Assembly (NCBI GenBank): GCA_903829945.1
Contig: CAIKRV010000059.1
Coordinates: 5,897-69,896, forward strand
Direction of reading: 5' to 3'
From: an uncultured bacterium
GTDB lineage: Bacteria > Bacteroidota > Bacteroidia > CAILMK01
Length of the DNA stretch: 64,000 nucleotides
Shown here: piece by piece, positions 1 through 64,000 of the stretch
How positions within the stretch are numbered: position 1 is the stretch's first letter
Layout: every line of letters starts with the position of its first letter
The notes under the pieces: generated by a model
Database searches by the model: none
Seen by the model: only the letters and a program-made list of their open reading frames with translations
Told to the model about the DNA's origin: nothing
Made by a program: the position numbers and the translations under genes

Positions 1-1880
1 CAAGTAAATATAAAAGCAGTACCTTGACCAAGAGCAGATTCAACTCTAATTTCCCCACCAGCTTCCTGAATGATTTTCTTAACAATGGTTAGGCCAACGC
101 CCGTACTTTCAATGGTGTCCCTGGAATGTAAGGTTTGGAAGATTTTAAAGATTATTTCATGATATTGCGGATCAATACCGGGTCCGTCATCCTTAACTTC
201 AAATTCTATAAATTCATTTTTGTCCCTAGCTAAAATATTAATCTTTCCATGTTCCTTATCATGGTACTTAATGGCATTACTAATTAAGTTGGAAAATACT
301 TGCTGCAGCTTTAATCGCTCACCATCAATATTTTGAATATTTAAATCTAAATTAAATTCAAATTTATCATCCGGAGATAGCATTTCTTTGACCTCTTCAA
401 CCAATTGAGCCACATTTATAGTTTCGCATTTAGCTTTTTGCCTGCCCACCCTTGAATAATCTAAAACTCCGTTAATCAACGATTCCATTCTTGAAACCCT
501 GGAGCGCAACATGCTTAAGTTTTTTATAGTTTCCTCATCCGCTACTGATGAAATATCCTCTTGTATCCAAGTTGATAAACTTTGTATAGCTCGCAATGGC
601 GCTTTTAAATCATGTGATATAATATATGCAAATTGATCTAATTCCTGATTTATTCCTTTTATCTTTTCCTCTACTTCCTTTCTTACTGTAATATCTGTAA
701 AAGTTGCTATGCTTCCGGTATAGTTACCACTTTCATCGAAGGTTGGACTTCCGCTCACGATTACATAAGCTACGGCACCGGACTTCTTATATATTTTCAA
801 CTCATATTGATCAGCTACACCTTCAGAACGTAATTTTATTTTACTTTCTAATACCTTTTTACCCTCCTCGTCCAACAAAATACTCAAGCTACCTTTACCC
901 AGAATCTCATCAACACTATATTCCGTCATACGATAAAAATTATCGTTCGCAAATAATATCTCATCAAATTGATTGGTTTGGACTATACCATCAATCATGG
1001 TCTCAATTAATCTCTTATACTTGTCTTCAGTTTGCTTTACTTTTATTTCACTTGCTTTTTCTTTAGTGATATCCCTACAGAAATAAGATACCCCGGTTAT
1101 AGTTCCATCCGGGAGCTTAATTGGATTCACAAAGCCTTCTAATAAATTAGTAGTATTATGTCTAACTGAATTAATATCGAACTTAACAAATTCACCCTGT
1201 AGTGCTTTGTCAAAATATTTTTTTCGTTCAATTTTCTGCGTTGGATTACAATCTTTGAAAATATCATCTCCAATATTTATTTCCTTTTGGAAAGTATCCC
1301 AATACATTTTTTTATAATTCTCATTGATTACGGTAACCTTACCCTCCACATCCACGGCCCATATAGCATCTTCCGTATTTTCAATAATTGCATTTACATT
1401 AGCAAATTGTTTGAGCAATTCATTTTCTTTTTCATATTGCTCAGTAATATCATGGCCGCTTACTAATATGGCCTTCCTTTCATTAAAAGAAAATAGTTCC
1501 TCCTTTACTTTACATTTTAAAATTCTTCCCGATTTAGTTTTTTGATCAATTATTCGATTGCATTCTTTTCTTTCATGGCAAGTATCAAAAAATTCAGATA
1601 TGGATAAATTCTTTGGATTATATAAAATATCATTAAAGTACAAATGATCAAATTCTTCCTTAGTAAAGGCGAACGTTTGAACCATGGCGTCATTAACGAG
1701 TAAAAACTTGCCGGTTTCCGCATCGAGAATAAAAATAAAATCAGAGGAGTGATTTAGGATAAACTCTGAATCGATATACTCAGAATCACTTCTGTTTTTT
1801 AATAGATAGATAATTAATCCGAAGGTAATGGTTATTACAAAAATAACCAGGAAGGTAAAAAGGATAGGATGTAACGTCAT
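1..1880 (-). CDS. Multi-PAS sensor histidine kinase (3' end runs off the window; absent from the ORF track)
   Basis: Manual translation from ATG at 1880 (MTLHPILFTFLVIF, one N-terminal TM) stays open to base 1. It has PAS/PAC segments (VSGHDITEQ, FCRDITKE, TFTDITVRK), H-box FAYIISHDLKAPLRAI, N-box QVFSNLISNAIKY, G1 VKDDGPGI and G2 STGVGLTIVKKII. Confidence 0.92.
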   Translation of the reverse strand, partial: MTLHPILFTFLVIFVITITFGLIIYLLKNRSDSEYIDSEFILNHSSDFIFILDAETGKFLLVNDAMVQTFAFTKEEFDHLYFNDILYNPKNLSISEFFDTCHERKECNRIIDQKTKSGRILKCKVKEELFSFNERKAILVSGHDITEQYEKENELLKQFANVNAIIENTEDAIWAVDVEGKVTVINENYKKMYWDTFQKEINIGDDIFKDCNPTQKIERKKYFDKALQGEFVKFDINSVRHNTTNLLEGFVNPIKLPDGTITGVSYFCRDITKEKASEIKVKQTEDKYKRLIETMIDGIVQTNQFDEILFANDNFYRMTEYSVDEILGKGSLSILLDEEGKKVLESKIKLRSEGVADQYELKIYKKSGAVAYVIVSGSPTFDESGNYTGSIATFTDITVRKEVEEKIKGINQELDQFAYIISHDLKAPLRAIQSLSTWIQEDISSVADEETIKNLSMLRSRVSRMESLINGVLDYSRVGRQKAKCETINVAQLVEEVKEMLSPDDKFEFNLDLNIQNIDGERLKLQQVFSNLISNAIKYHDKEHGKINILARDKNEFIEFEVKDDGPGIDPQYHEIIFKIFQTLHSRDTIESTGVGLTIVKKIIQEAGGEIRVESALGQGTAFIFT

Positions 1881-2051
1881 TTCAAATAGTATTATTGACC
1901 TTAAAATTGTTACCGATTGAATAAACGTTCTTAATAGTTTCAAAACTATAATGAAACCATTTGATAATATTTACTGATTAACTAAAAATTGCCACATGTA
2001 AGAATATCAGGAATTGTGTTAAAAATAAAAGCTTTATAATTAAAGCTACAT

Positions 2052-2089
2052 AAAAAAAGCGCCCCTCCTTTCGGAGGGTACGCCAAAAA
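2052..2089 (-). terminator. Intrinsic terminator after the sigma54 response regulator
   Basis: Minus strand GCGTACCCTCC-GAAA-GGAGGGGCGC followed by TTTTTTT, about 50 nt after the stop at 2135. Confidence 0.8.
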
Positions 2090-2134
2090 TAATATATGAA
2101 TATGAAATTTTTTACCCTTATAGGGTTTTAATTC

Positions 2135-3424
2135 TTATGCTGCTACTGCTGAGGATGCAAATACTATATCATCCACGAGTATTAAATTTTTATCTGCAAT
2201 AATTGCTGCACGCTCTACCGTGGCTTTTAATTCTCTTACATTGCCAGGCCAATTATGTTTCATAAAGGCCTCAAGAGCTTCCCTGGTAAAAGATTTTGCC
2301 GGCATTTGATTTGCTTCACAAAAATTCTTTAAGAAATATTTTGTAAGGATAATAATATCATTGCCTCGATCCCTTAATGGGGGTAATTGAATTGGAAATC
2401 CGCTTAAACGATAGTATAAATCTTCACGGAATTTGCCATCCTTTACCATTTGTGGTAAATTTTTATTGGTAGCCGCAACCACCCTTACATCTAATTTTAT
2501 TTCTTTATTTCCACCAACTCTTGTAATGGCGCCTTCCTGAAGTACACGTAATAACTTGCTTTGCATGGATAAATCCATTTCTCCGATTTCATCCAAGAAA
2601 ATTGTTCCACGATTTGCTTCTTCAAATTTCCCTAAACGACGGTTATCTGCCCCGGTAAAAGCTCCCTTTTCATGACCAAAAAGTTCGCTTTCTATTAAAT
2701 CATCCGCTATAGCGGCCATATTAACTGCTACATAAGGCTCACGCATACGAGGTGAATTGTAATGAATAAGCTTTCCAATCATTTCTTTGCCTGTTCCGCT
2801 CTCTCCGGTTACCATTACCATCATATTACTCTTCTCTACCTTTTGCATCATTCTTATTACATTAAGAATCGCTGCACTTTCTCCTATCATTTGATCATAG
2901 CGACTACGATCTATGATTCTATTTTTTAATTCTTCAACTTCTTTTCGCAAGCTTACATTGGCACTCAAATTCTGAATAGAATTGGTAAGCTCCACAATAC
3001 AATTGTCTTTCTTTATAATATAGTCCTTAGCACCGCTCTTGTAGGTTTGAACTACTACTTCTACATCCTCTTGACCGGATAATATTATGCAGGAAATTTC
3101 CGAATTATAACTACTTACTTTTTCTAAAATTTCCAATCCCTTCATATCCGGTAAATTATAATCAATTGAAACAATATCCGGATTTAAATGTAAGTGGTCA
3201 AGAAATGATTTTCCTGTGGTAAAAATGGTTACATCATAATTCAAATTTTTCTCCAGTGAAAACTTCACCGCTTTTCCGAATATGGCATCATCTTCAATAA
3301 TAAATATTTTAATTAATTTATTCTCGGGATGCAATGGAGTGATGGTACTTTCACTAGTTTCTTCTCCCATCGATATGGGAATTGTTTTAGGTCCTTCCTT
3401 CTTAAAAATTGAGGAGAAATTCAT
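2135..3424 (-). CDS. NtrC-family sigma54-dependent response regulator (REC + AAA+), no C-terminal HTH
   Basis: Receiver IFIIEDD...SIDYNLPD; Walker A GESGTGKE; ESELFGHEKGAFTGA; Walker B FLDEI; FREDLYYRL; WPGNVREL. Confidence 0.93.
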   Translation of the reverse strand: MNFSSIFKKEGPKTIPISMGEETSESTITPLHPENKLIKIFIIEDDAIFGKAVKFSLEKNLNYDVTIFTTGKSFLDHLHLNPDIVSIDYNLPDMKGLEILEKVSSYNSEISCIILSGQEDVEVVVQTYKSGAKDYIIKKDNCIVELTNSIQNLSANVSLRKEVEELKNRIIDRSRYDQMIGESAAILNVIRMMQKVEKSNMMVMVTGESGTGKEMIGKLIHYNSPRMREPYVAVNMAAIADDLIESELFGHEKGAFTGADNRRLGKFEEANRGTIFLDEIGEMDLSMQSKLLRVLQEGAITRVGGNKEIKLDVRVVAATNKNLPQMVKDGKFREDLYYRLSGFPIQLPPLRDRGNDIIILTKYFLKNFCEANQMPAKSFTREALEAFMKHNWPGNVRELKATVERAAIIADKNLILVDDIVFASSAVAA

Positions 3425-3496
3425 ATTATTACTTTTAATTTATTGGTATCTTAGTTTGTAAATTCTAGTCTAAATCTGCGCTTTTAAGTTTTAAAA

Positions 3497-3976
3497 TTAC
3501 ATGGTTAAGGTTACATTGCCTGTTTTATTAATTTCTTCACCATCATAACCTTTTGCAGTTATTTGATAAATGTAAACTGAATTTGCAACTACCCTGCCGT
3601 GAAAATTTCCATCCCAGGTTTCATGAACATCATAGGAATGGTACACAATTTCACCCCATTTATTTAATATGGTAATTTCAAATTCTTTAATATTTTGTCC
3701 TGAAACCCCAAATCTATCATTTAATCCATCATTGTTTGGAGTAAAAACATTGGGTACATATAATGTAATTGGAGGTGCTACTTTAGCTACGTTAGAACGA
3801 CTATTTATTTTATTATCACCTGCTTTATATGCTGTTACTCTATATTGACGAGGGCCGTCGTAAACCACTTGAGCCTTTGCTTTACTAGAAAAAACAATCA
3901 TCATCACTACCAAAGCGATAAAGATAAAAATGTTCACCATAAAGAGTGCTATATATTTGTTGATTGTCTTTTTCAT
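3497..3976 (-). CDS. Small secreted protein consisting mostly of a gliding-motility-associated (T9SS type B) C-terminal domain
   Basis: Signal peptide (..KAKAQ), then LYVPNVFTPNNDGLNDRF, ILNKWGEIVY, WDG, YIYQI, KTGNVTL motifs typical of the CHU_C/TIGR04131 domain. Confidence 0.85.
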   Translation of the reverse strand: MKKTINKYIALFMVNIFIFIALVVMMIVFSSKAKAQVVYDGPRQYRVTAYKAGDNKINSRSNVAKVAPPITLYVPNVFTPNNDGLNDRFGVSGQNIKEFEITILNKWGEIVYHSYDVHETWDGNFHGRVVANSVYIYQITAKGYDGEEINKTGNVTLTM

Positions 3977-4000
3977 AACGACTTACTTTAATTGTTAATT

Positions 4001-4008
4001 CAAAACTA
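4001..4008 (-). promoter_or_regulatory. Bacteroidota -7 promoter element (TAGTTTTG) for the CTD gene
   Basis: Exact TAnnTTTG match 24 nt upstream of ATG 3976. Confidence 0.6.
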
Positions 4009-4351
4009 CAAGCAGGGTCCCCAGGAATTTAGATAAAGACCCCCCTTGCTATACGAATGAAAGAAATTTCTAATTCTTAAGCACTTTTATAATTAAGTAC
4101 CTATACCTAGGAATGCACTTGTTACCTATTTATCAGCTAATTACAAACAAACTATCCACTAACAAGAACTATTATTGACTTGTTAGAAATCTGATATTAT
4201 GTGATGTTTTATAGCATTTCCATATAAAATGAAGCTTATCATCCTTGATTTTGTAGGAAAAGGAAAGCGAAATAATAAAATTTCAAAGCTTTTTAAATCT
4301 TAAAACTAAAATTCTAAGCACTATAAAGTCTTAAATACTGATAAGACTTCT

Positions 4352-4359
4352 TAATTTTG
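4352..4359 (+). promoter_or_regulatory. -7 promoter element (TAATTTTG) for kynU
   Basis: Exact TAnnTTTG match 20 nt upstream of ATG 4380. Confidence 0.65.
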
Positions 4360-4379
4360 TCGCCTAATGTTACTTATAT

Positions 4380-5651
4380 ATGCTATTTGAAAATTCCATA
4401 GAGTTTGCTAATGAATTAGATCAATTGGATGCCTTACGATCCTATCGTGATTTATTTCATATTCCTAAAAAGGACGGAAAAGAATTGGCATATTTCTGTG
4501 GAAATAGTTTAGGACTTCAACCAAAGAGCACGCGAGCATATATTGAAACGGAATTAAAAAGTTGGGAAGAACATGCCGTTGAAGGGCATTTTGAAGGTAA
4601 GCATCCTTGGATGTATTACCATAAAATGTTTGCTGAACCGCTTGCTAAAATTGTAGGCGCACTACCACATGAAGTTGTAGTAATGAACAATCTTAGTGTT
4701 AATTTACACTTAATGATGGTTAGTTTTTATAAACCTACACCAACTAGATTTAAAATTATTATTGAAGGTGGTGCTTTCCCTTCTGATCAATATGCAGTAG
4801 AAAGTCAAGTTAAATTCCATGGATTTAATCCTGATGAGGCTATTATTGAATTAATCCCACGAGCCGGAGAATACTGTTTACAAACAGACGATATTTTACA
4901 ATGCATCAGGGATAATAAAGAAAGTTTGGCCTTGGTTATGCTTGGAGGTGTAAATTATTATACCGGCCAAGTATTTAATATGAAAGAAATAAGTGAGGCA
5001 GCACATGATGCAGGAGCCTTGGTCGGTTTTGATTTAGCACATGCTGCCGGTAATGTTGACTTAGCGCTTCATGATTGGAATACTGATTTTGCCGTATGGT
5101 GTTCTTATAAATACCTAAATTCCGGCCCCGGCGGAAGCTCCGGTGTCTTTGTACATGAAAGATGGGCCAATGATTCAACTTTGCCTCGATTTGCCGGCTG
5201 GTGGGGTTATGAGGAAGCAACGCGATTTAAAATGCAGAAAGGCTTCAAACCGATGTATGGTGCGGCCGGTTGGCAATTAAGCAATGCTCAAATTTTACCT
5301 ATGGCAGCTCATAAAGCCTCCTTAGATATTTTTGAAAAAGTGGGCATGGAAGCGCTTGTTGCAAAAACTAAAATGCTAAGTTCTTACCTGATATTTTTAT
5401 TGGAGGATAATTTTAAAAAGACCGATCAAACCGAACTGATTATTATAACTCCATTGGATAGTCATCAGAGAGGTGCTCAAATATCTCTATTAACCGGAGA
5501 AAATGGCAAGAACCTCTATAATAAGCTTAATAGCCAAGGCATTATCACCGACTGGAGGGAACCAAATGTGATTAGGGTAGCACCGGTCCCTTTGTACAAT
5601 ACTTTTACTGATGTATATAGGTTTGCAAATACTATTTGCTCCGAATTGTAA
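4380..5651 (+). CDS. kynU: Kynureninase (PLP-dependent)
   Basis: YFCGNSLGLQP, GFDLAHAAGN, WCSYKYLNSGPG (PLP lysine), GWWG, DWREPNVIRVAPVPLYNTF. Confidence 0.96.
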   Translation: MLFENSIEFANELDQLDALRSYRDLFHIPKKDGKELAYFCGNSLGLQPKSTRAYIETELKSWEEHAVEGHFEGKHPWMYYHKMFAEPLAKIVGALPHEVVVMNNLSVNLHLMMVSFYKPTPTRFKIIIEGGAFPSDQYAVESQVKFHGFNPDEAIIELIPRAGEYCLQTDDILQCIRDNKESLALVMLGGVNYYTGQVFNMKEISEAAHDAGALVGFDLAHAAGNVDLALHDWNTDFAVWCSYKYLNSGPGGSSGVFVHERWANDSTLPRFAGWWGYEEATRFKMQKGFKPMYGAAGWQLSNAQILPMAAHKASLDIFEKVGMEALVAKTKMLSSYLIFLLEDNFKKTDQTELIIITPLDSHQRGAQISLLTGENGKNLYNKLNSQGIITDWREPNVIRVAPVPLYNTFTDVYRFANTICSEL

Positions 5652-5820
5652 AGCAAACTTTGATAAAGATTAAACGTTACGGCAATTTAACGATAAATTA
5701 AAGGAGTTAGTCGAAACGCAAATAAATGTATATACATTACTACATACATTTGAATTATTAATTGAAAATAAAGCAGAAAGCCTTTGGCTGAAGCTCAAAA
5801 TAGTGTGTGAGTGGGTTTTT

Positions 5821-5856
5821 ACGGGCGTATCCTTAGGGGTCGCCCGTTTTGTTTTT
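5821..5856 (+). terminator. Intrinsic terminator-like hairpin
   Basis: ACGGGCG-T-ATCC-TTAG-GGGT-CGCCCGT followed by TTTGTTTTT. Confidence 0.65.
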
Positions 5857-5917
5857 ATATTATTGTTAATCAATTAATTAATGTCACCATTCCAGTTTTT
5901 TGATAGTGACATATTGA

Positions 5918-6769
5918 TTGCATACAACTGATACTCCCATCATTTTAATTACTTTTGCCAATAGAAGCACAAATATTTTGAAATCTTTAATTCCCATTTG
6001 GTTAAAACGTGTAGCATGGTATCTTTTTAAAAGCCCGCAGCGTAGCATTGGATTAGCGTCAAGTTGGATGATTGAAATCATTGGCTTTTGCACAATTCAA
6101 TTTTACACTTATATATATAAGAACAAGAAATTAAAGCCCGTCAGTATTTGTACCGGACTAAAAAACAGAAGTGATCATTATCTAACTATTACTTTGGCCT
6201 CCATTTTAAAAATGCGCCACCAGGAATTAATTGAATTATCCGTTTATGATTGTGGCAGTAATGATGTTTCGGATTTAGTTTCCGAAATCAGAAAACATTG
6301 GCAAGGCTCCTTGATTTACCATTCAGAAGAACTTAGCTTTGAGCGAAGCAAAATTTTCAATCGTGCCATTGCACAATGTACTAATGAATTATTTTTTGTT
6401 TCTGATGCAGACATGGAACTTCCTGAAAACTTAGTAGCCTTATGCAATACTTATGTGCATCCTAAAATAGTTTGGTTCCCAATATGTTTTCATTTATTTC
6501 AGAATAAAAAAAATATTATGAGTCCCGAAAATGGGTCTTGGCGTTATTCCGGAATGGGCATTTTTGCCTCATTAAAAAATTCATTTTATGCAGTTGGTGC
6601 ATATGATGAAAAATTTAAAACATGGGGAGAGGAGGATATAGATTTGTGGACGAGATATTATAAAAACGGAATTTATCCTTATCGAAATAAATGTAAAGGC
6701 TTATTTCACCATTATCATGAAACAGCTGAAGGAGCCAAGGAGTTTATACCAAATAAAAATTTTGATTAA
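5918..6769 (+). CDS. GT-A fold glycosyltransferase (GT2/GT7-like, galactosyltransferase C-terminal type)
   Basis: FERSKIFN, DxD motif (SDAD), GAYDEKFKTWGEEDIDL, LFHHYH. Confidence 0.78.
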   Translation: MHTTDTPIILITFANRSTNILKSLIPIWLKRVAWYLFKSPQRSIGLASSWMIEIIGFCTIQFYTYIYKNKKLKPVSICTGLKNRSDHYLTITLASILKMRHQELIELSVYDCGSNDVSDLVSEIRKHWQGSLIYHSEELSFERSKIFNRAIAQCTNELFFVSDADMELPENLVALCNTYVHPKIVWFPICFHLFQNKKNIMSPENGSWRYSGMGIFASLKNSFYAVGAYDEKFKTWGEEDIDLWTRYYKNGIYPYRNKCKGLFHHYHETAEGAKEFIPNKNFD

Positions 6770-8101
6770 TTAAACGATTTTCCCTTTCCATAAGCCGCTC
6801 TTAAGGCGCCAATAGCTTCCGAGCCCCATCAGAACCATGTACACTAATTCTGCGGTCCAAATAAAAGAAATACCCATATGCCAAACTTTGGCCATACTTA
6901 CAAAGTAACTTACATAAATTAATATCGTTACCAATTCTATGTATAAGGCAAATTTGGTATCTCCGGAACCGGAAACACCATTTAAAAAAACAAACGCAGC
7001 AGGGAACATCAATAAAGCTACAGCCACAATTCTTAAAGGAGCTGTTCCTTCCATAATAATATCCGAACGATTGGTAAATATTCCTATGATGGGTTCAGGA
7101 AAACAAAAGCATATCACTACAGGAATGGCCACAATTAAAGTGGCTAACCAAGCAATTTTTCTTAGAAGATTAATCACCTCCTCAGTTCTGTTCTGACCAA
7201 TAATATTTGCAGTTAAGCTATTACTTGCTGCAGCAAATCCCCAGAGCGGAATCATAAACAACATGTAAATATTTTTAATAATAGTAGATACCGCTAAAGT
7301 TCTCTCACCAATTTTTTCAATCACAATAAAAAATAATAACCATGAAGAAAAGGAAACCCAACTTTGAATCATTAGTGGAGTACCGGTTTTCAAAATATTC
7401 CAAATATATTTTATTTGAAATTTTGAAAATCGAAGTGCTTTATATTTTTTGACCACAGGAATAAACATTGTAATTAAAAAATATCCTCCAAATGCAATAC
7501 CTTCTGCCAATATGGAAGAATATGCGGCACCAATTATTCCATATTTCTTAAATGGTCCATGACCAAAAATTAATAAATAATCAAAAAGAACATTGATGCC
7601 CGCAGATAAAAAAGTAATAATGGTAATCACTCTGGTATGAGTAATGCCAATATAAAATGAGCGAAGGCATACCATTAAACAAATAAATACAATTCCATAC
7701 ATCCTTATAGATAAGTAGGAAGCACAGGCTTCATATATTTGAGTGGAACTTATAAAATATCGCAATAAAGAAGAAGCAAATAAGTGCATTAAACCTAACA
7801 TTAGTAAGGCTAAAAATGTAAATAAAATCATTCCGTGCGTTAGGATGGTGCCGGCTTCTTCAAAGTGCTCTTCTCCGTTTCTTCTTCCAATAATTGTTTG
7901 AATACCTCCGGCCAAACCCAAGGCTAAAATTGCGAAATTAAAGTAAAACAAACCACCTAAACCTACTGCACCTACACTTACCTGGCCCAATTGACCTACG
8001 AAGGCAGTATTTATTGCCGTATTAATATTTTCTGCAATTGCTCCAATCATAATCGGATAAGCAATTTGCCATATATCTTTATAAGTTATAGTTGTTTTCA
8101 T
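6770..8101 (-). CDS. MATE family efflux transporter
   Basis: About 12 TM segments; IAYPIMIG, NTAFVGQLG, NVLFDYLLIFG, GIIGAAYSS. Start placed at ATG 8101; the track's TTG 8119 lies inside a palindrome. Confidence 0.92.
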   Translation of the reverse strand: MKTTITYKDIWQIAYPIMIGAIAENINTAINTAFVGQLGQVSVGAVGLGGLFYFNFAILALGLAGGIQTIIGRRNGEEHFEEAGTILTHGMILFTFLALLMLGLMHLFASSLLRYFISSTQIYEACASYLSIRMYGIVFICLMVCLRSFYIGITHTRVITIITFLSAGINVLFDYLLIFGHGPFKKYGIIGAAYSSILAEGIAFGGYFLITMFIPVVKKYKALRFSKFQIKYIWNILKTGTPLMIQSWVSFSSWLLFFIVIEKIGERTLAVSTIIKNIYMLFMIPLWGFAAASNSLTANIIGQNRTEEVINLLRKIAWLATLIVAIPVVICFCFPEPIIGIFTNRSDIIMEGTAPLRIVAVALLMFPAAFVFLNGVSGSGDTKFALYIELVTILIYVSYFVSMAKVWHMGISFIWTAELVYMVLMGLGSYWRLKSGLWKGKIV

Positions 8102-8108
8102 GAAATAA

Positions 8109-8133
8109 TAAAGACGCAAATCTTGCGTCTTTA
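8109..8133. repeat. Perfect 11-bp palindrome (REP-like or terminator)
   Basis: TAAAGACGCAA-ATC-TTGCGTCTTTA between the beta-barrel gene and MATE. Confidence 0.55.
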
Positions 8134-8169
8134 AAGTTAAAATTACAAGTAAGAAGGATTATGATTAGA

Positions 8170-8835
8170 TTAAAAAATATATCCTACACCAAGCTTAAAT
8201 TGTCCGGTAAAATATTTATTTGAATATTTATTAGTTACATCTATTTCATTTCCATTGCTATCAAAACCGGGAAAAATATGGGTTCCAATTTCCATGGCAA
8301 TTCCAAACCCTAACATATTGCTCATGAAAAGATGCTTATTTAAATGTAAATGATACCCAATGCCCGTAATTAAATTATAATTATTTGTTTTATAAGATTC
8401 AGGATAATTAGAATAGTATGGGTATGGATAGTTGAAATCAAAATTATATGGACCGGAATAACTATAATTATAATATTCTATATCATAATATAAATACACA
8501 TCAAATTTAGTTTTACTGGAAGATAGAAATTTTCGATAATTTATACCGAATCCATTCACAGTTTCACTGGTAGGAATAGTTGCATTGCTATAGGTACTTG
8601 TATTCGATAAAACGAGGCGCGGGCCAACTCCAATCAAATTATCCCCAAACGAGAAAACCAAATCAGGACAAAATACAACATAACTTAGATTTCTTGGTGT
8701 ATTTGATAATTCCATACTCGGAAAAATACCGATGCCATTTTTAGTTAAATTATCATATTTTTGATCTTGTGCGGAAACTTGAAAAATTCCCAGTAAAGAA
8801 AATATTCCTATTAAAAAATATTTAAATTTTTTCAT
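8170..8835 (-). CDS. Hypothetical outer-membrane beta-barrel protein
   Basis: Signal peptide (..QVSAQ), amphipathic strands, C-terminal beta-signal KLGVGYIF. ATG 8835 preferred over TTG 8853. Confidence 0.7.
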   Translation of the reverse strand: MKKFKYFLIGIFSLLGIFQVSAQDQKYDNLTKNGIGIFPSMELSNTPRNLSYVVFCPDLVFSFGDNLIGVGPRLVLSNTSTYSNATIPTSETVNGFGINYRKFLSSSKTKFDVYLYYDIEYYNYSYSGPYNFDFNYPYPYYSNYPESYKTNNYNLITGIGYHLHLNKHLFMSNMLGFGIAMEIGTHIFPGFDSNGNEIDVTNKYSNKYFTGQFKLGVGYIF

Positions 8836-8920
8836 AATTATTGTTTTGTTCAAAGTAACAATAAATAAATCTTACCTCAAAATAATTTCCTTGTATGTAA
8901 CAAATATTTTTATTCTGTAA

Positions 8921-8949
8921 AAAAAAAACGCCACCCGAAGGCAGCGTTT
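8921..8949 (-). terminator. Intrinsic terminator after the M23/LysM gene
   Basis: Minus strand AAACGCTGCC-TTCG-GGTGGCGTTT followed by a long T run. Confidence 0.8.
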
Positions 8950-8970
8950 CATTTATTATGTAATTTAAAA

Positions 8971-9999
8971 TTATCTTAGTACAAGTTTTTGACCAGGATA
9001 AAGTTTTGAATTTCTATTGATTCCATTTACTTGCATTAATCTATTTACAGTAAGACCACCTTTAGTAGCTACGGAATAAATATTATCCCCTTTCCTTACG
9101 GTATAATATTTAGGCGCCTTTGCCGTGTATGCATAAGGATAATATTTTCCATGTACATATTTGCCTTTTTTAACTGCATAGGCGTTGTACCCACGATTAA
9201 AATAATTAAATGAATTTCTAGTGATAACTAGCGTATCGTTCTTTAATTTATAAGTACTGTCTTTGAAATCGATAAAAGTAGTAGGATCAATTGGCTGCCC
9301 AAGATATCTGGTTTCAAAGTGTAAATGAGGCCCGGTAGAAAATCCTGTTGAACCTCCGTATCCAATTAATTCGCCTGATTTAACTGATTGACCGGGTGAA
9401 ACTATCCTGCCACTTAAATGACCGTACAAAGTCTCTAAACCGTTGTAATGTCTAATAACAACACAATTTCCATAACCACCGGTATTATATGATGAGTATC
9501 TTACAATACCATCAAATGCAGCATAAACATTATCACCTTTATGTAAGGCAAGATCAACTCCAAAATGATAAGCAGAAGAATGACCGGTAAAATACCTACG
9601 CATAGCGCCCCTTTTGCCGGAACGTACATAATGATAACGAGGTGCCACTCTCACTCCGAAGCCTGAAGTAATAAACCCGGCGGCAGGAGCCATAAAGGCA
9701 CAATCATTATGATCAGCAAGTACTAGTGTCACTGTATCTTGCATATGAGTTAAATCAAAATGATAAGGATGAACTGAAGTAGTATCCCAAATAAGATAAT
9801 GATCGTGGAAAGGTAAAATAGAAGCTATATCAAAAACCGCTTGTGTTTGTTGAAAATCAGTAACCTTTACTGCTGTGGTATCAATAAGATTTTTAGCCGT
9901 ATCTATTAGTAAATCATTTGCATACAAATGATTAAACAAAATGGTACTGATAATCGTAAGGATAGTGGAGATCAATATAAATCTTTTTTTCCTGGTCAT
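8971..9999 (-). CDS. M23 family peptidase with C-terminal LysM domain
   Basis: HFGVDL (HxxxD), ETLYGHLS, GFSTGPHLHFE (HxH); LysM YTVRKGDNIYSVA...LYPGQKL. Confidence 0.93.
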   Translation of the reverse strand: MTRKKRFILISTILTIISTILFNHLYANDLLIDTAKNLIDTTAVKVTDFQQTQAVFDIASILPFHDHYLIWDTTSVHPYHFDLTHMQDTVTLVLADHNDCAFMAPAAGFITSGFGVRVAPRYHYVRSGKRGAMRRYFTGHSSAYHFGVDLALHKGDNVYAAFDGIVRYSSYNTGGYGNCVVIRHYNGLETLYGHLSGRIVSPGQSVKSGELIGYGGSTGFSTGPHLHFETRYLGQPIDPTTFIDFKDSTYKLKNDTLVITRNSFNYFNRGYNAYAVKKGKYVHGKYYPYAYTAKAPKYYTVRKGDNIYSVATKGGLTVNRLMQVNGINRNSKLYPGQKLVLR

Positions 10000-10010
10000 G
10001 CAGTAGTTGT

Positions 10011-10940
10011 TTAAATGTTTAAAATCCTCAGAGCCAATTCTTTGTCAAGAATTAACTGTTTTTTCAACGCATCTACATTTGCAAAAGTAAGCTCATTTCT
10101 TAACTTATCCATGAAAAACACCGATATTTTTGCGTCATATATCATCTCGTTGAACTCAAATATATTGACTTCCAAGGTCTTATCTTTTCCTTGGAAGGTT
10201 GGACGATAACCTAGATTGGCCATGCCATAATACTTTTTACCGTCAACTAAAATTTGAACCACATATACTCCGGTGGCCGGCAATAATTTATAGGTTTCAT
10301 CGATACTTACATTTGCAGTAGGAAATCCTATCGTTCTTCCTCTCTCATCTCCATGTCGTATTATTCCTGAAACATTATAAAAATAGCCTAGATATTCTGC
10401 GGCCTTTTTTACATCACCTTCAATTAATGCTTTGCGGATCTTTGTGGAGCTAATAGAAATATTATCGATTTGTTCTGCCGGAACCCGCACCAATTCAAAA
10501 TTATATAATGGAGCGCATTCTGCTAATTGTTCAAAAGAACCTTCCCTGTTTTTTCCAAAATGATGATCATGTCCAATGACCAAAACCTTAACATGAAGTT
10601 TTTCTACGAGAATTGTCCTAATAAATTCCAAATAACTTAATCTGGAAAAAGCTTGTGTAAAAGGAAGAATAATTAAATTATCAATCCCTGCCTCTTCTAA
10701 AAGTAATATTTTCTCTTCTAAGGTATTTAATAACTTAAGTTCATTATTGAATGGTTGTAAAATCATTCTAGGATGTGGCCAAAAAGTTAATACCATACTT
10801 TCTCCGCCATATTGATGCTTTGCTCTTTGCAAAATATCTAAAATAGAACGATGACCTTTGTGTACCCCGTCAAATGTACCAATCGTAACAACTTGACCTT
10901 CAAAATCAGGTAATTCATCTATGTTTTTATAGATATTCAT
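10011..10940 (-). CDS. ribF: Bifunctional riboflavin kinase/FAD synthetase
   Basis: TIGTFDGVHKGH, ISSTKIR, GRTIGFPTAN, G.RPTF, LEVNIF. Confidence 0.97.
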   Translation of the reverse strand: MNIYKNIDELPDFEGQVVTIGTFDGVHKGHRSILDILQRAKHQYGGESMVLTFWPHPRMILQPFNNELKLLNTLEEKILLLEEAGIDNLIILPFTQAFSRLSYLEFIRTILVEKLHVKVLVIGHDHHFGKNREGSFEQLAECAPLYNFELVRVPAEQIDNISISSTKIRKALIEGDVKKAAEYLGYFYNVSGIIRHGDERGRTIGFPTANVSIDETYKLLPATGVYVVQILVDGKKYYGMANLGYRPTFQGKDKTLEVNIFEFNEMIYDAKISVFFMDKLRNELTFANVDALKKQLILDKELALRILNI

Positions 10941-11629
10941 GAAATAGATTCCGCATTTCTGAGCATGTTCAATTTTTCAATAAGCAATTCCATTTCCCAG
11001 GCATTTTCTAATTTATAATTCCCAATACTGGTTCTGGTTAATTGATCCAAATATGCGCCAACTCCCAGAAACTTTCCAAAATCATTGGCCAAAGAACGAA
11101 TATAAGTCCCCTTGCTACAATGAACCCTGAATGAAAGTAAAGGTCCTTCAATTTTTGTGATTTCAAAAGCAAAAATTTCTTGTTGACGCTTTTTCAGTTC
11201 AATGGCTTTGCCTGCTCTGGCTAAATCATATGAACGTTTACCATCCACTTTTATTGCAGAATAAACGGGAGGAACTTGTTCTATAATGCCAACAAAAGAT
11301 TTTGCAGCATCCATTATTTTTTCAATTCCTATTTCACTGATATCCCAGGTCTGATCAATAGCTGTTTCCTTATCAAAGGAAGGTCTCGTGGCACCTAAAT
11401 ATATAATCCCGGTATATTCTTTTGATAATTCTTGAAGGCCGGTCAATTTCTTTGTAAATGCACCCGTAGCTACTAACATTAATCCATCAGCCAACGGATC
11501 TAAAGTTCCTCCATGTCCAATTTTTGCTCGGGTGATCCCTCTGATTTTTCTTACCACATCAAAGGAAGTCCATTCTAGTGGTTTATCCACTAAAAATAAG
11601 TAACCTGAACGAATTTCATCTAAAGTCAA
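10937..11629 (-). CDS. truB: tRNA pseudouridine(55) synthase
   Basis: DKPLEWTSFDVV, KIGHGGTLDPLA, PPVYSAIKVDGKRSY, CSKGTYIRSLA; TTG start; 4-nt overlap with ribF. Confidence 0.96.
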   Translation of the reverse strand: MTLDEIRSGYLFLVDKPLEWTSFDVVRKIRGITRAKIGHGGTLDPLADGLMLVATGAFTKKLTGLQELSKEYTGIIYLGATRPSFDKETAIDQTWDISEIGIEKIMDAAKSFVGIIEQVPPVYSAIKVDGKRSYDLARAGKAIELKKRQQEIFAFEITKIEGPLLSFRVHCSKGTYIRSLANDFGKFLGVGAYLDQLTRTSIGNYKLENAWEMELLIEKLNMLRNAESIS

Positions 11630-11706
11630 AATGGAATGTGTAAAAAATGAAAAAAAGGGTAATTGTAAAATTACAAATACCCATTATCTTTTTAGAAATC
11701 AAAGAA

Positions 11707-11982
11707 TTATTCCTTAATTTTTGGTCTCTTCATGATGGCGTATATATTAAAAATATATCCCGCTAGCATCACTATTGTTGATAAATGCAATTTGCGAAAA
11801 CTCATTACATCCTCAGTACCGGACATTAATAGCAATCCTAAAATAATTAAGCCTGTACCTATTCCAAACATTACATAATTCTCCTTAGAGAATGGGAATT
11901 CTTTTTCTTCCGTATGGGAAACTGCAGTATGCTTAGCCGTTGCAGTTTTTGAATGTTGTGCTTTTTCAATTTTCTTTGCCAT
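11707..11982 (-). CDS. DUF3098-like small membrane protein
   Basis: FPFSKENY, two TM helices, GLLLMSG; follows ftsX as is typical in Bacteroidota. Confidence 0.8.
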   Translation of the reverse strand: MAKKIEKAQHSKTATAKHTAVSHTEEKEFPFSKENYVMFGIGTGLIILGLLLMSGTEDVMSFRKLHLSTIVMLAGYIFNIYAIMKRPKIKE

Positions 11983-11993
11983 AGTTTGCAAAT

Positions 11994-12848
11994 TTAAAAT
12001 AAATCATCGAGTTTGAGCCTTAAGTAACGATTTATTGCAAAATAGCTGCTCATTAAACATATTCCTAAGCTCAAAATTATTATCCCTAACATCACTAAAC
12101 TTAAGGTAACATAATTTTCAATTACATGATTAACAGGAAAATACATTCCCATTACCTTTAAGCTAATCCAAAGGAGTACACATGCAAATATTCCTCCTCC
12201 TAAGCCAATCATGAATCCCGATTTTAAAAATGGTTTCATGATAAAACCTCGGGTAGCCCCTACAAATTGCATACTCTTAATAATAAAACGCTTACTATAC
12301 ATCATTAGACGTACCGTATTATTAATTAAAGCTATGCTAATCAAACTCATAAGAATAGCAAGGGCTAATAATACCCAGCCCAAACGGGCAATATTCCGGT
12401 CTATATTTTTAACCATTTGTGCATCATAGGATACTTCTCTAACATTTTTCAAATTCTCAAATTCCTTTTTTATAAGACTTAAGCTATCCTCTGAAACGTA
12501 AAAATCCTTAAAATGAATTTCAAGAGTTTTGGGAATAGGATTAAAACCCAATAAGCTGTCAGGCTTTTCACCAACATTATTACTTATTAACTTTAATCCA
12601 TCTTCCTTTGAAATATATTTCGATGATAATATAAAACTTCTATGTTTAAATTCATTTTGTAGCCCTTGTATTAAAGAATCGTTTGCCTCATCACGAAAAT
12701 AAATGCTCATCGGAACATCTTCCTTAATGGCCTTCTTTAATCGATTGGCTTCAATTAAAAATATCGATAAAAATCCAAGGACAAATATAACCAAGCTCGT
12801 ACTTAAAAAAGCTGGCAGAAAGGATATATTTGTTCTAAAACTCGACAT
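11994..12848 (-). CDS. ftsX: Cell division permease FtsX
   Basis: STSLVIFVLG, YISKEDG, LLGFNPI, LINNTVRLMMYSKRFIIKSMQFVGATRGFI. Confidence 0.92.
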   Translation of the reverse strand: MSSFRTNISFLPAFLSTSLVIFVLGFLSIFLIEANRLKKAIKEDVPMSIYFRDEANDSLIQGLQNEFKHRSFILSSKYISKEDGLKLISNNVGEKPDSLLGFNPIPKTLEIHFKDFYVSEDSLSLIKKEFENLKNVREVSYDAQMVKNIDRNIARLGWVLLALAILMSLISIALINNTVRLMMYSKRFIIKSMQFVGATRGFIMKPFLKSGFMIGLGGGIFACVLLWISLKVMGMYFPVNHVIENYVTLSLVMLGIIILSLGICLMSSYFAINRYLRLKLDDLF

Positions 12849-12850
12849 TA

Positions 12851-14182
12851 TTATTTAATTTCTACTTCTGTTTCTTTAAAAATTATTCCTGATTCTTTTA
12901 GGCCCTTTAGTAAGGGGTCATAAACTTCTGGAATTATTGGCAAAAGTACACCTTTCGCATGAATTTTCCCGTGTGCAATTAAATCTGCCGCTAAAGCCAG
13001 TGGCATGCCCACCGTACGGGCCATGGCTGTTTGTTGCTCATCTTCCCCTGTTATATCCAATACAGATTGCAATTGAAATCGCATTCCCGATTTGCTGTAA
13101 GTAAACTCATGGATCATTACTACCCTATCTTTATCCTCAGTAGATAATTTCCATTTTTGTTCTAACAATATTTGTAAAAGCTGAGCCGGCGTTCCTGAAT
13201 TAATGGGCAATAATTCAGTATTGTTAAATCCTAACCATGATATCGCTGCAATTTCTTCCTCCGTTGGATAATCATTTATAATTTTATAAAAATTATAGGA
13301 TATATCCTTTTCCGGATCAGGCATAAACGAAGCAAAAAAGTCCTTCCAACTTAATTTTAATAATCCTTCTAAGGCGATTTTATCATTGGTAATTCCGGTA
13401 TTAACTAAAAACTGCCATAAGCGGGCAAATCCATGATATCTTAAGGTGCCTCTTACAAATGTTTTTATTCCAACTAAACCGTATAAATGAATATAAGGAA
13501 AAGAATTTCTATTTAAATAGGCATCAAAATTTCCAGAGTTTTTAGTAACGATTAATTCAGCTTCTGAAAATAATCTGTTATAAGGTAAAAACTTATTTTT
13601 CCCATCCAATAAACAAATTCCTCCGTCCTGACCGGAACGAATAATATTGTACGGATTCCAACTTATTTTATAATGCCAAGGATTATTATCACTTTCACTT
13701 GCAATTAAACCGCCACAATAAGATTTAAAACTTTCAATTTCTGCTCCCTCTGATTTAAGTCGAGCAATAATACTCATGGCCGACATATGATCAATTCCCG
13801 GGTCCAATCCTAATTCATTTAAAAATATTAAACCTGCCTTTGTTACTGCTTCATTCATTGAATTTAATTCGGCGGAAATATAGGATGGTGTTAATAAATG
13901 CTTTTTATGATGCAAACAATCCATTGCCAGTAGATCGTGGAATCGAGCGGGTAAAAGTGAAATAATAATATCATTTTTTGCTACTAAGCCTTCACGTTGC
14001 GTCTGGTCAAGCACATCGGATAAAAGAATATTTACTTTAGGGAATTTTTCACGACATTTTCCCAAGGCTTCCGGTGAAGAATCCGTTATCGTCAAATTCC
14101 ATGATTTACCATGTTTTTTGGCCAAATACGAGATCGTATACCAAGCACTTCGTCCTGAACCAAAAATCAATATATTTTTCAT
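12851..14182 (-). CDS. Saccharopine dehydrogenase family protein
   Basis: Rossmann GSGRS, LLTPSYI, NELGLDPGIDHMSA, FKSYCGGL, YKISWNP, RGTLRY, AMARTVGMP. Confidence 0.92.
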   Translation of the reverse strand: MKNILIFGSGRSAWYTISYLAKKHGKSWNLTITDSSPEALGKCREKFPKVNILLSDVLDQTQREGLVAKNDIIISLLPARFHDLLAMDCLHHKKHLLTPSYISAELNSMNEAVTKAGLIFLNELGLDPGIDHMSAMSIIARLKSEGAEIESFKSYCGGLIASESDNNPWHYKISWNPYNIIRSGQDGGICLLDGKNKFLPYNRLFSEAELIVTKNSGNFDAYLNRNSFPYIHLYGLVGIKTFVRGTLRYHGFARLWQFLVNTGITNDKIALEGLLKLSWKDFFASFMPDPEKDISYNFYKIINDYPTEEEIAAISWLGFNNTELLPINSGTPAQLLQILLEQKWKLSTEDKDRVVMIHEFTYSKSGMRFQLQSVLDITGEDEQQTAMARTVGMPLALAADLIAHGKIHAKGVLLPIIPEVYDPLLKGLKESGIIFKETEVEIK

Positions 14183-14205
14183 ACTAATTATTAAATGCCA
14201 TATTA

Positions 14206-16701
14206 TTAGAATGGATATCCAATACCAATATTCAAATTCATTTTATCAGCTAAGTTCGGCATGCTATAGTATTTGGTATAAACCCACCTGTCCTTTTCGT
14301 TTAAGGCAGGGTCACGCATGGGAACGGCCACATCAAACCTAAATACAAAAAAACTAAAATCGAACCGTAACCCCGCACCAGATCCTATTGCAATTTCCTT
14401 ATAAAATCGATCTATTGCAAAATTTGCTCCGGGGCGCAAAGGATCTTCCCTATCTAGCCATACATTTCCATAATCCGTAAAAATGGCTCCTTTGATAAAA
14501 CTAAAAATTGGAAAGCGATATTCAAAACTTCCTTCAAATTTAAAATCACCACTTTTATCATAAATTACACCGGTCGGGCTTTGAAAACTTCCCGGACCTA
14601 AATCTCTTGGACGCCAAGCGCGAATACTATTGGCACCTCCTACATAATATCGTTTTTCGAATGGCAATATCGTGGACGGTGCAAACGGAACCCCCAGACC
14701 TATGGCAATACGAGCCGCCAAATTATCAGATTTAATTACCGGCATATAGCCTCTTAAATCCAAATCAATTTTTGAATAGGTAAAATATTTTATCCCTAAT
14801 ATTTTTCTGGTCACATCACCATTATTGGAGGATTGCTTATCGAATAAATAATCAATGGCACTCGGAATAAATCCGCCAATTTCTGCGCCTAATCTAAAAA
14901 CAGTAAATGGTTTTACTACATTGGTGATGGGTTGTAAATTATATAAATAAGCAAATCTGAAATCGGTAATAATATGCTGATCAAACAAATTTAAAATCAA
15001 AGGATCATCCGGTAATTTTAATAAGGGACTGGCATGAGCATTGATCAAACTAATTTCTACGGGTGTAATAAAATATCGTTGATTATTTTTAGTCACCTGC
15101 CAGGTCAAATTAGTGCTACCTGTAGTTCGATTATAAAATCCATTATGTTCAAAAAGTAAATTAAGATTAAAAGAAGTAACAGCCGGCAAACTTCCGTCTT
15201 TATTTATTTGATTAAACGGCCAAAAATGTGGATAGTAAAGTAACTTAGGAAAAATAAGCGAATTGTTTAATCCTAATTGATAATTTAAAAGTGAAGGTAC
15301 GGGTTTTAAAAAGTGTAAAGTATCAAAAGGCACTTCCACCGCTGCACGTAATTGTGTTTCGAATTGCAAGGCACTATGCGCTAAATTTCTATTTAATAAG
15401 GAGGAAGAAACAGCAAAACCGTAAAGTGTACTGTAATTATTAGTAATGGCTCTATCGCCTTCTTCTGTTCGGTTTAATTCAAATGAATTAACCGTTTTAT
15501 ATTTCTCAGCCGGGGTCATTCTGATATAACAATTCAGTTCACCGGTATCCCCTACTATTTCTTTATTTTCAATATAACGAATATCAACAAATTTAAAACT
15601 TCCTAATTGCGCCAAACGTGCCAAGGTACTTCTTTTTACATCTTCCCTAAATATGCTATTAGGTTTTATATAAATAAAATCACAGATTACTTTTGGACGA
15701 ACTTGTAAATCGGAACTCACAAAAACATATCCATTGTATAAGGTTTTAGCTTTGATACTAGTATCACCAAGCGCATATTCAGGTTCAATAATAACATCTT
15801 TTACTCGATAAATCTTATGTTTATCCCCATCCACAGGATTATAAATAATCATTTTTAATGGCATGGAATCCCCGGCTACATTCATAGTATCAGAGGCAAA
15901 ATTGAAATATTGTTGTTTAAATTTATAATAACCTCTATTGGAAAGTAAATTGTAAACCCTATTTTCTTCGCGTAATAATAAATCTTTCGTAAATGGGCTG
16001 CCTTTTGATATTAAGGCTACTGAGGTATCTCTATAAATTAAATTGGTAATAGCTGAATCTTCAGCTTTAATTTCATACTTGGTAATAAAAAACTGATTGC
16101 CGGGATTGCATTGAAAGTAAATATTAGCCCTGCTTCCATGAACAAAAACATTAAAAGTAACTTTGGCTTGGAAATATCCTTTATCCCAAAGATAATCAGT
16201 CATTTGCCTTGCAGAAACCCTTAGCATTTCGGAATCCATCAAAACTGGCGCATCTACAGCTGCTGCTACCTCTTCTGCCTTGGTTGTTTCGTTCTCGAGT
16301 TTCCTTTGTAAGGATGCAATATGTTTTTGTGCCTTCCTCTTCTGCTTATCAGTTAAATTGGGCTCATTTTGAGTATAATCAAGCTTTAATTGCTTCAATT
16401 CAGCATTTAATTTTTTAATACGTTCACCCCGTTTAAAAATTGCATCAACAGTACTGCTAAATATTAAATACCGCCACATATTCCAACGATATACAAACAA
16501 TAATCGGGCATTAGGCTTTTGCTTTGATAAATTATAAAGGGCATCATTCATGCCATTTGGTTCACCCTTAATATTAACTTTGTTGACCAAATAACTATGC
16601 TTAGGTATATACTTTTTGATGCTGCATGATTGCTCCATGCAAGTTAGCACCAGTAGTATTACCGGAATTAGGGTCTTAAAAAAGAAAGAATATGCTCTCA
16701 A
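14206..16701 (-). CDS. Omp85/BamA-TamA family outer-membrane lipoprotein (TamL-like)
   Basis: Lipoprotein signal ending EQSC, POTRA-like region, YYVGGANSIRAW, GDFKFEGSFEYRF, GAGLRFDFSFFVFRFD, C-terminal IGIGYPF. Confidence 0.9.
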   Translation of the reverse strand: MRAYSFFFKTLIPVILLVLTCMEQSCSIKKYIPKHSYLVNKVNIKGEPNGMNDALYNLSKQKPNARLLFVYRWNMWRYLIFSSTVDAIFKRGERIKKLNAELKQLKLDYTQNEPNLTDKQKRKAQKHIASLQRKLENETTKAEEVAAAVDAPVLMDSEMLRVSARQMTDYLWDKGYFQAKVTFNVFVHGSRANIYFQCNPGNQFFITKYEIKAEDSAITNLIYRDTSVALISKGSPFTKDLLLREENRVYNLLSNRGYYKFKQQYFNFASDTMNVAGDSMPLKMIIYNPVDGDKHKIYRVKDVIIEPEYALGDTSIKAKTLYNGYVFVSSDLQVRPKVICDFIYIKPNSIFREDVKRSTLARLAQLGSFKFVDIRYIENKEIVGDTGELNCYIRMTPAEKYKTVNSFELNRTEEGDRAITNNYSTLYGFAVSSSLLNRNLAHSALQFETQLRAAVEVPFDTLHFLKPVPSLLNYQLGLNNSLIFPKLLYYPHFWPFNQINKDGSLPAVTSFNLNLLFEHNGFYNRTTGSTNLTWQVTKNNQRYFITPVEISLINAHASPLLKLPDDPLILNLFDQHIITDFRFAYLYNLQPITNVVKPFTVFRLGAEIGGFIPSAIDYLFDKQSSNNGDVTRKILGIKYFTYSKIDLDLRGYMPVIKSDNLAARIAIGLGVPFAPSTILPFEKRYYVGGANSIRAWRPRDLGPGSFQSPTGVIYDKSGDFKFEGSFEYRFPIFSFIKGAIFTDYGNVWLDREDPLRPGANFAIDRFYKEIAIGSGAGLRFDFSFFVFRFDVAVPMRDPALNEKDRWVYTKYYSMPNLADKMNLNIGIGYPF

Positions 16702-17426
16702 AACAGCAAATAAAAATTATACGTGGACTTCAGCTTAAAAAAAATAGGATGCAGTCCGGACTATTTATATGCGAAGGTGCAAAAATAGTACATGAGTTAT
16801 TGCATTCAAGCTTAAAAATAAACAAAATATATGCCTTAAAAGAATGGATTATAAAAAATGAGGGCTTTTTAGGTGATAAAAATATCGTTCAAGAAATTAG
16901 CTCCAATGAATTACTTCAAATTAGCGAGCTGAGTACACCCAATGAGGTTTTGGCAATGGTACATATTCCGGAACAAAAGTTGCAATCCACTTCAAAACTT
17001 GGATTGGCTTTAGATAGTATCCGTGACCCCGGTAACTTAGGTACCATTATTAGAATAGCAGATTGGTATGGTTTAAGCCAACTTATTTGTTCTGAGGATT
17101 GTGCAGATGCCTATAACGCAAAAGTGGTACAAGCAAGTATGGGTAGTTTATTTAGGATTCAAATACATTACCTTCCCTTAATACCCTATTTAAAGAACCT
17201 AAAAACACCAATTTATGGTGCTGCACTGAACAATAGTGAAAACTTACACACCTTTAAAGGCAAAAAATCAGGCACCTTAATTATTGGAAATGAATCAAAT
17301 GGATTAAGCGACGAAGTTTTGGCTGCATGTGATGTTCGTTTGCATATTCCAAGGTTTGGCAAAGCGGAATCATTAAATGCCGCTATTGCCACCGGGATAT
17401 TCTTGGATACCATGATAAAGTGGTAA
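16692..17426 (+). CDS. TrmH/SpoU family RNA 2'-O-methyltransferase
   Basis: LDSIRDPGNLGTIIRIADW, IIGNESNG, IPRFGKAESLNAAIA. Confidence 0.93.
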   Translation: MLSKQQIKIIRGLQLKKNRMQSGLFICEGAKIVHELLHSSLKINKIYALKEWIIKNEGFLGDKNIVQEISSNELLQISELSTPNEVLAMVHIPEQKLQSTSKLGLALDSIRDPGNLGTIIRIADWYGLSQLICSEDCADAYNAKVVQASMGSLFRIQIHYLPLIPYLKNLKTPIYGAALNNSENLHTFKGKKSGTLIIGNESNGLSDEVLAACDVRLHIPRFGKAESLNAAIATGIFLDTMIKW

Positions 17427-17461
17427 TCAAAACACTCTCAATTATTTTAATCCTAAAAAGC

Positions 17462-18919
17462 CTATTGTCCCTGGGCCAAGGAATAGCCTTTAAGGCTACC
17501 GTAATCCTTTAAAAAGGAAATATCTTCAATTTGAATATTTGTAGAAAGATTTTCACAAATTCCTAATAAATATCCCCTTGTGGGCACAAAATTATCTTGA
17601 GATTCAATACGACAGCAATATTGCACCACGCTATCCGTAAAAACGGAGGCGGTGGGCCAAACTTGTGTACCTCTATTTGAAATAACCGTTAATTTCAATT
17701 GATTTGGCAGTAATGGTTGGATTAATGAAGCAATTTCAGAAGCTTGAGAATCACTTGTTATAAATAAATCCATGCCTACCAGTTTTTCCACCGGTTGTTC
17801 ATTACTGACCATTATATTAATGGCTGCGGGACGAACCGGAGGAATAAATTCAAAATCCTCTCCCGCAGATTTTACAACCGGTGATTCTGTAGGTAATTTG
17901 CCTAAATTTTTAATAATGGCATTTGCAAATTCGTCGGTATTTACAGACTGTGAACCTGCTGCACCAAAATCACCAGTGTGAACCCCGGTTTCTAAAGTAT
18001 ATAAAAGTGCATTTTCAATTTTATCGGCATAAGAAATCAACCCGACATGTCTTAGCATCATGATACCGCTAAAAAGTAATGAGGTAGGATTGGCTAATTT
18101 CTTACCAGCAATATCTGGAGCCGTGCCATGCACTGCTTCAAAAATGGAAATAAAATCTCCAATGTTTGCACTGGGAGCAAAACCAAGTCCACCAACTAAA
18201 CCGGCACATAAATCAGAAATAATATCTCCTTGCAAGTTTGTTAGGGCAACCAATTGAAAGGAATCAGGTTGACGAACTAATTTCATAGCCAAATCATCAA
18301 CTATTAAATCATTAACATCAATACCTGGATATTCTTTGGCAATTTCATAAAAAGTATTCATCAAAATACCATCAGTAAATTTCATAATATTGCTCTTGTG
18401 CCCGCAAGTAACTTTGGTTATGCCTTCACGTTTTGCATATTCAAAAACATAACGCACAAATTGCTCAGTGCCTTTTTTTGAAATCAGACGATAAGAAACC
18501 GAAACATCAAAATTTTGCATGTACTCAATGCCACCATAAGTATCTTCAATATTCTCGCGAAGTATGGTCATATTAATGGGAATGCCTGCTCTGGAAAAAA
18601 CAGTATCCACGCCTTTAATTGTTCTAAATTTTCTAACATTGGCATAGGTATTCCAAAGCTTTCTGGCAGTAACATTAATACTTTTTACGCCTTTACCTTT
18701 TGGAGTTTCCATGGGGCCTTTAAAGAGAATACCAAGTTTTTCTATGGTTTCTCTGGCCTCAGGGGGCATACCGGTGCTGTATCCTTGATCGAATATAGCA
18801 CGACTCATAGCTACCGGCTGATATTTTAAAGGTACTTGTGCTGCATTAAAAATTGATAATACGGCTTCCATAATTTCCGGTCCTATTCCATCCCCCGGAG
18901 CAATTGCAATTGTTGTCAT
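17462..18919 (-). CDS. icd: Isocitrate dehydrogenase (long form with C-terminal extension), copy 1
   Basis: GDGIGPEI, KSINVTARK, RENIEDTY, HKSNIMK, NLQGDIISD, FEAVHGTAPDIAG, ISNRG, YSLAQGQ. Confidence 0.9.
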   Translation of the reverse strand: MTTIAIAPGDGIGPEIMEAVLSIFNAAQVPLKYQPVAMSRAIFDQGYSTGMPPEARETIEKLGILFKGPMETPKGKGVKSINVTARKLWNTYANVRKFRTIKGVDTVFSRAGIPINMTILRENIEDTYGGIEYMQNFDVSVSYRLISKKGTEQFVRYVFEYAKREGITKVTCGHKSNIMKFTDGILMNTFYEIAKEYPGIDVNDLIVDDLAMKLVRQPDSFQLVALTNLQGDIISDLCAGLVGGLGFAPSANIGDFISIFEAVHGTAPDIAGKKLANPTSLLFSGIMMLRHVGLISYADKIENALLYTLETGVHTGDFGAAGSQSVNTDEFANAIIKNLGKLPTESPVVKSAGEDFEFIPPVRPAAINIMVSNEQPVEKLVGMDLFITSDSQASEIASLIQPLLPNQLKLTVISNRGTQVWPTASVFTDSVVQYCCRIESQDNFVPTRGYLLGICENLSTNIQIEDISFLKDYGSLKGYSLAQGQ

Positions 18920-18943
18920 TAAAATTAAAAAATATTTTTTAAA

Positions 18944-19738
18944 CTAGTTTATTACTTTTGAAAACACTTCCAGAAATTCCGGCTGAATCAGACCGTTGGA
19001 TGCTACAATCTCACGACCATGCAAATAATCATGAGCTCCTTTAAAATCATTCACCCTTCCTCCTGCTTTTTCCACCAAATAGGCACCGGCCGCTACATCC
19101 CAAGGACTCAGTCCATATTCATAAAAGCCATCACATCTACCACAAGCTACATAGGCCAAATCCATCGCTGCCGAGCCAAGCCTTCTAAGTCCATGAGTTC
19201 TTTTCATAAATTCTTTCAGAATATCAATGTATGCATCAAGCCTGGATAAATCTACCACTGGAAATCCAGTAGCTAATAAAGAGTCCTCTAAATGTTGTGC
19301 ACCGGATACAGAAATTGGTTTGCCATTCATTGTTGCACCGGGCATCCCCTCATGGGCAATATAACATTCATCACTGTTTAATTCATAAATAATACCCAAT
19401 ACTGTTTTGGCATTAATTTGTAATGCCACACTTATACAATACATTGGAAGGCCGTGAACCAAATTGGTAGTTCCATCAATCGGATCAATAATCCACAGAA
19501 TCTCATTCGGTTCATGTTGATTGAAATTTTCTTCCGCTAAAAAATGAGAATTAGGTAATATTTTTTTAAATCCATTGACCAATCTCTCTTCTGAGCCTAA
19601 ATCAATAGAAGTAACAAGGCTACTATCAGCTTTGCTCATTACGTGCTTTATTTCCCAAGATAATCTTTCCTTTTTTATCCAAGCCGCAGTATTACGTACA
19701 ACCTTTTCTGCTTCATTGGCTATAAACAAATAATCCAT
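18944..19738 (-). CDS. suhB: Inositol monophosphatase family protein
   Basis: WIIDPIDGTTNL, RRLGSAAMDLAYVACGR, WDVAAG. Confidence 0.93.
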   Translation of the reverse strand: MDYLFIANEAEKVVRNTAAWIKKERLSWEIKHVMSKADSSLVTSIDLGSEERLVNGFKKILPNSHFLAEENFNQHEPNEILWIIDPIDGTTNLVHGLPMYCISVALQINAKTVLGIIYELNSDECYIAHEGMPGATMNGKPISVSGAQHLEDSLLATGFPVVDLSRLDAYIDILKEFMKRTHGLRRLGSAAMDLAYVACGRCDGFYEYGLSPWDVAAGAYLVEKAGGRVNDFKGAHDYLHGREIVASNGLIQPEFLEVFSKVIN

Positions 19739-19742
19739 GTTG

Positions 19743-19750
19743 CAAAGTTA
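19743..19750 (-). promoter_or_regulatory. -7 element (TAACTTTG) 4 nt from the suhB start codon
   Basis: TAACTTTG-CAAC-ATG. Confidence 0.7.
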
Positions 19751-19855
19751 ATAAATTTCACTCCTTGACCGTCAAAAAAATGTATTTTCAAATATATGGC
19801 TTAGTTATATTCACAATTTGTCCCGATTTTTGCTAATTATAATTAAAATTGCAAA

Positions 19856-20497
19856 ATGAAATATATTTTAAGCTTTATCATGCTAGTGTTACTTATCCTA
19901 AGCGCTTGCGAACCAAGTGTTAGTTTTAGTGAGCCACAACCCAAAGATGCACCTATACTTACATCCTTCCCTTCCTTTATACAAGGCAATTATCAAAGCG
20001 AAAATTCTAATGCTACGCTAAAAATTAATGATCGAGACATTATTATAAATTTTGCTAATGACACCAAAATGCACAAAAAAGAATTGGATAGCTCCTATTT
20101 TATCCATGGGAATTATATGGTTAATAAAAAAACTAAGGACTCCGTTAAAATCAGCATTTCAGGTGATACTATCGTACAACATATTGTAGGCATAGACACT
20201 ATATTTTCCATAGGTAAAGGAAATATCTTAAAAAAGTTTAAAGGACATTATTTTCTAAATACCAGATACAATGATAGCACTTGGGAGGTTAAGCGTCTTA
20301 GTCTGGAAAAAAGTATACTTACTATTGCTAAAATTGAATTGGACCATATCCGTGATTTGGATAAATTAAAAATAATTATTGAGAATCCCAATGATACCAT
20401 TAGTAATAGGTACCATCCAAGCAACAAGAAATTCAAACAATTCGAATCAAATGGTGGATTTAATGGTGAAGATAAATTTATAAAGCTTAAAAAATAA
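19856..20497 (+). CDS. Hypothetical lipoprotein
   Basis: Signal peptide II ending LSAC; 213-aa open frame. Confidence 0.75.
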   Translation: MKYILSFIMLVLLILSACEPSVSFSEPQPKDAPILTSFPSFIQGNYQSENSNATLKINDRDIIINFANDTKMHKKELDSSYFIHGNYMVNKKTKDSVKISISGDTIVQHIVGIDTIFSIGKGNILKKFKGHYFLNTRYNDSTWEVKRLSLEKSILTIAKIELDHIRDLDKLKIIIENPNDTISNRYHPSNKKFKQFESNGGFNGEDKFIKLKK

Positions 20498-20524
20498 GTA
20501 ATAAATTGCACAAAATTTCCAATC

Positions 20525-22141
20525 ATGCAGAAGATAAATTTTAAAACACCACTTTATATAGCATTGTTAATTAGCCTGGGAATGATAGTAGGATATACTA
20601 TTAAACCATTTACTAAAAAACATAGCAATGAAAGTAATGATAAATTTAAGGAAGTACTAAAATTAGTTGAAGAATCCTATGTAGATACTCCAAACGAAGA
20701 TAAACTTTCAGATGCCGCAATATCCTCCATGCTTAAAGAATTGGATCCGCATTCAGTTTATATTCCTGCTAAAGAGGTAGTGGAAAGTAATGAAGAATTA
20801 GAGGGGAGTTTTGAAGGGGTAGGTATTGAATTTAATATGTTAAATGATACAATTGTGGTGGTTTCTGCCATATCAGGTGGGCCTTCCGAGGCAGTAGGTA
20901 TTCATGCAGGCGATAAAATCATTAACATAGAAAATAAAATTGTAGCAGGTATTCATATTTCCACGGAAGAGGTTAAAAAGAGTTTGCGAGGAAGGAAATA
21001 CACAAAAGTAAAAATTGGTATCATAAGAGGAGGAGATAAAAGAATTTTAAATTTCACGATTACTCGTGATAAAATTCCACTTTACACTATTGATGCAGCG
21101 TATATGGTTAGTCCGGGCATTGGATATATTAAAATCAATAGGTTTGGCGCAACCACGGAAGAAGAATACCATGAAGCCGTTAAAAAACTCAGAAAACTTG
21201 GGATGAAAGATTTGGTTTTAGATTTAACCAATAATCCCGGAGGGTACTTAAAAGCTGCAATTTCATTGGCTGATGAATTTCTTGCCAACGATGAACTAAT
21301 AGTTTATACGCAAGGAAGAGTAAGGGCTAAAAAAATATATAAAGCAACTAATACCGGACAATTTGAACATGGAAAATTGGCAATATTGGTAGATGAAGGT
21401 TCTGCTTCCGCCAGTGAAATTGTTTCCGGAGCCATTCAAGACCAGGATCGAGGTATTATTGTTGGAAGGCGCTCCTTTGGGAAAGGCTTGGTTCAGGAGC
21501 CTTTCTTACTAAATGATCGTTCTGAAATTCGATTAACCGTAGCCAGATATTATACCCCAAGTGGCAGATCCATCCAAAGACCATATTCCAATGGAACGGA
21601 TGAATATTACGAAGACATGGGCAATAGAATTCGAAGAGGTGAATTGATTTCCAAAGACAGCATTAAGTTTAATGATTCATTAAAATATTTTACCCGAAAC
21701 CATCGATTGGTTTATGGTGGTGGCGGTATTATGCCGGATATTTTTGTTCCTTTGGATACTACCTTCAATTCGGAGTATTTGCATAATTTATCAGGAAAAG
21801 GAATTTTTAGTGAATTTGTTGCTTTCTTTATGGAAAAAAATCGCGAAAACATTTTAAAATTATATCCGGATTTTGCGAGTTTCAGTCAAAATTTCAGGAT
21901 TGATGAAAATATTATAAATCAATTTGTATCCTTCGGAGAAAAAAGTGGAATTAAGAAAGACATGAAAGGTTTGGCAATTTCAGAACCTTTTATAAAATTA
22001 GAATTAAAAGCAATAATAGCTCGTCAAATATTCCACAATGAAGGATTTTTCAAAATCATCAATGATAAAAATAATATTCTTAAAAAAGCTGTGGAAGCAC
22101 TAAAAGGCATTACCTATAAAAATTTAAGACTTACAGAATAA
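20525..22141 (+). CDS. S41 family C-terminal processing peptidase (PDZ)
   Basis: LDPHSVY, FEGVGI, DLTNNPGGYL, SASASEIVSGAIQD, SFGKGLVQ, YYTPSGRSIQ. Confidence 0.94.
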   Translation: MQKINFKTPLYIALLISLGMIVGYTIKPFTKKHSNESNDKFKEVLKLVEESYVDTPNEDKLSDAAISSMLKELDPHSVYIPAKEVVESNEELEGSFEGVGIEFNMLNDTIVVVSAISGGPSEAVGIHAGDKIINIENKIVAGIHISTEEVKKSLRGRKYTKVKIGIIRGGDKRILNFTITRDKIPLYTIDAAYMVSPGIGYIKINRFGATTEEEYHEAVKKLRKLGMKDLVLDLTNNPGGYLKAAISLADEFLANDELIVYTQGRVRAKKIYKATNTGQFEHGKLAILVDEGSASASEIVSGAIQDQDRGIIVGRRSFGKGLVQEPFLLNDRSEIRLTVARYYTPSGRSIQRPYSNGTDEYYEDMGNRIRRGELISKDSIKFNDSLKYFTRNHRLVYGGGGIMPDIFVPLDTTFNSEYLHNLSGKGIFSEFVAFFMEKNRENILKLYPDFASFSQNFRIDENIINQFVSFGEKSGIKKDMKGLAISEPFIKLELKAIIARQIFHNEGFFKIINDKNNILKKAVEALKGITYKNLRLTE

Positions 22142-22143
22142 TA

Positions 22144-22749
22144 TTAAATATTTAAAGTCAATTGAATAACTTGACTTACGGGAGCAAAAGTGCGGCGATG
22201 TAAAGGAGAAACGCCATTAGTAGCTATCATGGTTTTATGCAATTTAGTGGCGTACCCTTTATTTTGATTCCATGCATAGACAGGATATTGTTCATGCAAT
22301 TTTAACATTAATTCATCTCTATAAGTTTTTGCTAAAATAGAAGCGGCAGCAATGGAAGCATATTTTGCATCTCCATCTACAATGGTTTGATGTGGTATAT
22401 TTTTATATTTATAAAACCTATTGCCATCAATAATAATAAATTTAGGACGCTTCTTTAATTTGTCCAATGCCAAATGCATGGCTTTGATAGATGCTTTTAA
22501 TATATTTATTTTATCAATTTCTTCATGATCCACTTCTGCTATTGCCCATGCCAAGGCGTTTGATTTAATAAATTCCGCTGCTGCTTTTCTTTTTGATTCA
22601 CTTAAAATTTTTGAATCATTCAAAAGGGATAAGTCCATATTTTCAGATAATATTACGGCAGCAGCAACGACCGGACCGGCCAAGCATCCTCTTCCTGCTT
22701 CATCACATCCGGCTTCAAGGAATTTATTTTGGAATTGTCGTTCAAGCAT
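22144..22749 (-). CDS. rnhB: Ribonuclease HII
   Basis: AGCDEAGRGCLAGPVVAAAV, DSK, IIDGN, SIAAASILAKTYRD, KGY, HRRTF. Confidence 0.96.
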   Translation of the reverse strand: MLERQFQNKFLEAGCDEAGRGCLAGPVVAAAVILSENMDLSLLNDSKILSESKRKAAAEFIKSNALAWAIAEVDHEEIDKINILKASIKAMHLALDKLKKRPKFIIIDGNRFYKYKNIPHQTIVDGDAKYASIAAASILAKTYRDELMLKLHEQYPVYAWNQNKGYATKLHKTMIATNGVSPLHRRTFAPVSQVIQLTLNI

Positions 22750-22796
22750 GAAACGAATTTAAGACAATTAACACTGAAACAATGTAAAAGAGGCAT

Positions 22797-22830
22797 AAAA
22801 AAAGAGCACCTTTGGGGTGCTCTTTTTTTT
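22797..22830. terminator. Bidirectional intrinsic terminator after rpoD
   Basis: AAAAAAAGAGCACC-TTTGG-GGTGCTCTTTTTTTT. Confidence 0.85.
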
Positions 22831-22847
22831 TATAATGTAAAACTTAA

Positions 22848-23711
22848 TTATCCTAGATAAGCTTTTAATAATCCACTTTTAGAAGATTTACGTAATTTAC
22901 GTAATGCCTTTTCTTTAATTTGACGTACGCGTTCACGGGTCAAATTAACTTTTTCACTGATATCTTCATAGGAATGAGGAATGCTTCCTTCCAAACCGAA
23001 ATATAAATTTAAAATTTCTTTTTCCTTTTCAGATAAAATTGACATTACACGAGCTATTTCACGTTGAAGTGATTCATGTAAAAGATTTTTATCAGGATTT
23101 GGCTCTTGGGTATTGGATAATAAAGTTAACAAGGTAGTATCTTCATCATCACTAATCGGAGCATCAATGGATAAATGTCTTCCGGAAGTTGAAAGAGTAG
23201 TTTCAATTTCTTCAGCCGGTAAGTCTAATAATTCTGCAATTTCATCAGTGGTAGCTTCTCTCTCAAATTTTTGTTCCAATTGAGCAGCAGCCACACTAAT
23301 TTTACTTAATGAACCTACTTTGTTTAATGGCAATCTTACTAAACGGCTTTGATCTGCCAAAGCTTGTAAAATGGATTGACGAATCCACCATACTGCATAA
23401 GAAATAAATTTAAAACCTCTGGTTTCATCAAATCTTTGTGCGGCTTTAATCAAACCCAAATTTCCTTCATTAATTAAATCACCTAAAGTTAAACCTTGAT
23501 TTTGGTATTGTTTTGCAACTGATACCACAAATCGCAAGTTTGAGTTTACTAATTTTTCCAGGGCAACTTGATCCCCGTCTTTTATTCGTTTAGCTAATTC
23601 CACCTCTTCCGTAGGCGTAATCATTTCAACTTTTGAAATTTCATTTAGGTACTTGTCCAAAGACTTATTTTCCCTGTTGGTAAACTGTTTGTTTATCTTT
23701 AGTTGTCTCAT
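22848..23711 (-). CDS. rpoD: RpoD/SigA-family sigma70 factor, short Bacteroidota type
   Basis: [70 protein letters not shown]. Confidence 0.9.
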
Positions 23712-23918
23712 ATATTATAAAAGGTTCTCCTATTTAATAACGAACATCAAACGCCTCTTCTTAATAATAAGTTCAAATCGTTAAAAAAAAATTAAGAATG
23801 ATACGTCAAATACAAGCATATAACTATGTGCCCTTCGTAATAGTTCCGTTTACTGTTGCAGAAATGATAAAAAAAGGGAAACTTTGCAGAAAAGCCTTAT
23901 GGCATAATTTTATTTAGA

Positions 23919-24938
23919 ATGGATATAAACAACTTTGAAGAATATTTAAAGGAAATTGAGCAAACTACTTTGGACTCTAAGGCAGTACTCGAAGAATTTC
24001 GTTTGAAATACCTTGGTAAAAAGGGAATTATACCTGCTTTATTTTCAAAAATGAAGGAAGTCCCGGGTGAATTAAAAAAAGATTTTGGGGCTCGGGTTAA
24101 TGAAATAAAAGTAAAAGCAGAGGAAAAAATTGAGGCGGTTAAGGAACAAATTGAAGCTTTGGAATTAAAAAAACAATCCGCAGATTTGGACTTAAGCCTG
24201 GAAGGCGCCCCGTTTTCTGCAGGTTCCCTACATCCTTTAACTATTATTCGAAACCGAATGGTAGATATTTTCTCGAAATTAGGTTTTGTAGTAGCTGAGG
24301 ATATAGAAATTGTAGACGATTGGCACAATTTTTCTGCCTTAAATATGCCGGAAGACCATCCGGCCAGGGATATGCAGGACACCTTTTTTATTAGGAAAGA
24401 TCCTGATATTGTATTACGCACTCACACCTCTTCGGTACAGGTTCGCGTCATGCAAAACCAAAAGCCACCCATTAGAACAATTTCGCCCGGCAGAGTTTAT
24501 AGAAAAGATAGCGATGCAACCCACGCGCCCAACTTTCACCAAATTGAGGGTTTATTTATTGACAAAGACGTTTCCTTTGCTGACCTCAAACAAACCTTAT
24601 TTTATTTTGTTCAAGAAATGTTTGGTAAAGATATAGAAGTTCGGTTTCGCCCCTCCTATTTCCCATTTACCGAACCCTCTGCTGAAATGGATATAAAATG
24701 GAAAAAAATAAATCATGAAACTGGCAAAGAAGAAGCCAGTTGGATGGAAATTTTAGGCTGCGGTATGGTGGATCCTGCGGTTTTAGAAAACTGCGGTATA
24801 AATCCGCAAGAATATTCCGGCTTCGCTTTTGGCATAGGTGTAGAACGCATTACTATGGTGAAATATAAAATACCGGATATCCGATTGTTTTACGAAAATG
24901 ATTTAAGGTTTTTGAAACAATTTGCAGGTGAAATATAA
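23919..24938 (+). CDS. pheS: Phenylalanine--tRNA ligase alpha subunit
   Basis: HPARDMQDTF, LRTHTS, PGRVYR, FHQIEG, FRPSYFPFTEPS, GFAFGIGVER. Confidence 0.97.
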   Translation: MDINNFEEYLKEIEQTTLDSKAVLEEFRLKYLGKKGIIPALFSKMKEVPGELKKDFGARVNEIKVKAEEKIEAVKEQIEALELKKQSADLDLSLEGAPFSAGSLHPLTIIRNRMVDIFSKLGFVVAEDIEIVDDWHNFSALNMPEDHPARDMQDTFFIRKDPDIVLRTHTSSVQVRVMQNQKPPIRTISPGRVYRKDSDATHAPNFHQIEGLFIDKDVSFADLKQTLFYFVQEMFGKDIEVRFRPSYFPFTEPSAEMDIKWKKINHETGKEEASWMEILGCGMVDPAVLENCGINPQEYSGFAFGIGVERITMVKYKIPDIRLFYENDLRFLKQFAGEI

Positions 24939-24974
24939 AATCTAAGACGAAAAAATAAGATCAATTCGCTATAA

Positions 24975-25832
24975 ATGAGTAACATAGAAAATATTAAAAC
25001 AATCGCGATTATTGGTGCCGGAACCATGGGAAGCGGTATTGCACAAATTTGTGCGGCAGCAGGCTACCAAACCATTATCTACGACCAACAATTCGATGCT
25101 TTGGAAAGAGCAAAAACAGGTATTATTTCCAATTTAGACGGAGCCATCCAAAGAGGAAAGATGACCGAAAGTGCAAAAACAGATTTACTTGAAAAAATAA
25201 AATTCAGCAACGATTTTAATGACCTAAAAGCAGAAGTTATTATCGAAGCCATTATAGAAAAATTATCCGTTAAAAGAGAACTTTTTCTGGCACTAGCCTC
25301 CTTAAATAATGAAGATTGCATATTTGCAACCAATACATCCTCCATCCCAATTACTCAAATTGCCTACGGCATTCCAAACCCGGAACGAGTCGTTGGCATG
25401 CATTTTTTCAATCCTGCACATATCATGAAATTAGTAGAAGTAATTTCAGGTGCTAATACCTCGGATACTATAGCCAAAACAATATTTAACCTAGCCACTA
25501 AACTCGGGAAAAAAGCAGTGATGGTAAAAGATGCTCCGGGCTTTATTGTAAACCGAGTAGCAAGACACTATTATGTAGAAGCATTAAAAGCATTAGAGGA
25601 AAATGTTGCTGAAATAGAAAATATTGATGCCTTAATGGAGGCCACCGGTTTTAAAATGGGGCCTTTTAAACTTATGGATTTAATTGGGGTGGATACAAAC
25701 TTTTCGGTAACCTCCTCTATGTTTGAACAATTTCATCAAGATCCCAAATTTAGACCAAGTCGAATTCAACAACAAAAAGTAGATGCCGGACATTGGGGCA
25801 GAAAAACAAAAAAAGGGTTTTACGCTTATTAG
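24975..25832 (+). CDS. 3-hydroxyacyl/3-hydroxybutyryl-CoA dehydrogenase
   Basis: IGAGTMGSGIAQ, EAIIE, TNTSS, GMHFFNPAHIM, PGFIVNR, MGPFKLMDLIGVD. Confidence 0.93.
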   Translation: MSNIENIKTIAIIGAGTMGSGIAQICAAAGYQTIIYDQQFDALERAKTGIISNLDGAIQRGKMTESAKTDLLEKIKFSNDFNDLKAEVIIEAIIEKLSVKRELFLALASLNNEDCIFATNTSSIPITQIAYGIPNPERVVGMHFFNPAHIMKLVEVISGANTSDTIAKTIFNLATKLGKKAVMVKDAPGFIVNRVARHYYVEALKALEENVAEIENIDALMEATGFKMGPFKLMDLIGVDTNFSVTSSMFEQFHQDPKFRPSRIQQQKVDAGHWGRKTKKGFYAY

Positions 25833-25936
25833 TTTATTTTAATGCCGAGCTTTGGTTGCAAACTGCTAATATTGTGGCTCTTTCATAATCTTGCATTATT
25901 CTTGCCTAAGCAATTGTTAGTAGCATCAAACATGCA

Positions 25937-26665
25937 ATGAAAACCTTAGATCAAAATTCAGAACAGATAAAACAAGATATAAATACGCTTGTTTTTGAAG
26001 GACGAAATAAGGCTTATGGCGCATATTATATTCGACTGCATAATTTTCGATGGACTAAAAATAGTCTTATTGCAGGGTTTATTATTTTTATTTTTTTGCT
26101 CAATCTACCGGGTTTACTAAAAGATCTTCTTAAAAAAAATGAAAATGCTATTGAAATAAGCGTTCCTGTAAATACTGCTGATCATAATTTATCAACTTTG
26201 CCTCCGCCTCCGGAAAATAATATAAACTCAAATAAAAATCCTTTGGCGGGTATTATTAAAAAAAGCCAGGGGCCTGCAAAAAGTCATACGGATAGCATAG
26301 CAGCACATTTATTAAAGGACACCCTTGAAATAAAAAATGATTCCATAGCCATAGATACTTCCTTACCGGAACGGTTGCCAATGTTTCCAGGTGGCAATAA
26401 ATTATTAGCTGATTATATCCATACGCATTTGGTATATCCTACCTTGGATCGAAATGCAGGAATCCATGGCATTCAATATGTATTTTTCAGCATCAATGAA
26501 GATGGCAGTTTGGAGGATATTGAAGCCCTGGATGCCTTATCTATTCCCATAGGTCATGCTGCAGAAGATTTGGTATCAGGAATGCCCAAATGGTGGCCTG
26601 CAAAGCATTTAAACAAGAAAATAAAGACACGTGTTAAAATTCCAATTGTGTTCCAAAAACCATAA
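25937..26665 (+). CDS. TonB-family energy transducer
   Basis: LVFEGRNKAYGAY, single TM, Pro stretch PPPPE, PMFPGG, MPKWWPA, VKIPIVF. Confidence 0.85.
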   Translation: MKTLDQNSEQIKQDINTLVFEGRNKAYGAYYIRLHNFRWTKNSLIAGFIIFIFLLNLPGLLKDLLKKNENAIEISVPVNTADHNLSTLPPPPENNINSNKNPLAGIIKKSQGPAKSHTDSIAAHLLKDTLEIKNDSIAIDTSLPERLPMFPGGNKLLADYIHTHLVYPTLDRNAGIHGIQYVFFSINEDGSLEDIEALDALSIPIGHAAEDLVSGMPKWWPAKHLNKKIKTRVKIPIVFQKP

Positions 26666-26679
26666 TTGATACTTAATAA

Positions 26680-27075
26680 TCAAGTATTGAGTTTTGGTAC
26701 AGAAATTTCTAAAGCATTAGTGGATATGTAAATTTCATAAATACATACCATTAATGAGAGCATTAAAAAACTCAAACTAATACCAAACATCCAAGCCGCA
26801 AATAATTTACTGTCGCCAAGAATGAATAGCATACTGATAATACTAAACACAAATGCAATGACGCAAATAAATTGAACAAATTTAATAATCTTCACGTGCT
26901 TTTGAAAAAGTTGTAATTGACACAATAAATTTTCATCCTTTTCATGACAGTATTTTTCATACAAATCACGAATGAGCTTAGTTAAAGTTAAAAACCTATT
27001 GGTATAGGCTAATAAGAATAATGAAACCGTACTAAATAATAGTCCGGGCGCGGTAAGTTGAATATCACTTGTCAT
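26680..27075 (-). CDS. DUF2721-like small membrane protein
   Basis: LTAPGLLFSTVSLFLLAYTNRFL N-terminus; three hydrophobic segments; EIYIS near the C-terminus. Confidence 0.82.
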   Translation of the reverse strand: MTSDIQLTAPGLLFSTVSLFLLAYTNRFLTLTKLIRDLYEKYCHEKDENLLCQLQLFQKHVKIIKFVQFICVIAFVFSIISMLFILGDSKLFAAWMFGISLSFLMLSLMVCIYEIYISTNALEISVPKLNT

Positions 27076-27087
27076 AATAAAAGCATT

Positions 27088-27126
27088 AAAAAAACAAAAC
27101 CCCCGACATGGCTGCCGGAGGTTTTG
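27088..27126 (-). terminator. Attenuator-type terminator in the DUF2721 leader
   Basis: Minus strand CAAAACCTCCGGC-AGCCAT-GTCGGGGGTTTTG (13 bp with two G:U pairs) followed by TTTTTTT, ending 12 nt before the DUF2721 ATG. Confidence 0.8.
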
Positions 27127-27150
27127 CTCTCTTTTGTGTGTGTAAAATAA

Positions 27151-27219
27151 TTACAAAGCAATATCCTTCGGCATAGTGTCCGTCTTACAATGACAATTAT
27201 GTTTCAGATATTGATTCAT
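27151..27219 (-). CDS. Putative 22-aa leader peptide MNQYLKHNCHCKTDTMPKDIAL
   Basis: ATG...TAA, 23 codons, read by hand; starts 4 nt after a perfect -7 element and precedes a terminator. Confidence 0.6.
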   Translation of the reverse strand: MNQYLKHNCHCKTDTMPKDIAL

Positions 27220-27223
27220 GCTG

Positions 27224-27231
27224 CAAAGATA
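27224..27231 (-). promoter_or_regulatory. -7 element (TATCTTTG) driving leader peptide/DUF2721
   Basis: TATCTTTG-CAGC-ATG. Confidence 0.7.
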
Positions 27232-27267
27232 TAACATCATTTTACTTATTTCAAAATAATATTTAAA

Positions 27268-29148
27268 TTAATCTTCAGTTTCCGTAACCAAAGCTGCTTC
27301 CATTTCTTCCAATAAATCTTTTTCAATTCTTAAATTGTCAATAATAAAACCTTGTCTTTCCGGAGTATTTTTACCCATATAATAACCCAGCGTTTTTTGG
27401 ATAGACATTTCTTGTCCTAATATTACCGGTTCTAAGCGAATATCATCCCCAATAAATCGACCAAATTCTTCAGGTGAAATTTCTCCCAAGCCTTTAAATC
27501 GTGTTATTTCAGGTTTACCTCCAAGCTTAAAAATGGCTTGTTGACGCTCTTCATCGGAATAACAATAAAAAGTTTGTTTTTTATCTCTTACCCTAAATAG
27601 CGGTGTTTGTAAAATATACAGATGTCCATTTCGAACAAGCTCCGGAAAGAATTGCAAAAAGAAGGTAAGCAATAACATTCTGATATGCATTCCATCCACA
27701 TCAGCATCCGTGGCAATGACAACTTGATTGTAACGAAGGGTTTCTAAACCTTCTTCAATATCCAATGCATGTTGCAACAAATTAAACTCCTCATTTTCAT
27801 AAACCACCTTTTTAGTTAAGCCAAAACAATTGAGTGGTTTTCCTCTCAGACTAAATACTGCTTGCGTTTCTACATTTCTGGATTTAGTAATTGATCCGCT
27901 GGCAGAATCACCCTCGGTTATAAATATAGTAGTATTATATCTTTTATCCTGATTGAGTTCGGTATAATGTACTCTGCAATCACGCAATTTTTTATTGTGT
28001 AAATTTGCTTTTTTAGCTCTTTCATTAGCAAGCTTTTTAATTCCTGCCATGTCTTTTCTCTCGCGTTCACTTTGTAAAATGCGTTTCAGCAATGCTTCAG
28101 CAACTGAGGCATTTCTATGTAGATAATCATCTAATTCCTTTTTTAAGAAATCATTAATATATCCGCGCATCGTTGGACCTTCCGGACCGAACATTTGTGA
28201 GCCTAATTTTGTTTTGGTTTGAGACTCAAAAACAGGCTCCTGAACACGAACACTGATGGCACCGATAATTGATTGTCGAACATCAGACGGATCAAAATCT
28301 TTTTTATAAAATTCTCTTAGGGTTTTTACCAATGCTTCACGGAAGGCTGCTAAATGCGTTCCTCCTTGAGTGGTGAATTGTCCATTGACAAAAGAATAAT
28401 ATTCTTCGCCATACTGTTCACCATGAGTAAATGCAATTTCAATATCCTCTGCTTTTAAATGAATAATTGGATAACGAATACTTTCTACATCTGCCTTTTT
28501 CCTCAAAAGATCTAACAAGCCATCTTTAGAAAAATACTTCTTGTTATTAAAATTTATGGTTAGGCCGGCATTTAAATAACAATAATTCCAAATTTGATTT
28601 TCAAGATATTCTACATTGAAACTAAAGTTTTTAAAAATACTTTCATCCGGAACAAAAGTGATGGCTGTTCCATTTTTCTCTTCAGTACTTTTAATTTTCT
28701 GATCTTCTATGAGTTCTCCTTTATCAAAGGAAACTACCTTGGTTTTCCCTTCCCGATAGGCATCTACTCTAAAATATTTTGATAAAGCATTTACGGCTTT
28801 AGTACCTACTCCATTTAATCCTACAGATTTTTGAAACGCTTTGCTATCATATTTAGCACCTGTATTTATTTGGGATACACATTCTATAACTTTACCCAAA
28901 GGAATTCCTCTACCAAAATCGCGCACAAATACCTTATGATCAGATATTTTAATATCAATTTGTTTGCCATATCCCATCACAAACTCATCAATACTATTGT
29001 CTATCACCTCTTTAACTAATACATAAATACCATCATCTTGTGAAGATCCATCACCTAACTTACCAATATACATCCCCGGACGTAGTCGTATATGTTCTCT
29101 CCAATCCAATGACCGGATGCTATCTTCATTATATGCGTGTTGTTCCAT
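27268..29148 (-). CDS. parE: DNA topoisomerase IV subunit B
   Basis: [76 protein letters not shown]; Bacteroidota ParE type. ATG 29148 preferred. Confidence 0.9.
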
Positions 29149-29266
29149 AGTTAAAATTTCCCAGGACAAAAATAATGGATTTTATGTGATTTAGAAAGGA
29201 AAGACTTTTATCCCTGAATTAAGTCATTTTTTAACCTATATTATCCTTTAAAAACATGAACATAGC

Positions 29267-29274
29267 TATCTTTG
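29267..29274 (+). promoter_or_regulatory. -7 element (TATCTTTG) for the MmcQ/THUMP genes
   Basis: Exact TAnnTTTG 17 nt upstream of ATG 29292. Confidence 0.65.
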
Positions 29275-29291
29275 CAGGCTAATTTATAAAA

Positions 29292-29645
29292 ATGGACTTG
29301 GAAAGTCTGCATAATTATTGTCTTAGTTTAAAAGGAAGTGAAGAAAGTCAGCCTTTTGGACCGGAAAACATTGTTTTAAAGGTAAAAAACAAAATTTTTG
29401 GGATTATTGCCTTAAACGATCCGCTTTCTATCAATTTAAAATGTGATCCGGAAAAAGCTTTGGAACTCAGAGAGCAGTTTTCCTTCGTTCAGCCGGGTTA
29501 TCACATGAATAAAAAACACTGGAATACTATAATATTAGAGGATATAGTAACTGATCGCCTGGTAAAAGAATGGATTGATCATTCTTATAAATTAATTGTC
29601 AACAGCTTATCCTCAAAAGAGCAAAAAGAGCTTCATGCCTTGTAA
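29292..29645 (+). CDS. MmcQ/YjbR family protein
   Basis: PFGPE, NLKCDPE, PGYHMNKKHWNTI, WIDHSY. Confidence 0.92.
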   Translation: MDLESLHNYCLSLKGSEESQPFGPENIVLKVKNKIFGIIALNDPLSINLKCDPEKALELREQFSFVQPGYHMNKKHWNTIILEDIVTDRLVKEWIDHSYKLIVNSLSSKEQKELHAL

Positions 29646-29689
29646 GGCATATTTGAAGCAAATTAGAATCTTTAAACTATAACCCACAA

Positions 29690-30889
29690 ATGTCAATATT
29701 TAAACTAAAAAGTCTAATCAGAATTGCTTGTCCTAAAAGAATTAGTCCATATTTAGAACAAGAATTAATAAAACTTGGATATACCCCTGATTTAGTTGAT
29801 GATACAGGTGCCGAATTAATGGGTTCTTTGGCAGATTGCATGAAATTGAATTTATGGCTAAGGACGGCTCACCGCGTATTATTTTTAATTGATGAATTTG
29901 AAGCCCACCATCCTGATGATTTATATAAAAATTTATTAAATACCCCATGGGAAGAATACATCCCCTCTGATGGATATGTATCTGTCGGATCACATGTTTT
30001 AGAAGAAAGTATTAATGATACTCGCTTCGCAAATATGCGTGCAAAGGATGCTATTGTAGATCGCATTTTATCCAAAACCAATACTCGTCCGGATTCAGGA
30101 CCTAAGGACGATAAAACAGTTTTATTTTTACATTGGAAGGAAGGCCAAGCCTCCATATTTATTGATACCTCGGGAGAAACTATTGCCAGACACGGATATC
30201 GTCAGCAACCTTGGAAAGCACCAATGCAAGAAACACTGGCAACTGCAGTATTGATGAGTACGGGATATAATGGGGAACAAAATCTTATAAATCCAATGTG
30301 CGGCAGTGGTACGCTTGCAATTGAAGCTGCACTTATCGCCACCAATACGGCACCCGGATTAATGCGAAGTAATTTTGGTTTTATGCATTTGATCGGTTTT
30401 GATTTTAGCCAATGGAAAACATTAAGGAAAGAGGCTGACCAAGCCATCAAACCTTGTAAAGGACGTATTATAGCAACCGACATCCACGGTGGTGCCATTA
30501 ATGCCATTCGCGAAAATGCACGCTTAGCCGAAGTTGATGATATTATAGAATTTAGAGTTTGTCCTTTTGAAGAAACTAATTTACCAAAAGAAGGTGGAAT
30601 CTTAGTTATGAACCCTGCGTATGGAGAAAGATTAGGTGAAAATGAAGAATTGGTTTCACTTTATGCCTCCATTGGGGACTTTCTAAAACAAAAGGCACAG
30701 GGATATAAGGCTTATATATTTACCGGTAATTTAGAACTGGCTAAGAAAATTGGATTGAAAGCTTCTAAAAGAATTGAATTTTATAATGCTAATATAGATT
30801 GTCGTTTATTGGAGTTTGAACTTTATGCCGGCAGCAAACGCATTCCTAATTCTGACCCAAGAACAGAACGTAATAATGAGGAGGAATAA
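29690..30889 (+). CDS. THUMP-domain class I SAM-dependent RNA methyltransferase (RlmL/K-like)
   Basis: NLWLRTAHRV, AKDAIVD, DTSGE...HGYR, APMQETLA, NPMCGSGTLAIEAA, MNPAYGERL. Confidence 0.9.
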   Translation: MSIFKLKSLIRIACPKRISPYLEQELIKLGYTPDLVDDTGAELMGSLADCMKLNLWLRTAHRVLFLIDEFEAHHPDDLYKNLLNTPWEEYIPSDGYVSVGSHVLEESINDTRFANMRAKDAIVDRILSKTNTRPDSGPKDDKTVLFLHWKEGQASIFIDTSGETIARHGYRQQPWKAPMQETLATAVLMSTGYNGEQNLINPMCGSGTLAIEAALIATNTAPGLMRSNFGFMHLIGFDFSQWKTLRKEADQAIKPCKGRIIATDIHGGAINAIRENARLAEVDDIIEFRVCPFEETNLPKEGGILVMNPAYGERLGENEELVSLYASIGDFLKQKAQGYKAYIFTGNLELAKKIGLKASKRIEFYNANIDCRLLEFELYAGSKRIPNSDPRTERNNEEE

Positions 30890-30907
30890 TCTCTCTTCTA
30901 AAAAAAC

Positions 30908-30942
30908 AAAAAAGGTTCTTTATAAATAAAGAACCTTTTTTT
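30908..30942. terminator. Bidirectional terminator between convergent THUMP gene and prfA
   Basis: AAAAAAGGTTCTTTAT-AA-ATAAAGAACCTTTTTT. Confidence 0.8.
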
Positions 30943-30957
30943 ATGCCATAATTAATG

Positions 30958-32049
30958 TTATTCCACTTCGTATAAACTTCCTTCTTTTAGCTTTTCTGTA
31001 TTTTCTGCTAATTGAAGTGCATCAATTAATGGGTCAACATTACCATTTAATATATTATCCAAATCATACAAGGTTAATCCAATTCTATGATCCGTTACCC
31101 TGCCTTGAGAAAAATTATATGTTCTAACTTTTGCGGAACGGTCACCGGTAGAAACCATAGTTTTACGTTTAGATGAAATTTCATCCAAATACTTTTGATG
31201 TTCCACTTCATATAATCGGCTTCTTAAAATTTTAATGGCCTTATCATAATTCTTAATTTGAGACCGTTCATCCTGCATGGATACTACAATTCCCGTTGGA
31301 ATATGTGTTAAGCGAATAGCAGAATAAGTAGTATTTACCGACTGACCACCCGGTCCGGAGGAACAGAAGGTATCCTTTCTGATATCCGATTCTTTCAATT
31401 CAATATCAAAATCCTCTACTTCCGGTAAAATGGCAACCGACGCTGCAGAGGTATGCACCCTACCCTGCGATTCCGTGGAAGGTACACGCTGTACTCTATG
31501 CACTCCGGATTCATATTTCATTCTGCCATAAATCTTATCCTTGCCGGAAACACTTAAAATAATTTCTTTAAAGCCTCCGTTTGTTCCTTCGTGCAAATCA
31601 ATAATCTCAACCTTCCAACCTTTAGCATCAAAATATTTTGAGTACATCCGATACAAATCACCTGCAAAAAGTGAGGCTTCGTCACCTCCGGTACCTGCTC
31701 TAATTTCAACGATAGCATTTCGATCGTCCATTGGGTCTTCAGGGACCAACATCAATTTAATTTCATCTTCCATCGGACCTTGCAATGAAAATAATTCATC
31801 AAGTTCCATTTTTGCCATTTCGCGAAACTCGGGATCTTTTTCCTCTGAAATTATTTTTTTATTAGTATCCATATTACTTAATAAGTCGCGATACTTCCGG
31901 TACATTTCAGTGATTTCACTAAGCCCTTTATACTCCTTATTTAATTGAGTAAATCTTTTCATGTCGGTAATAATGTTAGGATCCGTTAATTGCTCTCCTA
32001 CATCTTCCCAACGGGCATTAATTTCTTCTAATCTCTTTAATAAATCCAT
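30958..32049 (-). CDS. prfA: Peptide chain release factor 1
   Basis: EIRAGTGGDEA, ESGVHRVQRVPST, GRVHTSAA, SGPGGQSVNTT, RSQIKN, RTYNF. Confidence 0.97.
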   Translation of the reverse strand: MDLLKRLEEINARWEDVGEQLTDPNIITDMKRFTQLNKEYKGLSEITEMYRKYRDLLSNMDTNKKIISEEKDPEFREMAKMELDELFSLQGPMEDEIKLMLVPEDPMDDRNAIVEIRAGTGGDEASLFAGDLYRMYSKYFDAKGWKVEIIDLHEGTNGGFKEIILSVSGKDKIYGRMKYESGVHRVQRVPSTESQGRVHTSAASVAILPEVEDFDIELKESDIRKDTFCSSGPGGQSVNTTYSAIRLTHIPTGIVVSMQDERSQIKNYDKAIKILRSRLYEVEHQKYLDEISSKRKTMVSTGDRSAKVRTYNFSQGRVTDHRIGLTLYDLDNILNGNVDPLIDALQLAENTEKLKEGSLYEVE

Positions 32050-32085
32050 AATCTTATATTTTTACAAGCCCTATCTTGTAATTTT

Positions 32086-32958
32086 TTAATTCAAATAACT
32101 TTTAATACTCTTAATTCTTTGTACCCATATACGATGGGCTAAAAATTTTACATCTTGTGCATCCTTAATTTCAAACGGCAAAGCCACTATCTTACTATCA
32201 TTCGTCAATAAATCATAAAATACTAATGCACTTCCGTTAAATGCAATCACAGTATTTTTAACCACCTGAAATCGAGAAAGGTTCTTTAAAGGTATCTTTT
32301 TATAATAAGCACCATATTGATCAAAAATTAAAATTCCTTCGGAAGGTACACTTAAAAATACCCATGGTGATTTTTCAAGCATATAAACGGAATTTAAATC
32401 CCTAATACCACAACTTGGCAAATTTGGGCTTTCGCCTTGCAAATTTTTATCCGGATCCAATCTTTTTAATTTTGCATCTTGAATATCATAAAACCAAAAA
32501 CCGCCGGATTCACTTCTACAGGCTACCCCAAATTGACTTACCCCACTGCCATCTAAATTTAATTCGGAAACTACGTTTAATAAATTATCAGTAATCACCA
32601 CTTTATTTTGGCTACTATAAAACACTTCAGTATTTAATGGATTGCTCACATCTATGGAACTAATTTCACCATATCCTGAAAACCTTCTATCGGCCACTTT
32701 TATACCCAAGGAATCATATTTTATAATCGAGCTACCCGGGGTAATAACATATAAGTTTTTTAATTCGTCTACTTCAATAAATTTAATGGTGGTATCCACT
32801 TCAAAAACGGCAGGTACCGTTTGTGCATTTATTAATGAATAGCAAAAAAGAAAACTTAAAATAAACACTATTTTTAAATACTCGCCAATAAAAAGCCTTG
32901 TTCCATGCTGGGAACTTTGCCTATTTTGGTTCTTTAAATATTTAATATTAATGTTCAT
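32086..32958 (-). CDS. Hypothetical secreted protein (possibly beta-propeller-like)
   Basis: Hydrophobic signal ending INAQ; repeated short beta-strand units; overlaps the lpxH stop. Start uncertain. Confidence 0.65.
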   Translation of the reverse strand: MNINIKYLKNQNRQSSQHGTRLFIGEYLKIVFILSFLFCYSLINAQTVPAVFEVDTTIKFIEVDELKNLYVITPGSSIIKYDSLGIKVADRRFSGYGEISSIDVSNPLNTEVFYSSQNKVVITDNLLNVVSELNLDGSGVSQFGVACRSESGGFWFYDIQDAKLKRLDPDKNLQGESPNLPSCGIRDLNSVYMLEKSPWVFLSVPSEGILIFDQYGAYYKKIPLKNLSRFQVVKNTVIAFNGSALVFYDLLTNDSKIVALPFEIKDAQDVKFLAHRIWVQRIKSIKSYLN

Positions 32959-33700
32959 ATTTTTTCAGTTCAAAATGGTCTCCATCCCAAACGCCGTAGG
33001 TAAAATAATTTATCCAATCACCAAGATTAATATAATGACTATTTTCAGCAATTTTTAAATCTAAAGGATAATGCCTATGTCCGTAAATAAAATAATCAAA
33101 ATGATTTGATTTTAATAATTCCTTGGAATGAATAATTAACCATTCCTTATCTTCTCCTAAAAATTCAGCATCCTTTTCACCGGTATGCGCGCGACTTTTC
33201 TTAGAAAAAAATTTGGCCAAACTTACACCTGTATCAGGATGTAGACGCCTAAATAACCATTGATTAAATTTACCGACAAATATTTTTTTCATGAATTTAA
33301 ATCCATGGTCACCGGGACCTAATCCGTCACCATGGGCTAAATAGAACCTTTTGCCGTTAAATTCCTTAATTATCGGACCATGATATACATTGCATTGTAT
33401 TTCATTCGGTAAATAATTACGAATCCATAAATCATGATTCCCTGCAAAAATGGATATTTTTATGCCCTGATCAGAAAACTCAGCCAGCTTACCAAGTAAT
33501 CGCACAAATCCCATAGGAACAACATTTTGATATTCAAACCAGAAGTCAAAAAGATCCCCCATAAGATAAATTTCAGCCGCATCAGGCTCAATTTCATTTA
33601 ACCATCGGATGATCTTTTTTTCACGGATTAAGGATGCCTCGTGGTTGGGGGCACCCAAGTGAAAATCTGAAGCAAAATATATTTTATTCTTTGAATTCAT
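32948..33700 (-). CDS. lpxH: UDP-2,3-diacylglucosamine diphosphatase
   Basis: FASDFHLG, GDLFDFW, GNHD, AHGDGL, GHRH, NLGDW metallophosphoesterase motifs. Confidence 0.9.
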   Translation of the reverse strand: MNSKNKIYFASDFHLGAPNHEASLIREKKIIRWLNEIEPDAAEIYLMGDLFDFWFEYQNVVPMGFVRLLGKLAEFSDQGIKISIFAGNHDLWIRNYLPNEIQCNVYHGPIIKEFNGKRFYLAHGDGLGPGDHGFKFMKKIFVGKFNQWLFRRLHPDTGVSLAKFFSKKSRAHTGEKDAEFLGEDKEWLIIHSKELLKSNHFDYFIYGHRHYPLDLKIAENSHYINLGDWINYFTYGVWDGDHFELKKYEH

Positions 33701-33752
33701 TGCAAACACTAATTAGTAGAGCGGGGTTTAATCATTATATGATTAAAACAAG

Positions 33753-34394
33753 CTAATGTTGCCTATCTTCATCCAAGATGAAAAGATATAACTCCTTTGG
33801 GCCATGTGCACCCAATACTAATTCGCGTTCAATATCCGAGGTACGACTCGGACCGGTAAGAATACTCCATGAGGAAGTTTGAGTTCCATCATTTTTTTTG
33901 AAATAATCTTTAAAACCGTATTCTAATTGATTTCGATAAGATATCACTACATGCACCGGAGGAAATGCACTGATGGCTCTTGACAAGGTATTTTTGGTAT
34001 TAAGCAAAATACTTCCTGTTCTGGCAACTAAGGCATCGCATCCTGTTATTCCAACGTCTGCAACAGTACTTTCTTTGGCGTCGAATAAAAAAGGAAACTC
34101 ACATTGCTGCAAAAGATTCTTTAGTCCATCCTCCAAACACAATACTTGCTGCCATCCTTTCATTTCTGCAATGGATAAAAACATTTCCAGAAAATGATAA
34201 GGGTTTCTGCAAAACATTATTTTACCGTCAGCCGCTATAAAATTATGATAAAACACCTCCAGTAAAGGTCTTTCATCTTTCACAAAAACATCAGAATCAA
34301 AATCCAATTCCGGATTAAAGAAAATATCCTTCTGAAGTAATGCTTTACGCAACTTCTTTAGGACTTTTTCTTTTGAGCTTACCGGATCAGACAT
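33753..34394 (-). CDS. LUD-domain (LutC/YkgG-like) protein
   Basis: GITGCDALVARTGS, PPVHVV, LTGPSRTSDIE..LVLGAHGPKEL. Confidence 0.88.
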   Translation of the reverse strand: MSDPVSSKEKVLKKLRKALLQKDIFFNPELDFDSDVFVKDERPLLEVFYHNFIAADGKIMFCRNPYHFLEMFLSIAEMKGWQQVLCLEDGLKNLLQQCEFPFLFDAKESTVADVGITGCDALVARTGSILLNTKNTLSRAISAFPPVHVVISYRNQLEYGFKDYFKKNDGTQTSSWSILTGPSRTSDIERELVLGAHGPKELYLFILDEDRQH

Positions 34395-34418
34395 TTTATA
34401 AAATTGAGCGCTTAAATA

Positions 34419-36476
34419 TTATGCTTCTTTCGGTTCTGGGGATTCCAACTTTGGTTCCTCTTTAATACTTTCAACTGCATTGTGCACAATTACTTCCGGC
34501 TCTTGAATATCAAAAGGTCTTTTACCCAATAATACTTCCAAATCACTTTGGAAAATTATTTCTTTATCCAAAAGCATCACAGCTACATTTTCCAATTGTT
34601 CACGATGTTGTAACAATAAATTCTTTGTTCGAGCGTAAGCGTCTTCAATAAATTTACGAATTTCGATATCTATAATCTCTGCAGTTTTTTCAGAATAAGG
34701 TTTAGTAAATCCATATTCATTTTGAGGATCATGATAGGAAATATTGCCTACTTTCTCATTCATGCCGTACATGACAACCATATCAAAGGCTAAGCGCGTA
34801 ATACGTTCCAAATCATTTTGAGCACCGGTGGAAATCCTATTAAATACGATATCCTCCGCTACTCTACCACCTAGAGCCATACATACGGTATCCAATAATT
34901 GTTCTTTGGTATATAAATATTGTTCTTTTGGCAAGTACTGAGCATATCCCAATGCAGCCACGCCGCGAGGCACAATAGAAACTTTAACCAGAGGAGCAGC
35001 ATGTTCCATAAACCAACCTACTACAGCATGTCCGGCTTCATGGTAAGCAACAATTTTCTTTTCTTCAGGAGAGATGATTTTATTTTTCTTCTCAAGGCCT
35101 CCAATAACGCGATCAATGGCATCATTAAAATCCTTCATCCCAACTACTGTTTTATTTTTTCTTGCTGCTATTAATGCCGCTTCATTACAAATATTAGCAA
35201 TTTCAGCACCTGCAAAACCTGGGGTTTGCTCGGCAAGTTTGTGCGCATCTACATCATTAACATCAATTTTGATAGGGCGCAAATGCACCTTAAATATGGC
35301 CTCTCTGCCTACAATATCAGGTTTATCAATGCTAATTTGTCTATCAAAACGTCCCGGACGCATCAATGCACTATCTAATATATCAGGACGATTGGTGGCT
35401 GCCAAGATAATTACTCCTGAATTGGTAGAAAAACCATCCATTTCAGTTAGCAACTGGTTCAAAGTATTCTCACGTTCGTCATTGGCGCCTTGCACCAAAT
35501 TCTTTCCACGAGCTCTTCCAATGGCATCAATTTCATCAATAAATATAATACATGGAGCCTTTTCCTTGGCCTGACGGAATAAATCACGTACACGAGAGGC
35601 ACCTACCCCAACAAACATTTCTACAAAATCAGAACCGGATAATGAGAAGAAAGGTACATTTGCTTCACCGGCTACAGCCTTAGCAAGCAATGTTTTACCA
35701 GTTCCAGGAGGCCCTATTAATAAGGCACCTTTAGGAATTTTACCCCCCAATTCTGTATATTTTTTCGGGTTTTTAAGGAAATCTACAATTTCCATAATTT
35801 CCACCTTGGCCTCTTCCAAACCGGCAACATCTTTAAAACTGACATTAACCTTGGTATCCTTTTCAAATAAGGTGGCTCTACTCTTACCGATATTAAATAT
35901 TTGTCCACCGGGACCTCCACCGCCACCCATTCGGCGCATGATAAAAATCCACAAAATAATAAATCCAACCAATGGTAAAACATATTCAGCCATCCAACGC
36001 AAAGTGTCGGCTCGCTCTTCATTGCTATATGGCGGTGCAGTTGCATTTGGATTCTCTTTCATTAAAGCATCCACCGCCACATGGTAGTTGCGATCAAATA
36101 CATCTGTGGATAATAGCACAAAATAATACTGTGGTCCATCCTTTGGATTAAATAAAGGCTTTTCTCTTAAGCTTTTATACTCCGGGCTTTTTTCCAATAC
36201 ATCCTTATTTATGTATAATTCAGCTATTTTATGATTAACAATAGTGATTTTGGAAACATCGCCTCTTCTAATCATTACCATACCCTTATCCTCGGATATT
36301 TCTTCTGCACCTCCCGGTCTTGAAAAGAAATATGCGCCTATAAATAATACGGCCAAAGCAATATAAGCCCAATAAAAATTAAATTTCGGCTTCTTATTGT
36401 TGTTATTATTATCAGAAGTTCCAAACGGATCGTCCTGTATATTTTTTCGTTTTTTGTCTGTTTCTTGATCTGCCAT
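34419..36476 (-). CDS. ftsH: ATP-dependent zinc metalloprotease FtsH
   Basis: Two TMs, [38 protein letters not shown]. Confidence 0.98.
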
Positions 36477-36492
36477 TTTTCTATTTGCTTAT

Positions 36493-36870
36493 TTAAGCTT
36501 GGTCTTCAAATTTTTCAACTTCAGCATCGCCCCATAATTCCTCAATGGCATAAAAATCTCTTTTTTCCTTGAGAAATACATGTACTACAATGTTTACATA
36601 GTCAAGCAATATCCATTCCTTGTTTTCATATCCTTCGCGGTGCCAAGGCTTTTCACCTAAGTCTTTACGAACTTTTTCTTCCACGGCAAATGCAATGGCA
36701 TCTACCTGACGATCGCTATCTCCATGACAGATAATGAACTTATCAACTACCCGATGATCAAGTTTCGTTAAATCCAGGCTCAGGATATTTTTTGCTTTCT
36801 TTTCCTGCATGGCCTCTACTATGACATCGGCCAATTGCGTCAATTTGTCAGTAATCTTCGTGTTATCCAT
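36493..36870 (-). CDS. rsfS: Ribosome silencing factor
   Basis: EKKAKNI..LDL, FIICHGDSDRQV, EWILLDY, R.FY.IEELWGDA. Confidence 0.95.
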   Translation of the reverse strand: MDNTKITDKLTQLADVIVEAMQEKKAKNILSLDLTKLDHRVVDKFIICHGDSDRQVDAIAFAVEEKVRKDLGEKPWHREGYENKEWILLDYVNIVVHVFLKEKRDFYAIEELWGDAEVEKFEDQA

Positions 36871-36903
36871 TCAATTCTGTGTGGGATTTTTTTAAATAAT
36901 ATG

Positions 36904-36911
36904 CAAAAGTA
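36904..36911 (-). promoter_or_regulatory. -7 element (TACTTTTG) for rsfS-ftsH
   Basis: Exact TAnnTTTG 33 nt upstream of ATG 36870. Confidence 0.65.
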
Positions 36912-36951
36912 GTCATAAAGTTATATATAAGACGAAAAAGCCATAGTTCAG

Positions 36952-37935
36952 TTACTTCCTTCTTAGGGTTTCCAAACCAATCATTTGTTGCTTTTCAGTA
37001 TCCCAAACCTTTAATTTAAAACAGGCCAATATATCCCCTGGGTTCAAAGAGGTTGTTTTTGGATGTTGAAATTCTTTAAATGCAGCAAAAACCTCCGGTA
37101 AACGATAAAATGGGATTTTAGCATTAATATGATGAATATGATGATACCCAATATTTGCTGTAAACCAACGCATTATAAAATTCATTTTCATATAACTGGA
37201 AGATTCTAAAGCTGCGGCTGTATAGGTCCAATCTTCTTTCTCTGAAAAGGTAGTTCCCGGAAAATTATGCTGTGCATAAAATAAATAGGCACCAATAGCA
37301 CTAGCTATGACGGAAGGAATTAAAAATCCGAGGAAAAACAAAGTTAATCCGCCATAAATCCATATTAAAATCCCAATGCTATAGTGTAATACTAAAGACA
37401 ATACGGAATCCCAATGTTTCTCCTTACTACTTATAAAGGACTTAATACACATGCCGTAGGCAAAAGCAAAAATATAACCCGCCGAAATGGTTAATGGATG
37501 TCGGATAAAAAGATAAATTGCTCTATCTTGTGGTTTAGCCTCCAAATATTTTTCTTTGGTGACAATTGGAAAAGAGCCAATACTTGAAGTATAAAGTTTA
37601 GAATTGTGCTTATGATGATAATCATGTGAACGCCTCCAAATACTTAATGGTGCTAAAATATACAAACCGAAAAAAGTAAAAATCCCTTGTGCCAGCCAGG
37701 AGTTTTGTAAAATTGTTTTATGAGCGTAATCATGATAAATGACAAACATTCTTACAATATTTAAACCCGCTAAAATACTGCACACCCATTTTAACCATAA
37801 AGGTGTGTTCATAAAAATCCCGAGGTATAAAATTACAAAAGTCATTAAAGTAATTAAAAGATGCATCCAACTTTCTAATCTCTTTTCTTTAGCAAATTTT
37901 TGTGTGGCAAGTATTAAATCTTTTCCCTCCAACAT
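36952..37935 (-). CDS. Membrane fatty acid desaturase
   Basis: Three His boxes: HDYAH, HDYHHKH, HHIHH; QHNF. Confidence 0.9.
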   Translation of the reverse strand: MLEGKDLILATQKFAKEKRLESWMHLLITLMTFVILYLGIFMNTPLWLKWVCSILAGLNIVRMFVIYHDYAHKTILQNSWLAQGIFTFFGLYILAPLSIWRRSHDYHHKHNSKLYTSSIGSFPIVTKEKYLEAKPQDRAIYLFIRHPLTISAGYIFAFAYGMCIKSFISSKEKHWDSVLSLVLHYSIGILIWIYGGLTLFFLGFLIPSVIASAIGAYLFYAQHNFPGTTFSEKEDWTYTAAALESSSYMKMNFIMRWFTANIGYHHIHHINAKIPFYRLPEVFAAFKEFQHPKTTSLNPGDILACFKLKVWDTEKQQMIGLETLRRK

Positions 37936-38001
37936 TGGCCTGTATTTTTGTATGACGTTATTAACTTAATTATATTTTAATTTTATGCTGATAGATTCCG
38001 A

Positions 38002-38880
38002 TTAATCCATTATTTGAGGTTTCCTGTGCTTCCATCTTCTATGGGTCCATAACCAAAGCTCCGGTTGCAATTTTATATCTTGTTCCAACCTTCTGGTATG
38101 CCATTCCGATATTTCATCCTCAGAAAAAGACGCAGGATTTTCAATTAATAGTTCATTTTTGACAATATAATGACCCCGCTTAGGTCTCCAAACCGAGGTA
38201 TAAATAATAGGATAATTCATTTTCTTAGCAATTTTGGCCGTGCCTTTAAAAACGGGTGTATCCTGGTTCATAAATTGAGTCCAATAAGCCCCTTGTGGTT
38301 GCGGCGTTTGATCTGCAATAAAAGCAGTTGCGGTAAGCAAAGCTTTATCCCGAAACATACCCCTTAAAACTTCATTCATTGCATATAATCTATTGCCCAA
38401 ACGCGTACGCATATAATAAACCAAATGATCAAATTTTTTATTGGCCAATGGATGATAAATAACGTACAATTTATGTAATTTTTCCTGACTAAACCTCGCG
38501 CCGGCCAATTCCCAATTTCCAAAGTGCCCCATCACTATTATTACACTCCTATGTTGGTCATAAAATCTTTTAAAAACTTCTTCATTTTCCATTTGAACAT
38601 GCTTCATCAAACTTGTTGGATGTATGGTTAATGTTTTTAACGTTTCAAGAGTCAAATCACAAAAATAAACATAAAATTTACGCATGATCTCCTTGATTTC
38701 TTGTTCACTCTTTTCAGGAAATGCATTTTTTAAATTAGTATAGACTACCTTAGTTCTGTAAGCAAATACCTTAAAAATAAAAAAGTAAAAAAGGTCAGAA
38801 AGAAGGTATAATGCCCAAAACGGCATTAAGGAAACAGCATAAATAAACGGTAAGCTGAGATAATATACAATTGAGCCCAT
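38002..38880 (-). CDS. Lipid A late acyltransferase family (LpxL/LpxP-like)
   Basis: GHFGNWE (HX4E), FIADQ, QWFM-like TQFMNQDT, PELWLWTHRRWK. ATG 38880 preferred because TTG 38895 lies in the promoter. Confidence 0.88.
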   Translation of the reverse strand: MGSIVYYLSLPFIYAVSLMPFWALYLLSDLFYFFIFKVFAYRTKVVYTNLKNAFPEKSEQEIKEIMRKFYVYFCDLTLETLKTLTIHPTSLMKHVQMENEEVFKRFYDQHRSVIIVMGHFGNWELAGARFSQEKLHKLYVIYHPLANKKFDHLVYYMRTRLGNRLYAMNEVLRGMFRDKALLTATAFIADQTPQPQGAYWTQFMNQDTPVFKGTAKIAKKMNYPIIYTSVWRPKRGHYIVKNELLIENPASFSEDEISEWHTRRLEQDIKLQPELWLWTHRRWKHRKPQIMD

Positions 38881-38892
38881 GGATAATATATG

Positions 38893-38900
38893 CAAAGTTA
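38893..38900 (-). promoter_or_regulatory. -7 element (TAACTTTG) for the acyltransferase
   Basis: Exact match 12 nt upstream of ATG 38880. Confidence 0.65.
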
Positions 38901-39192
38901 AGAAAAATAAGTTATCCTATAATACAAATAAGTGAACTAACTGAATATTAAAACATAAGGAACGATTAGTCCTAATATTTGAAATGGTATTTAAATAATC
39001 AAATTATTGTATATCATATACTTAACTATTTATCGCTGATCTACCCACTTAAAAATGGCCTACACTGGAAGCTGGATAGCTAAATAATTGAATTTGTAGT
39101 ATTTAATAATAATAACTGTTTAAACGAATAAAGAAAACTTTATAAAGCGATTAAATAAAATTACTTAATTTCGCGGTGGAAATAAATAATCT

Positions 39193-40332
39193 ATGACAAC
39201 TGCTGGAATCCTTAAGGAACCCTCCCACGATAGGCGAATATCAATCATACCCGAATCTGTAGCTGCTTTAATAAAAATGAATATCAGCGTTGTAGTTGAA
39301 CAAACTGCAGGCGCCGGTGCATTTTTTTCGGATGAAGATTATACCAAAAATGGTGCTCAAATAGTCAGCAGGACCGATGCCCTGAAAGCTGATATTATTT
39401 TTAGTATCAATCCTCCTGAAATAGATGATTTATCAAAAATGAAAGCGGGCACATTATTGGTTTCCGTAATTAATCCTTTGGTAAATACCTCCTATGTTGA
39501 GGAATTATTAAGCCGAAAAATTAATTGCATGAGCTTGGAAAGCGTTCCAAGAACGACCAGAGCACAATCCATGGATATTTTATCCTCCATGGCCACGGTT
39601 ACCGGATATAAAGCAGTCTTATTGGCTGCTTCTAAATTACCTAAATTCTTCCCATTATTAATGACTGCCGCAGGGAGCATTCCACCGGCTAAGGTATTAA
39701 TTTTAGGGGCAGGCGTTGCCGGATTGCAAGCCATTGCCACCTGTCGTAAATTAGGAGGCGTTGTTGAAGTTTTTGATGTACGATCTGCCGTTAAGGAAGA
39801 AGTAAAAAGCTTAGGCGGTACTTTTATTGAAGTAGAAGGTGCAGCAGAAGATAAAGCTGCCGGAGGATATGCCATTCAGCAAAGTGAAGAATTCTTAAGA
39901 AAACAAAAACAATTAATTCACGATCATGCTATCAAAGCTGATGTGGTAATTTGTACTGCTCAAATCCCTGGTAGAAAGGCTCCGGTTCTGCTTACTAAAG
40001 AAACCGTAGCAGCTATGAAAAAAGGCTCCGTAATTATTGATTTAGCAGCTTCCTCAGGAGGCAATTGTGAAGTAACTCAAAACAACGAATCTCTTGATAT
40101 GAACGGCGTATTAGTTATCGGAAATTCAAACCTAGCCTCCGAAATGCCGGGAGATGCCAGTAGAATGTTTTCTAAAAATATTATGAATTTGATGAAAATA
40201 ACCTTTACCAAAGAAGGTGCAATTCATTTGACCAAAGAGGATGATATTTTAGCAGAAACCGTCATTACTAAAGATGGTGAAATCTGGAATTCCAGAGTAA
40301 AATCACTTTTACAACCGGCTACTGTTGCCTAA
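39193..40332 (+). CDS. pntA: NAD(P) transhydrogenase alpha subunit, soluble dI part
   Basis: RTTRAQSMDILSS, GAGVAGLQAI, DVRSAVKEEV, TAQIPGRKAP, DLAASSGGNC. Confidence 0.94.
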   Translation: MTTAGILKEPSHDRRISIIPESVAALIKMNISVVVEQTAGAGAFFSDEDYTKNGAQIVSRTDALKADIIFSINPPEIDDLSKMKAGTLLVSVINPLVNTSYVEELLSRKINCMSLESVPRTTRAQSMDILSSMATVTGYKAVLLAASKLPKFFPLLMTAAGSIPPAKVLILGAGVAGLQAIATCRKLGGVVEVFDVRSAVKEEVKSLGGTFIEVEGAAEDKAAGGYAIQQSEEFLRKQKQLIHDHAIKADVVICTAQIPGRKAPVLLTKETVAAMKKGSVIIDLAASSGGNCEVTQNNESLDMNGVLVIGNSNLASEMPGDASRMFSKNIMNLMKITFTKEGAIHLTKEDDILAETVITKDGEIWNSRVKSLLQPATVA

Positions 40333-40356
40333 GTACTATATTAAATAAATAAAAAG

Positions 40357-40674
40357 ATGGAACAGGTTATACAATTTTTAGGACTACATATAGAAATGAT
40401 CTATATTTTAGCCCTCTCTATATTTCTGGGTATTGAGGTTATTTCTCACGTACCTGCAATTCTACATACTCCCCTTATGTCGGGTGCCAATGCCATCCAC
40501 GGTGTTGTTATTATTGGAGCCATCATCGTAATGGGCGAAGCAGCTCCTGATAATTATTTAGCTTTATTCTTAGGATTTATAGCTGTAGTAATGGGTACTC
40601 TAAATGTGGTTGGTGGTTTTGTGGTCACTGACCGCATGTTAAAAATGTTTCAAAATAAAAATAAGAAAAATTAA
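40357..40674 (+). CDS. NAD(P) transhydrogenase alpha subunit, membrane part (PntAB)
   Basis: VPAILHTPLMSGANAIHG, NVVGGF.VTDRML.MF. Confidence 0.94.
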   Translation: MEQVIQFLGLHIEMIYILALSIFLGIEVISHVPAILHTPLMSGANAIHGVVIIGAIIVMGEAAPDNYLALFLGFIAVVMGTLNVVGGFVVTDRMLKMFQNKNKKN

Positions 40675-40715
40675 ATTTATCCTTCTCAGCAGGATATAAA
40701 ATTAAGAATATAATC

Positions 40716-42122
40716 ATGGGCGTAAATATATTACATTTCTCCTACCTCATAGCTTCCATCACTTTTATCCTCGGACTAAAAATGCTGAGTCATCCAAAAA
40801 CGGCACAAAGAGGAAATCTAATTGCTGCTATTGGGATGTTCATTGGTATTGTGGCTACTATTTTCTTATATGAAAAAGATGGTAACCATTTAGGCAATTA
40901 TACATGGATCTTTAGCGGAATGGCAGTGGGTACCATTGTTGGTACCTTAATGGCTAAAAAAGTTAAAATGACAGCCATGCCGCAGATGGTTTCTTTCTTC
41001 AATGGCATGGGTGGTGCGTGTGCAGCTATTATATCAATTGTTGAATATAATCGCTTAGCAAACGCTGGAATTAGTTTTGATGCCAATACCATGAAATTGG
41101 AGGTGCTTACCATTTTATTAGGACTAATAATTGGTAGTGTATCCTTTGCAGGAAGTATTATTGCGTATTTAAAACTTGAAGGTAAATTAGGCGACAAGTC
41201 TTTACCGGGAGCTCAAATTATTAATTTAGTATTATTGGCAGGATTATTAGTCCTTATAGGTTGGTTAATATCCTTGGGTCATGCTAATATGGCCTATATT
41301 GCCATATTAATTGTATTTGCATTACTATATGGAATTTTATTTGTGCTGCCCATTGGCGGTGCGGATATGCCGGTGGTCATTTCCCTTTTAAATTCTTTTA
41401 CAGGTATGGCTGCTGTTTTTGGTGGCTTCCTTTATAATAACCAAGCTATGCTTACCGGTGGTATTTTTGTTGGTTCAGCCGGTACTATTTTAACGATCTT
41501 AATGTGTAAAGCCATGAACCGCTCCTTAACTAATGTTATTATCGGCTCCTTTGGCGGAAACAAAGCTGGTGATGCAAGAGAGGTTAGTGGTACCATCAAA
41601 GAAATATCCTTAAATGATGCTGCTGTTTTAAGTTATTATGCCCAAAAAGTAATAATTGTACCGGGTTATGGATTAGCCGTAGCCCAAGCACAACATACTT
41701 GCCATGAATTTGAAAAAACCTTAGAGGCGAATGGCGTCATTGTAAAATACGCTATCCATCCTGTAGCTGGACGTATGCCGGGTCATATGAATGTACTTTT
41801 AGCAGAAGCTGACGTGGCTTATGATAAATTACTAGAAATGGAAACAGCAAACGAAGAATTTGCTACTACAGATTTAGTATTAGTTATTGGTGCAAATGAT
41901 GTGGTAAATCCCGCTGCTAAAAATGATCCTGCATCACCTATTTATGGTATGCCAATTTTGGAAGTAGAACTTGCCAAAAATATTATTATTTTGAAAAGAG
42001 GTATGGCAAAAGGTTACGCCGGAATTGAAAATGAATTATTTTATTCTGATAAAACGCGTATGCTATTTGGAGATGCTAAAGTTTCTTTACAAAACTTACT
42101 TTCTGAAGTTAAGTCCCTATAA
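40716..42122 (+). CDS. pntB: NAD(P) transhydrogenase beta subunit
   Basis: MTAMPQMV, IGGADMPVVISLLNS, PGYGLAVAQAQH, HPVAGRMPGHMNVLLAEA, GANDVVNPAA. Confidence 0.96.
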   Translation: MGVNILHFSYLIASITFILGLKMLSHPKTAQRGNLIAAIGMFIGIVATIFLYEKDGNHLGNYTWIFSGMAVGTIVGTLMAKKVKMTAMPQMVSFFNGMGGACAAIISIVEYNRLANAGISFDANTMKLEVLTILLGLIIGSVSFAGSIIAYLKLEGKLGDKSLPGAQIINLVLLAGLLVLIGWLISLGHANMAYIAILIVFALLYGILFVLPIGGADMPVVISLLNSFTGMAAVFGGFLYNNQAMLTGGIFVGSAGTILTILMCKAMNRSLTNVIIGSFGGNKAGDAREVSGTIKEISLNDAAVLSYYAQKVIIVPGYGLAVAQAQHTCHEFEKTLEANGVIVKYAIHPVAGRMPGHMNVLLAEADVAYDKLLEMETANEEFATTDLVLVIGANDVVNPAAKNDPASPIYGMPILEVELAKNIIILKRGMAKGYAGIENELFYSDKTRMLFGDAKVSLQNLLSEVKSL

Positions 42123-42138
42123 CAAGGACCAAAATTAT

Positions 42139-42180
42139 ATAAACAAAAAAAATCCTGATACCAGGATTTTTTTTGTTTAT
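42139..42180. terminator. Bidirectional terminator between pntB and the DUF885 gene
   Basis: Perfect 19-bp arms ATAAACAAAAAAAATCCTG-ATAC-CAGGATTTTTTTTGTTTAT. Confidence 0.85.
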
Positions 42181-42196
42181 GGCTATACTGTTTTAC

Positions 42197-44032
42197 TTAC
42201 TTTTTACTTTTAATATAATCATCTGTTAATGCTTCCAAAACCCCTAAAGGAACTGCTCCTGAAGTTAGAACCACATCATGGAATTCGCGGATATTAAATT
42301 TAGTGCCTAATGCATTTTTGGCCTTCTCACGTAGTTCCAATATTTTATTCATTCCCACCTTATATGCTGTAGCTTGGCCCGGCCAAATAATATATCTTTC
42401 AATCGCTTTTATACATTCTCCCGGTGGTTCTGCAGTATTTTCTTCAAAGTACTTAATCGCTTGTTCTCTGGTCCAATGCTTATAATGAATCCCGGGATCA
42501 ACCACCAAGCGAGCGGCTCTTAATAATTCCATACTTAAACGACCAAAATCTTGAACAGGATCTTGGTACAAATTCATCTCCTTGCCTAACCTTTCGGTAT
42601 ATAAACCCCAGCCTTCTACGTAAGCTGTATATTCACCATATCTTCTGAATTTAGGAACATCTTTCAATTCCTGAGCAATGGCGATTTGCATATGATGTCC
42701 GGGGATGCCCTCGTGATACGCCAAGGCTTCTAATTGATACACCGGGATGGCACTCATATCCGATAAATTAACATAAAACCTTCCCGGACGCGAACCATCA
42801 GGTGCCGGCTGATCATAAAATGCCTGACCGGTTGATTTTTCTCTGAAGGCTTCTACGCGTTTTACAACAATAGGTGCTTTAGGTTTAGTTATAAAAATCT
42901 CATCCAAGCGATTTCGCATATGGTCAATATACCCTTCTGCCTGATGTAGAAATTTTAATTTATCGGCCTCTGAATTGGTATAAAACGAAGATTTATCAGT
43001 GGACATAAAATGCAAAAATTCGCTCAAGTTATCATTTTTATAATGAAGCTTCTTCATGATCTGATGAATTTCAGCATGTATCCTGGCCACTTCCTTTTCA
43101 CCTAAATTAAATATTTGTTCCGGAGTCATATCCGTGGTGGTCATTTCCTTCACTTGCTCCTTATAAAAGTTATCTCCATCCGGAAATTTCCAAGCACCGG
43201 CATCATTGGTGGCTTGAAGTTCTAATTTTTCCAAGGATGCGATCAAATTTTCGTAGGCAGGTTTTACTGAATTCAGTAGTGCTTTATTCGCCTGTGCCTG
43301 CAATTCCTTTTTAAGTTCAGGCTTTAATTTTAGTTTATCAATTTTAGTATTAAAATCAGCGAGAATATCGCAATCCTCCTTAGATTGGTCAAATGGTTTT
43401 CCTTTAAGTACATTTTTACAGGAGGTAATTACTTTAGGAAAAACAAATTTTGGCGTCAATATTCCTTTGGAAGCCCGAACTTGAATTTTTACAATCAATT
43501 GTTGAAAAAGTGAATTTACTTTTTCAAGTCTGCTGATATAGTCTTTGGCATCTTGCAAACTATCTATTCTATGCACATTCATTAAAAAGGTAGGAACTTC
43601 AGCATGCAATCCATCTTCTTGATTTACAACATAATTATAATATAAATACTTTTGTCCGGCTATACGTTGTTCGCAATTATACTTAAATAATTTATAACTG
43701 ATTTTTCCTTGCGCATTTAAAGAATCAGGATGAATGGAAGTTAACAAATATTTTAATTGGCTTTGAATTATTTTAGTATCCTCCATAAAGAAACTGTCTG
43801 AAATATCATCCCAAGAACCATAATTCTTTTTGATACCTAAATAAGATAATTGCATAGGATGTCTATTACAAATAACATCAAAAGAACTATCAAAAAATTT
43901 ATTGGCCTGTGCGGTATATTTTGATTGGATTTTTGAATCAAGCACATGATTTCGATTATCATGATGCTGACAAGAAACTAAGTTTAGCCCAAGCAGAACA
44001 AATAAAAAATAGAAGGGATAATAAATCTTCAT
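42197..44032 (-). CDS. DUF885 family lipoprotein
   Basis: Lipobox LVSC; HEGIPGHHMQ, YVEGWGLYTE, RAARLVVD.GIH, ERY..WPGQATAYK, FHD.VL..G.VPL. Confidence 0.9.
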   Translation of the reverse strand: MKIYYPFYFLFVLLGLNLVSCQHHDNRNHVLDSKIQSKYTAQANKFFDSSFDVICNRHPMQLSYLGIKKNYGSWDDISDSFFMEDTKIIQSQLKYLLTSIHPDSLNAQGKISYKLFKYNCEQRIAGQKYLYYNYVVNQEDGLHAEVPTFLMNVHRIDSLQDAKDYISRLEKVNSLFQQLIVKIQVRASKGILTPKFVFPKVITSCKNVLKGKPFDQSKEDCDILADFNTKIDKLKLKPELKKELQAQANKALLNSVKPAYENLIASLEKLELQATNDAGAWKFPDGDNFYKEQVKEMTTTDMTPEQIFNLGEKEVARIHAEIHQIMKKLHYKNDNLSEFLHFMSTDKSSFYTNSEADKLKFLHQAEGYIDHMRNRLDEIFITKPKAPIVVKRVEAFREKSTGQAFYDQPAPDGSRPGRFYVNLSDMSAIPVYQLEALAYHEGIPGHHMQIAIAQELKDVPKFRRYGEYTAYVEGWGLYTERLGKEMNLYQDPVQDFGRLSMELLRAARLVVDPGIHYKHWTREQAIKYFEENTAEPPGECIKAIERYIIWPGQATAYKVGMNKILELREKAKNALGTKFNIREFHDVVLTSGAVPLGVLEALTDDYIKSKK

Positions 44033-44184
44033 TGCAAAAAATATGTACTAAGTTTCTACAATATTAGTGAATATCTCTGAAATGCACCACCATACAATAA
44101 GTATAAACATACAAAAAGAGCATATTAAAGCAAATTTTAGAGATTAAATTTATAATTTTTCATTATTATTGCAGATATAAATTT

Positions 44185-46650
44185 ATGAGCAAAAACAATA
44201 AAAAGACATCCGCGAACACTGCTCCAAGTACTAAAAGTATCAAAATGGATATTGAATCCATGGGAGCAAAAGGGGAATTGAAGGGCATTTTAGGTCAAAG
44301 CCATATTCAAGCATTGATCATTTTTATTTTAGCATTTTGCGTTTATGCCAATACGATCCCTAATTTTTATGTCCAGGATGATGCCGCGGCCATTCAAGAA
44401 AATAAACTAGTGCTTCAAGGGGTACACGGTATCCCAAAGCTATTAACTACCGGATTTATTTATGGTTTAACCGGCTCCAATGAAGGTACCTACCGACCGG
44501 TATCTTTAATTTCTTATGCCGTTGAATATAGCTTATGGGGAGAAAATCCTCATTTAAGTCATTTAATTAATATTTTGCTTTTTGCCATTACGGTAGTTCT
44601 ATTATTTTATACCCTGCGCCTATTATTTGGTAAAAACTATGGATTATTATGTTTTATAACGGCATTATTATATGCAGCACATCCCATCCATACCGAAGCT
44701 GTATCAAATATAAAAAGCAGAGATGAAATTTTAAGCTTTTTATTTGCCTTAATTAGCCTATTCAGCTTTTTAAAAATTGCAAATAATTATAAAGGTAATT
44801 TCCTGACTAAAGATTATGCGTGGATGGTAGTAGGCATGCTTTCCTTCTTCGTTTCTATGGCATCCAAAGAAGGGACATTGCCATTTATCATTATAATACC
44901 TATGACCATTTATTTCTTTAAAAACTCAGAAAAGAAATTAATTATCGGAAGTATTATTAGCGTAGGTGTAGTGGTTTGCGCCTATTTAATGGTTCGTTAT
45001 GAATTATTTGGCAGCATCAAAAATGTACATGTCACTATTCAAAAAACGGACAATATTTTAGCTTATTCTGATGGTGGCAGACAACCTTTAGCAACTGCAT
45101 TTGTAATTCTTATCAGATATATTATTTTATTAATCTTTCCACATCCTTTATCCTATGATTATTCATTTAATCAGTTACCCTTATATAAATGGACCGATTG
45201 GCAGGCCATTGGCTCATTGCTCTTAATCATAGGAATATTGATTTTAGGAATTATTAAAATTATGAAGAAAGAAATTATTGGATTTGCAATTTTATTTTTC
45301 TTTTTAACCATTTCTGTAGTTGCCAATATTTTTATGATTATTGGTTCCTCCATGGCTGAACGTTTTTTATACATGCCATCAGTGGGTTTTTGCTTAATAT
45401 TATCCTATTTTATTGTTAAGTATTTATTCAGGCCCAATCAAGAAGGAAAAATCTCCAATATAGGTTGGATAATTAGTTTGGTAATTTTAAGCTTATATAG
45501 CATTAAAACATTTTCCAGAAATAAAGATTGGAAAGATAATATTACCTTGTATACGGAAGATGTAAAACATGCTCCCAAAAGCGCACGAACACACTACTCT
45601 TTGGGTACACAATTAAATGTTAATGCTCGAATTGAAAAAGACACGGCCAAACGTAGAGAAATGAGATTGGTGGCAGAACAGGAATTATTAAAGGCATTAG
45701 AAATAAATCCAGAGTATCCGGATGCCATGATAAATTTAGGAAACGTGTATCATGAATTAGGTGAGTTTGATAAAGAATTGGAAATGCTTAGCCATGTAAG
45801 CAGTGATGCAAAAGGAACTGCTCAAGTTTTATTTAATTCCGGCAATGGATTTTTAAGTAAAAATGATTTTAGAGGAGCCATCAGACAGTATAGATCAGCA
45901 TTAAATTTAAAGCCAGACATAACGATGCCTTATGTCAATATGGGCATCGCTTATTCTTCTATAGGAATGAAAGATTCAGCTATCTATTTTTTAGAGAAAG
46001 CCATTGAATTGGATCCAAAACTTATTCAAGCGTATATAAATTTAGGTTCTGCCTATACTGCAAAAGGGAATCAATATATTCCTAAAGCGATTGATATTTA
46101 TAATAGGGCATTAAAACTCGATCCGAAATCCGGTGAAACATATATTAACTTAGGTTCGGCGGAAATTAATGCTAAAATGTATACCCAAGCGATGGTGCAT
46201 TTACAAAAAGGCATTTTATTAAAACCGGATGCACCGGAAGCATATTATAATTTAGGTTATGCTTATCAGTTGCAAAAAAATTATAATGAAGCGCTTTCCT
46301 ACTATGCAAAAGCATTAAAAATAAAAGATACTTACTCGGAAGCTTATTTAAATACCGGCTCATGTTATGAGTACATGAACCAATTTGAAAAAGCAATTAG
46401 CTATTTTAATAAAGTAGTAAATTTAAACGTAAACCTTTTACAAGCTTATATGAATTTGGGATACTGTTATACCAAACTCAACAAAGCAAATGATGCTATT
46501 AACTATTATAATAAAGCTACAGAACTTTCTCCTAACGAATATCGCGCTTATGCAAGTTTGAATGGTATTTATAAAAAATTAGGAGATAAAGCCAAAGAAA
46601 AATATTATTATGACAAGTATATGGCGGCGAAAAAAGCAAATGGTGAATAA
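44185..46650 (+). CDS. TMTC-like GT-C membrane glycosyltransferase with C-terminal TPR array
   Basis: YVQDDAAAIQEN (DD loop), YRPVS, HPIHTEAVSNIKSRDE, SKE, PLSYDYS, AERFLYMPS, followed by about 10 TPR repeats. Confidence 0.85.
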   Translation: MSKNNKKTSANTAPSTKSIKMDIESMGAKGELKGILGQSHIQALIIFILAFCVYANTIPNFYVQDDAAAIQENKLVLQGVHGIPKLLTTGFIYGLTGSNEGTYRPVSLISYAVEYSLWGENPHLSHLINILLFAITVVLLFYTLRLLFGKNYGLLCFITALLYAAHPIHTEAVSNIKSRDEILSFLFALISLFSFLKIANNYKGNFLTKDYAWMVVGMLSFFVSMASKEGTLPFIIIIPMTIYFFKNSEKKLIIGSIISVGVVVCAYLMVRYELFGSIKNVHVTIQKTDNILAYSDGGRQPLATAFVILIRYIILLIFPHPLSYDYSFNQLPLYKWTDWQAIGSLLLIIGILILGIIKIMKKEIIGFAILFFFLTISVVANIFMIIGSSMAERFLYMPSVGFCLILSYFIVKYLFRPNQEGKISNIGWIISLVILSLYSIKTFSRNKDWKDNITLYTEDVKHAPKSARTHYSLGTQLNVNARIEKDTAKRREMRLVAEQELLKALEINPEYPDAMINLGNVYHELGEFDKELEMLSHVSSDAKGTAQVLFNSGNGFLSKNDFRGAIRQYRSALNLKPDITMPYVNMGIAYSSIGMKDSAIYFLEKAIELDPKLIQAYINLGSAYTAKGNQYIPKAIDIYNRALKLDPKSGETYINLGSAEINAKMYTQAMVHLQKGILLKPDAPEAYYNLGYAYQLQKNYNEALSYYAKALKIKDTYSEAYLNTGSCYEYMNQFEKAISYFNKVVNLNVNLLQAYMNLGYCYTKLNKANDAINYYNKATELSPNEYRAYASLNGIYKKLGDKAKEKYYYDKYMAAKKANGE

Positions 46651-46673
46651 ATAGTAAGGCCTTGATAAAAATT

Positions 46674-46708
46674 AAAAAGCTTGCAACAATATTGCAAGCT
46701 TTTTTTTT
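46674..46708 (+). terminator. Intrinsic terminator after the TMTC-like gene
   Basis: AAAAAGCTTGCAA-CAATA-TTGCAAGCTTTTT followed by more T. Confidence 0.82.
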
Positions 46709-46896
46709 GTTGCCTACCCTTTATTTTTTTTGTTTTTATTAACGAAATGTGCCTTTAAAAAATGCTTGCAAAGGTGTTGCATTTAATATAATTTTTGTCT
46801 TTTCTTATGTCTTAAGATTAGTCGTAACTTTCTTTTTATCATTCATTTATAAACATCGCTTTAAAATTCAATATACACCATTATAGGTTTTAAAAC

Positions 46897-46930
46897 TGAC
46901 ATTAATCATATTTGAATATGACACATGTCA
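46897..46930. promoter_or_regulatory. Two tandem TGA-N6-TCA dyads (CRP/FNR-family-like boxes)
   Basis: TGACATTAATCA (46897-46908) and TGACACATGTCA (46919-46930), 22 bp apart, upstream of the redox operon. Confidence 0.5.
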
Positions 46931-46999
46931 AGATAATACCCTGCTATAAAGCGGCAACATTTGTGGCGAAAATATACTGTACATCCAAAATTTATAACG

Positions 47000-47986
47000 A
47001 TGGAAAACGGATCTGAAAAAACACAAGATGAAATCCCAAATTCGAATCGACGGAATTTTTTAAAAATCGGATTATTAACGTCCGGTGCAGTTGCTGTTGG
47101 TTCATTAGGAATTCAAAAGCTTTTTTCCAAGGATGAAACCGGTAAAGGCGGAGTTAAAACTATAGTCCACACTAATGATGGTAAAGTTTATGAAGCCAAT
47201 ACTGCTCATATGAAAGAATGTGAAGTTACACCGGTTTCAAACGAAGAAGCAAGGCGCGGAATTCCAGGCAAAAAATTTGTAATGGTCATTGATGAAGCCA
47301 AATGTGACGGCTGTAAAAAATGTACCGAAGCATGCCAATCCATGCATTATATTCCTTCCGATAGGGAGTGGATAAAAGTATTTAAAATGCAAGACTCTGA
47401 AAGTACCCAACCGTACTTTTTCCCAAAACCATGTTTCCACTGCGATAATCCTCCATGTACCAAAGTATGTCCGGTGAATGCTACCTTTAAAAGGCAGGAC
47501 GGAATTGTTTTGGTAGATAATGAACGTTGCATCGGATGTCGTTCATGCATGGCAGCTTGCCCCTATTCAACCAGGTTCTTTAATTGGACCCGGCCTGAAA
47601 ATCCTCCTGCAATGGCTGGTATCACTTATTCTCCTGAACAAGGATTCCCGCGCAAAGTCGGTACTGTAGAAAAATGTGATTTCTGTCCTCATATGGCCAG
47701 AGAAGGCAAATTACCTGCTTGCGTTTCAGGATGCCCTATGAATGCAATTTATTTTGGTGATCAAAATGAAGATGCAGTAACCAATTCTTCCGGTGTTACG
47801 GTTCGTTTAAGTCAACTTTTAGAAGATAATGCCGGTTACCGCCATTTAGAAGAATTAGGTACTGAGCCACGTGTTTATTACTTACCGGCCAAAAACAGAA
47901 AATATCCTAAACCGGAAATGAATGGTAAGGAAGAAAAACATGCTGAGAAAAAAGCCAGCACGGAAATGTCAGGTATGAATATGTAA
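47000..47986 (+). CDS. TAT-signal 4x[4Fe-4S] ferredoxin subunit (NrfC/PsrB/DmsB family)
   Basis: SNRRNFLK twin-arginine motif; CDGCKKC..AC, CFHCDNPPC..VCP, CIGCRSCMAACP, CDFC...CVSGCP. ATG 47000 preferred over TTG 46961. Confidence 0.92.
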   Translation: MENGSEKTQDEIPNSNRRNFLKIGLLTSGAVAVGSLGIQKLFSKDETGKGGVKTIVHTNDGKVYEANTAHMKECEVTPVSNEEARRGIPGKKFVMVIDEAKCDGCKKCTEACQSMHYIPSDREWIKVFKMQDSESTQPYFFPKPCFHCDNPPCTKVCPVNATFKRQDGIVLVDNERCIGCRSCMAACPYSTRFFNWTRPENPPAMAGITYSPEQGFPRKVGTVEKCDFCPHMAREGKLPACVSGCPMNAIYFGDQNEDAVTNSSGVTVRLSQLLEDNAGYRHLEELGTEPRVYYLPAKNRKYPKPEMNGKEEKHAEKKASTEMSGMNM

Positions 47987-48003
47987 ACTAATTAGAAATT
48001 AAA

Positions 48004-49461
48004 ATGGAACAAAATACTATAAGCTCTAACATTTCTAATGGAACCATGAAAACCGGTTCGCATGAAGCAATGGTAAAAGCAAAAATTGAAACTATTCGTG
48101 AAGATAGTTTGCGCCCTACCAGAGTATGGGGTAAATCAACAAAATTATTTCTTGGATTCCTATTTTGCGTTGCAGGATGGGGCCTTTTTGCTTACGTATA
48201 TCAATGCATCCATGGATTGGGTGCAACAGCTATGCGTAATTATGTATCCTGGGGATTATATATATCCACCTTTGTATTCTTTATTGGTATAAGTCACTCA
48301 GGAACCTTGGTTTCTGCAATACTTAGAATTACCAAACAAGAATGGAGAAGACCAATTACTCGTTCTGCGGAATTGATGACTTTTGTGTCATTATTATTTG
48401 GTGGTATTATGCCAATATTAGATTTAGGACGTCCTGATCGTTTACAAAATTTAGTAATACATGGACGTTTACAATCACCACTAATTTGGGACGTTATTTG
48501 TATTTCCACCTATTTTGTTGGAAGTACCATGTTTTTGTATTTACCTATGATACCGGATATGGCACTCTGCAGAGACCGCTTACCTGAAGGTTCCTCAAAA
48601 TTTAAAAAATGGATATATACTAAATTGGCTATTGGATGGACAGGTACAACCAGTCAATGGCATAGGTTGGAAAAACTAATGAACATCATGACCATTATTA
48701 TTATTCCAATTGCAGTATCTGTGCATACGGTAGTAAGCTACATATTTGCAATGACCTTAAGACCGGGATGGGATAGCACCGTATTCGGTCCTTACTTCGT
48801 AGCCGGTGCTCTATATAGTGGTTCTGCAACGGTTATTATAGCCATGGCAGTATTCCGTAAGTTATACGGTTTAGAAAAATACATTACTCCAAGGCATTTT
48901 GATTTAATGGGAAAAATAGTTTTGGTATTAACCTTAGTCTATGCTTACCTCAACTTAAATGAATATTGGATTCCTGCCTATAAGATGACCACTTCTGAAG
49001 GACATTTATTAAAAGATTTATTTTACGGTACCTATTCCAAAGTATTCTGGACATTGCAATTTGGCACAGTGCTTCTTCCTATTGTTATCATGTCCATTCC
49101 TAAAGGAAGAAGAATAAAACCTTTGATCTTTGCATGTATAGTAATTGTAATTGGTGCTTGGATTAAACGATATATAATTGTTGTACCTACCTTATTGCAC
49201 CCATACATGCCCATTCAACAAGTTCCTACCGATTGGTCTTCCTATTTTCCTAATTGGGTAGAATGGTCAGTTACCTTTGGTGCGCTATCCGGCATCTTTA
49301 TCGTAATTACATTATTCTCCAAGTTATTCCCAATGATGGCAGTTTGGGAAGTGGAAGAAGGCGTAGAAATTGATGAAGACAAACTTCTGGCCATTGAAAT
49401 AAGAGATAAACGTGCCGCAGAAAAAAGAGGAGATATATCTGCTCCTATTGCAGCCAATTAA
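48004..49461 (+). CDS. NrfD/PsrC-family integral membrane quinone-interacting subunit, ActC-like
   Basis: WGLYISTFVFFIGISHSGTLVSAILR, RSAELMT, DLGRP, SPLIWDV, AVSVHTVVS, PGWDSTVFGPYFVAGALYSG; about 10 TM. Confidence 0.9.
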   Translation: MEQNTISSNISNGTMKTGSHEAMVKAKIETIREDSLRPTRVWGKSTKLFLGFLFCVAGWGLFAYVYQCIHGLGATAMRNYVSWGLYISTFVFFIGISHSGTLVSAILRITKQEWRRPITRSAELMTFVSLLFGGIMPILDLGRPDRLQNLVIHGRLQSPLIWDVICISTYFVGSTMFLYLPMIPDMALCRDRLPEGSSKFKKWIYTKLAIGWTGTTSQWHRLEKLMNIMTIIIIPIAVSVHTVVSYIFAMTLRPGWDSTVFGPYFVAGALYSGSATVIIAMAVFRKLYGLEKYITPRHFDLMGKIVLVLTLVYAYLNLNEYWIPAYKMTTSEGHLLKDLFYGTYSKVFWTLQFGTVLLPIVIMSIPKGRRIKPLIFACIVIVIGAWIKRYIIVVPTLLHPYMPIQQVPTDWSSYFPNWVEWSVTFGALSGIFIVITLFSKLFPMMAVWEVEEGVEIDEDKLLAIEIRDKRAAEKRGDISAPIAAN

Positions 49462-49472
49462 TAACATTAAAA

Positions 49473-50390
49473 ATGAAAATAATGAAAAAGTTTATAATAC
49501 TACCACGGAATATAACAACTTCTTTGTTTGCTCTTACTTTAATGCTTATTGGTTATGCTGTATCTGCACAAACAAGTGAAAAAATGAATCCAAGCATTCA
49601 GTTATCAGTTACTACCAAGGCTGATCATAGTATGAGTGCTTCCGTATTTGTAACGGCAAATAGTAAGGCTGTTAAAAAAAGACAACCGGCAGGAAATGCT
49701 AAAATTAACTTTTATACTACGGCTAATGGAACTGAAAAACTATTAGGAAGTACCGTTACTGAAGGTAATGGTAAAGCTGAAATTACTTTTAAAGAAGCAT
49801 TACTACTTGATACCGGTAATAACTATACTGTAATTGCTAAAATTGAAAATGACCCGATGTATGAAAATACTGATGAAGACGTTCATTTCAAGAAAGCAAA
49901 TTTGACCATTAATTTAAAACAACAAGATACTTTAAAGTTAGCTATTGCTAAAATTACGAGCACAGATAAAAACGGCAAAGAAATTCCGGTTAAAAATACT
50001 GAACTAAGTTTCTTTATACAACGCTTATTCGGTGCTATGCCAATTGTAGAGGATAACAAAGTAACTACCGATGAAAATGGAGAAGCCACCTTTACTTTTC
50101 CAAAATCAATAACCATTCCCGGCGATGAGAAAGGGAATTTTATAGTCGTTGCTAAACTTATCGACAATGAAACCTATGGGAATATAGAAACCCATGGAAA
50201 AATCAATTGGGGCGTACCCGTTCCATTTGAAAAGAATCCTTTTCCACGTGCATTGTGGGAAGCAAACGCTCCTCCTGCCCTAGTGATTACTATTTGTTTA
50301 ATATTTGGAAGTGTATGGTCTATTTACTTCTTTATGTTCATGCAATTAGGTAAGATTAAAAAGGACAAAGGAATGCCAAGAGTATCCTAA
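49473..50390 (+). CDS. Hypothetical exported beta-rich protein with C-terminal membrane anchor
   Basis: Signal peptide (..VSAQ), Ig-like repeats (TEGNGKA / TDENGEA), C-terminal TM followed by KIKK; no heme motif. Confidence 0.7.
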   Translation: MKIMKKFIILPRNITTSLFALTLMLIGYAVSAQTSEKMNPSIQLSVTTKADHSMSASVFVTANSKAVKKRQPAGNAKINFYTTANGTEKLLGSTVTEGNGKAEITFKEALLLDTGNNYTVIAKIENDPMYENTDEDVHFKKANLTINLKQQDTLKLAIAKITSTDKNGKEIPVKNTELSFFIQRLFGAMPIVEDNKVTTDENGEATFTFPKSITIPGDEKGNFIVVAKLIDNETYGNIETHGKINWGVPVPFEKNPFPRALWEANAPPALVITICLIFGSVWSIYFFMFMQLGKIKKDKGMPRVS

Positions 50391-50437
50391 TAAAACAAGA
50401 AAACAATTTTATATCAACAATTTAATTAATTATAGTC

Positions 50438-51745
50438 ATGGGAATGTTAAAAAACAAGTTTCTCCAAATTGCCTTGCTGGCAGGCATGATCTTCAGCTTT
50501 AGTTATTGTACAAAACACAATCAAGTATTAGATCTACAATCAACAGCCACCACTCCAAATGGAACATTATTAACCTCAATTTCCGGTAGCCCTAAAGTTT
50601 TAGGTTTAGGTGAAGGTACCTGGGATGGAACCATAGAATCCGTTTGGGCAAACGCTCCTAAGCTAACAGTTACGGCAACCGTACCTGACTTAGGGAATAA
50701 CACTTTTCCCGGTTTTGTAGGAAATTCAACCAATGTAACATTACGTTCATGCTATGATGCGCAAAACATCTACTTCTTAGTAGAATGGGATTGCGATAAA
50801 AACATGAATAGTGCTTGGTGGTATTTTGATCCTGCAACATCATTATGGAAACAAGAAACAGCAGCTCCTACTTTCGATGCAAACGGTATTATTACTCGGA
50901 ATGGATTTGTTCAAGATCAATTTGCATTTATTTGGAATATTAATAATTCCTGTGCGGATTTTGCATCTCAATCATGTTATGCCACTTGTCATGCTAATAC
51001 ACCTTCCATGACAGTTGATCCAAAAACAGGAAACATAATTACAACTCCTGTATATAGTGGAAGTATGCGTACCAGCGCACCGAATGAAAAATTAGATGTA
51101 TGGCGTTGTAGAATGATTACTGCTACCAATTACAATCAAATTAATGATTACTATATGGACTGGAATAATGGTACCGCCAATTCTAATGGATTCCATAAAG
51201 ATGATCAAGGAAGTCCACTGGCCAATCAATTTGGTGGTGGTACCAGTAACAAACAATCTTTAAAAATGAATAATGCTGCCAAAACTAAAGTTTCAGTACC
51301 TATTTGGTTTATTCCGGGCAAATCTTATTACAATGCTATTTTAGCCAGTGATACTACCGGTAATGCTAAATTTATTATCGCAGTAGATTCCAATGGAGTA
51401 TTACATTATGCCAATACCCGCGGTGGTGCAGAAGCAGGAACAATAGATCCAAATTCCGGAACTGATTATCAAAGAAACGGTGCCGGTGATGGACAATTCT
51501 GTATTCCTGGTTCAGTATTCGGACCATTTGTTGGTGGTATGGCTGATATCAGCGCTAATGCATATTATACAGGCAAAGGATGGAGATTACTTATTAAACG
51601 CACTCTTAAAACAAGCGATGTACTAGAACAAGATGTTGATTTTTCCAGCTTAAAAGATCAAGACTTTGGTATCGGATCATTCTTCAATACAGCAGATAAT
51701 CAACATGCCATTACTGCATATTTGAAATTGACGTTTAAAAAATAA
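50438..51745 (+). CDS. Lipoprotein with ethylbenzene-dehydrogenase-gamma-like (EB_dh/DOMON) domain and CX3CH motif
   Basis: Lipobox SFSYC; WANAPKLTV, YDAQNIYFLVEW, DQFAFIW, SCYATCH, EKLDVW, WRLLIKRTL. Confidence 0.72.
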   Translation: MGMLKNKFLQIALLAGMIFSFSYCTKHNQVLDLQSTATTPNGTLLTSISGSPKVLGLGEGTWDGTIESVWANAPKLTVTATVPDLGNNTFPGFVGNSTNVTLRSCYDAQNIYFLVEWDCDKNMNSAWWYFDPATSLWKQETAAPTFDANGIITRNGFVQDQFAFIWNINNSCADFASQSCYATCHANTPSMTVDPKTGNIITTPVYSGSMRTSAPNEKLDVWRCRMITATNYNQINDYYMDWNNGTANSNGFHKDDQGSPLANQFGGGTSNKQSLKMNNAAKTKVSVPIWFIPGKSYYNAILASDTTGNAKFIIAVDSNGVLHYANTRGGAEAGTIDPNSGTDYQRNGAGDGQFCIPGSVFGPFVGGMADISANAYYTGKGWRLLIKRTLKTSDVLEQDVDFSSLKDQDFGIGSFFNTADNQHAITAYLKLTFKK

Positions 51746-51813
51746 CAGACATAACTTTATTGAAAAGTATAGCATAAGTAATGCTACACATCAACAAATT
51801 AAAAATTAAGATT

Positions 51814-52215
51814 ATGTCAAGAAATAAATTTAAACTAATATTTGCCTTTATTGCCGCAAGTTTACTGATCATCACCGCATGTGTGAAAGATGTAACAGTA
51901 ACACTTACGGATAATAAAGAGGTAACCAAGAAGGTAAGTTTTTCAAAAGATTTGGTACCCTTATTTGTAGCCAATTGCGCGATCAGCGGATGCCATGTTG
52001 CGGAAAAACAAGTACCTGACTTGGAAAAAGATGTAGCGTACAAGTCGCTCATGAATTTAAACCTAATCGATGTAGGTACTCCTGAGAATAGCACATTGTA
52101 CAAAAGATTGACTGGTAAAATTACTCCTGCAATGCCAGCCGGTAAACCCACCAATCCATCCAATATCAATAATCTGGTGCTTGCATGGATTAAGCAAGGA
52201 GCAAATAACAATTAA
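51814..52215 (+). CDS. Small lipoprotein cytochrome c-like protein with CX4CH motif
   Basis: Lipobox ITAC; VSFSKDLVPLF..NCAISGCH; MP (possible axial Met); WIKQGA, resembling planctomycete-type cytochrome domains. ATG 51814 preferred. Confidence 0.72.
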   Translation: MSRNKFKLIFAFIAASLLIITACVKDVTVTLTDNKEVTKKVSFSKDLVPLFVANCAISGCHVAEKQVPDLEKDVAYKSLMNLNLIDVGTPENSTLYKRLTGKITPAMPAGKPTNPSNINNLVLAWIKQGANNN

Positions 52216-52226
52216 AAACAACAGTA

Positions 52227-53129
52227 ATGGAAAAACAGAAATATAATTTCAAAAAAATTGTCAAGGTATTAGCCCTGCTAATTATTGTCTTGAATGTAAA
52301 TTACGGATTTGCTCAAGATAGTTCCGCAGCAAAAAGTGCTAAACCAAAACCGGTTAAAGGAACCTTTGCCAGCTCCTTGCTTATCGACAATGAAACCGTA
52401 TATGTACCTAACCAAGGTTCAATGATTATGACCATCCAACATAGATTTGGAGATGCAAATCTTTACCAAGATATGTATGGATTATTCGCAATGTCCAGTA
52501 TGAGAATAGGTGTAGCTTATGTACCTATTAATAACCTTCAATTAGGTTTTGGACTGACCAGCTATAATAATACTTGGGATATAAATCTTAAATACGCCCT
52601 CATGCGCCAATCCGAAGAAGGTGGTTGGCCAATCAGTATTACTTATTATGGAAATTGGGCCATCGATACCAGAGATAAATCCAATTTCGTTTCCAACTAT
52701 GACAGGTTTACTTATTTTCATGAAATCATGTTTGCAAGAAAAGTAAACGATAATTTCTCTATACAAGTAGCTCCAACCTTAACTTATTTTAATAATGTAG
52801 TTGGATACATCAACTCTCAAGGAGATATTTTACCTACCATGAACAACCAACATTTTGCCTGTTCATTTATTGGCAGGTATAAATTGACTGACAAATTCGG
52901 TATTATAGCAGATTATGATCAACCGTTAACACAACATACTACCAATAATCCGCATCCAAACGTTGCAGGTGGTGTAGAATTTGAAACCTCCGGACACTCC
53001 TTCCAATTATTTTTCTCCAATTTTGGATTTTGTTTGCCTCAGTTAAACAATTTTCTAAATCAAAATGATTATACTAAGAAAGGAAATTATTTGTTCGGCT
53101 TTAACATAACCAGGAAGTTTAACTTATAA
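52227..53129 (+). CDS. DUF5777-like outer-membrane beta-barrel protein
   Basis: Signal peptide (..GFAQ), F.SS.LID.ETV, IQHRFG, EFETSGHSFQL.FSN, terminal FGFNITRKF. Confidence 0.8.
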   Translation: MEKQKYNFKKIVKVLALLIIVLNVNYGFAQDSSAAKSAKPKPVKGTFASSLLIDNETVYVPNQGSMIMTIQHRFGDANLYQDMYGLFAMSSMRIGVAYVPINNLQLGFGLTSYNNTWDINLKYALMRQSEEGGWPISITYYGNWAIDTRDKSNFVSNYDRFTYFHEIMFARKVNDNFSIQVAPTLTYFNNVVGYINSQGDILPTMNNQHFACSFIGRYKLTDKFGIIADYDQPLTQHTTNNPHPNVAGGVEFETSGHSFQLFFSNFGFCLPQLNNFLNQNDYTKKGNYLFGFNITRKFNL

Positions 53130-53142
53130 TTTATTTATTAAT

Positions 53143-53547
53143 ATGAAAATCAAATCAGCAACAATTTTCACAATAGCATGTACCTTAATCTTTGGTGTAA
53201 CGCTATTATTTGCACAAGGAAAACCATGGCAAGTACCTGATAAAAATGCCAAAGCGGTTAATCCTGTAAAAGCAGACGCAAAATCATTAGCCAACGGCAA
53301 AAAACTATATGTTCAATATTGTCAAGATTGCCACGGCAAAAAAGGTAAGGGTGATGGATCCAAGGCACCGGATGTAAAAACTACGGTTGCTGATCTAACA
53401 GTTGCTTCAGTGAAAGCAGAATCCGACGGTTCTTTATTTTATAAGATTTCTGAAGGCCGTAATGATATGCCACGTGCAAAAAAGGATCTTCCTGATCCAA
53501 GCGATATCTGGAGTATCGTAAATTATGTAAGATCACTTCAGAAATAA
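53143..53547 (+). CDS. Monoheme class I cytochrome c
   Basis: Signal peptide, NPV..DAKSLANGKKLY, CQDCH, GKGDG, NDMP (axial Met), WSIVNYVRSL. Confidence 0.9.
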   Translation: MKIKSATIFTIACTLIFGVTLLFAQGKPWQVPDKNAKAVNPVKADAKSLANGKKLYVQYCQDCHGKKGKGDGSKAPDVKTTVADLTVASVKAESDGSLFYKISEGRNDMPRAKKDLPDPSDIWSIVNYVRSLQK

Positions 53548-53576
53548 AAATCAAAATCTTAAAACCAATAACCATG

Positions 53577-53611
53577 AGTAGGCCTTTAGAAATAAAGGCC
53601 TACTTTTTTTT
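53577..53611 (+). terminator. Terminator closing the redox operon
   Basis: AGTAGGCCTTT-AGAAAT-AAAGGCCTACT followed by T run. Confidence 0.85.
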
Positions 53612-53653
53612 ATAGTCTAATGTTAACTATTAGTTTTATTGGGAAACCAATTT

Positions 53654-53689
53654 AAAAAGAAAGCCTATCTTTCGATAGGCTTTCTTTTT
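53654..53689 (-). terminator. Terminator closing the czc-like operon
   Basis: AAAAAGAAAGCCTATC-TTTC-GATAGGCTTTCTTTTT. Confidence 0.85.
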
Positions 53690-53697
53690 ATCAAGAA

Positions 53698-56600
53698 CTA
53701 AAATTCTTTTTTGAGTCTCTTATCTGTTTTTCGATATGCCCATGCAAATATTAATGGGAATACCCATAAGGAAAATAACATAGCACATAAAATACCTCCT
53801 ATAACTACCCTAGCAAGCGGTCTGGAGCTTTCTGAGCCAATACCGTGGGACATGGCTGCTGGCAACAAACCAACTGCTGCCATTAAGGCTGTCATTAATA
53901 CGGGACGTATTCTTTCATTTACACCTAATTTCAAGGCCATATAAAGTGAATCTTGTTGACCTTTAATTTTATTGAGGTTTTCCTTAAAAATAGTAATGAG
54001 GATAATCCCATCTTGAATACATATACCAAATAAGCATATAAATCCGATACCCGCAGAAATACTAAAATTAGTACCGGTAATATGTAAGGCTAAAATACCA
54101 CCCACTATGGCAAAAGGAACATTTAAAAAGACCAATCCGGCATCTTTAAAATTCCCAAACATACTTAAGAGTAATATAAATATAAGCAATAAACTAATCG
54201 GTACCACTTGGGCCAATCTTCCTTGAGCTCTTTGTTGATTTTCAAAATCCCCCTGCCAAGCCATGTTATAACCTCTTTTTAAGGTTACTTTATCGCCCAC
54301 CTTCTTTTGGGCTTCTGCAATAGTACTGCCCATATCCCTTCCTCTGACAGAGAATTTCAGCGCAGAGTATCTGGAATTATCATCTCTAAAAATTAAACAA
54401 GGACCGGTTTTCTTAGATATTTCAGCAATAGACTTAATCGGAACTTTTGAACCATTTTGAGTAGGCACCAACAAATTTCCGATATCATTAGGATTGCTTC
54501 TGAATTCCTCCGGCAACCTTACACGAATATCAAATGTTTTTATGCCTTCATATAAGGTTGAGGCTGCTTGTCCGCCAATAGCCATGCCTAATACTGAATT
54601 AGCATCAGCTGTGGCAACGCCGTACAATGCCATTTTTTGTTGATCGAGATTAACATCAATTTCCGGCTGCCCTATATTATGAATAACGCCTAAATCTTCT
54701 ATCCCTTTTACATCTTTTAAAATATTATAAACATCTTTAATCTTGCTCTCCATATAGTTTAAAGAATCCCCATAAACTTTTACGCATATAGAACCCTTAA
54801 CACCGGATACGGCCTCTTCTACATTATCCATTATCGGCTGAGAAAAGTTAAGATTAACGCCGGGAATCGTTTCCAACTTGGCATTCATTTTTTCAATAAG
54901 CTCATCCTTGGTCAGCTTGGATTTCCATTCTTCCGAAGGATACAATAATACATCAAACTCATTATTATAAAAGCCTGCTACATCAGTACCATCATCCGGT
55001 CTGCCAGTTTGCGAAACGACTTTTTTAACTTCAGGGAAAGTCATTACTATTTTCCGTACTTGCCGTGCTACCTCTACCCCTTTAGAAAGTGATGCACTAT
55101 AAGGCAATTGCACACGAAGCCATATGGCACCTTCATTTAATTCAGGCAAGAATTCCGAACCCAAAAATCTAAAGGAGTATAATCCAACCACCATAATAAC
55201 TAAAGCAATACTAATGACTAATTTTTTACGCTTAAAGGAAGCAATAAAACCGCCGAGCATTATTTTATTTAAAAAATGGACAAACGGATTGTGTCTTTCT
55301 CTTACATTCTTATTTAATAAAAGCGATATGAGTACAGGAACTATGGTCAGCGTAGCAATTAAGGAACCTAATAAAGCAAATCCAAGCGTAAATGCCAATG
55401 GAGAGAACATTTTTCCTTCCACTTTCTGAAAAGAGAAAATAGGAATAAGCGCAATAATGATAATTACCTTAGTAAAGAAAATTGCCTTACCGCGTTGTGC
55501 ACCAATTTTTCTTATCCAACCACCTTTAGCTCGCCTGTTAAATACCTCCTTGCCCATCGTTTCCGACTGGTGCGCCAGAAAGGCGAAGGCACCCTCCACC
55601 ATTACGACGGCTCCATCAATGATAATACCAAAATCTACTGCCCCCAGGGAAAGTAAGTTGGCAGACATCCCCATTAAATTTAAACATATAAAGGAAAACA
55701 GCAAGGCTATGGGGATAATAAGGGCTACGATAAGGGTGGTACGCCAATCAAATAAAAATATTGATATAAGTACAATAACCAATAAAATTCCTTCAACCAA
55801 ATTATGCATAATCGTATGCGTGGCGTATGAAATCAAATCAGCACGATCGTAAAATGGAATTATTTTGGTGTCTGCAGGTAGTACATCGCGATTAAGTTTC
55901 GCAATTTCTTTTTTAACCCCGTCCACTACCTCTGAAGGATTTTCACCTTTACGCATCACCACAATACATTCTACTACATCATCCTCATCAGTCACTTCTC
56001 TATTGCCTTTAGCATTAATTAAGGCATCACCTCTTCCAATCCAACCCAAACGAGGAATATTGGATATTTCAACCGTGGCTACATCCCTGACTAATAATGG
56101 CACCCCATTATTATTTTGGATAATAACATTTTTGATTTCATTGATGTCATTAAGCAGCCCAATACCTCGAACCACAAATGCCTCATCATTTTCAACAATC
56201 ATATCACCACCAATATTAATATTGGTTTTTTGAACCGCGGTAAATACATCTAAAGGAGTAATCCCTAATGAGGTTAGTTTTTCAGGATTAACTTTTATTT
56301 CATACGCCTTTGATTTTCCTCCAAAACTGGTGACATCAGCAATACCGGGTACTGCTTTCAATCGTCTTTCAATCACCCAATCTTGCATGGTTTTAAGCTC
56401 CCTGGCATCACGGAAGGAACTTCTTAAAGTATAACGGAAAATTTCACCGGTGGGCCCAATGGGCGGTTGAACGGAAGGATTTACATTCGGAGGCAAGTTG
56501 GCATTGGAAAGTAAATTCATTACTTGTTGCCTCGCCTGCGGATCCTTTACATTATCTTCAAATAATATTTTAATAAAAGATAAACCAAATATACTGGTGG

Positions 56601-56859
56601 AACGTAAACTGGTTTTGTGCTGCACCGGATTCATTGCTATTTCAATAGGAATAGTAACGAACTTTTCTACTTCTTCAGCACTTCTGCCAGGCCATTGTGT
56701 AATTACATCTATTTCTGTATTGGTAACATCGGGAAATGCTTCGATAGACATTCCTCTAAAAATAATGACGCCGGATACGATAAGTAATGCGGCAGCAAAA
56801 ATTATAAAGTACTTATTCTTTATCGAGAAACCGACTACCTTTTTTAAGAATTTATTCAT
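53698..56859 (-). CDS. CusA/CzcA-family heavy-metal efflux RND permease
   Basis: EAFPDVT, GRSAEEVE, SLGAVDFGIIIDGAVVMVE, FLPELNEG, RIRPVLMTA, PLARVVIGG. Confidence 0.94.
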   Translation of the reverse strand: MNKFLKKVVGFSIKNKYFIIFAAALLIVSGVIIFRGMSIEAFPDVTNTEIDVITQWPGRSAEEVEKFVTIPIEIAMNPVQHKTSLRSTSIFGLSFIKILFEDNVKDPQARQQVMNLLSNANLPPNVNPSVQPPIGPTGEIFRYTLRSSFRDARELKTMQDWVIERRLKAVPGIADVTSFGGKSKAYEIKVNPEKLTSLGITPLDVFTAVQKTNINIGGDMIVENDEAFVVRGIGLLNDINEIKNVIIQNNNGVPLLVRDVATVEISNIPRLGWIGRGDALINAKGNREVTDEDDVVECIVVMRKGENPSEVVDGVKKEIAKLNRDVLPADTKIIPFYDRADLISYATHTIMHNLVEGILLVIVLISIFLFDWRTTLIVALIIPIALLFSFICLNLMGMSANLLSLGAVDFGIIIDGAVVMVEGAFAFLAHQSETMGKEVFNRRAKGGWIRKIGAQRGKAIFFTKVIIIIALIPIFSFQKVEGKMFSPLAFTLGFALLGSLIATLTIVPVLISLLLNKNVRERHNPFVHFLNKIMLGGFIASFKRKKLVISIALVIMVVGLYSFRFLGSEFLPELNEGAIWLRVQLPYSASLSKGVEVARQVRKIVMTFPEVKKVVSQTGRPDDGTDVAGFYNNEFDVLLYPSEEWKSKLTKDELIEKMNAKLETIPGVNLNFSQPIMDNVEEAVSGVKGSICVKVYGDSLNYMESKIKDVYNILKDVKGIEDLGVIHNIGQPEIDVNLDQQKMALYGVATADANSVLGMAIGGQAASTLYEGIKTFDIRVRLPEEFRSNPNDIGNLLVPTQNGSKVPIKSIAEISKKTGPCLIFRDDNSRYSALKFSVRGRDMGSTIAEAQKKVGDKVTLKRGYNMAWQGDFENQQRAQGRLAQVVPISLLLIFILLLSMFGNFKDAGLVFLNVPFAIVGGILALHITGTNFSISAGIGFICLFGICIQDGIILITIFKENLNKIKGQQDSLYMALKLGVNERIRPVLMTALMAAVGLLPAAMSHGIGSESSRPLARVVIGGILCAMLFSLWVFPLIFAWAYRKTDKRLKKEF

Positions 56860-56878
56860 TTCTGATTACTTTAAAAAA

Positions 56879-58003
56879 TTAATTATTCAGTTCTCCATAA
56901 ATCTGCAAAGCTTGTGAGGCAATAATTCTATCTCCAATCTTCAAACCTGATTTTAAATATACTTTATTTCCAAATGTATTCAGTACTTCTACAGGTGAAA
57001 TGGATGCATTTCCTTTGCCTTCGTATTTTACCACATAATATTGGCTATGGTCATACACCAAGGCTTTATCAGGAACACACAAAGTTTGTTTATGTTCCGG
57101 ATCGGAAACCGTTACCCTGGCAAACATCTCAGGTTTTAAAATATAATCAGGATTTGGCAATACGATTCTTACCTTAATAACCTTACTGGTTGGATCAAGT
57201 ACGTTAAGTATTTTGTCTATTTTTCCGGTAAACACTCTATCAGGAGCCGATAATGTTCTTACTTCTACATTATCCCCAACATGTACTTGATCTATATTCG
57301 CTTCATATACATTCGCCTGTACCCAAACGTCTTTTAAATCAGAGATAGTAAATAAATTGGTAGTATTATCAGCTCTGATAAATGAATTATTGGTAATATT
57401 TTTTTGAACGATAAATCCGCTAATTGGCGATTTTATAATAAAATCTCCCTGAACATTATTACCATTAATTTTTAAAATCTTTTTTACCATTTCTAATTGT
57501 GCTACTGCTTGGTCGTAATTGGTTTGCGCAGTATTCACATCCAATATGGAAGCTAATCCACTTTTGTACAAATCCTGCATGGCCTCCAATTGTTTTTTAG
57601 TAGTTTTAACATTAGTTTCTGCTACTACTAAATTATTGGCATAACCAGCCATTTCACTACTTTTTACTACTGCCAAAGTTTGTCCCGCAGATACGTAATC
57701 GCCCAATTGCACTTTTATATCTTGGATATTACCACTCACCAGTGAATAAATATTCACTTGCTTATCTTGGTTAAAATCAACAATAGCAGTGAGGGTGATG
57801 GCATTCAATAAAGGACAAGTATTGACGGTATCAATTTTCAAGGTTTTAAGTAATGAATCAGGTATGGTGTACTTTACTTTTTCCTCTTGTTTTTTTTCAG
57901 TTTCACTGCAACCTTGTGCAAGGAAGGCAAGGATACTTAATAAAACAATTACGCTAAATCTGTTTGTCCTTTTCACTTTATATGTATTTATTTTTAAATT
58001 CAT
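56879..58003 (-). CDS. RND efflux periplasmic adaptor (CzcB-like lipoprotein)
   Basis: Lipobox AQGC; V.LGD.V..GQ.LA, IKSPISG, ISDLKDVWV.ANVYE, LKPEMFA. Confidence 0.92.
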   Translation of the reverse strand: MNLKINTYKVKRTNRFSVIVLLSILAFLAQGCSETEKKQEEKVKYTIPDSLLKTLKIDTVNTCPLLNAITLTAIVDFNQDKQVNIYSLVSGNIQDIKVQLGDYVSAGQTLAVVKSSEMAGYANNLVVAETNVKTTKKQLEAMQDLYKSGLASILDVNTAQTNYDQAVAQLEMVKKILKINGNNVQGDFIIKSPISGFIVQKNITNNSFIRADNTTNLFTISDLKDVWVQANVYEANIDQVHVGDNVEVRTLSAPDRVFTGKIDKILNVLDPTSKVIKVRIVLPNPDYILKPEMFARVTVSDPEHKQTLCVPDKALVYDHSQYYVVKYEGKGNASISPVEVLNTFGNKVYLKSGLKIGDRIIASQALQIYGELNN

Positions 58004-58015
58004 GATTAGATGAGA

Positions 58016-59323
58016 TTAGTTGTTAAAAAAACTTGTCCCTGTTAAATAATTTAGATTTTCAAGTGCATTTACGCGATTAAATAAAATCGTATTGAGTTGC
58101 ACAATATTTTGCTTATAAGAATCATAGAAGTTCAAGAAATTAAGTAAATTCACATTTCTCTTCATATAATTCTCTGCCATGGATTTTGCCAAATCATTAA
58201 ATCGACCGGCAAAACTTGGATCAATTTCTTTATACAATTTATCCGCATCAATTGCTTTTTGAAAACCTCTGGTAACTTGCTCCTCCAAAGTTTTATGCGT
58301 TAAATCTAATTGCGTTTTATTATAATCAACCATAATACGAGAATAACGTATATTGCCCTGGTTACGATTGAAAATCGGAATATCAATAGCAATGCCGATG
58401 GAATTAAAGTTTGGAATATAACTTCCTTGCCTATCGTATCCTAAGGCAGCATTAATATCGGGCACCGCTATCGCCTTTTGCAAAGAATAATTAGCCTGAC
58501 TTAATTCGAGGTTATCTTTTGCAATTCGCATATCCCCTCTATTAATATTTGCTGAATCAATAAGCAATTGTAAAGAAACCGATAATGGATTAATGGCTTG
58601 TACCTTTTGGGTATCCACTACAGGTTTAATATAGGTAGTTGGCTGTAATTGCAATAATAATCTTAATTGGCTTTCCTGATCATTCAAGCTATCAATCAAG
58701 GTTTGGTATTCATTCATTAAGGAATATAGTTGTGCTTGTACACGAACTACATCCGCCTCAGCAACGTAACCTTTACCTTCTTGCTGTTTGTAAGCGGCTA
58801 CTATGGTTTTAAGACTACCAATTTCCTGATTATAGACCTTCTCGGTTTCACGCAAGTAATAAATATTAAAAAATGAAGTGCGTAAAGCTAATTTTAAGGA
58901 AAGTAAAGTTGCATATAAGTTATCCTCAGATAATTTATAATTCACCTTAGCAATATGAACCTGCTTACTGATTTTACCTGCCAATTGAATTAATTGGGAA
59001 ATTTGCCCGGCCTCTTCACCATTCACGGCATCCGTTTGTAACCATTTCTTCGTTTGAGAATTGTATAAACCCTGAGCAATATTTAAATTCGGATTCGGCC
59101 AAAGTTTGGCCTGAAGAATTAATGCTTCAGTTGCACTTACATTGTATTTTAAAGAAAGCAATTGTAAATTCTTCTTTAGAAAAATATCTTCAGCCTCCTT
59201 CAAACTAATGCTTGTACTATCCTTGATGAGCGCATCATTAAGCTTTACTTGCCCAAATAATTGGGGCCCGAGTAACAAGGCAAGTATAATTGGAATAACG
59301 CTTTTTATATTTCTAATTTTCAT
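58016..59323 (-). CDS. TolC-family outer-membrane channel (CzcC-like)
   Basis: ISLKEAE, QAKLWPNP, AVPDI, IDIPIFNRNQGNI; first gene of the CBA operon. ATG 59323 preferred. Confidence 0.9.
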   Translation of the reverse strand: MKIRNIKSVIPIILALLLGPQLFGQVKLNDALIKDSTSISLKEAEDIFLKKNLQLLSLKYNVSATEALILQAKLWPNPNLNIAQGLYNSQTKKWLQTDAVNGEEAGQISQLIQLAGKISKQVHIAKVNYKLSEDNLYATLLSLKLALRTSFFNIYYLRETEKVYNQEIGSLKTIVAAYKQQEGKGYVAEADVVRVQAQLYSLMNEYQTLIDSLNDQESQLRLLLQLQPTTYIKPVVDTQKVQAINPLSVSLQLLIDSANINRGDMRIAKDNLELSQANYSLQKAIAVPDINAALGYDRQGSYIPNFNSIGIAIDIPIFNRNQGNIRYSRIMVDYNKTQLDLTHKTLEEQVTRGFQKAIDADKLYKEIDPSFAGRFNDLAKSMAENYMKRNVNLLNFLNFYDSYKQNIVQLNTILFNRVNALENLNYLTGTSFFNN

Positions 59324-59511
59324 TCTTGGGATTATAATTTTATAGATTTCAAGTTTGAGCAAACCTTTTCAACTTTTAGCCGGCACATTTGATTATTGCA
59401 TTTAATTGGAAACCAATTCAAACAATAAATTATACCGCCACTACAGTGTAAAAAGTAGCATTCTATCAAATATCGTGCAAAAGAATCTTTGCATAATATC
59501 TTAATACTACC

Positions 59512-59901
59512 TTAACAAGAAACTTGGGGTGGAGGACTCAGCGTTTTCAAAATAATAGATTCGGGAAAAATTGGCCTAATTTCTGAAAATTGTTCCTTCA
59601 CCACACGAAAAGAGATACTTGGAAGGAGCTTAAAAAAAGAAAAGAGGTTAAATCCTTTGGTAATTTTTACAACTATACCACCATCATAATTGTCTCTTTC
59701 CTCGTGTTCAGGAAATGCATTCGTATATCCTAAAATATTTTCGGCCACTAATTCAGTAATACTTTCAACATCATTAATCGCTAAATTTTCCGGCACATCA
59801 TCAGAATAAGTATCCGGGGCATCAATACTCAAATTGAGTATATGCAGCGCCATACACAGACAAAGAACACGATGTAAATATTTTGGCCGGAACAATTTCA
59901 T
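59512..59901 (-). CDS. Small hypothetical protein leading the czc-like operon
   Basis: 129 aa, N-terminal hydrophobic segment, NLSIDAPD, acidic ESITELVAE..EHEERD, C-terminal SPPP. Confidence 0.7.
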   Translation of the reverse strand: MKLFRPKYLHRVLCLCMALHILNLSIDAPDTYSDDVPENLAINDVESITELVAENILGYTNAFPEHEERDNYDGGIVVKITKGFNLFSFFKLLPSISFRVVKEQFSEIRPIFPESIILKTLSPPPQVSC

Positions 59902-59909
59902 TGAAAGTG

Positions 59910-59917
59910 CAAAATTA
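59910..59917 (-). promoter_or_regulatory. -7 element (TAATTTTG) for the czc leader ORF
   Basis: Exact match 8 nt upstream of ATG 59901. Confidence 0.65.
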
Positions 59918-60082
59918 GTACTTTTTTAATGATTTTTGGATAAAACTAATCAAAATCCATGCCTAAATACTAGCTTTTGAGTAAAAACTTATTAAAATGA
60001 TCAAATGAAGTCAATACATCACAATTGAATTTCTGTGCTTAGTCAAACATTTAAGCATAAAATATATTATGCCTAAATGAGC

Positions 60083-61012
60083 CTATGATTTAAAGTCTTC
60101 AATCCAACCAAATCTTTCATTTATAATATTGATTTTTTCCTTTTCCAAGTAAGTCAGAAAGCTTTCTGCCACCCTGCTAAATTTTTTATTTTTAAGCCAA
60201 ATCAGTTGCCAAGTCGATTTAATAGGGAATCCCTTCACAGATATAATTTGTAACTCTCGATTGTTTAATTCATTTTTTATACCAATTATTGGCATAATGG
60301 AACAGCCTATCCCTGCTATAACTGCTTGTTTTACAGCTTCATTTGTAGCTAGTTCCATCTTTTTCCTAACGGGAATCTGATGCTCATTAAAGTATTTTTC
60401 CATCACAAATCTGGTCCCGGAACCGCTTTCCCGATATATCATCGGCAATTCCTTCAAAATTTCACTGTCGTATATTTTATTTCGAAATTTTCTTTCTGTA
60501 TTGGTAACTACATAAAGTTTATTTGTCATCAATTCCAAGGATGAAACTTGCAGATGATCCGGCAAGACCGTAACCAATGAAAAATCTACTTCATTTCTCT
60601 CCAAGCTTTCTAATACCCTGCTTTTATTGGTGACATCCATTTGCAATTCCACACCAATATTATGCTTTAAAAAGTTCGTCAAAAAATAGGGCATAACATA
60701 CTTCCCGGTGGATACGACCGATATATTTAAACGTCCCGTCAGGAGCCCCTGATAGGCCATCGTTTTTTCCTTAATGGCATCCACCTCATTTAAAATCTTT
60801 TCGGCTGCTATGGCTACTTCTTTACCAAACTCTGTAATGTACCAGCGCCTGCCAACGATTTCTGAAAGGGGTACTTCAAACTGATCTTGAAAATTTTTTA
60901 ATTGAATGGAAACGGCGGGTTGGGTTAAATGTAATTGTTCGGCAGCTTTTGTAATACTTTGTAATTGAGATACTTTAAGAAATACTTGCAACTGATGTAA
61001 AGTATAGTTCAT
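60083..61012 (-). CDS. LysR-type regulator, CbbR/CmpR-like
   Basis: TLHQLQVF...SITKAAEQLHLTQPAVSIQLK HTH; VVSTGKYVMP, RESGSGTR, NEAVKQAVIAG, as in the CbbR subfamily. Confidence 0.9.
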   Translation of the reverse strand: MNYTLHQLQVFLKVSQLQSITKAAEQLHLTQPAVSIQLKNFQDQFEVPLSEIVGRRWYITEFGKEVAIAAEKILNEVDAIKEKTMAYQGLLTGRLNISVVSTGKYVMPYFLTNFLKHNIGVELQMDVTNKSRVLESLERNEVDFSLVTVLPDHLQVSSLELMTNKLYVVTNTERKFRNKIYDSEILKELPMIYRESGSGTRFVMEKYFNEHQIPVRKKMELATNEAVKQAVIAGIGCSIMPIIGIKNELNNRELQIISVKGFPIKSTWQLIWLKNKKFSRVAESFLTYLEKEKINIINERFGWIEDFKS

Positions 61013-61036
61013 AAATTTTATTTATGTTAATCATTG

Positions 61037-61044
61037 CAAATATA
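61037..61044 (-). promoter_or_regulatory. -7 element (TATATTTG) for the LysR gene
   Basis: Exact match 24 nt upstream of ATG 61012. Confidence 0.55.
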
Positions 61045-61104
61045 AATAAAATAATATGATAAAAGAATTGGAGATTTGCCCCATCAATAAAAAAAAGAGC
61101 GCTT

Positions 61105-61389
61105 ATGAAAGAAAAAGACAAATTCAAATTAATTGATGGCGTATTTAAAAAAGAGGAGGCCCAAACCATTTTAGGAAGCCTGTTTGACTACAAAATAAAT
61201 TTTCATAACAAGGAAATTTTAAGTACTCAGGAAAGAAATGGCAGTCCGCATCCGCATTCGGAAAGCAGGATACAAGAACTAAAAATGTCTAAAGAAAATC
61301 TGAAACAATTTCTCGCCAAACTGGAAGAAGACACCCAACTTAAAATTGAAAGTAACATCGAAATAAAAATAATTAAAACAAAACCATGA
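61105..61389 (+). CDS. Small soluble hypothetical protein (94 aa)
   Basis: FKLIDGVF..EEAQ.IL...KINFH..HSESRIQEL; ATGA overlap with sbtA. Confidence 0.7.
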   Translation: MKEKDKFKLIDGVFKKEEAQTILGSLFDYKINFHNKEILSTQERNGSPHPHSESRIQELKMSKENLKQFLAKLEEDTQLKIESNIEIKIIKTKP

Positions 61390-62351
61390 ACATTGATTTT
61401 TTACTCAACAATATTTCCAACCCGGCATTTTTATTTTTTATCTTAGGCATACTTGCCGTAAAAATTAAAAGTGATTTATATATTCCGGAAAATTCATCCA
61501 AATTCATATCTATTTATTTACTTTTATCCATAGGATTTAAAGGTGGACAAGAATTATCCCATGAAAACTTTTCTCCGGAAATCATTTGGTCAGCCATAGC
61601 CGGCATAGCGATAGCCGTCTTAATTCCTATTTATACTTTTTTTATTCTTAAACGAAAATTTGATACCCAAGATGCGGGTGCCATAGCTGCTTCCTACGGA
61701 TCAGTGAGTGCGGTTACATTTGTTACTGCTTGCGCATATTTAGAAACGCAAGGCTTAAAACCGAGCGGTCATATGGTAGCCATCATGGCACTCATGGAAT
61801 CACCTGCCATCATAGTGGGATTATTATTAATTAATTTTTTTAATAATCAATCACATGAAAAAAAGCCCATGCGCGAAGTTTTAATTCATTCCTTAACCAA
61901 TGGAAGTATTATATTAATATTTGGAAGTCTAATAATTGGATACTTTGCCAATGAAAGAGATGCCTTGGGAATTAAGCCGTTTACCAATGATATTTTTAAG
62001 GGATTCCTTGCAGTATTTTTATTGGACATGGGCATCACTTGCGGTAAAAGGTTAAATTCAACTTTAAAAAACGGGTGGTTCCCCTTGGCGTTTGGAATTT
62101 TAATTCCACTTATTAATGGTTGCATCATCTCTTTGTTGAGTGCATTAATTACGACAAATACTTCCAACCGATTTATTTTTGCTATACTGGCGGCCAGTGC
62201 ATCTTATATAGCTGTACCGGCGGCCATGAAAATTGCTAATACCAAAGCCAATCCCGGACTATATCTAAGCATGGCATTAGCAATTACCTTCCCTTTAAAT
62301 ATTACCTTGGGAATGCCTATTTATTATGACTTATCACACTTTAATTGGTAA
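61386..62351 (+). CDS. sbtA: SbtA-family sodium-dependent bicarbonate transporter (DUF897)
   Basis: KSDLYIP..SKFISIYLLLSIGFKGG, AIAASYGSVSAVTF, MALMESPAI, ASASYIAVPAAM, ITFPLNI..GMP.YY. Confidence 0.9.
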   Translation: MNIDFLLNNISNPAFLFFILGILAVKIKSDLYIPENSSKFISIYLLLSIGFKGGQELSHENFSPEIIWSAIAGIAIAVLIPIYTFFILKRKFDTQDAGAIAASYGSVSAVTFVTACAYLETQGLKPSGHMVAIMALMESPAIIVGLLLINFFNNQSHEKKPMREVLIHSLTNGSIILIFGSLIIGYFANERDALGIKPFTNDIFKGFLAVFLLDMGITCGKRLNSTLKNGWFPLAFGILIPLINGCIISLLSALITTNTSNRFIFAILAASASYIAVPAAMKIANTKANPGLYLSMALAITFPLNITLGMPIYYDLSHFNW

Positions 62352-62374
62352 TCAACTAAACATATAAATAAAAA

Positions 62375-63823
62375 ATGAAAAAAATTGCAGTAGCTAAGGG
62401 AGATGGCATCGGCCCTGAAATCATGGATGCCGTGCTTGAAATTATGCATCATGCCGGCGCGCAACTCGAAGTGCAAATGGTAAACATGGGAAAACAGTGG
62501 TATGAAAAAGGGTTCTCCAGCGGCATGACACCGGAAAGCAAAGAAATGGTAGAATCTTACGGTATCCTCTTTAAAGGTCCTATGGAAACGCCTAAAGGCG
62601 GCGGAATGAAAAGTATAAATGTTACCGCACGCAAAGTTTGGAGTACCTATGCCAATAAACGTATATTTAAAAGTTTACCCGGTGTTAAAACTATTTTTTC
62701 TGAAGCAGGTATTCCTATAGATATTACAATTGTAAGAGAAAATATTGAGGACACTTACGGAGGAATTGAACATATGCTCACGCATGATGTTGCTTTATGC
62801 AGGCGATTTATTACCAGACCGGGTTCCATGCAAGTTCACCGATATACATTTGAAATGGCGAGAAAAAAGAATGCTAAAAAAGTTACTTGCGGTCATAAAG
62901 CCAATATTATGAAAATAACAGACGGTTTATTTTTAGAATGTTTTTATGAAGTTGCCAAAGAGTATCCGGAAATAAAAGCTGATGATGTCATCGTTGATGA
63001 TTTAGCCATGAAACTGGTAGTGAAACCCAATGAATTTGACATTATAGTATTGCCAAATTTGCAAGGCGATATAATATCCGATTTATGTGCAGGATTAGTA
63101 GGTGGCTTAGGATTTGCTCCTTCTGCCAATATAGGAGATCAAATTTCCATTTTTGAAGCGGTACACGGAACGGCTCCGGATATTACGGGACAAAACAAAG
63201 CCAATCCTACCTCCTTATTATTGAGCGGAGCCATGCTATTACGACATATTGGTCAAAATGCCGCAGCGGAAAATATAGAAAATGCTTTAATTAAAACTTT
63301 GCAAGACGGTATCCATACACCGGATTTAAATAAAAATGAAGGCCTGGTAGTCGGCACAAAAGAATTTGCAGCAGCAATAATACAACGATTATCGGATTCA
63401 AAACCATATGCAAACAATGAAACCCATAGTATTCCTTCCCATGCCAAACCTACGGAAAATTTAATGATGGAAACTAAGTTTAATGGTACTGCTGAAATCG
63501 TAGGCGTAGATTTATTTATCGAATCCAATAAAATACCTGTACAGGTAGGACAAATATTAGAAGATGCAATAGATCATCAACTATGGAAACTGGTAACCAT
63601 TAGCAATCGTGGTACCCAAGTGTACCCCACAGGTTCCATATATACGGAATGCATCAATCAATATAGGGTACGTATTGAATGTGCAACAAAGCATGGCACA
63701 TGCAGTCAAAATGAAATACTGGAATTGGTAACAAAACTCAGCCCTTTATTTAAACTATGCTCTATAGAAATGCTGATGTCCTATAATGGAAAGAAAGCTT
63801 ATTCCTTAGCACAAGGTCAATAA
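62375..63823 (+). CDS. icd: Isocitrate dehydrogenase (long form), copy 2
   Basis: Same motifs as copy 1: GDGIGPEI, KSINVTARK, RENIEDTY, HKANIMK, NLQGDIISD, FEAVHGTAPDITG, ISNRG, YSLAQGQ. Confidence 0.9.
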   Translation: MKKIAVAKGDGIGPEIMDAVLEIMHHAGAQLEVQMVNMGKQWYEKGFSSGMTPESKEMVESYGILFKGPMETPKGGGMKSINVTARKVWSTYANKRIFKSLPGVKTIFSEAGIPIDITIVRENIEDTYGGIEHMLTHDVALCRRFITRPGSMQVHRYTFEMARKKNAKKVTCGHKANIMKITDGLFLECFYEVAKEYPEIKADDVIVDDLAMKLVVKPNEFDIIVLPNLQGDIISDLCAGLVGGLGFAPSANIGDQISIFEAVHGTAPDITGQNKANPTSLLLSGAMLLRHIGQNAAAENIENALIKTLQDGIHTPDLNKNEGLVVGTKEFAAAIIQRLSDSKPYANNETHSIPSHAKPTENLMMETKFNGTAEIVGVDLFIESNKIPVQVGQILEDAIDHQLWKLVTISNRGTQVYPTGSIYTECINQYRVRIECATKHGTCSQNEILELVTKLSPLFKLCSIEMLMSYNGKKAYSLAQGQ

Positions 63824-63836
63824 ATAAATATTTTCT

Positions 63837-63998
63837 TTAGATATGCTTTGGAATAAGATGCTTTGTAAAGTATTCTTTAATAAAATGCTGTTGTTGTACT
63901 TCAGTCATTTTATCAGCCGGTTTAACTTCAATATTAATCTTAGAAAAAAGATGATCATCCTTCAAAAGATTATACAATTCATGCTTAGCATCGGTAGG
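63837..63998 (-). CDS. 3' end of an unidentified CDS entering from beyond the window
   Basis: Open frame of 53 codons (..PTDAKHELYNLLKDDHLFSKINIE..KHLIPKHI*) ending TAA at 63837, convergent with icd copy 2. Confidence 0.45.
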   Translation of the reverse strand, partial: PTDAKHELYNLLKDDHLFSKINIEVKPADKMTEVQQQHFIKEYFTKHLIPKHI

Positions 63999-64000
63999 AC

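Follow-up and report, generated by a model that had tools for sequence, protein, structure and literature searches.

The window analysed here, a stretch of 64,000 nucleotides from an uncultured member of the Bacteroidota, had a G+C content of 35%, and its DNA could be found in lake and freshwater metagenomes. The locus of interest lies on the minus strand, to which all coordinates below refer. It begins with a parE-like gene (27268..29169) encoding subunit B of topoisomerase IV, as judged from the Pfam domains DNA_gyraseB, Toprim, and HATPase_c and from Bacteroidota homologues so named. The ParE protein was 78–80% identical to proteins of Sphingobacteriales and Cytophagales and 86–91% identical to metagenome proteins. 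Downstream of it lies a gene (26680..27075, ATG at 27075) for a 131-amino-acid protein of the DUF2721 family (Pfam PF11026, E = 2e-28). Between the two genes, the initial annotation had described a -7 box, a 22-codon ORF, a terminator, and the DUF2721 start codon, and direct reading of the sequence located every one of these elements where it had placed them.

The stop codon of the parE-like gene is situated 12 nt before a TTTG (27252..27255) that resembles the -33 element of the Bacteroidota sigma-A promoter. This element lies 20 nt 5' of the -7 box TATCTTTG (27224..27231), which matches the consensus TAnnTTTG; the definition of the -33/-7 motif was taken from PMC7366714. Across the window, TAnnTTTG was enriched 12–33 nt 5' of gene ATGs, being present within 40 nt of the start in 9 of 52 genes against approximately 1.5 expected, which indicates that the Bacteroidota promoter rules hold for this genome. 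The box is followed by four nucleotides, CAGC, and an ATG at 27219. As the sigma-A box is known to occupy -12 to -5 (PMC9723704), transcription is predicted to start on the A of this ATG at 27219, and the ORF that begins there would be leaderless. The promoter thus probably fires at or beside 27219. From the predicted start to the end of the terminator, the leader measures about 132–135 nt.

The ORF in the leader (27151..27219) comprises 22 codons and a stop codon, TAA at 27153–27151, and its putative translation product is MNQYLKHNCHCKTDTMPKDIAL. The program-made listing of ORFs extends the same frame upstream to an ATG at 27240, that is, to a point before the -7 box.

Four RNA segments could be distinguished between the predicted start and DUF2721. 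Segment 1 (27206..27219; AUGAA.CAAUAUCU) forms the 5' strand of a hairpin, P1, whose tip carries the 10-nt apical block UUGUAAGACG (27181..27190). Segment 2 (27153..27173; UGCCGAAGGAUAUUGCUUUGU) provides the 3' strand of P1 with its 3' part, and folding assigned all of it except the last 3 nt to the 5' strand of an antiterminator. Segment 3 (27113..27133; AAGAGAGCAAAACCUCCGGCA) is the 5' arm of the terminator, and folding of prefixes of the leader gave it two alternative partners, segment 2 in the antiterminator and segment 4 in the terminator. Segment 4 (27088..27108), as determined by folding and a terminator scan, consists of the terminator 3' arm and the U7 tract.

The terminator hairpin AAAACCTCCGGCA/TGTCGGGGGTTTT has a G+C core of 13 bp, including two G-U pairs, which is stretched to 20–21 bp by pairing of an A-tract with the U-tract and is followed by T7 (27094–27088). 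A terminator scan of the 1-kb region returned two overlapping matches against 0.5 expected, and the full leader folded with a z-score of -4.7, which was driven by the terminator. In the strain variant L003, one G-U pair of the lower stem is replaced by A-U.

The complementarity of TGCCGAAGG (27173–27165) to the terminator 5' arm at CCTCCGGCA (27121–27113), which had been proposed as an antiterminator, was exact at 8 of 9 positions. When the leader was shuffled 2000 times with its dinucleotides preserved, a match of this quality arose in only 11 cases (0.55%). The duplex had an energy of -12.7 kcal/mol in the window leader, a value reached by 1% of shuffles, and the leader of a sister lineage, described below, held a duplex of -12.8 kcal/mol at the same position (1.9% of shuffles). 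The pairing was therefore above chance and conserved, and it was also longer than originally reported. When the nascent RNA was folded up to the terminator loop, the extended antiterminator was the minimum-energy fold in both lineages, at -18.2 and -21.4 kcal/mol, and paired UGCCG.AGG...UUGCUU with AAGCAA..CCU.CGGCA. Over the alignment, its 14 pairs were 95% paired, compared with 33–55% when the partner was slid. The pairs are invariant and thus show conservation but no covariation. Once the 3' arm was added, the terminator prevailed at -42 to -49 kcal/mol.

P1, as predicted by RNAalifold, pairs AUGAA.CAAUAUCU with AGGAUAUUG.CUUUGU (alignment columns 4–17 with 57–70). Its energies were -13.3 and -17.0 kcal/mol, weaker than those of the antiterminator in both lineages. 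By itself, the leader hairpin was no more stable than shuffled sequence, with z-scores of -0.7 and -1.2 in the two lineages. Between the lineages, two pairs of P1 were changed on both sides and still paired, one was changed on one side, and none was broken; as the leader is known from two independent lineages, this covariation amounts to two pairs, too few for any real statistical power. The block UUGUAAGACG is located at the tip of P1 in both cases; its closing pairs are UGUC/GACA in the window and UCG/CGA in the sister lineage, and the inner helices differ in register. The anti-antiterminator, antiterminator, and terminator helices are mutually exclusive in both lineages, and the U-tract precedes DUF2721 in each.

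One alternative is that the hairpin is an ordinary parE terminator that insulates DUF2721, with the ORF and the complementarity being coincidental; the initial annotation had itself named this as an outcome that would overturn its proposal. The parE-like gene of the window has no terminator of its own ahead of the leader promoter, so its transcripts must end at the leader hairpin, which counts in favor of this alternative, as does the finding that distant DUF2721 loci carry gene-end terminators followed by a promoter. Evidence on the other side came from relatives of the locus. Among 5.8 billion clustered proteins, the DUF2721 protein had two close relatives, the rest being at most 44% identical. 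The first was a 99% identical strain (L002, L003). The second, 73% identical, represents a sister lineage, seen in one contig (L001) and again in the long contig L085. The gene order in L085 was parE (90% identical), a 204-amino-acid gene, a broken small ORF, the leader, DUF2721, a convergent TonB-like gene, 3-hydroxyacyl-CoA dehydrogenase, and pheS, which corresponds to the synteny of the window with an insertion after parE. A third relative, L087, encoded a ParE with 86% identity and had no DUF2721 after parE.

In the sister lineage, parE possesses its own hairpin terminator directly after the stop codon, more than 1 kb from the leader terminator, and yet the promoter, leader, and terminator are kept together before DUF2721. 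As a gene also lies in between, the leader hairpin is not simply the parE terminator, and this arrangement removes the objection raised at the outset. The chance levels given above for the match and for the duplex energies (0.55%, 1%, and 1.9% of shuffles) argue in the same direction, and so does the region downstream of the terminator, where no promoter could be found. The 12 nt from the U-tract to the DUF2721 start (27076..27087) form an A/U-rich spacer, and the corresponding distance in the sister lineage is 15 nt; neither stretch contains TAnnTTTG, so DUF2721 is expected to be transcribed only via read-through. A promoter within the terminator was considered and rejected, as the candidate GGTTTTG there lacks the TA of TAnnTTTG. 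The -7 box, in turn, is identical in the sister lineage, where a TTG lies 21 nt 5' of it. The unannotated terminator/antiterminator leader therefore belongs to DUF2721, the whole module being kept in the sister lineage, and the ordinary-terminator explanation appears very improbable.

The pattern of conservation also opposes that explanation. From the transcription start to the U-tract, the leader was 73% identical between the lineages, with no indel in the first 80 columns, whereas third codon positions of the DUF2721 coding sequence, taken as a neutral benchmark, were 41% identical. Identity was 82% in segment 1, fell to 33% in the 15 nt preceding the apical block, reached 100% in the apical 10-mer UUGUAAGACG (10 of 10 positions), and was 0% in the 5 nt that follow it. 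Segment 2 showed 83% identity, the 19-nt spacer 68% with one indel, and the terminator arms 81–86%. Conservation of the leader is thus patchy and concentrated on the RNA elements. Lake DNA runs contained no informative variants within the leader.

We estimate a probability of about 0.75 that the leader, as the 5' part of the DUF2721 mRNA, has the architecture of a transcription attenuator, one that is specific to its lineage. In the proposed switch, the first 67 nt would fold into P1, a long irregular hairpin that would serve as the anti-antiterminator. Segment 2 closely resembles the terminator 3' arm and is for that reason able to pair with segment 3 instead. While P1 held, the 20–21 bp terminator with its U7 tract would form, and transcription would end 12 nt short of the DUF2721 start codon. 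If P1 were opened or outcompeted, the antiterminator would form and RNA polymerase would continue into DUF2721.

The signal that decides between these outcomes had been ascribed to a ribosome translating the leader ORF. In a modified form of that proposal, a ribosome that initiates at the leaderless 5' AUG would respond to the overall pace of translation or to a particular hungry codon, not to the supply of Cys or His. A 70S ribosome that reached the stop codon would cover segment 2 and lead to the terminator, while one delayed before the midpoint of the ORF would keep segments 1 and 2 apart, so that the antiterminator would form and DUF2721 would be transcribed. The geometry fits this form in both lineages, as the ATG lies at segment 1 and the stop codon falls on the 3' end of segment 2. 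Folding with nt 13–42 masked left the antiterminator in place, whereas masking nt 46–80 abolished it; the start and stop positions of the ORF suit classical attenuation. The sister-lineage ORF, in frame, reads MKQFQSWKHRCKTRLMPDGIALYV and stops 6 nt further on, and the 66 nt of the ORF contain no indel, although one has occurred in the 19-nt spacer. Precedents are available in the leader-peptide attenuation reported for flavobacteria (PMC9723704) and in the leaderless uORF attenuators of mycobacteria (bioRxiv 10.1101/834739). Minor codons also occur in the invariant UGU-AAG-ACG block, where AAG accounts for 24% of Lys codons and ACG for 13% of Thr codons.

The coding evidence points the other way. 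The codons to which control had been ascribed lack conservation, as the sister lineage has WKHRC in place of HNCHC and with it one Cys instead of two and one His instead of two. All 12 changed codons of the ORF are nonsynonymous, with no synonymous change, while all eight conserved non-Met residues keep identical codons, compared with 40% in the DUF2721 coding sequence (P = 0.0007). Differences were distributed over the three codon positions as 6:9:7 in the ORF and as 34:19:77 in the DUF2721 coding sequence. The identical codons and the exclusively nonsynonymous changes indicate constraint on the nucleotides and not on the amino acids. In chance simulations with the 22 observed substitutions, the ORF stayed open in 34–63%, and at least 22 open codons from the 5' ATG were obtained in 22–27% of shuffled leaders; both the length and the retention of the ORF are therefore at the level of chance. 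A ribosome stalled at codons 11–13 would itself extend as far as the antiterminator's UGCCG, and the regulated gene has no tie to amino-acid metabolism. Leaderless starts are moreover a small class in the Bacteroidota studied, as leaderless mRNAs make up 5.5% in F. psychrophilum (PMC9723704) and 5' UTRs shorter than 10 nt occur in 3.7% of B. thetaiotaomicron mRNAs (PMC7366714). Of the leader-peptide mechanism as originally put forward, the geometry and the antiterminator are supported, while constraint on the peptide, maintenance of the ORF, and a normal translation start found no support. Reading by a ribosome in the general form is accordingly rather unlikely, and the specific version, in which Cys, His, or a metal would be sensed via HNCHC, can hardly be maintained given the change to WKHRC and the unconserved codons.

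A loop that stays invariant amid unconstrained flanks is more readily understood as a site at which the RNA is recognized. By inference, we favor a switch read by a trans factor or ligand, whether a protein that binds RNA, an sRNA, or a small ligand, which would contact P1 via the loop UUGUAAGACG, the candidate recognition site. Binding of the factor would stabilize P1 and thereby promote termination. This non-ribosomal reading at the P1 loop is favored over the ribosome-read version, although it is held tentatively and at somewhat less than even odds. Several observations were counted against it. The ORF begins precisely with segment 1 and runs to the 3' end of segment 2, in the sister lineage as well as in the window, as a ribosome-read attenuator needs; the invariant loop may be kept as minor codons; no Rfam family matches; and P1 is known from two lineages, between which its inner helices differ in register, with a hairpin no more stable by itself than shuffled sequence. 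A guanidine-II-like ACGR loop was considered for this hairpin and rejected, as ACGG in the window is ACGC in the sister lineage and no Rfam match was obtained.

The same invariant, unpaired 10-nt loop would suit the seed region of an independent small RNA of approximately 132 nt that acts in trans, with DUF2721 being expressed from constitutive leakage through the terminator and no regulated switch. Such a gene calls for a dedicated promoter and a strong Rho-independent terminator, both of which are present here, and Bacteroides is rich in 5'-derived and intergenic sRNAs (PMC7366714). The element is also confined to a narrow lineage range. Many sRNAs are lineage-restricted. Nevertheless, the element always lies 12–15 nt 5' of DUF2721 with no promoter between, and a conserved, above-chance antiterminator would be pointless in a plain sRNA. 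No second copy was found by covariance-model search of the window, the 80 DUF2721 loci described below, and the parE-relative loci, and sites in the window complementary to the loop with one mismatch numbered five against 2.3 expected, which is not a clear enrichment. A small RNA as the sole function is thus improbable, and it is in any case compatible with an attenuator, as a terminated leader can act in trans too.

A protein-guided scan of GTDB genomes yielded 80 DUF2721 loci, mostly from Anaerolineales and various Bacteroidota, all encoding proteins at most 44% identical to that of the window. The leader was absent from all 80. Most of these loci had no terminator just upstream of DUF2721, and where one was present, it belonged to the preceding gene and was followed by a promoter. 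The covariance model of the leader recovered the known copies only, and a second protein search, started from the sister-lineage DUF2721, gave no further relatives. A search of JGI metagenome contigs for the core GTAAGACG-N4-6-TATGCCG-N5-7-ATTGC returned one chance match, located inside a glycosyltransferase gene.

The leader matches no curated family. In E-value mode, no Rfam family reached the gathering threshold in the leader region, and the best sub-threshold scores were 25.4 bits for ohsC (threshold 50), 23.5 for His_leader (49), and 22.8 for the rnk leader (55), all with E of about 0.5. Likewise, no family reached its gathering score over the whole window, and no known riboswitch was detected in 40 of the DUF2721 loci, so DUF2721 is unassociated with any known riboswitch class.

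The AlphaFold2 model of the DUF2721 protein consisted of three long helices with a mean pLDDT of 84, and a Foldseek search with this model against the PDB gave no match at E ≤ 0.001. Gene neighborhoods in the 80 loci had no link to Cys, His, or metal. The previously suggested role of DUF2721 in sulfur, histidine, or metal homeostasis thus received no hint from neighborhoods, known riboswitches, or the predicted fold. Clustering of neighbors gave only a Pfam-less 171-amino-acid partner in Anaerolineales and LiaF-like neighbors in a few Bacteroidota. The sole DUF2721 paper found describes a formate-tolerance mutation in Shewanella SO_1320, whose function its authors call unknown.

The leader can be compared with several known classes. 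With the classical leader-peptide attenuators (trp, his, thr, leu, pheA; Rfam His_leader), it shares four segments forming exclusive 1:2, 2:3, and 3:4 helices, an intrinsic terminator with a U-tract just before the regulated gene, and an ORF running from segment 1 to the end of segment 2. Unlike these, it has no run of regulatory codons, its candidate codons are not conserved, its ORF is predicted to be leaderless, and its target is a membrane protein instead of a biosynthetic operon. The mycobacterial leaderless polycysteine uORF attenuators (bioRxiv 10.1101/834739) similarly have an ORF at the 5' end of the transcript, with Cys codons, upstream of the target. However, their Cys codons occur in runs and the operons under their control are Cys-related, while the DUF2721 leader has two separated Cys codons (one in the sister lineage), a terminator switch, and an unrelated gene.

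Transcriptional OFF riboswitches resemble the leader in being promoter-proximal, in having a P1 3' strand in common with an antiterminator that competes with the terminator, and in an invariant unpaired block within a P1 domain whose pairs covary (here two pairs, from two lineages). In contrast to them, the DUF2721 leader matches no known class, occurs in two lineages, and precedes a gene that suggests no ligand; its domain amounts to little more than a single irregular hairpin with a 10-nt loop, a simple design for a small-molecule aptamer. Protein-dependent attenuators of the PyrR, TRAP, HutP, and BglG/LicT type share a conserved sequence in the leader hairpin that a protein could bind to choose between terminator and antiterminator, but the DUF2721 leader has no repeated triplet or RAT-like element, and no candidate gene for an RNA-binding protein is adjacent. 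To our knowledge, no protein-dependent attenuator of the PyrR/TRAP/HutP/BglG type has been described for Bacteroidota.

We know of few cis-regulatory RNAs in Bacteroidota beyond the widespread riboswitches. The DUF2721 leader could represent either a new ligand- or factor-sensing RNA, riboswitch-like and with UUGUAAGACG as its site, or the first attenuator with a leaderless leader peptide to be described from Bacteroidota, although we regard such novelty as improbable. The reach of the finding is limited, as the element is restricted to two lineages of uncultured freshwater bacteria, and DUF2721 genes elsewhere are without it. It also carries a caution for similar work, since a short ORF with perfect attenuator geometry can be no more than chance would give, which a codon-by-codon look at one sister lineage suffices to reveal. 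For the family itself, a conditional terminator that serves a single DUF2721 gene offers an experimental handle, as the condition that opens it would point to the role of the protein. Should a new sensing RNA or a leaderless attenuator prove true, the sensed signal would reveal the function of the DUF2721 family.

The interval between the parE-like gene and the DUF2721 leader differed between the window and its sister lineage. In the sister lineage (long contig L085, 5881-7030), parE had a separate hairpin terminator of its own at its 3' side (AGTTGCCAACTTTTT/AAAAAGTTGGCAACT), followed by a gene encoding a 204-aa lipoprotein-like product without a Pfam match, a frameshifted small membrane ORF and finally the leader, whereas in the window lineage only 12 nt separated the parE stop codon from the start of the leader promoter (27232-27268). 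Given these extra genes before the leader, the sequence comparison indicates that approximately 1.1 kb was gained or lost between parE and the leader in one of the two lineages.

Interleaved inverted repeats could also be observed in the sister lineage (L085, 6813-6970), where they preceded the leader promoter by about 60-200 nt. Among them, the arm ATATTACTATAAAGGTGTGATACCTTCGGCAT was complementary to two distinct arms upstream, and the pair GATGCCGGAGGTATC / GATACCTTCGGCATC resembled leader segments 2 and 3 (UAUGCCGAAGGAUAUUG / AACCUCCGGCAGC), the strands that pair as the antiterminator. These repeats may represent a second switch that has degenerated, or what is left of a duplication.

The sister-lineage DUF2721 protein was called as 162 or 167 aa by gene callers (L001, 1174-1662; L085, 7086-7589), and these extended calls began at an ATG within the leader, in-frame across the terminator hairpin. 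The resulting N-terminal extension (MFNNTQEGAKPPAATPGVLFFNAICN...) is an artefact, and the true start aligns with the window ATG.

Two contigs of the 99% identical strain differed from the window (27268-27300) across the final ~10 parE codons (L003, 1-300; L002, 1-45). An Illumina-adapter-like string (CGCTCTTCCGATCT) was present at the start of L003, and its first 300 nt are therefore probably chimeric.

In the window, the A-tract 5' of the terminator stem pairs with the U-tract 3' of the stem (27088-27133), so that the same hairpin would also look terminator-like on the plus strand, with the tail TTTTGCTCTCTTTTGTGTG. No plus-strand gene runs into this hairpin from that side.

Among the 80 DUF2721 loci, 28, mostly from Anaerolineales, carried a co-directional ORF of ~171 aa located 4-160 nt before DUF2721, a regular arrangement in Chloroflexota (including L008, L009, L011-L013, L016, L018 and L019). 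This ORF had no Pfam match, its C-terminus read ...PQF..MLLVNP..FGL, and it is possibly a conserved operon partner of DUF2721.

Two other minus-strand genes of the window (18943-19738 and 59511-59901) had a TAnnTTTG box only 4 nt and 8 nt, respectively, upstream of the first in-frame ATG of the ORF. Their mRNAs may be leaderless or carry very short leaders, or the starts may be misplaced. Should these cases prove genuine, initiation without a leader would be less unusual for this organism.

Follow-up and report, generated by a model that had tools for sequence, protein, structure and literature searches.

Which reaction could be served by an operon that encodes electron-transfer proteins for the inner and outer membranes but no catalytic subunit? 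We addressed this question for seven genes (g1 to g7) in the window, by which we mean the whole 64 kb stretch of DNA that was analysed. The first-pass annotation had described them as a same-strand operon between two terminators that holds every tier from inner-membrane quinone to outer membrane; the observation itself was confirmed, and its interpretation was partly supported.

The operon and its conservation

The ORF listing confirmed seven plus-strand ORFs spanning 47000-53547, with intergenic gaps of 11-47 nt (68 nt if g5 starts at 51814) and a hairpin at each end:

46674-46704, unstranded: 5' boundary hairpin, terminator-like and bidirectional, a 13-14 bp stem followed by a T-run
46919-46930, unstranded: candidate operator palindrome TGACACATGTCA, 81 nt 5' of the g1 ATG
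47000-47986, plus strand: g1, TAT-exported periplasmic 4x[4Fe-4S] ferredoxin of the NrfC/PsrB/ActB-C-terminal type
48004-49461, plus strand: g2, ActC-like NrfD-family integral membrane quinol/quinone subunit with proton-pathway residues kept
49473-50390, plus strand: g3, Ig-like periplasmic protein, signal/anchor at the N-terminus and TM helix at the C-terminus
50438-51745, plus strand: g4, EB_dh/CBM9-like beta-sandwich lipoprotein with the covalent-heme motif C180-x3-C184-H185 and an invariant H423
51814-52215, plus strand: g5 ("c5"), 133-aa monoheme c-type cytochrome lipoprotein, CX4CH; alternative start 51781
52227-53129, plus strand: g6, DUF5777 outer-membrane beta-barrel of 12 strands (Pfam and AF2 model)
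53143-53547, plus strand: g7, class-I monoheme cytochrome c, CXXCH, periplasmic or N-terminally anchored
53576-53605, unstranded: 3' boundary terminator hairpin followed by a T-run (hairpin search)

The g1 ORF is extendable to a TTG at 46961, and the ATG at 47000 gives MENGSEK...RRNFLKIG. The 5' hairpin also ends an upstream gene for an 821-aa TPR membrane protein.

Relatives of the EB_dh protein g4 are encoded in 279 species genomes, and all 80 of the loci fetched with such a relative belong to Bacteroidota. Synteny, counted in 40 long loci, extended across the phylum: the FeS and NrfD genes were present in 39/40 and the complete set of seven in 35/40, in gene orders that are circular permutations. 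The same gene set occurred in 3/3 independently sampled DUF5777 contexts. With 35-39 of the 40 long loci, from different species, and all three of these contexts sharing it, the gene set is arranged far more consistently than chance would allow. Neither a molybdopterin subunit nor any other catalytic one was found in the 80 loci or the three further contexts, extending what had been noted for the window. Most carriers are described as aerobic heterotrophs; Ferruginibacter and Sediminibacterium are among them. No published description of the operon was found in the literature, DUF5777 was mentioned in no paper in a literature search, and a review of the NrfD family has no entry for such a system, in agreement with the earlier proposal of an uncharacterised low-heme electron-transfer pathway.

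The palindrome TGACACATGTCA is the sole exact TGACA-N2-TGTCA in the window. The same exact motif lies 90-150 nt 5' of the first operon gene in five further loci; the 1.33 Mb of loci that were fetched contain just six exact sites, five of them at that upstream position, and this conserved sequence suggests joint regulation of the whole operon. Genes for Crp/Fnr regulators that have an N-terminal Cys cluster occur in 20 loci and those for NarX-like sensors in 3-4, with neither an Fnr nor a NarX regulator adjacent to the window's own operon. These Fnr-type neighbours suggest operation mainly at low oxygen.

The inner-membrane trio

The g1 protein matched Pfam Fer4_11 (2.8e-23), carries a TAT signal and has 16 Cys forming four cluster motifs. 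Its best solved match was PsrB (2vpw_B, 2e-32), with ArrB and the ActB C-terminus also matched, and it is homologous to the EbdB, NxrB and NarH beta subunits. As in NrfCD, PsrBC, DsrOP and QrcCD, a periplasmic four-cluster ferredoxin accompanies a cofactor-less NrfD-type membrane subunit; in contrast to these systems, the usual partners NrfAB, PsrA, DsrMKJ and QrcAB are absent and an ActC-type protein serves as the membrane subunit. All NCBIfam equivalog cutoffs were missed, including that of DsrO, the best model for g1 (189 bits versus 200), and those of DsrP (115 versus 350) and NrfC (147 versus 378).

The g2 protein matched Pfam NrfD (2e-35) and aligned over nearly its full length with ActC (6f0k_C, E=6e-70; 6btm_C, 1e-66), bearing out its proposed ActC-like nature. 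Residue mapping on ActC showed that Ser164, Asp169, Tyr176, Ser180, Tyr270 and the gate Arg395 are invariant in the g2 family (64/64), and that His247 and Glu326 are present in 63/64. The N-side proton half-channel of ActC in Alternative Complex III (ACIII, ActABCDEF; Flavobacterium johnsoniae 6BTM, Rhodothermus marinus 6F0K) is kept, together with its gate and the quinone-associated Ser164 and Asp169. However, the quinol site differs from that of ActC by fixed changes (His139 to Asp, Asp253 to Ile/Leu), so quinol oxidation by g2 is not guaranteed; further changes are Tyr323 to Asn and Glu394 to Lys.

The g3 protein gave weak matches to the Ig-like Pfam families Big_1/bMG3, and 60/62 homologues have a C-terminal TM helix. 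Its gene always follows NrfD, the FeS, NrfD and Ig genes always form a trio, and in one genome (L041) NrfD and Ig are fused in frame, making g3 a probable third subunit of the inner-membrane module. The likeness to ACIII extends to g1, which resembles the FeS C-terminal domain of ActB and has a TAT signal, and to the presumed passage of electrons to c-type cytochromes, one of them a lipid-anchored monoheme protein. Unlike ACIII, the operon lacks pentaheme ActA, the molybdopterin-like ActB1 domain, the second NrfD subunit ActF and ActD, and has instead an Ig-like single-pass subunit; g1 has four Cys in all four FeS motifs, and an outer-membrane barrel module is encoded alongside.

The heme lipoproteins, the barrel and g7

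Pfam supported the remaining domain calls of the first-pass annotation, as it had Fer4_11 and NrfD: EB_dh for g4 (5e-21), DUF5777 for g6 (4e-67) and cytochrome c for g7 (Cytochrome_CBB3, 2e-10; Cytochrom_C, 1.5e-9). The heme motifs of the two lipoproteins also stood, refined to non-canonical forms other than CXXCH: CX3CH in g4, invariant in 80/80 homologues, and CX4CH in g5, kept in 92/93.

The AF2 model of g4 (pLDDT 78) matched NxrC (1.7e-8) and EbdC (TMt 0.69) in Foldseek. These gamma subunits of type II DMSO-reductase-family enzymes (and SerC, DdhC and ClrC) share with g4 a beta-sandwich heme domain that serves solely as an electron-transfer site and is encoded with a four-cluster ferredoxin; a heme domain of the EB_dh fold is dedicated to electron transfer (PMC8387239). 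They bind heme b non-covalently with Met/Lys ligation, whereas g4 is a lipoprotein about 200 residues longer, with no molybdenum alpha subunit. The alignment holds an invariant C-terminal His (H423) and no invariant Met or Lys; g4 would be an EB_dh-fold protein turned c-type cytochrome, probably with His/His ligation.

The only solved relatives of c5, which has a putative axial Met-Pro, are FoxE, the Fe(II) oxidase of Rhodobacter ferrooxidans SW2 (5mab_A, 5e-6 with the c5 profile), and PccH of Geobacter (4rlr_A, 0.03). The earlier PSCyt1 assignment held at superfamily level: g5 itself fails the Pfam PSCyt1 model, but its close CXXCH relatives match PSCyt1 (7e-44) and, strongly, the Pfam PccH family. 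By sequence comparison, g5 is a divergent member of the PSCyt1/PccH/FoxE superfamily, with which it shares the signature f-x-k-D-(I/L)-x-P-(I/L)-F...C..CH ... MP ... W-I-x-Q-G-A and the one-heme module, for which tandem stringing is possible. In contrast to these relatives, c5 is a single lipidated domain with a two-residue insertion that yields CX4CH, is obligatorily paired with a DUF5777 barrel and has no FoxY or FoxZ.

The AF2 model of g6 has 12 strands and a conserved pre-barrel segment, mean column identity is 61%, and Foldseek found likeness to FapF, NanC, KdgM and COG4313 channels. A heme motif was present in 0/96 DUF5777 barrels, and an ORF with a heme motif lies directly upstream of 92/94; the c5-barrel pair is near-obligatory. 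In MtrCAB, PioAB, MtoAB and Cyc2 systems, as here, a beta-barrel gene adjoins genes for c-type cytochromes, including lipoproteins, with a quinol-oxidising inner-membrane module and a periplasmic carrier as the likely counterparts in our operon, and Cyc2 is similarly low-heme, with one heme per protein. The barrel of MtrB has 26 strands and that of Cyc2 has 16, whereas g6 has 12, carries no heme motif and is unfused to a cytochrome, and the operon's cytochromes g4 and g5 are monoheme (CX3CH and CX4CH). Neither sequence nor specific fold similarity was detected between g6 and MtrB or Cyc2. The MtrCAB-type analogy drawn earlier was not upheld, given the small barrel without a heme motif and lipoproteins mostly without the canonical surface-export signal. 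The barrel is too small to enclose a cytochrome as a sheath.

The proposed outer-membrane module consists of a variable lipoprotein (EB_dh or YceI-like), then the CX4CH cytochrome, then the barrel. This whole triad is tandemly duplicated independently of FeS-NrfD in two loci (L004, L058), and the FeS-NrfD-Ig trio independently of the triad in three (L013, L027, L054); the two blocks occur in permuted order among loci, and two others (L086, L019) have the triad and a cytochrome c without FeS-NrfD nearby. In paralogous triads a heme-less YceI-like lipoprotein can replace EB_dh, and the divergence of c5 and barrel paralogues follows which lipoprotein type lies upstream. CXXCH was present in 83/83 homologues of g7, a likely shuttle between the two modules.

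A proposed chain and its alternatives

From these parts, cofactor motifs and folds, and the modular co-inheritance shown by the loci, we infer an order of transfer, an outward (quinol-oxidising) direction and a substrate class. In an inner-membrane module, the ActC-like NrfD subunit would exchange electrons and protons with the menaquinone pool, with the TAT-exported four-cluster ferredoxin on its periplasmic side and the single-pass Ig-like subunit attached, in effect a stripped-down ACIII without ActA, the molybdopterin-like ActB1 domain and ActF. The class-I cytochrome g7 would ferry electrons through the periplasm to an outer-membrane module of the 12-strand DUF5777 barrel, the monoheme CX4CH lipoprotein and a variable third lipoprotein, in the window the EB_dh-fold g4. 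As no catalytic subunit exists, the hemes themselves would be the reactive sites, which suits outer-sphere exchange with a redox substrate that is either small and diffusible or extracellular; candidates are iron, quinones (humic or other) and possibly other metals. We give an even chance to this menaquinol-linked chain to outer-membrane-anchored monoheme cytochromes exchanging electrons with such a substrate at low oxygen. It is favoured by the invariant ActC-like residues of g2, the constant trio with its NrfD-Ig fusion, the near-obligatory c5-barrel pair, the independent duplication and permutation of triad and trio, and the missing Mo or catalytic subunit in 80 loci and three contexts. The FoxE/PccH kinship of c5 and the electron-transfer nature of the EB_dh fold also favour it, as do the Crp/Fnr, NarX-like and T9SS CXXCH genes nearby and the conserved palindrome. 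Against it count the fixed changes in the quinol site of g2, the low functional weight of the FoxE/PccH link, the aerobic heterotrophic life described for most carriers, the absence of an adjacent Fnr or NarX regulator in the window, and the precedent of ACIII, by which lipid-anchored cytochromes of Bacteroidota can belong to the inner membrane (PMC8552683).

We infer the outer-membrane placement of g4 and g5 from their adjacency to the barrel, and the tiers claimed earlier are plausible as far as that membrane; crossing it is hypothetical, the barrel being small and the canonical export signal mostly absent. A trans-outer-membrane conduit is unlikely, in which g4 and/or g5 would be surface-exported and, with the barrel, form a minimal porin-cytochrome complex working like Cyc2 or MtrCAB towards humics, insoluble Fe(III)/Mn(IV) oxides or T9SS cytochromes bound at the surface. 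In its favour, the motif that directly follows the lipid Cys is strongly conserved within each lipoprotein family and includes the Lys at +3 that the export signal also has, a conservation not normally seen in periplasm-facing lipoproteins (PMC5080379), and C-T-[KHR]-x-[DN] is common to the unrelated EB_dh and YceI-like folds. The predicted extracellular loops of g6 hardly vary, an unusual trait in an outer-membrane protein; T9SS-secreted CXXCH proteins are encoded beside the operon in about 8 loci, and a further pair, unrelated to this one, of a barrel with a small cytochrome lipoprotein is repeatedly found nearby. However, the canonical K-(D/E)2 signal (consensus from PMC5080379) occurs in just 4/47 EB_dh and 6/89 c5 proteins, and no c5-barrel fusion was found among the best 150 of 1503 c5 relatives. 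The barrel is too narrow for a cytochrome domain, and no redox centre, which tunnelling would need, is predicted in the membrane span.

Inward flow is a shade less likely still: the outer-membrane module would oxidise a reduced donor of extracellular or periplasmic origin that enters via the barrel, Fe(II) being one option, and electrons would pass through cytochrome c to terminal oxidases, with the ActC-like module reversed to reduce menaquinone. FoxE takes electrons from Fe(II) and PccH is required for electron uptake from electrodes (PMC10654088; PMC13591261), but this similarity is at superfamily level only and, the PSCyt1 superfamily being broad and generic, of little functional weight; the neighbour families that recur in the fetched loci included no FoxY/FoxZ homologues. 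For Fe(II) oxidisers, a porin-cytochrome working together with a "Mob" complex that resembles ACIII has been proposed (table in PMC10654088), the altered quinol site of g2 may reflect quinone reduction, Fnr-type regulation also suits micro-oxic Fe(II) oxidation, and the carriers include Ferruginibacter and Sediminibacterium. Yet the hosts, as heterotrophs, have no evident reason to run electron transport in reverse, and transfer from Fe(II) to menaquinone is uphill.

We consider it improbable that the genes form a periplasmic miniature of ACIII, with g4 docked on the FeS protein like gamma on beta in ethylbenzene dehydrogenase or nitrite oxidoreductase, c5 acting as ActE, and the barrel an accessory. 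Such an alternative menaquinol:cytochrome c oxidoreductase would supply the periplasmic reductases NirK/S, NosZ and cbb3 at low oxygen. EB_dh-fold gamma subunits sit directly on beta subunits homologous to g1 (PMC8387239), and g4 and g5 could be inner-membrane proteins, since in F. johnsoniae lipid anchors hold the ActE and ActB subunits at the inner membrane (PMC8552683); regulators of the Fnr-like and NarX-like kinds typically accompany denitrification genes. Against this, the triad is inherited, duplicated and permuted independently of the trio, sometimes without it nearby, c5 is tied to the barrel (92/94), a heme-less lipoprotein can replace EB_dh, and the highly conserved barrel is left unexplained.

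Very improbably, the triad is an uptake or sensing device for heme, iron or a hydrophobic ligand (the barrel forming the channel and the lipoproteins binding the ligand) that just happens to lie beside a respiratory module, as the barrel's weak resemblance in fold to the FadL, TodX and COG4313 channels for hydrophobic substrates, the YceI-like (polyisoprenoid-binding family) substitutes and TonB-receptor and lipoprotein pairs upstream in 4 loci might suggest, but the invariant covalent heme motifs and axial-ligand candidates mark permanent cytochromes rather than heme carriers, and class-I cytochrome c and FeS-NrfD are linked in 39/40 long loci.

The operon is conserved in hundreds of Bacteroidota species, and the two-module chain that it would encode probably represents a new, Bacteroidota-specific side-branch of respiration.

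Operon layout and recurrence in Bacteroidota

The ORF listing of the window showed seven successive + strand ORFs between 47000 and 53547, lying 11-47 nt apart, with a spacing of 68 nt between g4 and g5 when g5 begins at ATG 51814, the start used in public gene calls. The first gene most likely starts at ATG 47000 (MENGSEK...SNRRNFLKIG) rather than at the upstream TTG given by the ORF listing. The operon and its immediate surroundings are as follows.

44185-46650: 821-aa protein encoded immediately before the operon; its N-terminal part has many TM segments and its C-terminal part TPR repeats
46674-46704: terminator-like hairpin
47000-53547, + strand: operon, in the order g1 (FeS protein), g2 (NrfD), g3 (Ig-like protein), g4 (EB_dh lipoprotein), g5 (c5 lipoprotein cytochrome), g6 (DUF5777 barrel) and g7 (cytochrome c)
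49883-50167, - strand: antisense ORF of 94 aa inside g3
51735-52211, - strand: antisense ORF of 158 aa across g5
53576-53605: terminator-like hairpin
53653-53690: terminator hairpin belonging to the RND efflux operon
53698-59362, - strand: convergent three-gene RND efflux operon (ACR_tran, 1053 aa; membrane-fusion protein, 374 aa; OEP, 448 aa)

The seven-gene operon described in the first-pass annotation, with its short gaps and flanking hairpins, was thus borne out, and Pfam upheld its domain calls (Fer4_11 with a TAT signal for g1, NrfD, EB_dh, DUF5777, and cytochrome c for g7); g3 gave weak Ig-like matches only, and g5 no family. A sigma-70 promoter scan returned 42 sites against 44 expected from shuffles, using a model unsuited to Bacteroidota promoters. 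Both antisense ORFs are of low complexity and look spurious. The 821-aa TPR protein is not kept beside the operon in other loci, and beyond the RND efflux operon lie a LysR regulator, an Sbt_1 transporter and isocitrate dehydrogenase.

Scanning 185,579 species-representative genomes with an EB_dh profile yielded 279 relatives, 80 of which were fetched as loci (designated L004, L041 and so on). These top 80 of the 279 all came from Bacteroidota, including Chitinophagaceae, Mucilaginibacter, Saprospiraceae, Niastella vici and a Chitinophaga pinensis MAG. Synteny across the phylum held: among the 40 loci of at least 20 kb, the FeS and NrfD genes were present in 39 and all seven genes in 35. Loci fetched through the EB_dh protein are a biased sample of contexts; three independent barrel-based look-ups agreed with them, the same gene set surrounding each of three independently picked DUF5777 proteins, one of them from Cyclobacteriaceae. 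By tblastn and ORF clustering, the seven genes share a strand and follow two main orders, circular permutations of each other, FeS-NrfD-Ig-(cyt)-EB-c5-BB-(cyt) and EB-c5-BB-cyt-(sTAT)-FeS-NrfD-Ig, where BB is the barrel and cyt the g7-type cytochrome c. The sTAT protein, ~89 aa long and carrying a TAT-type signal, is encoded just before the FeS gene of the permuted order in 30 loci (e.g. L082:3268-3537), and its mature part is similar to the N-terminal extension of the window's g1.

The trio of FeS, NrfD and Ig-like genes and the triad of a variable lipoprotein, c5 and the barrel vary independently of each other. Tandem duplication affects the triad alone in L004 and L058 and the trio alone in L013, L027 and L054, and the triad stands by itself with cytochrome c in L086 and L019. 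In at least 13 cases a ~263-aa His-rich YceI-like lipoprotein (Pfam YceI, 3e-5), not EB_dh, precedes c5 and the barrel, and the c5 and barrel paralogues co-diverge with the type of preceding lipoprotein.

YceI-like triads: L037, L042 (6948-7739), L044, L047, L050, L053, L060, L061, L072, L073, L077, L079 and L029

A 174-aa membrane protein and a 173-aa lipoprotein often lie beside the YceI-like triad, a triad that the window lacks.

The first-pass annotation had also claimed that the operon lacks a molybdopterin or other catalytic subunit. We examined all unassigned ORFs within the operons, together with all ORFs of at least 600 aa within 3 kb, and no molybdopterin or other large catalytic protein recurred in or beside the operon in any locus, in agreement with that claim.

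The inner-membrane trio

The inner-membrane half is a new form of NrfD-family complex. As elsewhere in the NrfD/PsrC family, g2 lies next to a periplasmic four-cluster FeS partner, g1, a 328-aa protein with a TAT signal and 16 Cys in four cluster motifs, whose nearest solved structures by sequence search were PsrB, ArrB and the C-terminal FeS domain of ActB. The NrfD match of g2 (PF03916; 123 bits against a cutoff of 25.8, profile positions 3-309 of 313, E 2e-35) is accompanied by nearly end-to-end alignment to ActC (6f0k_C, 6e-70; 6btm_C of F. johnsoniae, 1e-66), the match to ActF being weak (2.8e-7). Several features nevertheless separate the complex from ACIII. Multiheme ActA is absent, with no multiheme protein inside the operon, either in the window or in the 80 loci; ActB has ~950-1040 aa and an N-terminal molybdopterin-like domain, whereas the much shorter g1 matches its C-terminal FeS part only (residues 797-1024 of 6f0k_B); and ACIII has two NrfD-like subunits, ActC and ActF, in contrast to the single one here. 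The best NCBIfam match of g1 was DsrO; both DsrO (189 against 200) and DsrP (115 against 350) missed their equivalog cutoffs, and there were no DsrM-, DsrK- or DsrJ-like genes near the operon.

We placed the ActC alignment on the residue list of an NrfD-family review and then checked the residues in 64 family members. Ser164 of ActC is strictly conserved in quinone-interacting NrfD members, and Arg395 is the mid-membrane gate Arg (PMC8076601); their counterparts in g2, Ser158 and Arg389, were each found in 64/64. Also invariant, in ActC numbering, were Asp169, Tyr176, Ser180 and Tyr270 (all 64/64), and His247 and Glu326 were retained in 63/64. The fixed changes relative to ActC were His139 to Asp (60/64), Asp253 to Ile or Leu (64/64), Tyr323 to Asn (55/64) and Glu394 to Lys (63/64). 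The quinol-site residues His139, Ser164, Asp169 and Asp253 are >95% conserved in ActC (PMC8076601, Table 2), and of these Ser164 and Asp169 are kept in the operon NrfD, whereas His139 and Asp253 are replaced. By its residues, g2 represents a separate ActC-like subfamily with a predicted remodelling of the quinol pocket.

FeS and NrfD genes are adjacent in all loci, with one NrfD gene per FeS gene, and a g3 homologue always follows directly after NrfD. A C-terminal TM helix was predicted in 60/62 g3 homologues; by sequence g3 matched no solved structure, and none of 64 homologues carried a heme motif. In L041 (13841-16066), a 741-aa ORF fuses NrfD and Ig in frame, residues 7-447 matching g2 (5e-136) and residues 448-735 matching g3 (6e-29). 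This sole fusion detected is good evidence that g3 is a subunit of the same complex as NrfD.

The barrel and its lipoprotein cytochromes

The outer-membrane half is without a characterised counterpart, and no published account of the operon was found in the literature on DUF5777, PF09459/EB_dh-related proteins, NrfD-like complexes or extracellular electron transfer in Bacteroidota and Chitinophagaceae. The barrel, g6, matches DUF5777 over the whole profile (PF19089; 226 bits, positions 1-247 of 247, E 4e-67), and its AF2 model (pLDDT 79) has 12 strands. Foldseek placed it among generic 12-14-strand barrels (FapF, NanC, KdgM, OmpG, COG4313, autotransporter translocators and, weakly, FadL/TodX) at 7-12% identity. 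DUF5777 proteins are conserved to an unusual degree for an outer-membrane protein (61% mean column identity), the segment ahead of the barrel being conserved and the predicted external loops, e.g. 'YDQPLTQHTTNNPHPN', close to invariant. A heme-motif ORF lies directly upstream of 92 of the 94 barrels that had sufficient upstream sequence, and no C-x(2-4)-CH motif was found in the DUF5777 proteins themselves (0/96). A bis-His heme site in the barrel was set aside on a weak reading of the model's secondary-structure map, in which the invariant His72 and His257 appear at opposite ends of their strands.

The porin of MtrCAB-type systems has ~26 strands and sheathes a multiheme cytochrome. The first-pass annotation had drawn this comparison, which failed here: the barrel is 12-stranded and heme-less, no MtrB was among its Foldseek matches, and instead of periplasmic and surface decaheme cytochromes there are single-heme motifs only, in g4, g5 and g7. 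Cyc2 has an N-terminal CXXCH domain fused to its barrel, unlike DUF5777 proteins, and no cytochrome-barrel fusion was seen in the best 120 barrel homologues or the best 150 of 1503 c5 representatives. Strand number and Foldseek neighbours led us to reject an MtrB- or Cyc2-like identity. Seven loci carry a second barrel/cytochrome pair beside the operon, a ~400-aa unannotated outer-membrane-type protein followed by a 94-aa CXXCH lipoprotein, unrelated to c5 and its barrel.

Second pair: L008, L014, L027, L031, L034 (9796-11007 and the next gene), L054 and L005

The 133-aa lipoprotein g5 has an invariant lipobox Cys, C-x4-C-H and Met-Pro in all 61 aligned homologues, and CX4CH was present in 92 of 93 c5 proteins. 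It had been guessed to be a PSCyt1 protein, and in its direct form this guess did not stand: no Pfam cytochrome model passed on g5, and scanning 38 c5 members for PSCyt1 (PF07635) gave one sub-cutoff match (E=0.13). Homology at superfamily level did stand. A profile of 38 c5 sequences matched FoxE (5mab_A) at 5.4e-6 and, marginally, PccH (4rlr_A) at 0.03; these are the dihaem Fe(II)-oxidising cytochrome of Rhodobacter ferrooxidans and a Geobacter protein, respectively (PMC10654088; PMC13591261). Exhaustive phmmer with c5 gave the 1503 representatives, many with 2-6 tandem domain copies; the relative P0241 matches c5 at 7.7e-36 and itself matches PSCyt1 at 6.9e-44 and PccH at 2e-17. Because such canonical-CXXCH relatives score strongly on PSCyt1 and PccH, and CXXCH and CX4CH variants stand side by side in tandem within other lipoproteins, c5 belongs by transitive homology to the PSCyt1/PccH/FoxE superfamily, as a divergent member with one domain whose CXXCH has become CX4CH through an insertion of two residues. 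The last gene, g7, encodes an ordinary class-I cytochrome c (CXXCH in 83/83 homologues).

The other lipoprotein, g4, scored 76 bits on EB_dh (PF09459; cutoff 33.3, E 5e-21). Its AlphaFold model (pLDDT 78) was closest in Foldseek to NxrC (7b04_C, 1.7e-8) and EbdC (2ivf_C, 2.8e-7, TMt 0.69), followed by CBM9 modules, so that g4 shares with the EB_dh family both the Pfam model and the EB_dh/CBM9 beta-sandwich fold. The solved NxrC and EbdC proteins bind heme b non-covalently with Met/Lys axial ligands (PMC8387239). Known EB_dh members belong to a molybdenum alpha-beta-gamma enzyme; no operon locus has an alpha subunit. The g4 alignment, in contrast, has no invariant Met apart from the initiator and no invariant Lys; the lipobox Cys24, C180-x3-C184-H185 and His423 are invariant across 20 sequences 46-56% identical to g4, and CX3CH was found in 80/80 homologues from the fetched loci. 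His423 lies 12 residues before the C-terminus, close to the position of the Lys ligand in NxrC/EbdC-type proteins. We infer that g4 is an EB_dh-fold domain turned into a putative His/His c-type cytochrome.

The experimentally defined surface-export signal of Bacteroidota is C-X-K-(D/E)2-X after the lipidated Cys, KD alone being insufficient (PMC5080379). It was present in 4/47 EB_dh and 6/89 c5 proteins (the window has CTKHNQ in g4 and CVKDVT in g5), under a rule that was defined in Capnocytophaga, Bacteroides and Flavobacterium and may not transfer to the operon-bearing lineages. The post-Cys residues are conserved in their own way, with Lys at +3 (C-T-K-x-[DN]-Q-[VI]-[LI] in EB_dh, C-[YT]-K-x-x-T-[VLI] in c5), and C-T-[HRK]-x-[DN] is common to the EB_dh and YceI-like lipoproteins, which are unrelated proteins, pointing to a common sorting or docking signal. 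A lipobox alone is no proof of outer-membrane location, since ActE and ActB of F. johnsoniae are lipid-anchored inner-membrane subunits (PMC8552683); we argue for outer-membrane placement because the linkage of c5 to the barrel is near-obligatory.

Regulatory context, proposed electron path and significance

Crp/Fnr-family regulators with an N-terminal Cys cluster, aligning end to end with FnrL, neighbour the operon in 20 loci, which suggests use at low oxygen; MarR regulators were seen in 10 loci, and 3-4 have a NarX-like sensor paired with a GerE regulator. A search of the upstream region for classical Fnr (TTGAT-N4-ATCAA) or CRP boxes gave no more than scattered, unconvincing one-mismatch matches. 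A perfect 12-bp palindrome, TGACACATGTCA (TGACA-N2-TGTCA), lies at 46919-46930, 81 nt upstream of the g1 start, and in L047, L050, L053, L059 and L080 the same motif stands 90-150 nt before the first gene of the operon. The exact motif has six copies in the 1.33 Mb of fetched loci, five of them at the 90-150 nt position, and this enrichment makes it a candidate operator for some regulator. In a few genomes a NarX-like histidine kinase (P-box-like 'INLSGKGRFVSQR') and a GerE-type response regulator lie directly upstream of the operon, which may indicate control by nitrate or nitrite. In about eight loci, T9SS cargo proteins lie beside or inside the operon; they combine an N-terminal choice-of-anchor V domain carrying CXXCH with SprB repeats and a Por_Secre_tail, and are possible cell-surface cytochromes. 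In four loci a TonB-dependent receptor and a 217-aa lipoprotein are immediately upstream of the EB_dh gene.

NarX-like kinase: L016:3394-5460, L020:2038-4026, L007:33-1557 and the contig of one independently sampled barrel context
T9SS CXXCH cargo: L005:5339-6859, L007, L010, L026, L028, L031 and L054:17841-20675
TonB-dependent receptor and lipoprotein: L055:6517-9278, L067, L071 and L074

The reading we prefer, in which our confidence is evenly balanced, is a two-module chain. The ActC-like/FeS/Ig complex would exchange electrons with the menaquinone pool, and class-I cytochrome c would link it to the c5 and EB_dh monoheme cytochromes, anchored at the outer membrane and grouped around the barrel. 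As no catalytic subunit was found, the reaction would take place at the hemes themselves; outer-sphere substrates would fit this, for example iron and humic or other quinones, perhaps also other metals. The redox site could lie on the cell surface or face the periplasm, in which case the barrel would act as a substrate channel or anchor.

A true trans-outer-membrane conduit is unlikely. A 12-strand heme-less barrel cannot sheathe a cytochrome and the membrane span would be without a predicted redox centre, so a strict analogy with MtrCAB or Cyc2 is unsupported. Electrons might instead flow inward, as in Fe(II) oxidation, and FoxE and PccH are indeed the nearest solved relatives of c5; however, their superfamily is generic, and we consider this direction distinctly unlikely. 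Slightly less probable still is a purely periplasmic mini-ACIII, in which EB_dh would sit on the FeS protein in the way that the gamma subunits of EbDH and NXR sit on beta. A non-redox uptake device is scarcely credible.

We tentatively propose, as credible though less likely than not, that the DUF5777 barrel forms a new class of minimal outer-membrane redox module together with the CX4CH lipoprotein and an exchangeable third lipoprotein, either an EB_dh-type c-cytochrome or a YceI-like protein; this class would be unrelated to Mtr, Pcc or Cyc2. If so, the respiratory electrons of abundant freshwater, peat and soil Bacteroidota could be exchanged, through a module driven by a dedicated stripped-down ACIII, with iron, with humic or other quinones or with T9SS cytochromes at the surface, and g4 would be the first DOMON/EB_dh-fold domain with covalent heme c. 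The predicted biochemical curiosities include this fold with a CX3CH c-heme, a PSCyt1-type CX4CH domain and a cytochrome-partnered 12-strand barrel, and the operon offers a natural minimal ActC-FeS module for the study of how NrfD-type proteins couple quinol chemistry to proton movement. Because cultured strains (Niastella vici, Flavisolibacter, Mucilaginibacter) carry it, it is directly open to experiment.

Lakes, peat, soils and groundwater count Chitinophagaceae, Sphingobacteriaceae, Saprospiraceae and related Bacteroidota among their most abundant heterotrophs, and these groups are generally regarded as simple aerobes or fermenters. Present marker-gene tools would miss the operon because they target Mtr, Cyc2, Omc or FoxE. 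If the link from menaquinone to outer-membrane cytochromes is real, these organisms would have an unrecognised respiratory option, for example in iron or humic redox cycling or in electron shuttling at oxic-anoxic interfaces.

Follow-up and report, generated by a model that had tools for sequence, protein, structure and literature searches.

Which function might bring together, in a heterotrophic member of the Bacteroidota, a LysR-type regulator, an SbtA-type transporter and a second isocitrate dehydrogenase (IDH)? The locus is part of a stretch of 64,000 nucleotides from an uncultured bacterium (contig CAIKRV010000059.1), referred to here as the window. An earlier reading made from the sequence alone (the sequence-only reading) considered it an inorganic-carbon module, in which bicarbonate uptake would either feed reductive carboxylation of 2-oxoglutarate (2-OG) or be co-induced with IDH to maintain intracellular CO2 and 2-OG under CO2 limitation.

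Organization of the locus

The features of the locus, with positions in the window, are:

60083-61012, minus strand: LysR gene, 309 aa, with the Pfam domains HTH_1 and LysR_substrate
61021-61059, plus strand: operator-like footprint, in a conserved register across loci
61075-61078, plus strand: candidate promoter element TTTG, a high-information column block at fixed spacing
61105-61389, plus strand: orf94, 94 aa, first gene of the presumed operon
61386-62351, plus strand: sbtA, Sbt_1 (PF05982) permease, 321 aa, 377.7 bits
62375-63823, plus strand: icd2, 482 aa, PF00180 and PF18324
17462-18919, minus strand: icd1, a paralogous IDH gene outside the module, used as comparator, 53% identical to icd2

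The LysR gene is divergent from orf94-sbtA-icd2. The stop codon of orf94 and the start codon of sbtA overlap in the sequence ATGA (61386-61389), which couples the two genes translationally, and the 23-nt gap between sbtA and icd2 contains no terminator-like site; the three genes are presumably co-transcribed as one transcript. All of these coordinates and junctions match those of the sequence-only reading, and the second icd copy it had named is icd1. A Pfam scan of every ORF in the window with 150 aa or more (48 in total) revealed no RuBisCO, phosphoribulokinase, carboxysome protein or carbonic anhydrase (CA), so that the earlier statement on RuBisCO holds, while the caveat that no CA is adjacent extends to the entire window. 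DAB, Sua5, PurK and DUF6671 are likewise missing from the window, and no marker of the reverse TCA cycle was seen in it.

The product of orf94 scores above cutoff with no family in Pfam or NCBIfam. Judged from its homologues in 44 of 80 related loci, which are accompanied by a shorter paralogue (C6), and from the 682 representative clusters of its family in a library of 1.84 billion proteins, orf94 is a real gene. The family motif is LI[DE]G.F..-.A-..L-..KI.[FY]H ... R[IV]..L. An AF2 model based on a 61-sequence alignment (pLDDT 93) consists of a beta-hairpin, two long helices and one strand, and it has no confident structural relative, the best being 4DCI (TM 0.35). The protein is a small soluble member of an unannotated family.

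The LysR regulator and its putative operator

The sequence-only reading noted CbbR-subfamily motifs in the regulator. CbbR is the top NCBIfam match, but its 176.6 bits are far under the cutoff of 450, and the protein is not a CbbR equivalog. The nearest solved relatives are the cyanobacterial CO2-response regulators NdhR/CcmR (PDB: 5Y2V; 185 bits) and CmpR (PDB: 5Z49; 100 bits), with the next LysR at 79 bits. The 2-OG site of NdhR (K104, Y105, S224, and N225) corresponds to K104, Y105, T223, and N224 in the window LysR, a quartet that 50 or more of 53 orthologues retain, while the intra-domain pocket differs from that of NdhR at two of seven positions. By analogy with NdhR, 2-OG is the probable ligand. 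Both 2-phosphoglycolate and RuBP are unlikely signals because RuBisCO is absent. In 49 of 61 related loci, an orthologue with 55–72% identity is encoded divergently from the module.

A footprint of approximately 45 bp, with the consensus TTTATg-N6-AT.aCAAA.ATAAATAAAAAT.tATgAa, starts 8 nt away from the start codon of LysR. Of 43 intergenic regions next to a divergent LysR, 39 carry it in a fixed register, regardless of the identity of the first gene, and it was also found in the loci L081-L083 of IDH clade A (see below). The window contains this single copy, with none expected by chance, and there is no copy near icd1. The footprint is presumed to be the LysR binding site and, since it overlaps the upstream region of the LysR gene itself, autoregulation is likely. 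The NdhR motif ATAG-N8-CTAT is absent from the LysR-orf94 intergenic sequence. The consensus used in a sigma-70 promoter scan is inapplicable to Bacteroidota, whose promoter consensus is TAnnTTTG. The TTTG at 61075-61078 (consensus A-NN-TTTGc), which precedes the ATG of orf94 by 27 nt, has the highest information downstream of the footprint and a spacing that is fixed across loci, making it a candidate -7-type Bacteroidota promoter element for the plus-strand operon.

The Sbt_1 permease

The permease belongs to the Na+/solute family Sbt_1 (SbtA family; TC 2.A.83) and has thousands of relatives in Bacteroidota, approximately 70% identical, that are named 'sodium-dependent bicarbonate transport family permease'. 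Both halves align with Synechocystis SbtA (PDB: 7CYE), albeit at only 80 bits, and the cytoplasmic loop of about 50 aa present in 7CYE is absent. Two of the four docked HCO3- ligands are retained (S114 as S108 and S324 as S273) and two are altered (Y140 to M134 and S327 to A276). Members of the SbtA family outside the cyanobacteria act on HCO3- (PMC10880623), and the window permease is probably a bicarbonate importer.

Alternatively, Sbt_1 might import an organic acid, e.g., isocitrate, citrate or another hydroxy-acid, which the neighbouring dehydrogenase would oxidise and LysR would sense, as CcpC senses citrate. The permease and dehydrogenase genes are directly adjacent (gaps of 9–23 nt), only half of the ligands are kept, with M134 and A276 invariant throughout the Bacteroidota subfamily, the CPA/AT superfamily to which Sbt_1 belongs carries charged substrates of many kinds (PMC8396727), and the permease gives a weak Pfam match to Asp-Al_Ex. 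Such a role would leave unexplained the repeated occurrence in relatives of beta-CA, which directly adjoins Sbt_1 in 11 loci, and of SulP-CA, DabAB, PurK and Sua5. Moreover, IDH is missing from 23 of the 49 Sbt_1 loci that have LysR and the operator, and the Ser/Asn pair that makes the enzyme strictly isocitrate-specific is intact in IDH2, so that only isocitrate would fit. We consider organic-acid import quite improbable.

Instead of carbon supply, the module might serve Na+ and pH homeostasis, e.g., in adaptation to alkaline or saline conditions; Sbt_1 would then be chiefly an anion carrier, coupled to Na+, that helps to buffer the cytoplasm. SbtA-type carriers are Na+-coupled, genes for bicarbonate transport show enrichment at high pH (PMC10880623), and both CA and bicarbonate have a part in pH control as well. 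However, this would not account for PurK, Sua5, dihydroorotase and IDH in the same operons, and the nearest relatives of the regulator are carbon-status sensors whose 2-OG site is conserved; we give this explanation hardly any credence.

The two isocitrate dehydrogenases

IDH2, the product of icd2, is a homodimeric-type IDH with the bacterial C-terminal domain. It matches NCBIfam PRK09222 (522.8; cutoff 509), its nearest structure is the Thermus IDH (PDB: 2D1C; E value 5.5e-115), and it retains all isocitrate-binding, Mg and catalytic residues. At E. coli positions 344/345/351 it has Asp-Ile-Ala, as do all members of its clade, designated A. Engineering determinants of E. coli IDH mark this triplet as the signature of the NAD+-specific enzymes of the family, and IDH2 is predicted to be NAD+-dependent.

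Module partners (Sbt_1, SulP-CA, DabAB, PurK/PurE, and DUF6671) are found beside 11 of 11 sampled clade-A members, eight of which have Sbt_1 within 6 kb, whereas none of the 11 sampled members of sister clade B, which includes IDH1, has any (Fisher p = 1.4e-6 for any partner and 5e-4 for Sbt_1, from samples that are not phylogenetically independent). The closest relative of IDH2 (P0123; 77%) is also encoded directly after an Sbt_1 gene. The window genome carries an IDH of each clade, and icd1, flanked by genes for a SpoU methylase and an inositol monophosphatase, is housekeeping-like. Among the clade-C IDHs of the clusters, 17 of 26 have their cofactor positions occupied by Arg-Arg, a possible sign of NADP(H) use.

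These features bear on the first option of the sequence-only reading, according to which imported bicarbonate, once converted to CO2, would be fixed by IDH2 working in reverse (2-oxoglutarate + CO2 + NAD(P)H to isocitrate) for anaplerotic or assimilatory purposes. In its favour, IDH can in principle run in both directions, the adjacency of IDH to the inorganic-carbon importer is conserved, and the clade-C enzymes with Arg-Arg may use NADP(H). It is nevertheless disfavoured by the NAD+-type signature of IDH2 and all of clade A. Furthermore, IDH uses CO2 rather than bicarbonate and the window lacks CA, no reverse TCA marker was seen in the window, and the PurK and Sua5 of relatives are biosynthetic consumers of bicarbonate, as would be expected where it is scarce rather than fixed in bulk. 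Reductive carboxylation thus seems very unlikely.

Distribution of the module in Bacteroidota

Synteny was analysed for 61 Sbt_1 loci of Bacteroidota whose upstream flank reached 4.5 kb or more. Any partner was present in 57, namely LysR (49), an orf94 homologue (37), DUF6671 (33), IDH (26), Sua5/TsaC (26), dihydroorotase (9), and beta-CA (8). In 48 of 51 loci, all the genes leading from LysR up to Sbt_1 share one orientation, and most of the gaps are below 100 nt. The sequence-only reading hinged on the sbtA-icd pairing not being unique to this genome; the linkage of Sbt_1, IDH and LysR turns up repeatedly in the phylum, in no fewer than seven distinct gene orders, and the Sbt_1-IDH pair is kept even where TetR replaces LysR. 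It is the neighbours in relatives that tie the module to inorganic carbon: beta-CA, SulP-CA fusions, DabA/DabB (in Flavipsychrobacter, DabAB is in physical linkage with the module), PurK/PurE, and Sua5, besides dihydroorotase. No autotrophy genes were found in the window or the related loci inspected. We found no literature describing the module, and the window locus is a compact version of a recurrent, seemingly undescribed, phylum-wide module.

It might be argued that there is no functional coupling at all, icd2 being a second TCA-cycle IDH with its own promoter and the synteny an inherited gene order of Bacteroidota. Within sbtA, approximately 195 nt ahead of icd2, lies a TAnnTTTG (62174-62181) that could serve icd2 as an internal promoter, although this motif occurs at chance level (42 per 64 kb strand). 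The clade-C IDH matches PRK09222/ICDH_alpha as a canonical enzyme (762.6 bits) and could be the sole IDH of its genomes. The cluster Sua5 (TIGR00057) and dihydroorotase PyrC (PRK09236) exceed equivalog cutoffs and may be housekeeping copies; if they and PurK are the only copies in relatives, as they might be, part of the synteny would be housekeeping. Yet one inherited ancestral order is insufficient, because the linkage survives at least seven orders, two regulator types and two distinct IDH clades; clade B lacks such neighbours, and the window genome has both a clade-A and a clade-B enzyme. We regard an absence of coupling as unlikely.

Proposed role of the module

We consider it reasonably probable that the locus represents, in compact form, a regulon under LysR control that extends across Bacteroidota and supplies heterotrophs with inorganic carbon (bicarbonate), with a single orf94-sbtA-icd2 transcript and 2-OG feedback. 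The NdhR/CmpR-like LysR would bind the operator beside its own start codon and control the divergent promoter that drives the three genes. When CO2/HCO3- is scarce, the presumed inducing signal, the permease would bring in bicarbonate with Na+ for the carboxylations of a heterotroph, i.e., anaplerosis, acetyl-CoA carboxylase, carbamoyl phosphate, PurK, and TsaC/Sua5; relatives encode some bicarbonate-consuming enzymes in the same operon. IDH2 would be a dedicated paralogue working oxidatively (isocitrate + NAD+ to 2-oxoglutarate + CO2 + NADH). Its most likely role would be to restore the 2-OG pool, which itself depends on bicarbonate-requiring anaplerosis, and the oxidation would also free CO2 within the cell. 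As the LysR ligand, 2-OG would close the feedback loop.

The central idea of the sequence-only reading, an inorganic-carbon module in a heterotroph with LysR over an SbtA-type transporter and a second IDH, thus gains support from the recurrent linkage, the operator and the neighbours. Of its two options, co-induction of IDH and SbtA to hold CO2 and 2-OG under CO2 limitation appears to fit better, because LysR keeps the 2-OG site of NdhR. The rationale for an IDH in the module is weak, in that an extra IDH alone does not relieve a bicarbonate shortage, and the case for the regulon as a whole rests on genomic support.

Comparison with known systems

In cyanobacteria, NdhR (CcmR) and CmpR control sbtA-sbtB, bicA, ndhF3, and cmpABCD (PMC8042125, PMC13249358). 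The present locus resembles these systems in having a divergent LysR of the same subgroup over an SbtA-family gene, with conserved 2-OG/RuBP interface residues, and would likewise link carbon status to inorganic-carbon uptake. In contrast, its host is a heterotroph without RuBisCO, the PII-like sbtB is replaced in the adjacent position by the unrelated 94-aa protein, the permease lacks the SbtB-related cytoplasmic loop, the operator differs from ATAG-N8-CTAT, and the operon includes IDH, to which relatives add PurK, Sua5, PyrC and DUF6671.

SbtA-family HCO3- transporters also occur outside the cyanobacteria in chemoautotrophic Proteobacteria (reviewed in PMC10880623). Those members act on bicarbonate, but they serve CO2-concentrating mechanisms with carboxysomes and RuBisCO, whereas the window and the related loci inspected contain no autotrophy gene. 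SbtA and SulP 'bicarbonate transporter' genes have been listed for marine Flavobacteriia, e.g., Nonlabens dokdonensis, and a role of the SbtA homologue of these heterotrophs in anaplerotic carboxylation has already been proposed (PMC3595038). Those genome papers give the gene only, with no account of a regulator and its operator, of the IDH clade and the orf94 family, or of DUF6671 and the bicarbonate-enzyme neighbours.

IDH2 shares with the Thermus thermophilus IDH (2D1C) and PRK09222/ICDH_alpha the Iso_dh core, the PF18324 C-terminal domain and identical catalytic residues. It differs in having Asp-Ile-Ala, whereas Lys-Tyr (NADP type) occupies the cofactor positions of the Thermus enzyme, and its clade is defined by inorganic-carbon genomic context.

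Heterotrophs need a bicarbonate supply, via CA or importers (bioRxiv 10.64898/2026.09.08.750065), and in S. aureus and B. subtilis it is provided by DAB/MpsAB and CA (bioRxiv 10.1101/476713, 10.64898/2026.09.08.750065). The need would be the same here, i.e., bicarbonate for biosynthetic carboxylations at air-level CO2. Unlike DAB/MpsAB, the present system employs an Sbt_1 transporter and a dedicated LysR with a phylum-wide putative operator, and it co-encodes IDH and bicarbonate-consuming enzymes.

Gene arrangement at the locus

The permease gene sbtA and the second isocitrate dehydrogenase gene of the window, icd2, follow a 94-aa ORF, orf94, in a putative operon that diverges from a LysR-family gene. 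All ORF positions given for this locus by the sequence-only reading were recovered exactly, as was its further icd copy (icd1; 17462-18919, minus strand), which is of the same type and 53% identical to icd2.

Features of the LysR-icd2 locus
60083-61012, minus strand: LysR-family gene, 309 aa; HTH_1 and LysR_substrate domains (Pfam)
61013-61104: divergent intergenic region, 92 bp
61105-61389, plus strand: orf94, 94 aa; no Pfam family above cutoff
61386-62351, plus strand: sbtA permease gene, 321 aa; Sbt_1 (PF05982), 377.7 bits
62375-63823, plus strand: icd2, 482 aa; Iso_dh and bacterial IDH C-terminal domain (Pfam); PRK09222 (NCBIfam)

The start codon of sbtA overlaps the stop codon of orf94 (ATGA), the two genes being translationally coupled, and 23 nt separate sbtA from icd2. 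Terminator-like hits on the plus strand lie inside sbtA, have stems of 5-6 bp, and were judged to be due to chance. No RNA family was found in 59400-64000 (Rfam). A sigma-70 promoter scan, whose consensus is ill-suited to Bacteroidota, gave 13 hits against 17.2 in shuffled sequence and was set aside. A TAnnTTTG motif of the Bacteroidota -7 type at 62174-62181, within sbtA and ~195 nt upstream of icd2, is a possible internal icd2 promoter; such motifs occur at the chance level of 42 per 64-kb strand.

The observation that the window holds no RuBisCO gene was borne out among its 48 ORFs of at least 150 aa, in which phosphoribulokinase (PRK), carboxysome proteins and carbonic anhydrase were likewise not found; nor does the 64-kb window include an autotrophic pathway or a carboxysome shell near the locus. 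Its content has the ordinary look of a heterotrophic member of the Bacteroidota, with a T9SS-signal protein, TonB, RND efflux, PntAB and housekeeping genes. A respiratory-looking cluster (46961-53129) has among its members a 4Fe-4S dicluster protein, an NrfD-type membrane subunit, an Ig-like protein, an EB_dh (ethylbenzene-dehydrogenase-like haem) protein, a DUF5777 protein and a cytochrome c. The region 53698-59901 holds a CzcCBA-like RND efflux system (ACR_tran, membrane-fusion protein and OEP) and, after it, a 129-aa ORF without a family (59512-59901, minus strand), which separates the efflux genes from the LysR gene.

Recurrence of the gene set in Bacteroidota

Relatives ~70% identical to the window permease number in the thousands, and the named ones belong to the Bacteroidota. 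Around such relatives 80 Bacteroidota loci were fetched, their ORFs were called and clustered, and the recurrent clusters were annotated. The sbtA-icd pairing is not unique to this genome and recurs in the phylum. The commonest layout consists of a divergent LysR gene, followed by IDH, an optional 80-aa ORF (C6, a shorter orf94 paralog found in the same clusters), an orf94 homolog, DUF6671, Sua5/TsaC, an optional dihydroorotase, and Sbt_1. The genes lying between LysR and Sbt_1 all share one strand in 48 of 51 loci, with gaps mostly below 100 nt.

Partners of Sbt_1, counted in the 61 loci where 4.5 kb or more of sequence precedes it
Orthologous LysR: 49/61
orf94 homolog: 37/61
DUF6671: 33/61
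IDH: 26/61
Sua5: 26/61
Dihydroorotase: 9/61
Beta-carbonic anhydrase: 8/61
At least one partner of any kind: 57/61

Given this layout and these counts, the window locus (orf94, Sbt_1, IDH) is therefore a compact, rearranged version of a widespread module; no further module partners lie elsewhere in the window. Among all 80 loci, a beta-carbonic anhydrase directly adjoins Sbt_1 in 11. Strains in culture that have the module include Flavobacterium segetis DSM 19741, F. weaverense DSM 19727, F. omnivorum, Emticicia aquatica, Aquimarina celericrescens and Flavipsychrobacter stenotrophus.

Two protein families were noted in addition. An unannotated family of ~165 aa, C15, is encoded immediately upstream of Sbt_1 in five loci (L002:5601-6011, L044:124-621, L058:5511-5999, L075:5511-6023 and L081:7795-8307). 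The L081 copy has a weak Pro_CA match (precomputed Pfam), and C15 may be a degenerate carbonic-anhydrase-like partner. The DUF6671 protein (~280-300 aa, Cys-rich C-terminal motifs; e.g. L169:7618-8466, L170:7412-8323 and L166:7472-8377) directly follows IDH even where Sbt_1 is not nearby, sometimes overlapping the 3' end of the IDH gene. It had no relative in the PDB, and literature searches found no paper on it.

Isocitrate dehydrogenase clades

The isocitrate dehydrogenases (IDHs) sort into three clades. Clade A comprises IDH2, the icd2 product, and its best matches (63-77% identical), clade B comprises IDH1, the icd1 product, with IDHs fetched from metagenome contigs, and clade C contains the IDHs carried by the canonical cluster, 65-93% identical internally and 38-46% identical to the window IDHs. 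We considered IDH2 as an ortholog of the canonical Flavobacterium-type cluster IDH and rejected this assignment, as the two fall in different clades and are 41-46% identical.

Neighbourhoods of clade-A IDH genes (a slash separates divergent genes)
P0123 (77% identical to IDH2, same sample as the window): Sbt_1-IDH
P0124: LysR / IDH, carbonic-anhydrase-like C15, Sbt_1
P0126: LysR / small ORF, IDH
P0151: SulP, beta-carbonic anhydrase, TetR (reversed), Sbt_1-IDH
P0158: SulP and beta-carbonic anhydrase nearby; IDH-DUF6671, then Sbt_1
P0148: TetR / IDH, Sbt_1, SulP-carbonic anhydrase fusion
P0137: TetR / Sbt_1-IDH
P0134: SulP-carbonic anhydrase fusion; TetR / IDH-DUF6671
P0176: IDH-DUF6671
P0190 (Flavipsychrobacter stenotrophus): LysR / DabB-DabA ... 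IDH, PurK, PurE, orf94-like 87-aa ORF, DUF6671, Sua5, dihydroorotase, Sbt_1

Module partners lie beside 11/11 clade-A genes sampled, window included, against 0/11 in clade B (Fisher one-sided p = 1.4e-6), and Sbt_1 lies within 6 kb in 8/11 (window included) against 0/11 (p = 5e-4), the samples being not phylogenetically independent. In the clade-B loci none of Sbt_1, the orthologous LysR, carbonic anhydrase, DUF6671 or Sua5 was found within 6 kb; the clade-B control P0210 adjoins a 2-oxoacid dehydrogenase E2 gene. Fortuitous synteny was weighed as an explanation of the pairing. Against it, IDH stays beside inorganic-carbon genes in two separate clades (A and C), through seven or more gene orders and under regulators of two types. 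Both kinds of enzyme occur in the window genome: IDH1 is an 'ordinary' IDH, and IDH2 belongs to the module.

Predicted activity and cofactor of IDH2

The PF00180 and PF18324 architecture is present in IDH2, which scores 522.8 against PRK09222 (NCBIfam; cutoff 509) and 439.4 against TIGR02924, below the cutoff of 561.35. The residues specific for isocitrate or catalysis (E. coli numbering S113, N115, R119, R129, R153, Y160, K230, D307 and D311) show no variation in IDH1, IDH2 or any of clades A, B and C. Because all of them are retained, the two window enzymes and the three clades are, as judged from their primary structures, true IDHs. Homoisocitrate, isopropylmalate and tartrate dehydrogenase were rejected as identities of the cluster enzyme on the same Ser/Asn isocitrate pair and catalytic residues. 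IDH1 scores 491.6 against PRK09222, below the equivalog cutoff of 509, yet keeps all the catalytic residues, and this curated model would seem to cover the Bacteroidota clade-B IDHs poorly.

At E. coli positions 344, 345 and 351 an Asp-Ile-Ala combination is found in IDH1, IDH2 (Asp269-Ile270 and Ala276) and every member of clades A and B. The NADP-type Lys-Tyr pair at 344/345, which binds the 2'-phosphate, is absent from IDH2, whereas the closest solved enzyme, the Thermus IDH (PDB: 2D1C), has Lys-Tyr at these positions. Asp-Ile-Ala is the exact combination which switches E. coli IDH to the use of NAD+. From this combination NAD+ dependence is predicted for IDH2, against the name it has in NCBIfam; for the IDHs of clades A and B the label 'NADP-dependent' is probably wrong, a likely annotation error. 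The sequence-only reading had offered, as one possibility, that imported bicarbonate feeds reductive carboxylation of 2-oxoglutarate. The association of IDH with a putative bicarbonate importer would suit such a reaction, and the predicted NAD+ use argues against it and for the oxidative direction. The window also encodes the NAD(P) transhydrogenase subunits PntA (39193-40332) and PntB (40716-42122), a plausible source of NADPH should the predicted NAD dependence hold for both IDHs. In clade C the cofactor positions are Arg-Arg in 17 of 26 sequences and Asp-Ile in five (e.g. L005:1681-3105 versus L009:2279-3709, within L003-L073), an apparent switch of cofactor specificity inside a tight clade.

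The permease and orf94

The sbtA product matches Sbt_1 (PF05982; TC 2.A.83) over residues 13-316 of 321, far above the cutoff of 27 bits. The Synechocystis SbtA is a distant relative (80 bits), and differs in having a cytoplasmic loop of ~50 residues (S166-W212) that is missing here, residues 160-168 of the window permease aligning to 166-217 of the SbtA chain. The crossover motifs of the SbtA Na+ site, F110-G111-A112 and A320/S322, align to Y104-G105-S106 and A269/S271, a weak test since coordination is by main-chain atoms. Among the ligands of the docked HCO3- in SbtA (S114, Y140, S324 and S327), two of the four are retained (S108 and S273); M134 and A276 replace the Tyr and Ser ligands and are invariant in 20 Bacteroidota homologs. 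With this distant kinship and half of the ligands, bicarbonate is therefore proposed as the substrate mainly from genomic context. Action on bicarbonate has been demonstrated for SbtA-family transporters beyond the cyanobacteria (PMC10880623), and an SbtA homolog listed in a marine flavobacterium was presumed to be a bicarbonate importer feeding anaplerosis (PMC3595038).

While a word-indexed homology search recovered only orf94 itself, which reflects its limit of sensitivity, tblastn on related loci and an exhaustive HMMER search found homologs, and the possibility of a spurious ORF was rejected. The HMMER search yielded 682 representative clusters, some of them tandem fusions; orf94 is a genuine gene, the founding member of a family that lacks annotation. 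A Nif11 match (21.9 bits, below cutoff, 20 residues) was dismissed as noise. An AlphaFold model from a 61-sequence alignment (pLDDT 93; a single-sequence run, at pLDDT 48.6, was unusable) shows a beta-hairpin and a pair of long antiparallel helices, with one strand at the C-terminus. Foldseek against the PDB returned no confident structural relative (best 4DCI, E value 6e-3, TM 0.35), and the family profile matched no PDB sequence below E = 0.6. In four members (P0246, P0255, P0267 and P0278; 173-188 aa) two stretches match; these proteins carry the orf94 fold fused in tandem, a hint that orf94 acts as a dimer.

In 11 loci Sbt_1 comes immediately after an orf94 homolog, the gap ranging from -23 to 144 nt, and our guess is that orf94 is a partner or regulator of the permease. 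Whereas cyanobacterial SbtA has a PII-like partner encoded by sbtB, the window operon has no PII-like gene and the orf94 model is not a PII fold. Four other clusters contain a 103-aa protein, C14 (L002:1248-1559, L005:3124-3435, L012:3955-4266 and L038:7389-7700), with a weak match to CutA1, which has a PII-like fold; C14 might come closest to an SbtB-like component.

The LysR regulator and its putative operator

The window LysR carries PF00126 (HTH_1; 58.4 bits) at the N-terminus and PF03466 (LysR_substrate; 119.6 bits) at the C-terminus, both above cutoff. It had been placed in the CbbR subfamily. CbbR is indeed its best NCBIfam name (NF045990), at 176.6 bits against a cutoff of 450; in the functional sense, adjoining and regulating cbb genes, the name does not hold, as RuBisCO and PRK were found neither in the window nor in the related loci surveyed. 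The closest characterised LysR-type regulators (LTTRs) are the cyanobacterial inorganic-carbon regulators NdhR/CcmR (PDB: 5Y2V; 185 bits) and CmpR (PDB: 5Z49; 100 bits), the next solved LTTR scoring 79 bits.

In NdhR, K104, Y105, S224 and N225 bind 2-oxoglutarate, while K106, S226 and N227 of CmpR bind RuBP (PMC13249358). The window LysR has K104, Y105, T223 and N224 at this inter-domain site, and the K/Y/S(T)/N quartet is conserved in at least 50 of 53 orthologs. In the intra-domain 2-phosphoglycolate pocket of NdhR (T101, T102, H130, N164, R195, T201 and R267; PMC13249358), four of seven residues are identical in the window LysR and T101 is conservatively replaced by Ser; H130 to Lys and R267 to Ser/Thr are family-wide changes.

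As is usual for LTTRs, the gene diverges from the operon and a conserved footprint lies in the shared 92-bp region. This putative operator stands beside the LysR start codon in a fixed register in 39 of 43 loci, regardless of whether the first plus-strand gene is IDH, orf94, Sbt_1, beta-carbonic anhydrase, C15 or DUF6671, and is also present in the clade-A loci L081-L083. Its consensus is TTTATg-N6-AT.aCAAA.ATAAATAAAAAT.tATgAa-N11-A-NN-TTTGc. The window contains one copy, at 61021-61059, where none is expected by chance, and no second copy anywhere. A conserved TTTG at 61075-61078, 27 nt before the orf94 ATG, is a candidate Bacteroidota -7 promoter element. Of the published motifs, that of NdhR (ATAG-N8-CTAT) does not occur in 61013-61104; that of CmpR (TTA-N7/8-TAA) has one match in the window (TTA-N7-TAA), as expected in AT-rich DNA, with flanking triplets unconserved across loci. 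This phylogenetic footprint is strong evidence that the window LysR controls the divergent operon, and it probably controls its own gene as well. In the largest version of the module (L167; Flavipsychrobacter stenotrophus PPSL01000009.1, 438-13452) the LysR is of another family, and the conserved operator is missing.

Inorganic carbon as the probable common theme

Module partners with known function are carbonic anhydrase, SulP-carbonic anhydrase fusions (BicA-like), DabAB, PurK, Sua5/TsaC and dihydroorotase. Sua5/TsaC converts threonine, ATP and bicarbonate to threonylcarbamoyl-AMP, and dihydroorotase acts downstream of the bicarbonate-dependent carbamoyl phosphate step. DabAB is an inorganic-carbon pump (bioRxiv 10.1101/476713), PurK uses bicarbonate, and heterotrophs need a carbonic anhydrase or a bicarbonate importer for growth at air-level CO2 (bioRxiv 10.64898/2026.09.08.750065). 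The proposal of an inorganic-carbon module in a heterotroph is supported by the recurrence of the Sbt_1/IDH linkage among such neighbours. Two other readings were considered, in which permease and IDH form a pair for uptake and oxidation of organic acids, or the locus serves Na+ or pH homeostasis. The two replaced bicarbonate ligands are compatible with the former and the Na+ coupling of SbtA-type carriers with the latter; inorganic carbon is the sole theme that ties the neighbours together. The best-supported reading is that the LysR governs a response to limiting inorganic carbon, centred on bicarbonate import.

Larger versions of the module would supplement this import with systems that hydrate CO2 and with enzymes that consume bicarbonate, either additional or co-regulated. 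The IDH would most likely run oxidatively. Its product 2-oxoglutarate would depend on bicarbonate-requiring anaplerosis and is the likely ligand of the NdhR-like LysR, such that bicarbonate import and IDH could both restore 2-oxoglutarate, the latter also releasing CO2 inside the cell. This rationale for the IDH is the weakest part of the proposal.

Heterotrophs require bicarbonate for fatty-acid, purine, pyrimidine, arginine, t6A and anaplerotic carboxylations, and its supply and regulation are little known in non-model phyla. In the literature searched we found no description of the conserved Bacteroidota module, its operator or the orf94 family, nor of the two IDH clades tied to the module, its connection with PurK, Sua5 and dihydroorotase, or any function of DUF6671. 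If the reading is correct, the Bacteroidota, which are among the main decomposers of organic matter in fresh water, soils and the sea, possess a dedicated, transcriptionally regulated inorganic-carbon module that includes a dedicated IDH clade and two uncharacterised protein families. Its recognisable operator would make the regulon predictable genome by genome, dark or anaplerotic CO2 uptake in Flavobacteriia would gain a concrete candidate explanation, and DUF6671 and the orf94 family would acquire testable functions.

LysR-controlled inorganic-carbon uptake is already known from cyanobacteria and chemoautotrophs, as are bicarbonate supply systems in heterotrophs and SbtA homologs in Flavobacteriia; the module would imply that the regulatory logic of NdhR and CmpR is not bound to autotrophy. 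We speculate further, and regard it as possible though rather doubtful, that an NdhR-like LysR reads 2-oxoglutarate to set inorganic-carbon uptake in RuBisCO-less heterotrophic Bacteroidota too, as a phylum-wide 'bicarbonate-starvation regulon' in which a dedicated IDH sets the 2-oxoglutarate signal in a built-in feedback loop. In this tentative scheme inorganic-carbon homeostasis would gain two new components, orf94 and DUF6671, orf94 possibly as a non-PII counterpart of SbtB, and the logic would be that of the cyanobacterial CO2-concentrating mechanism.
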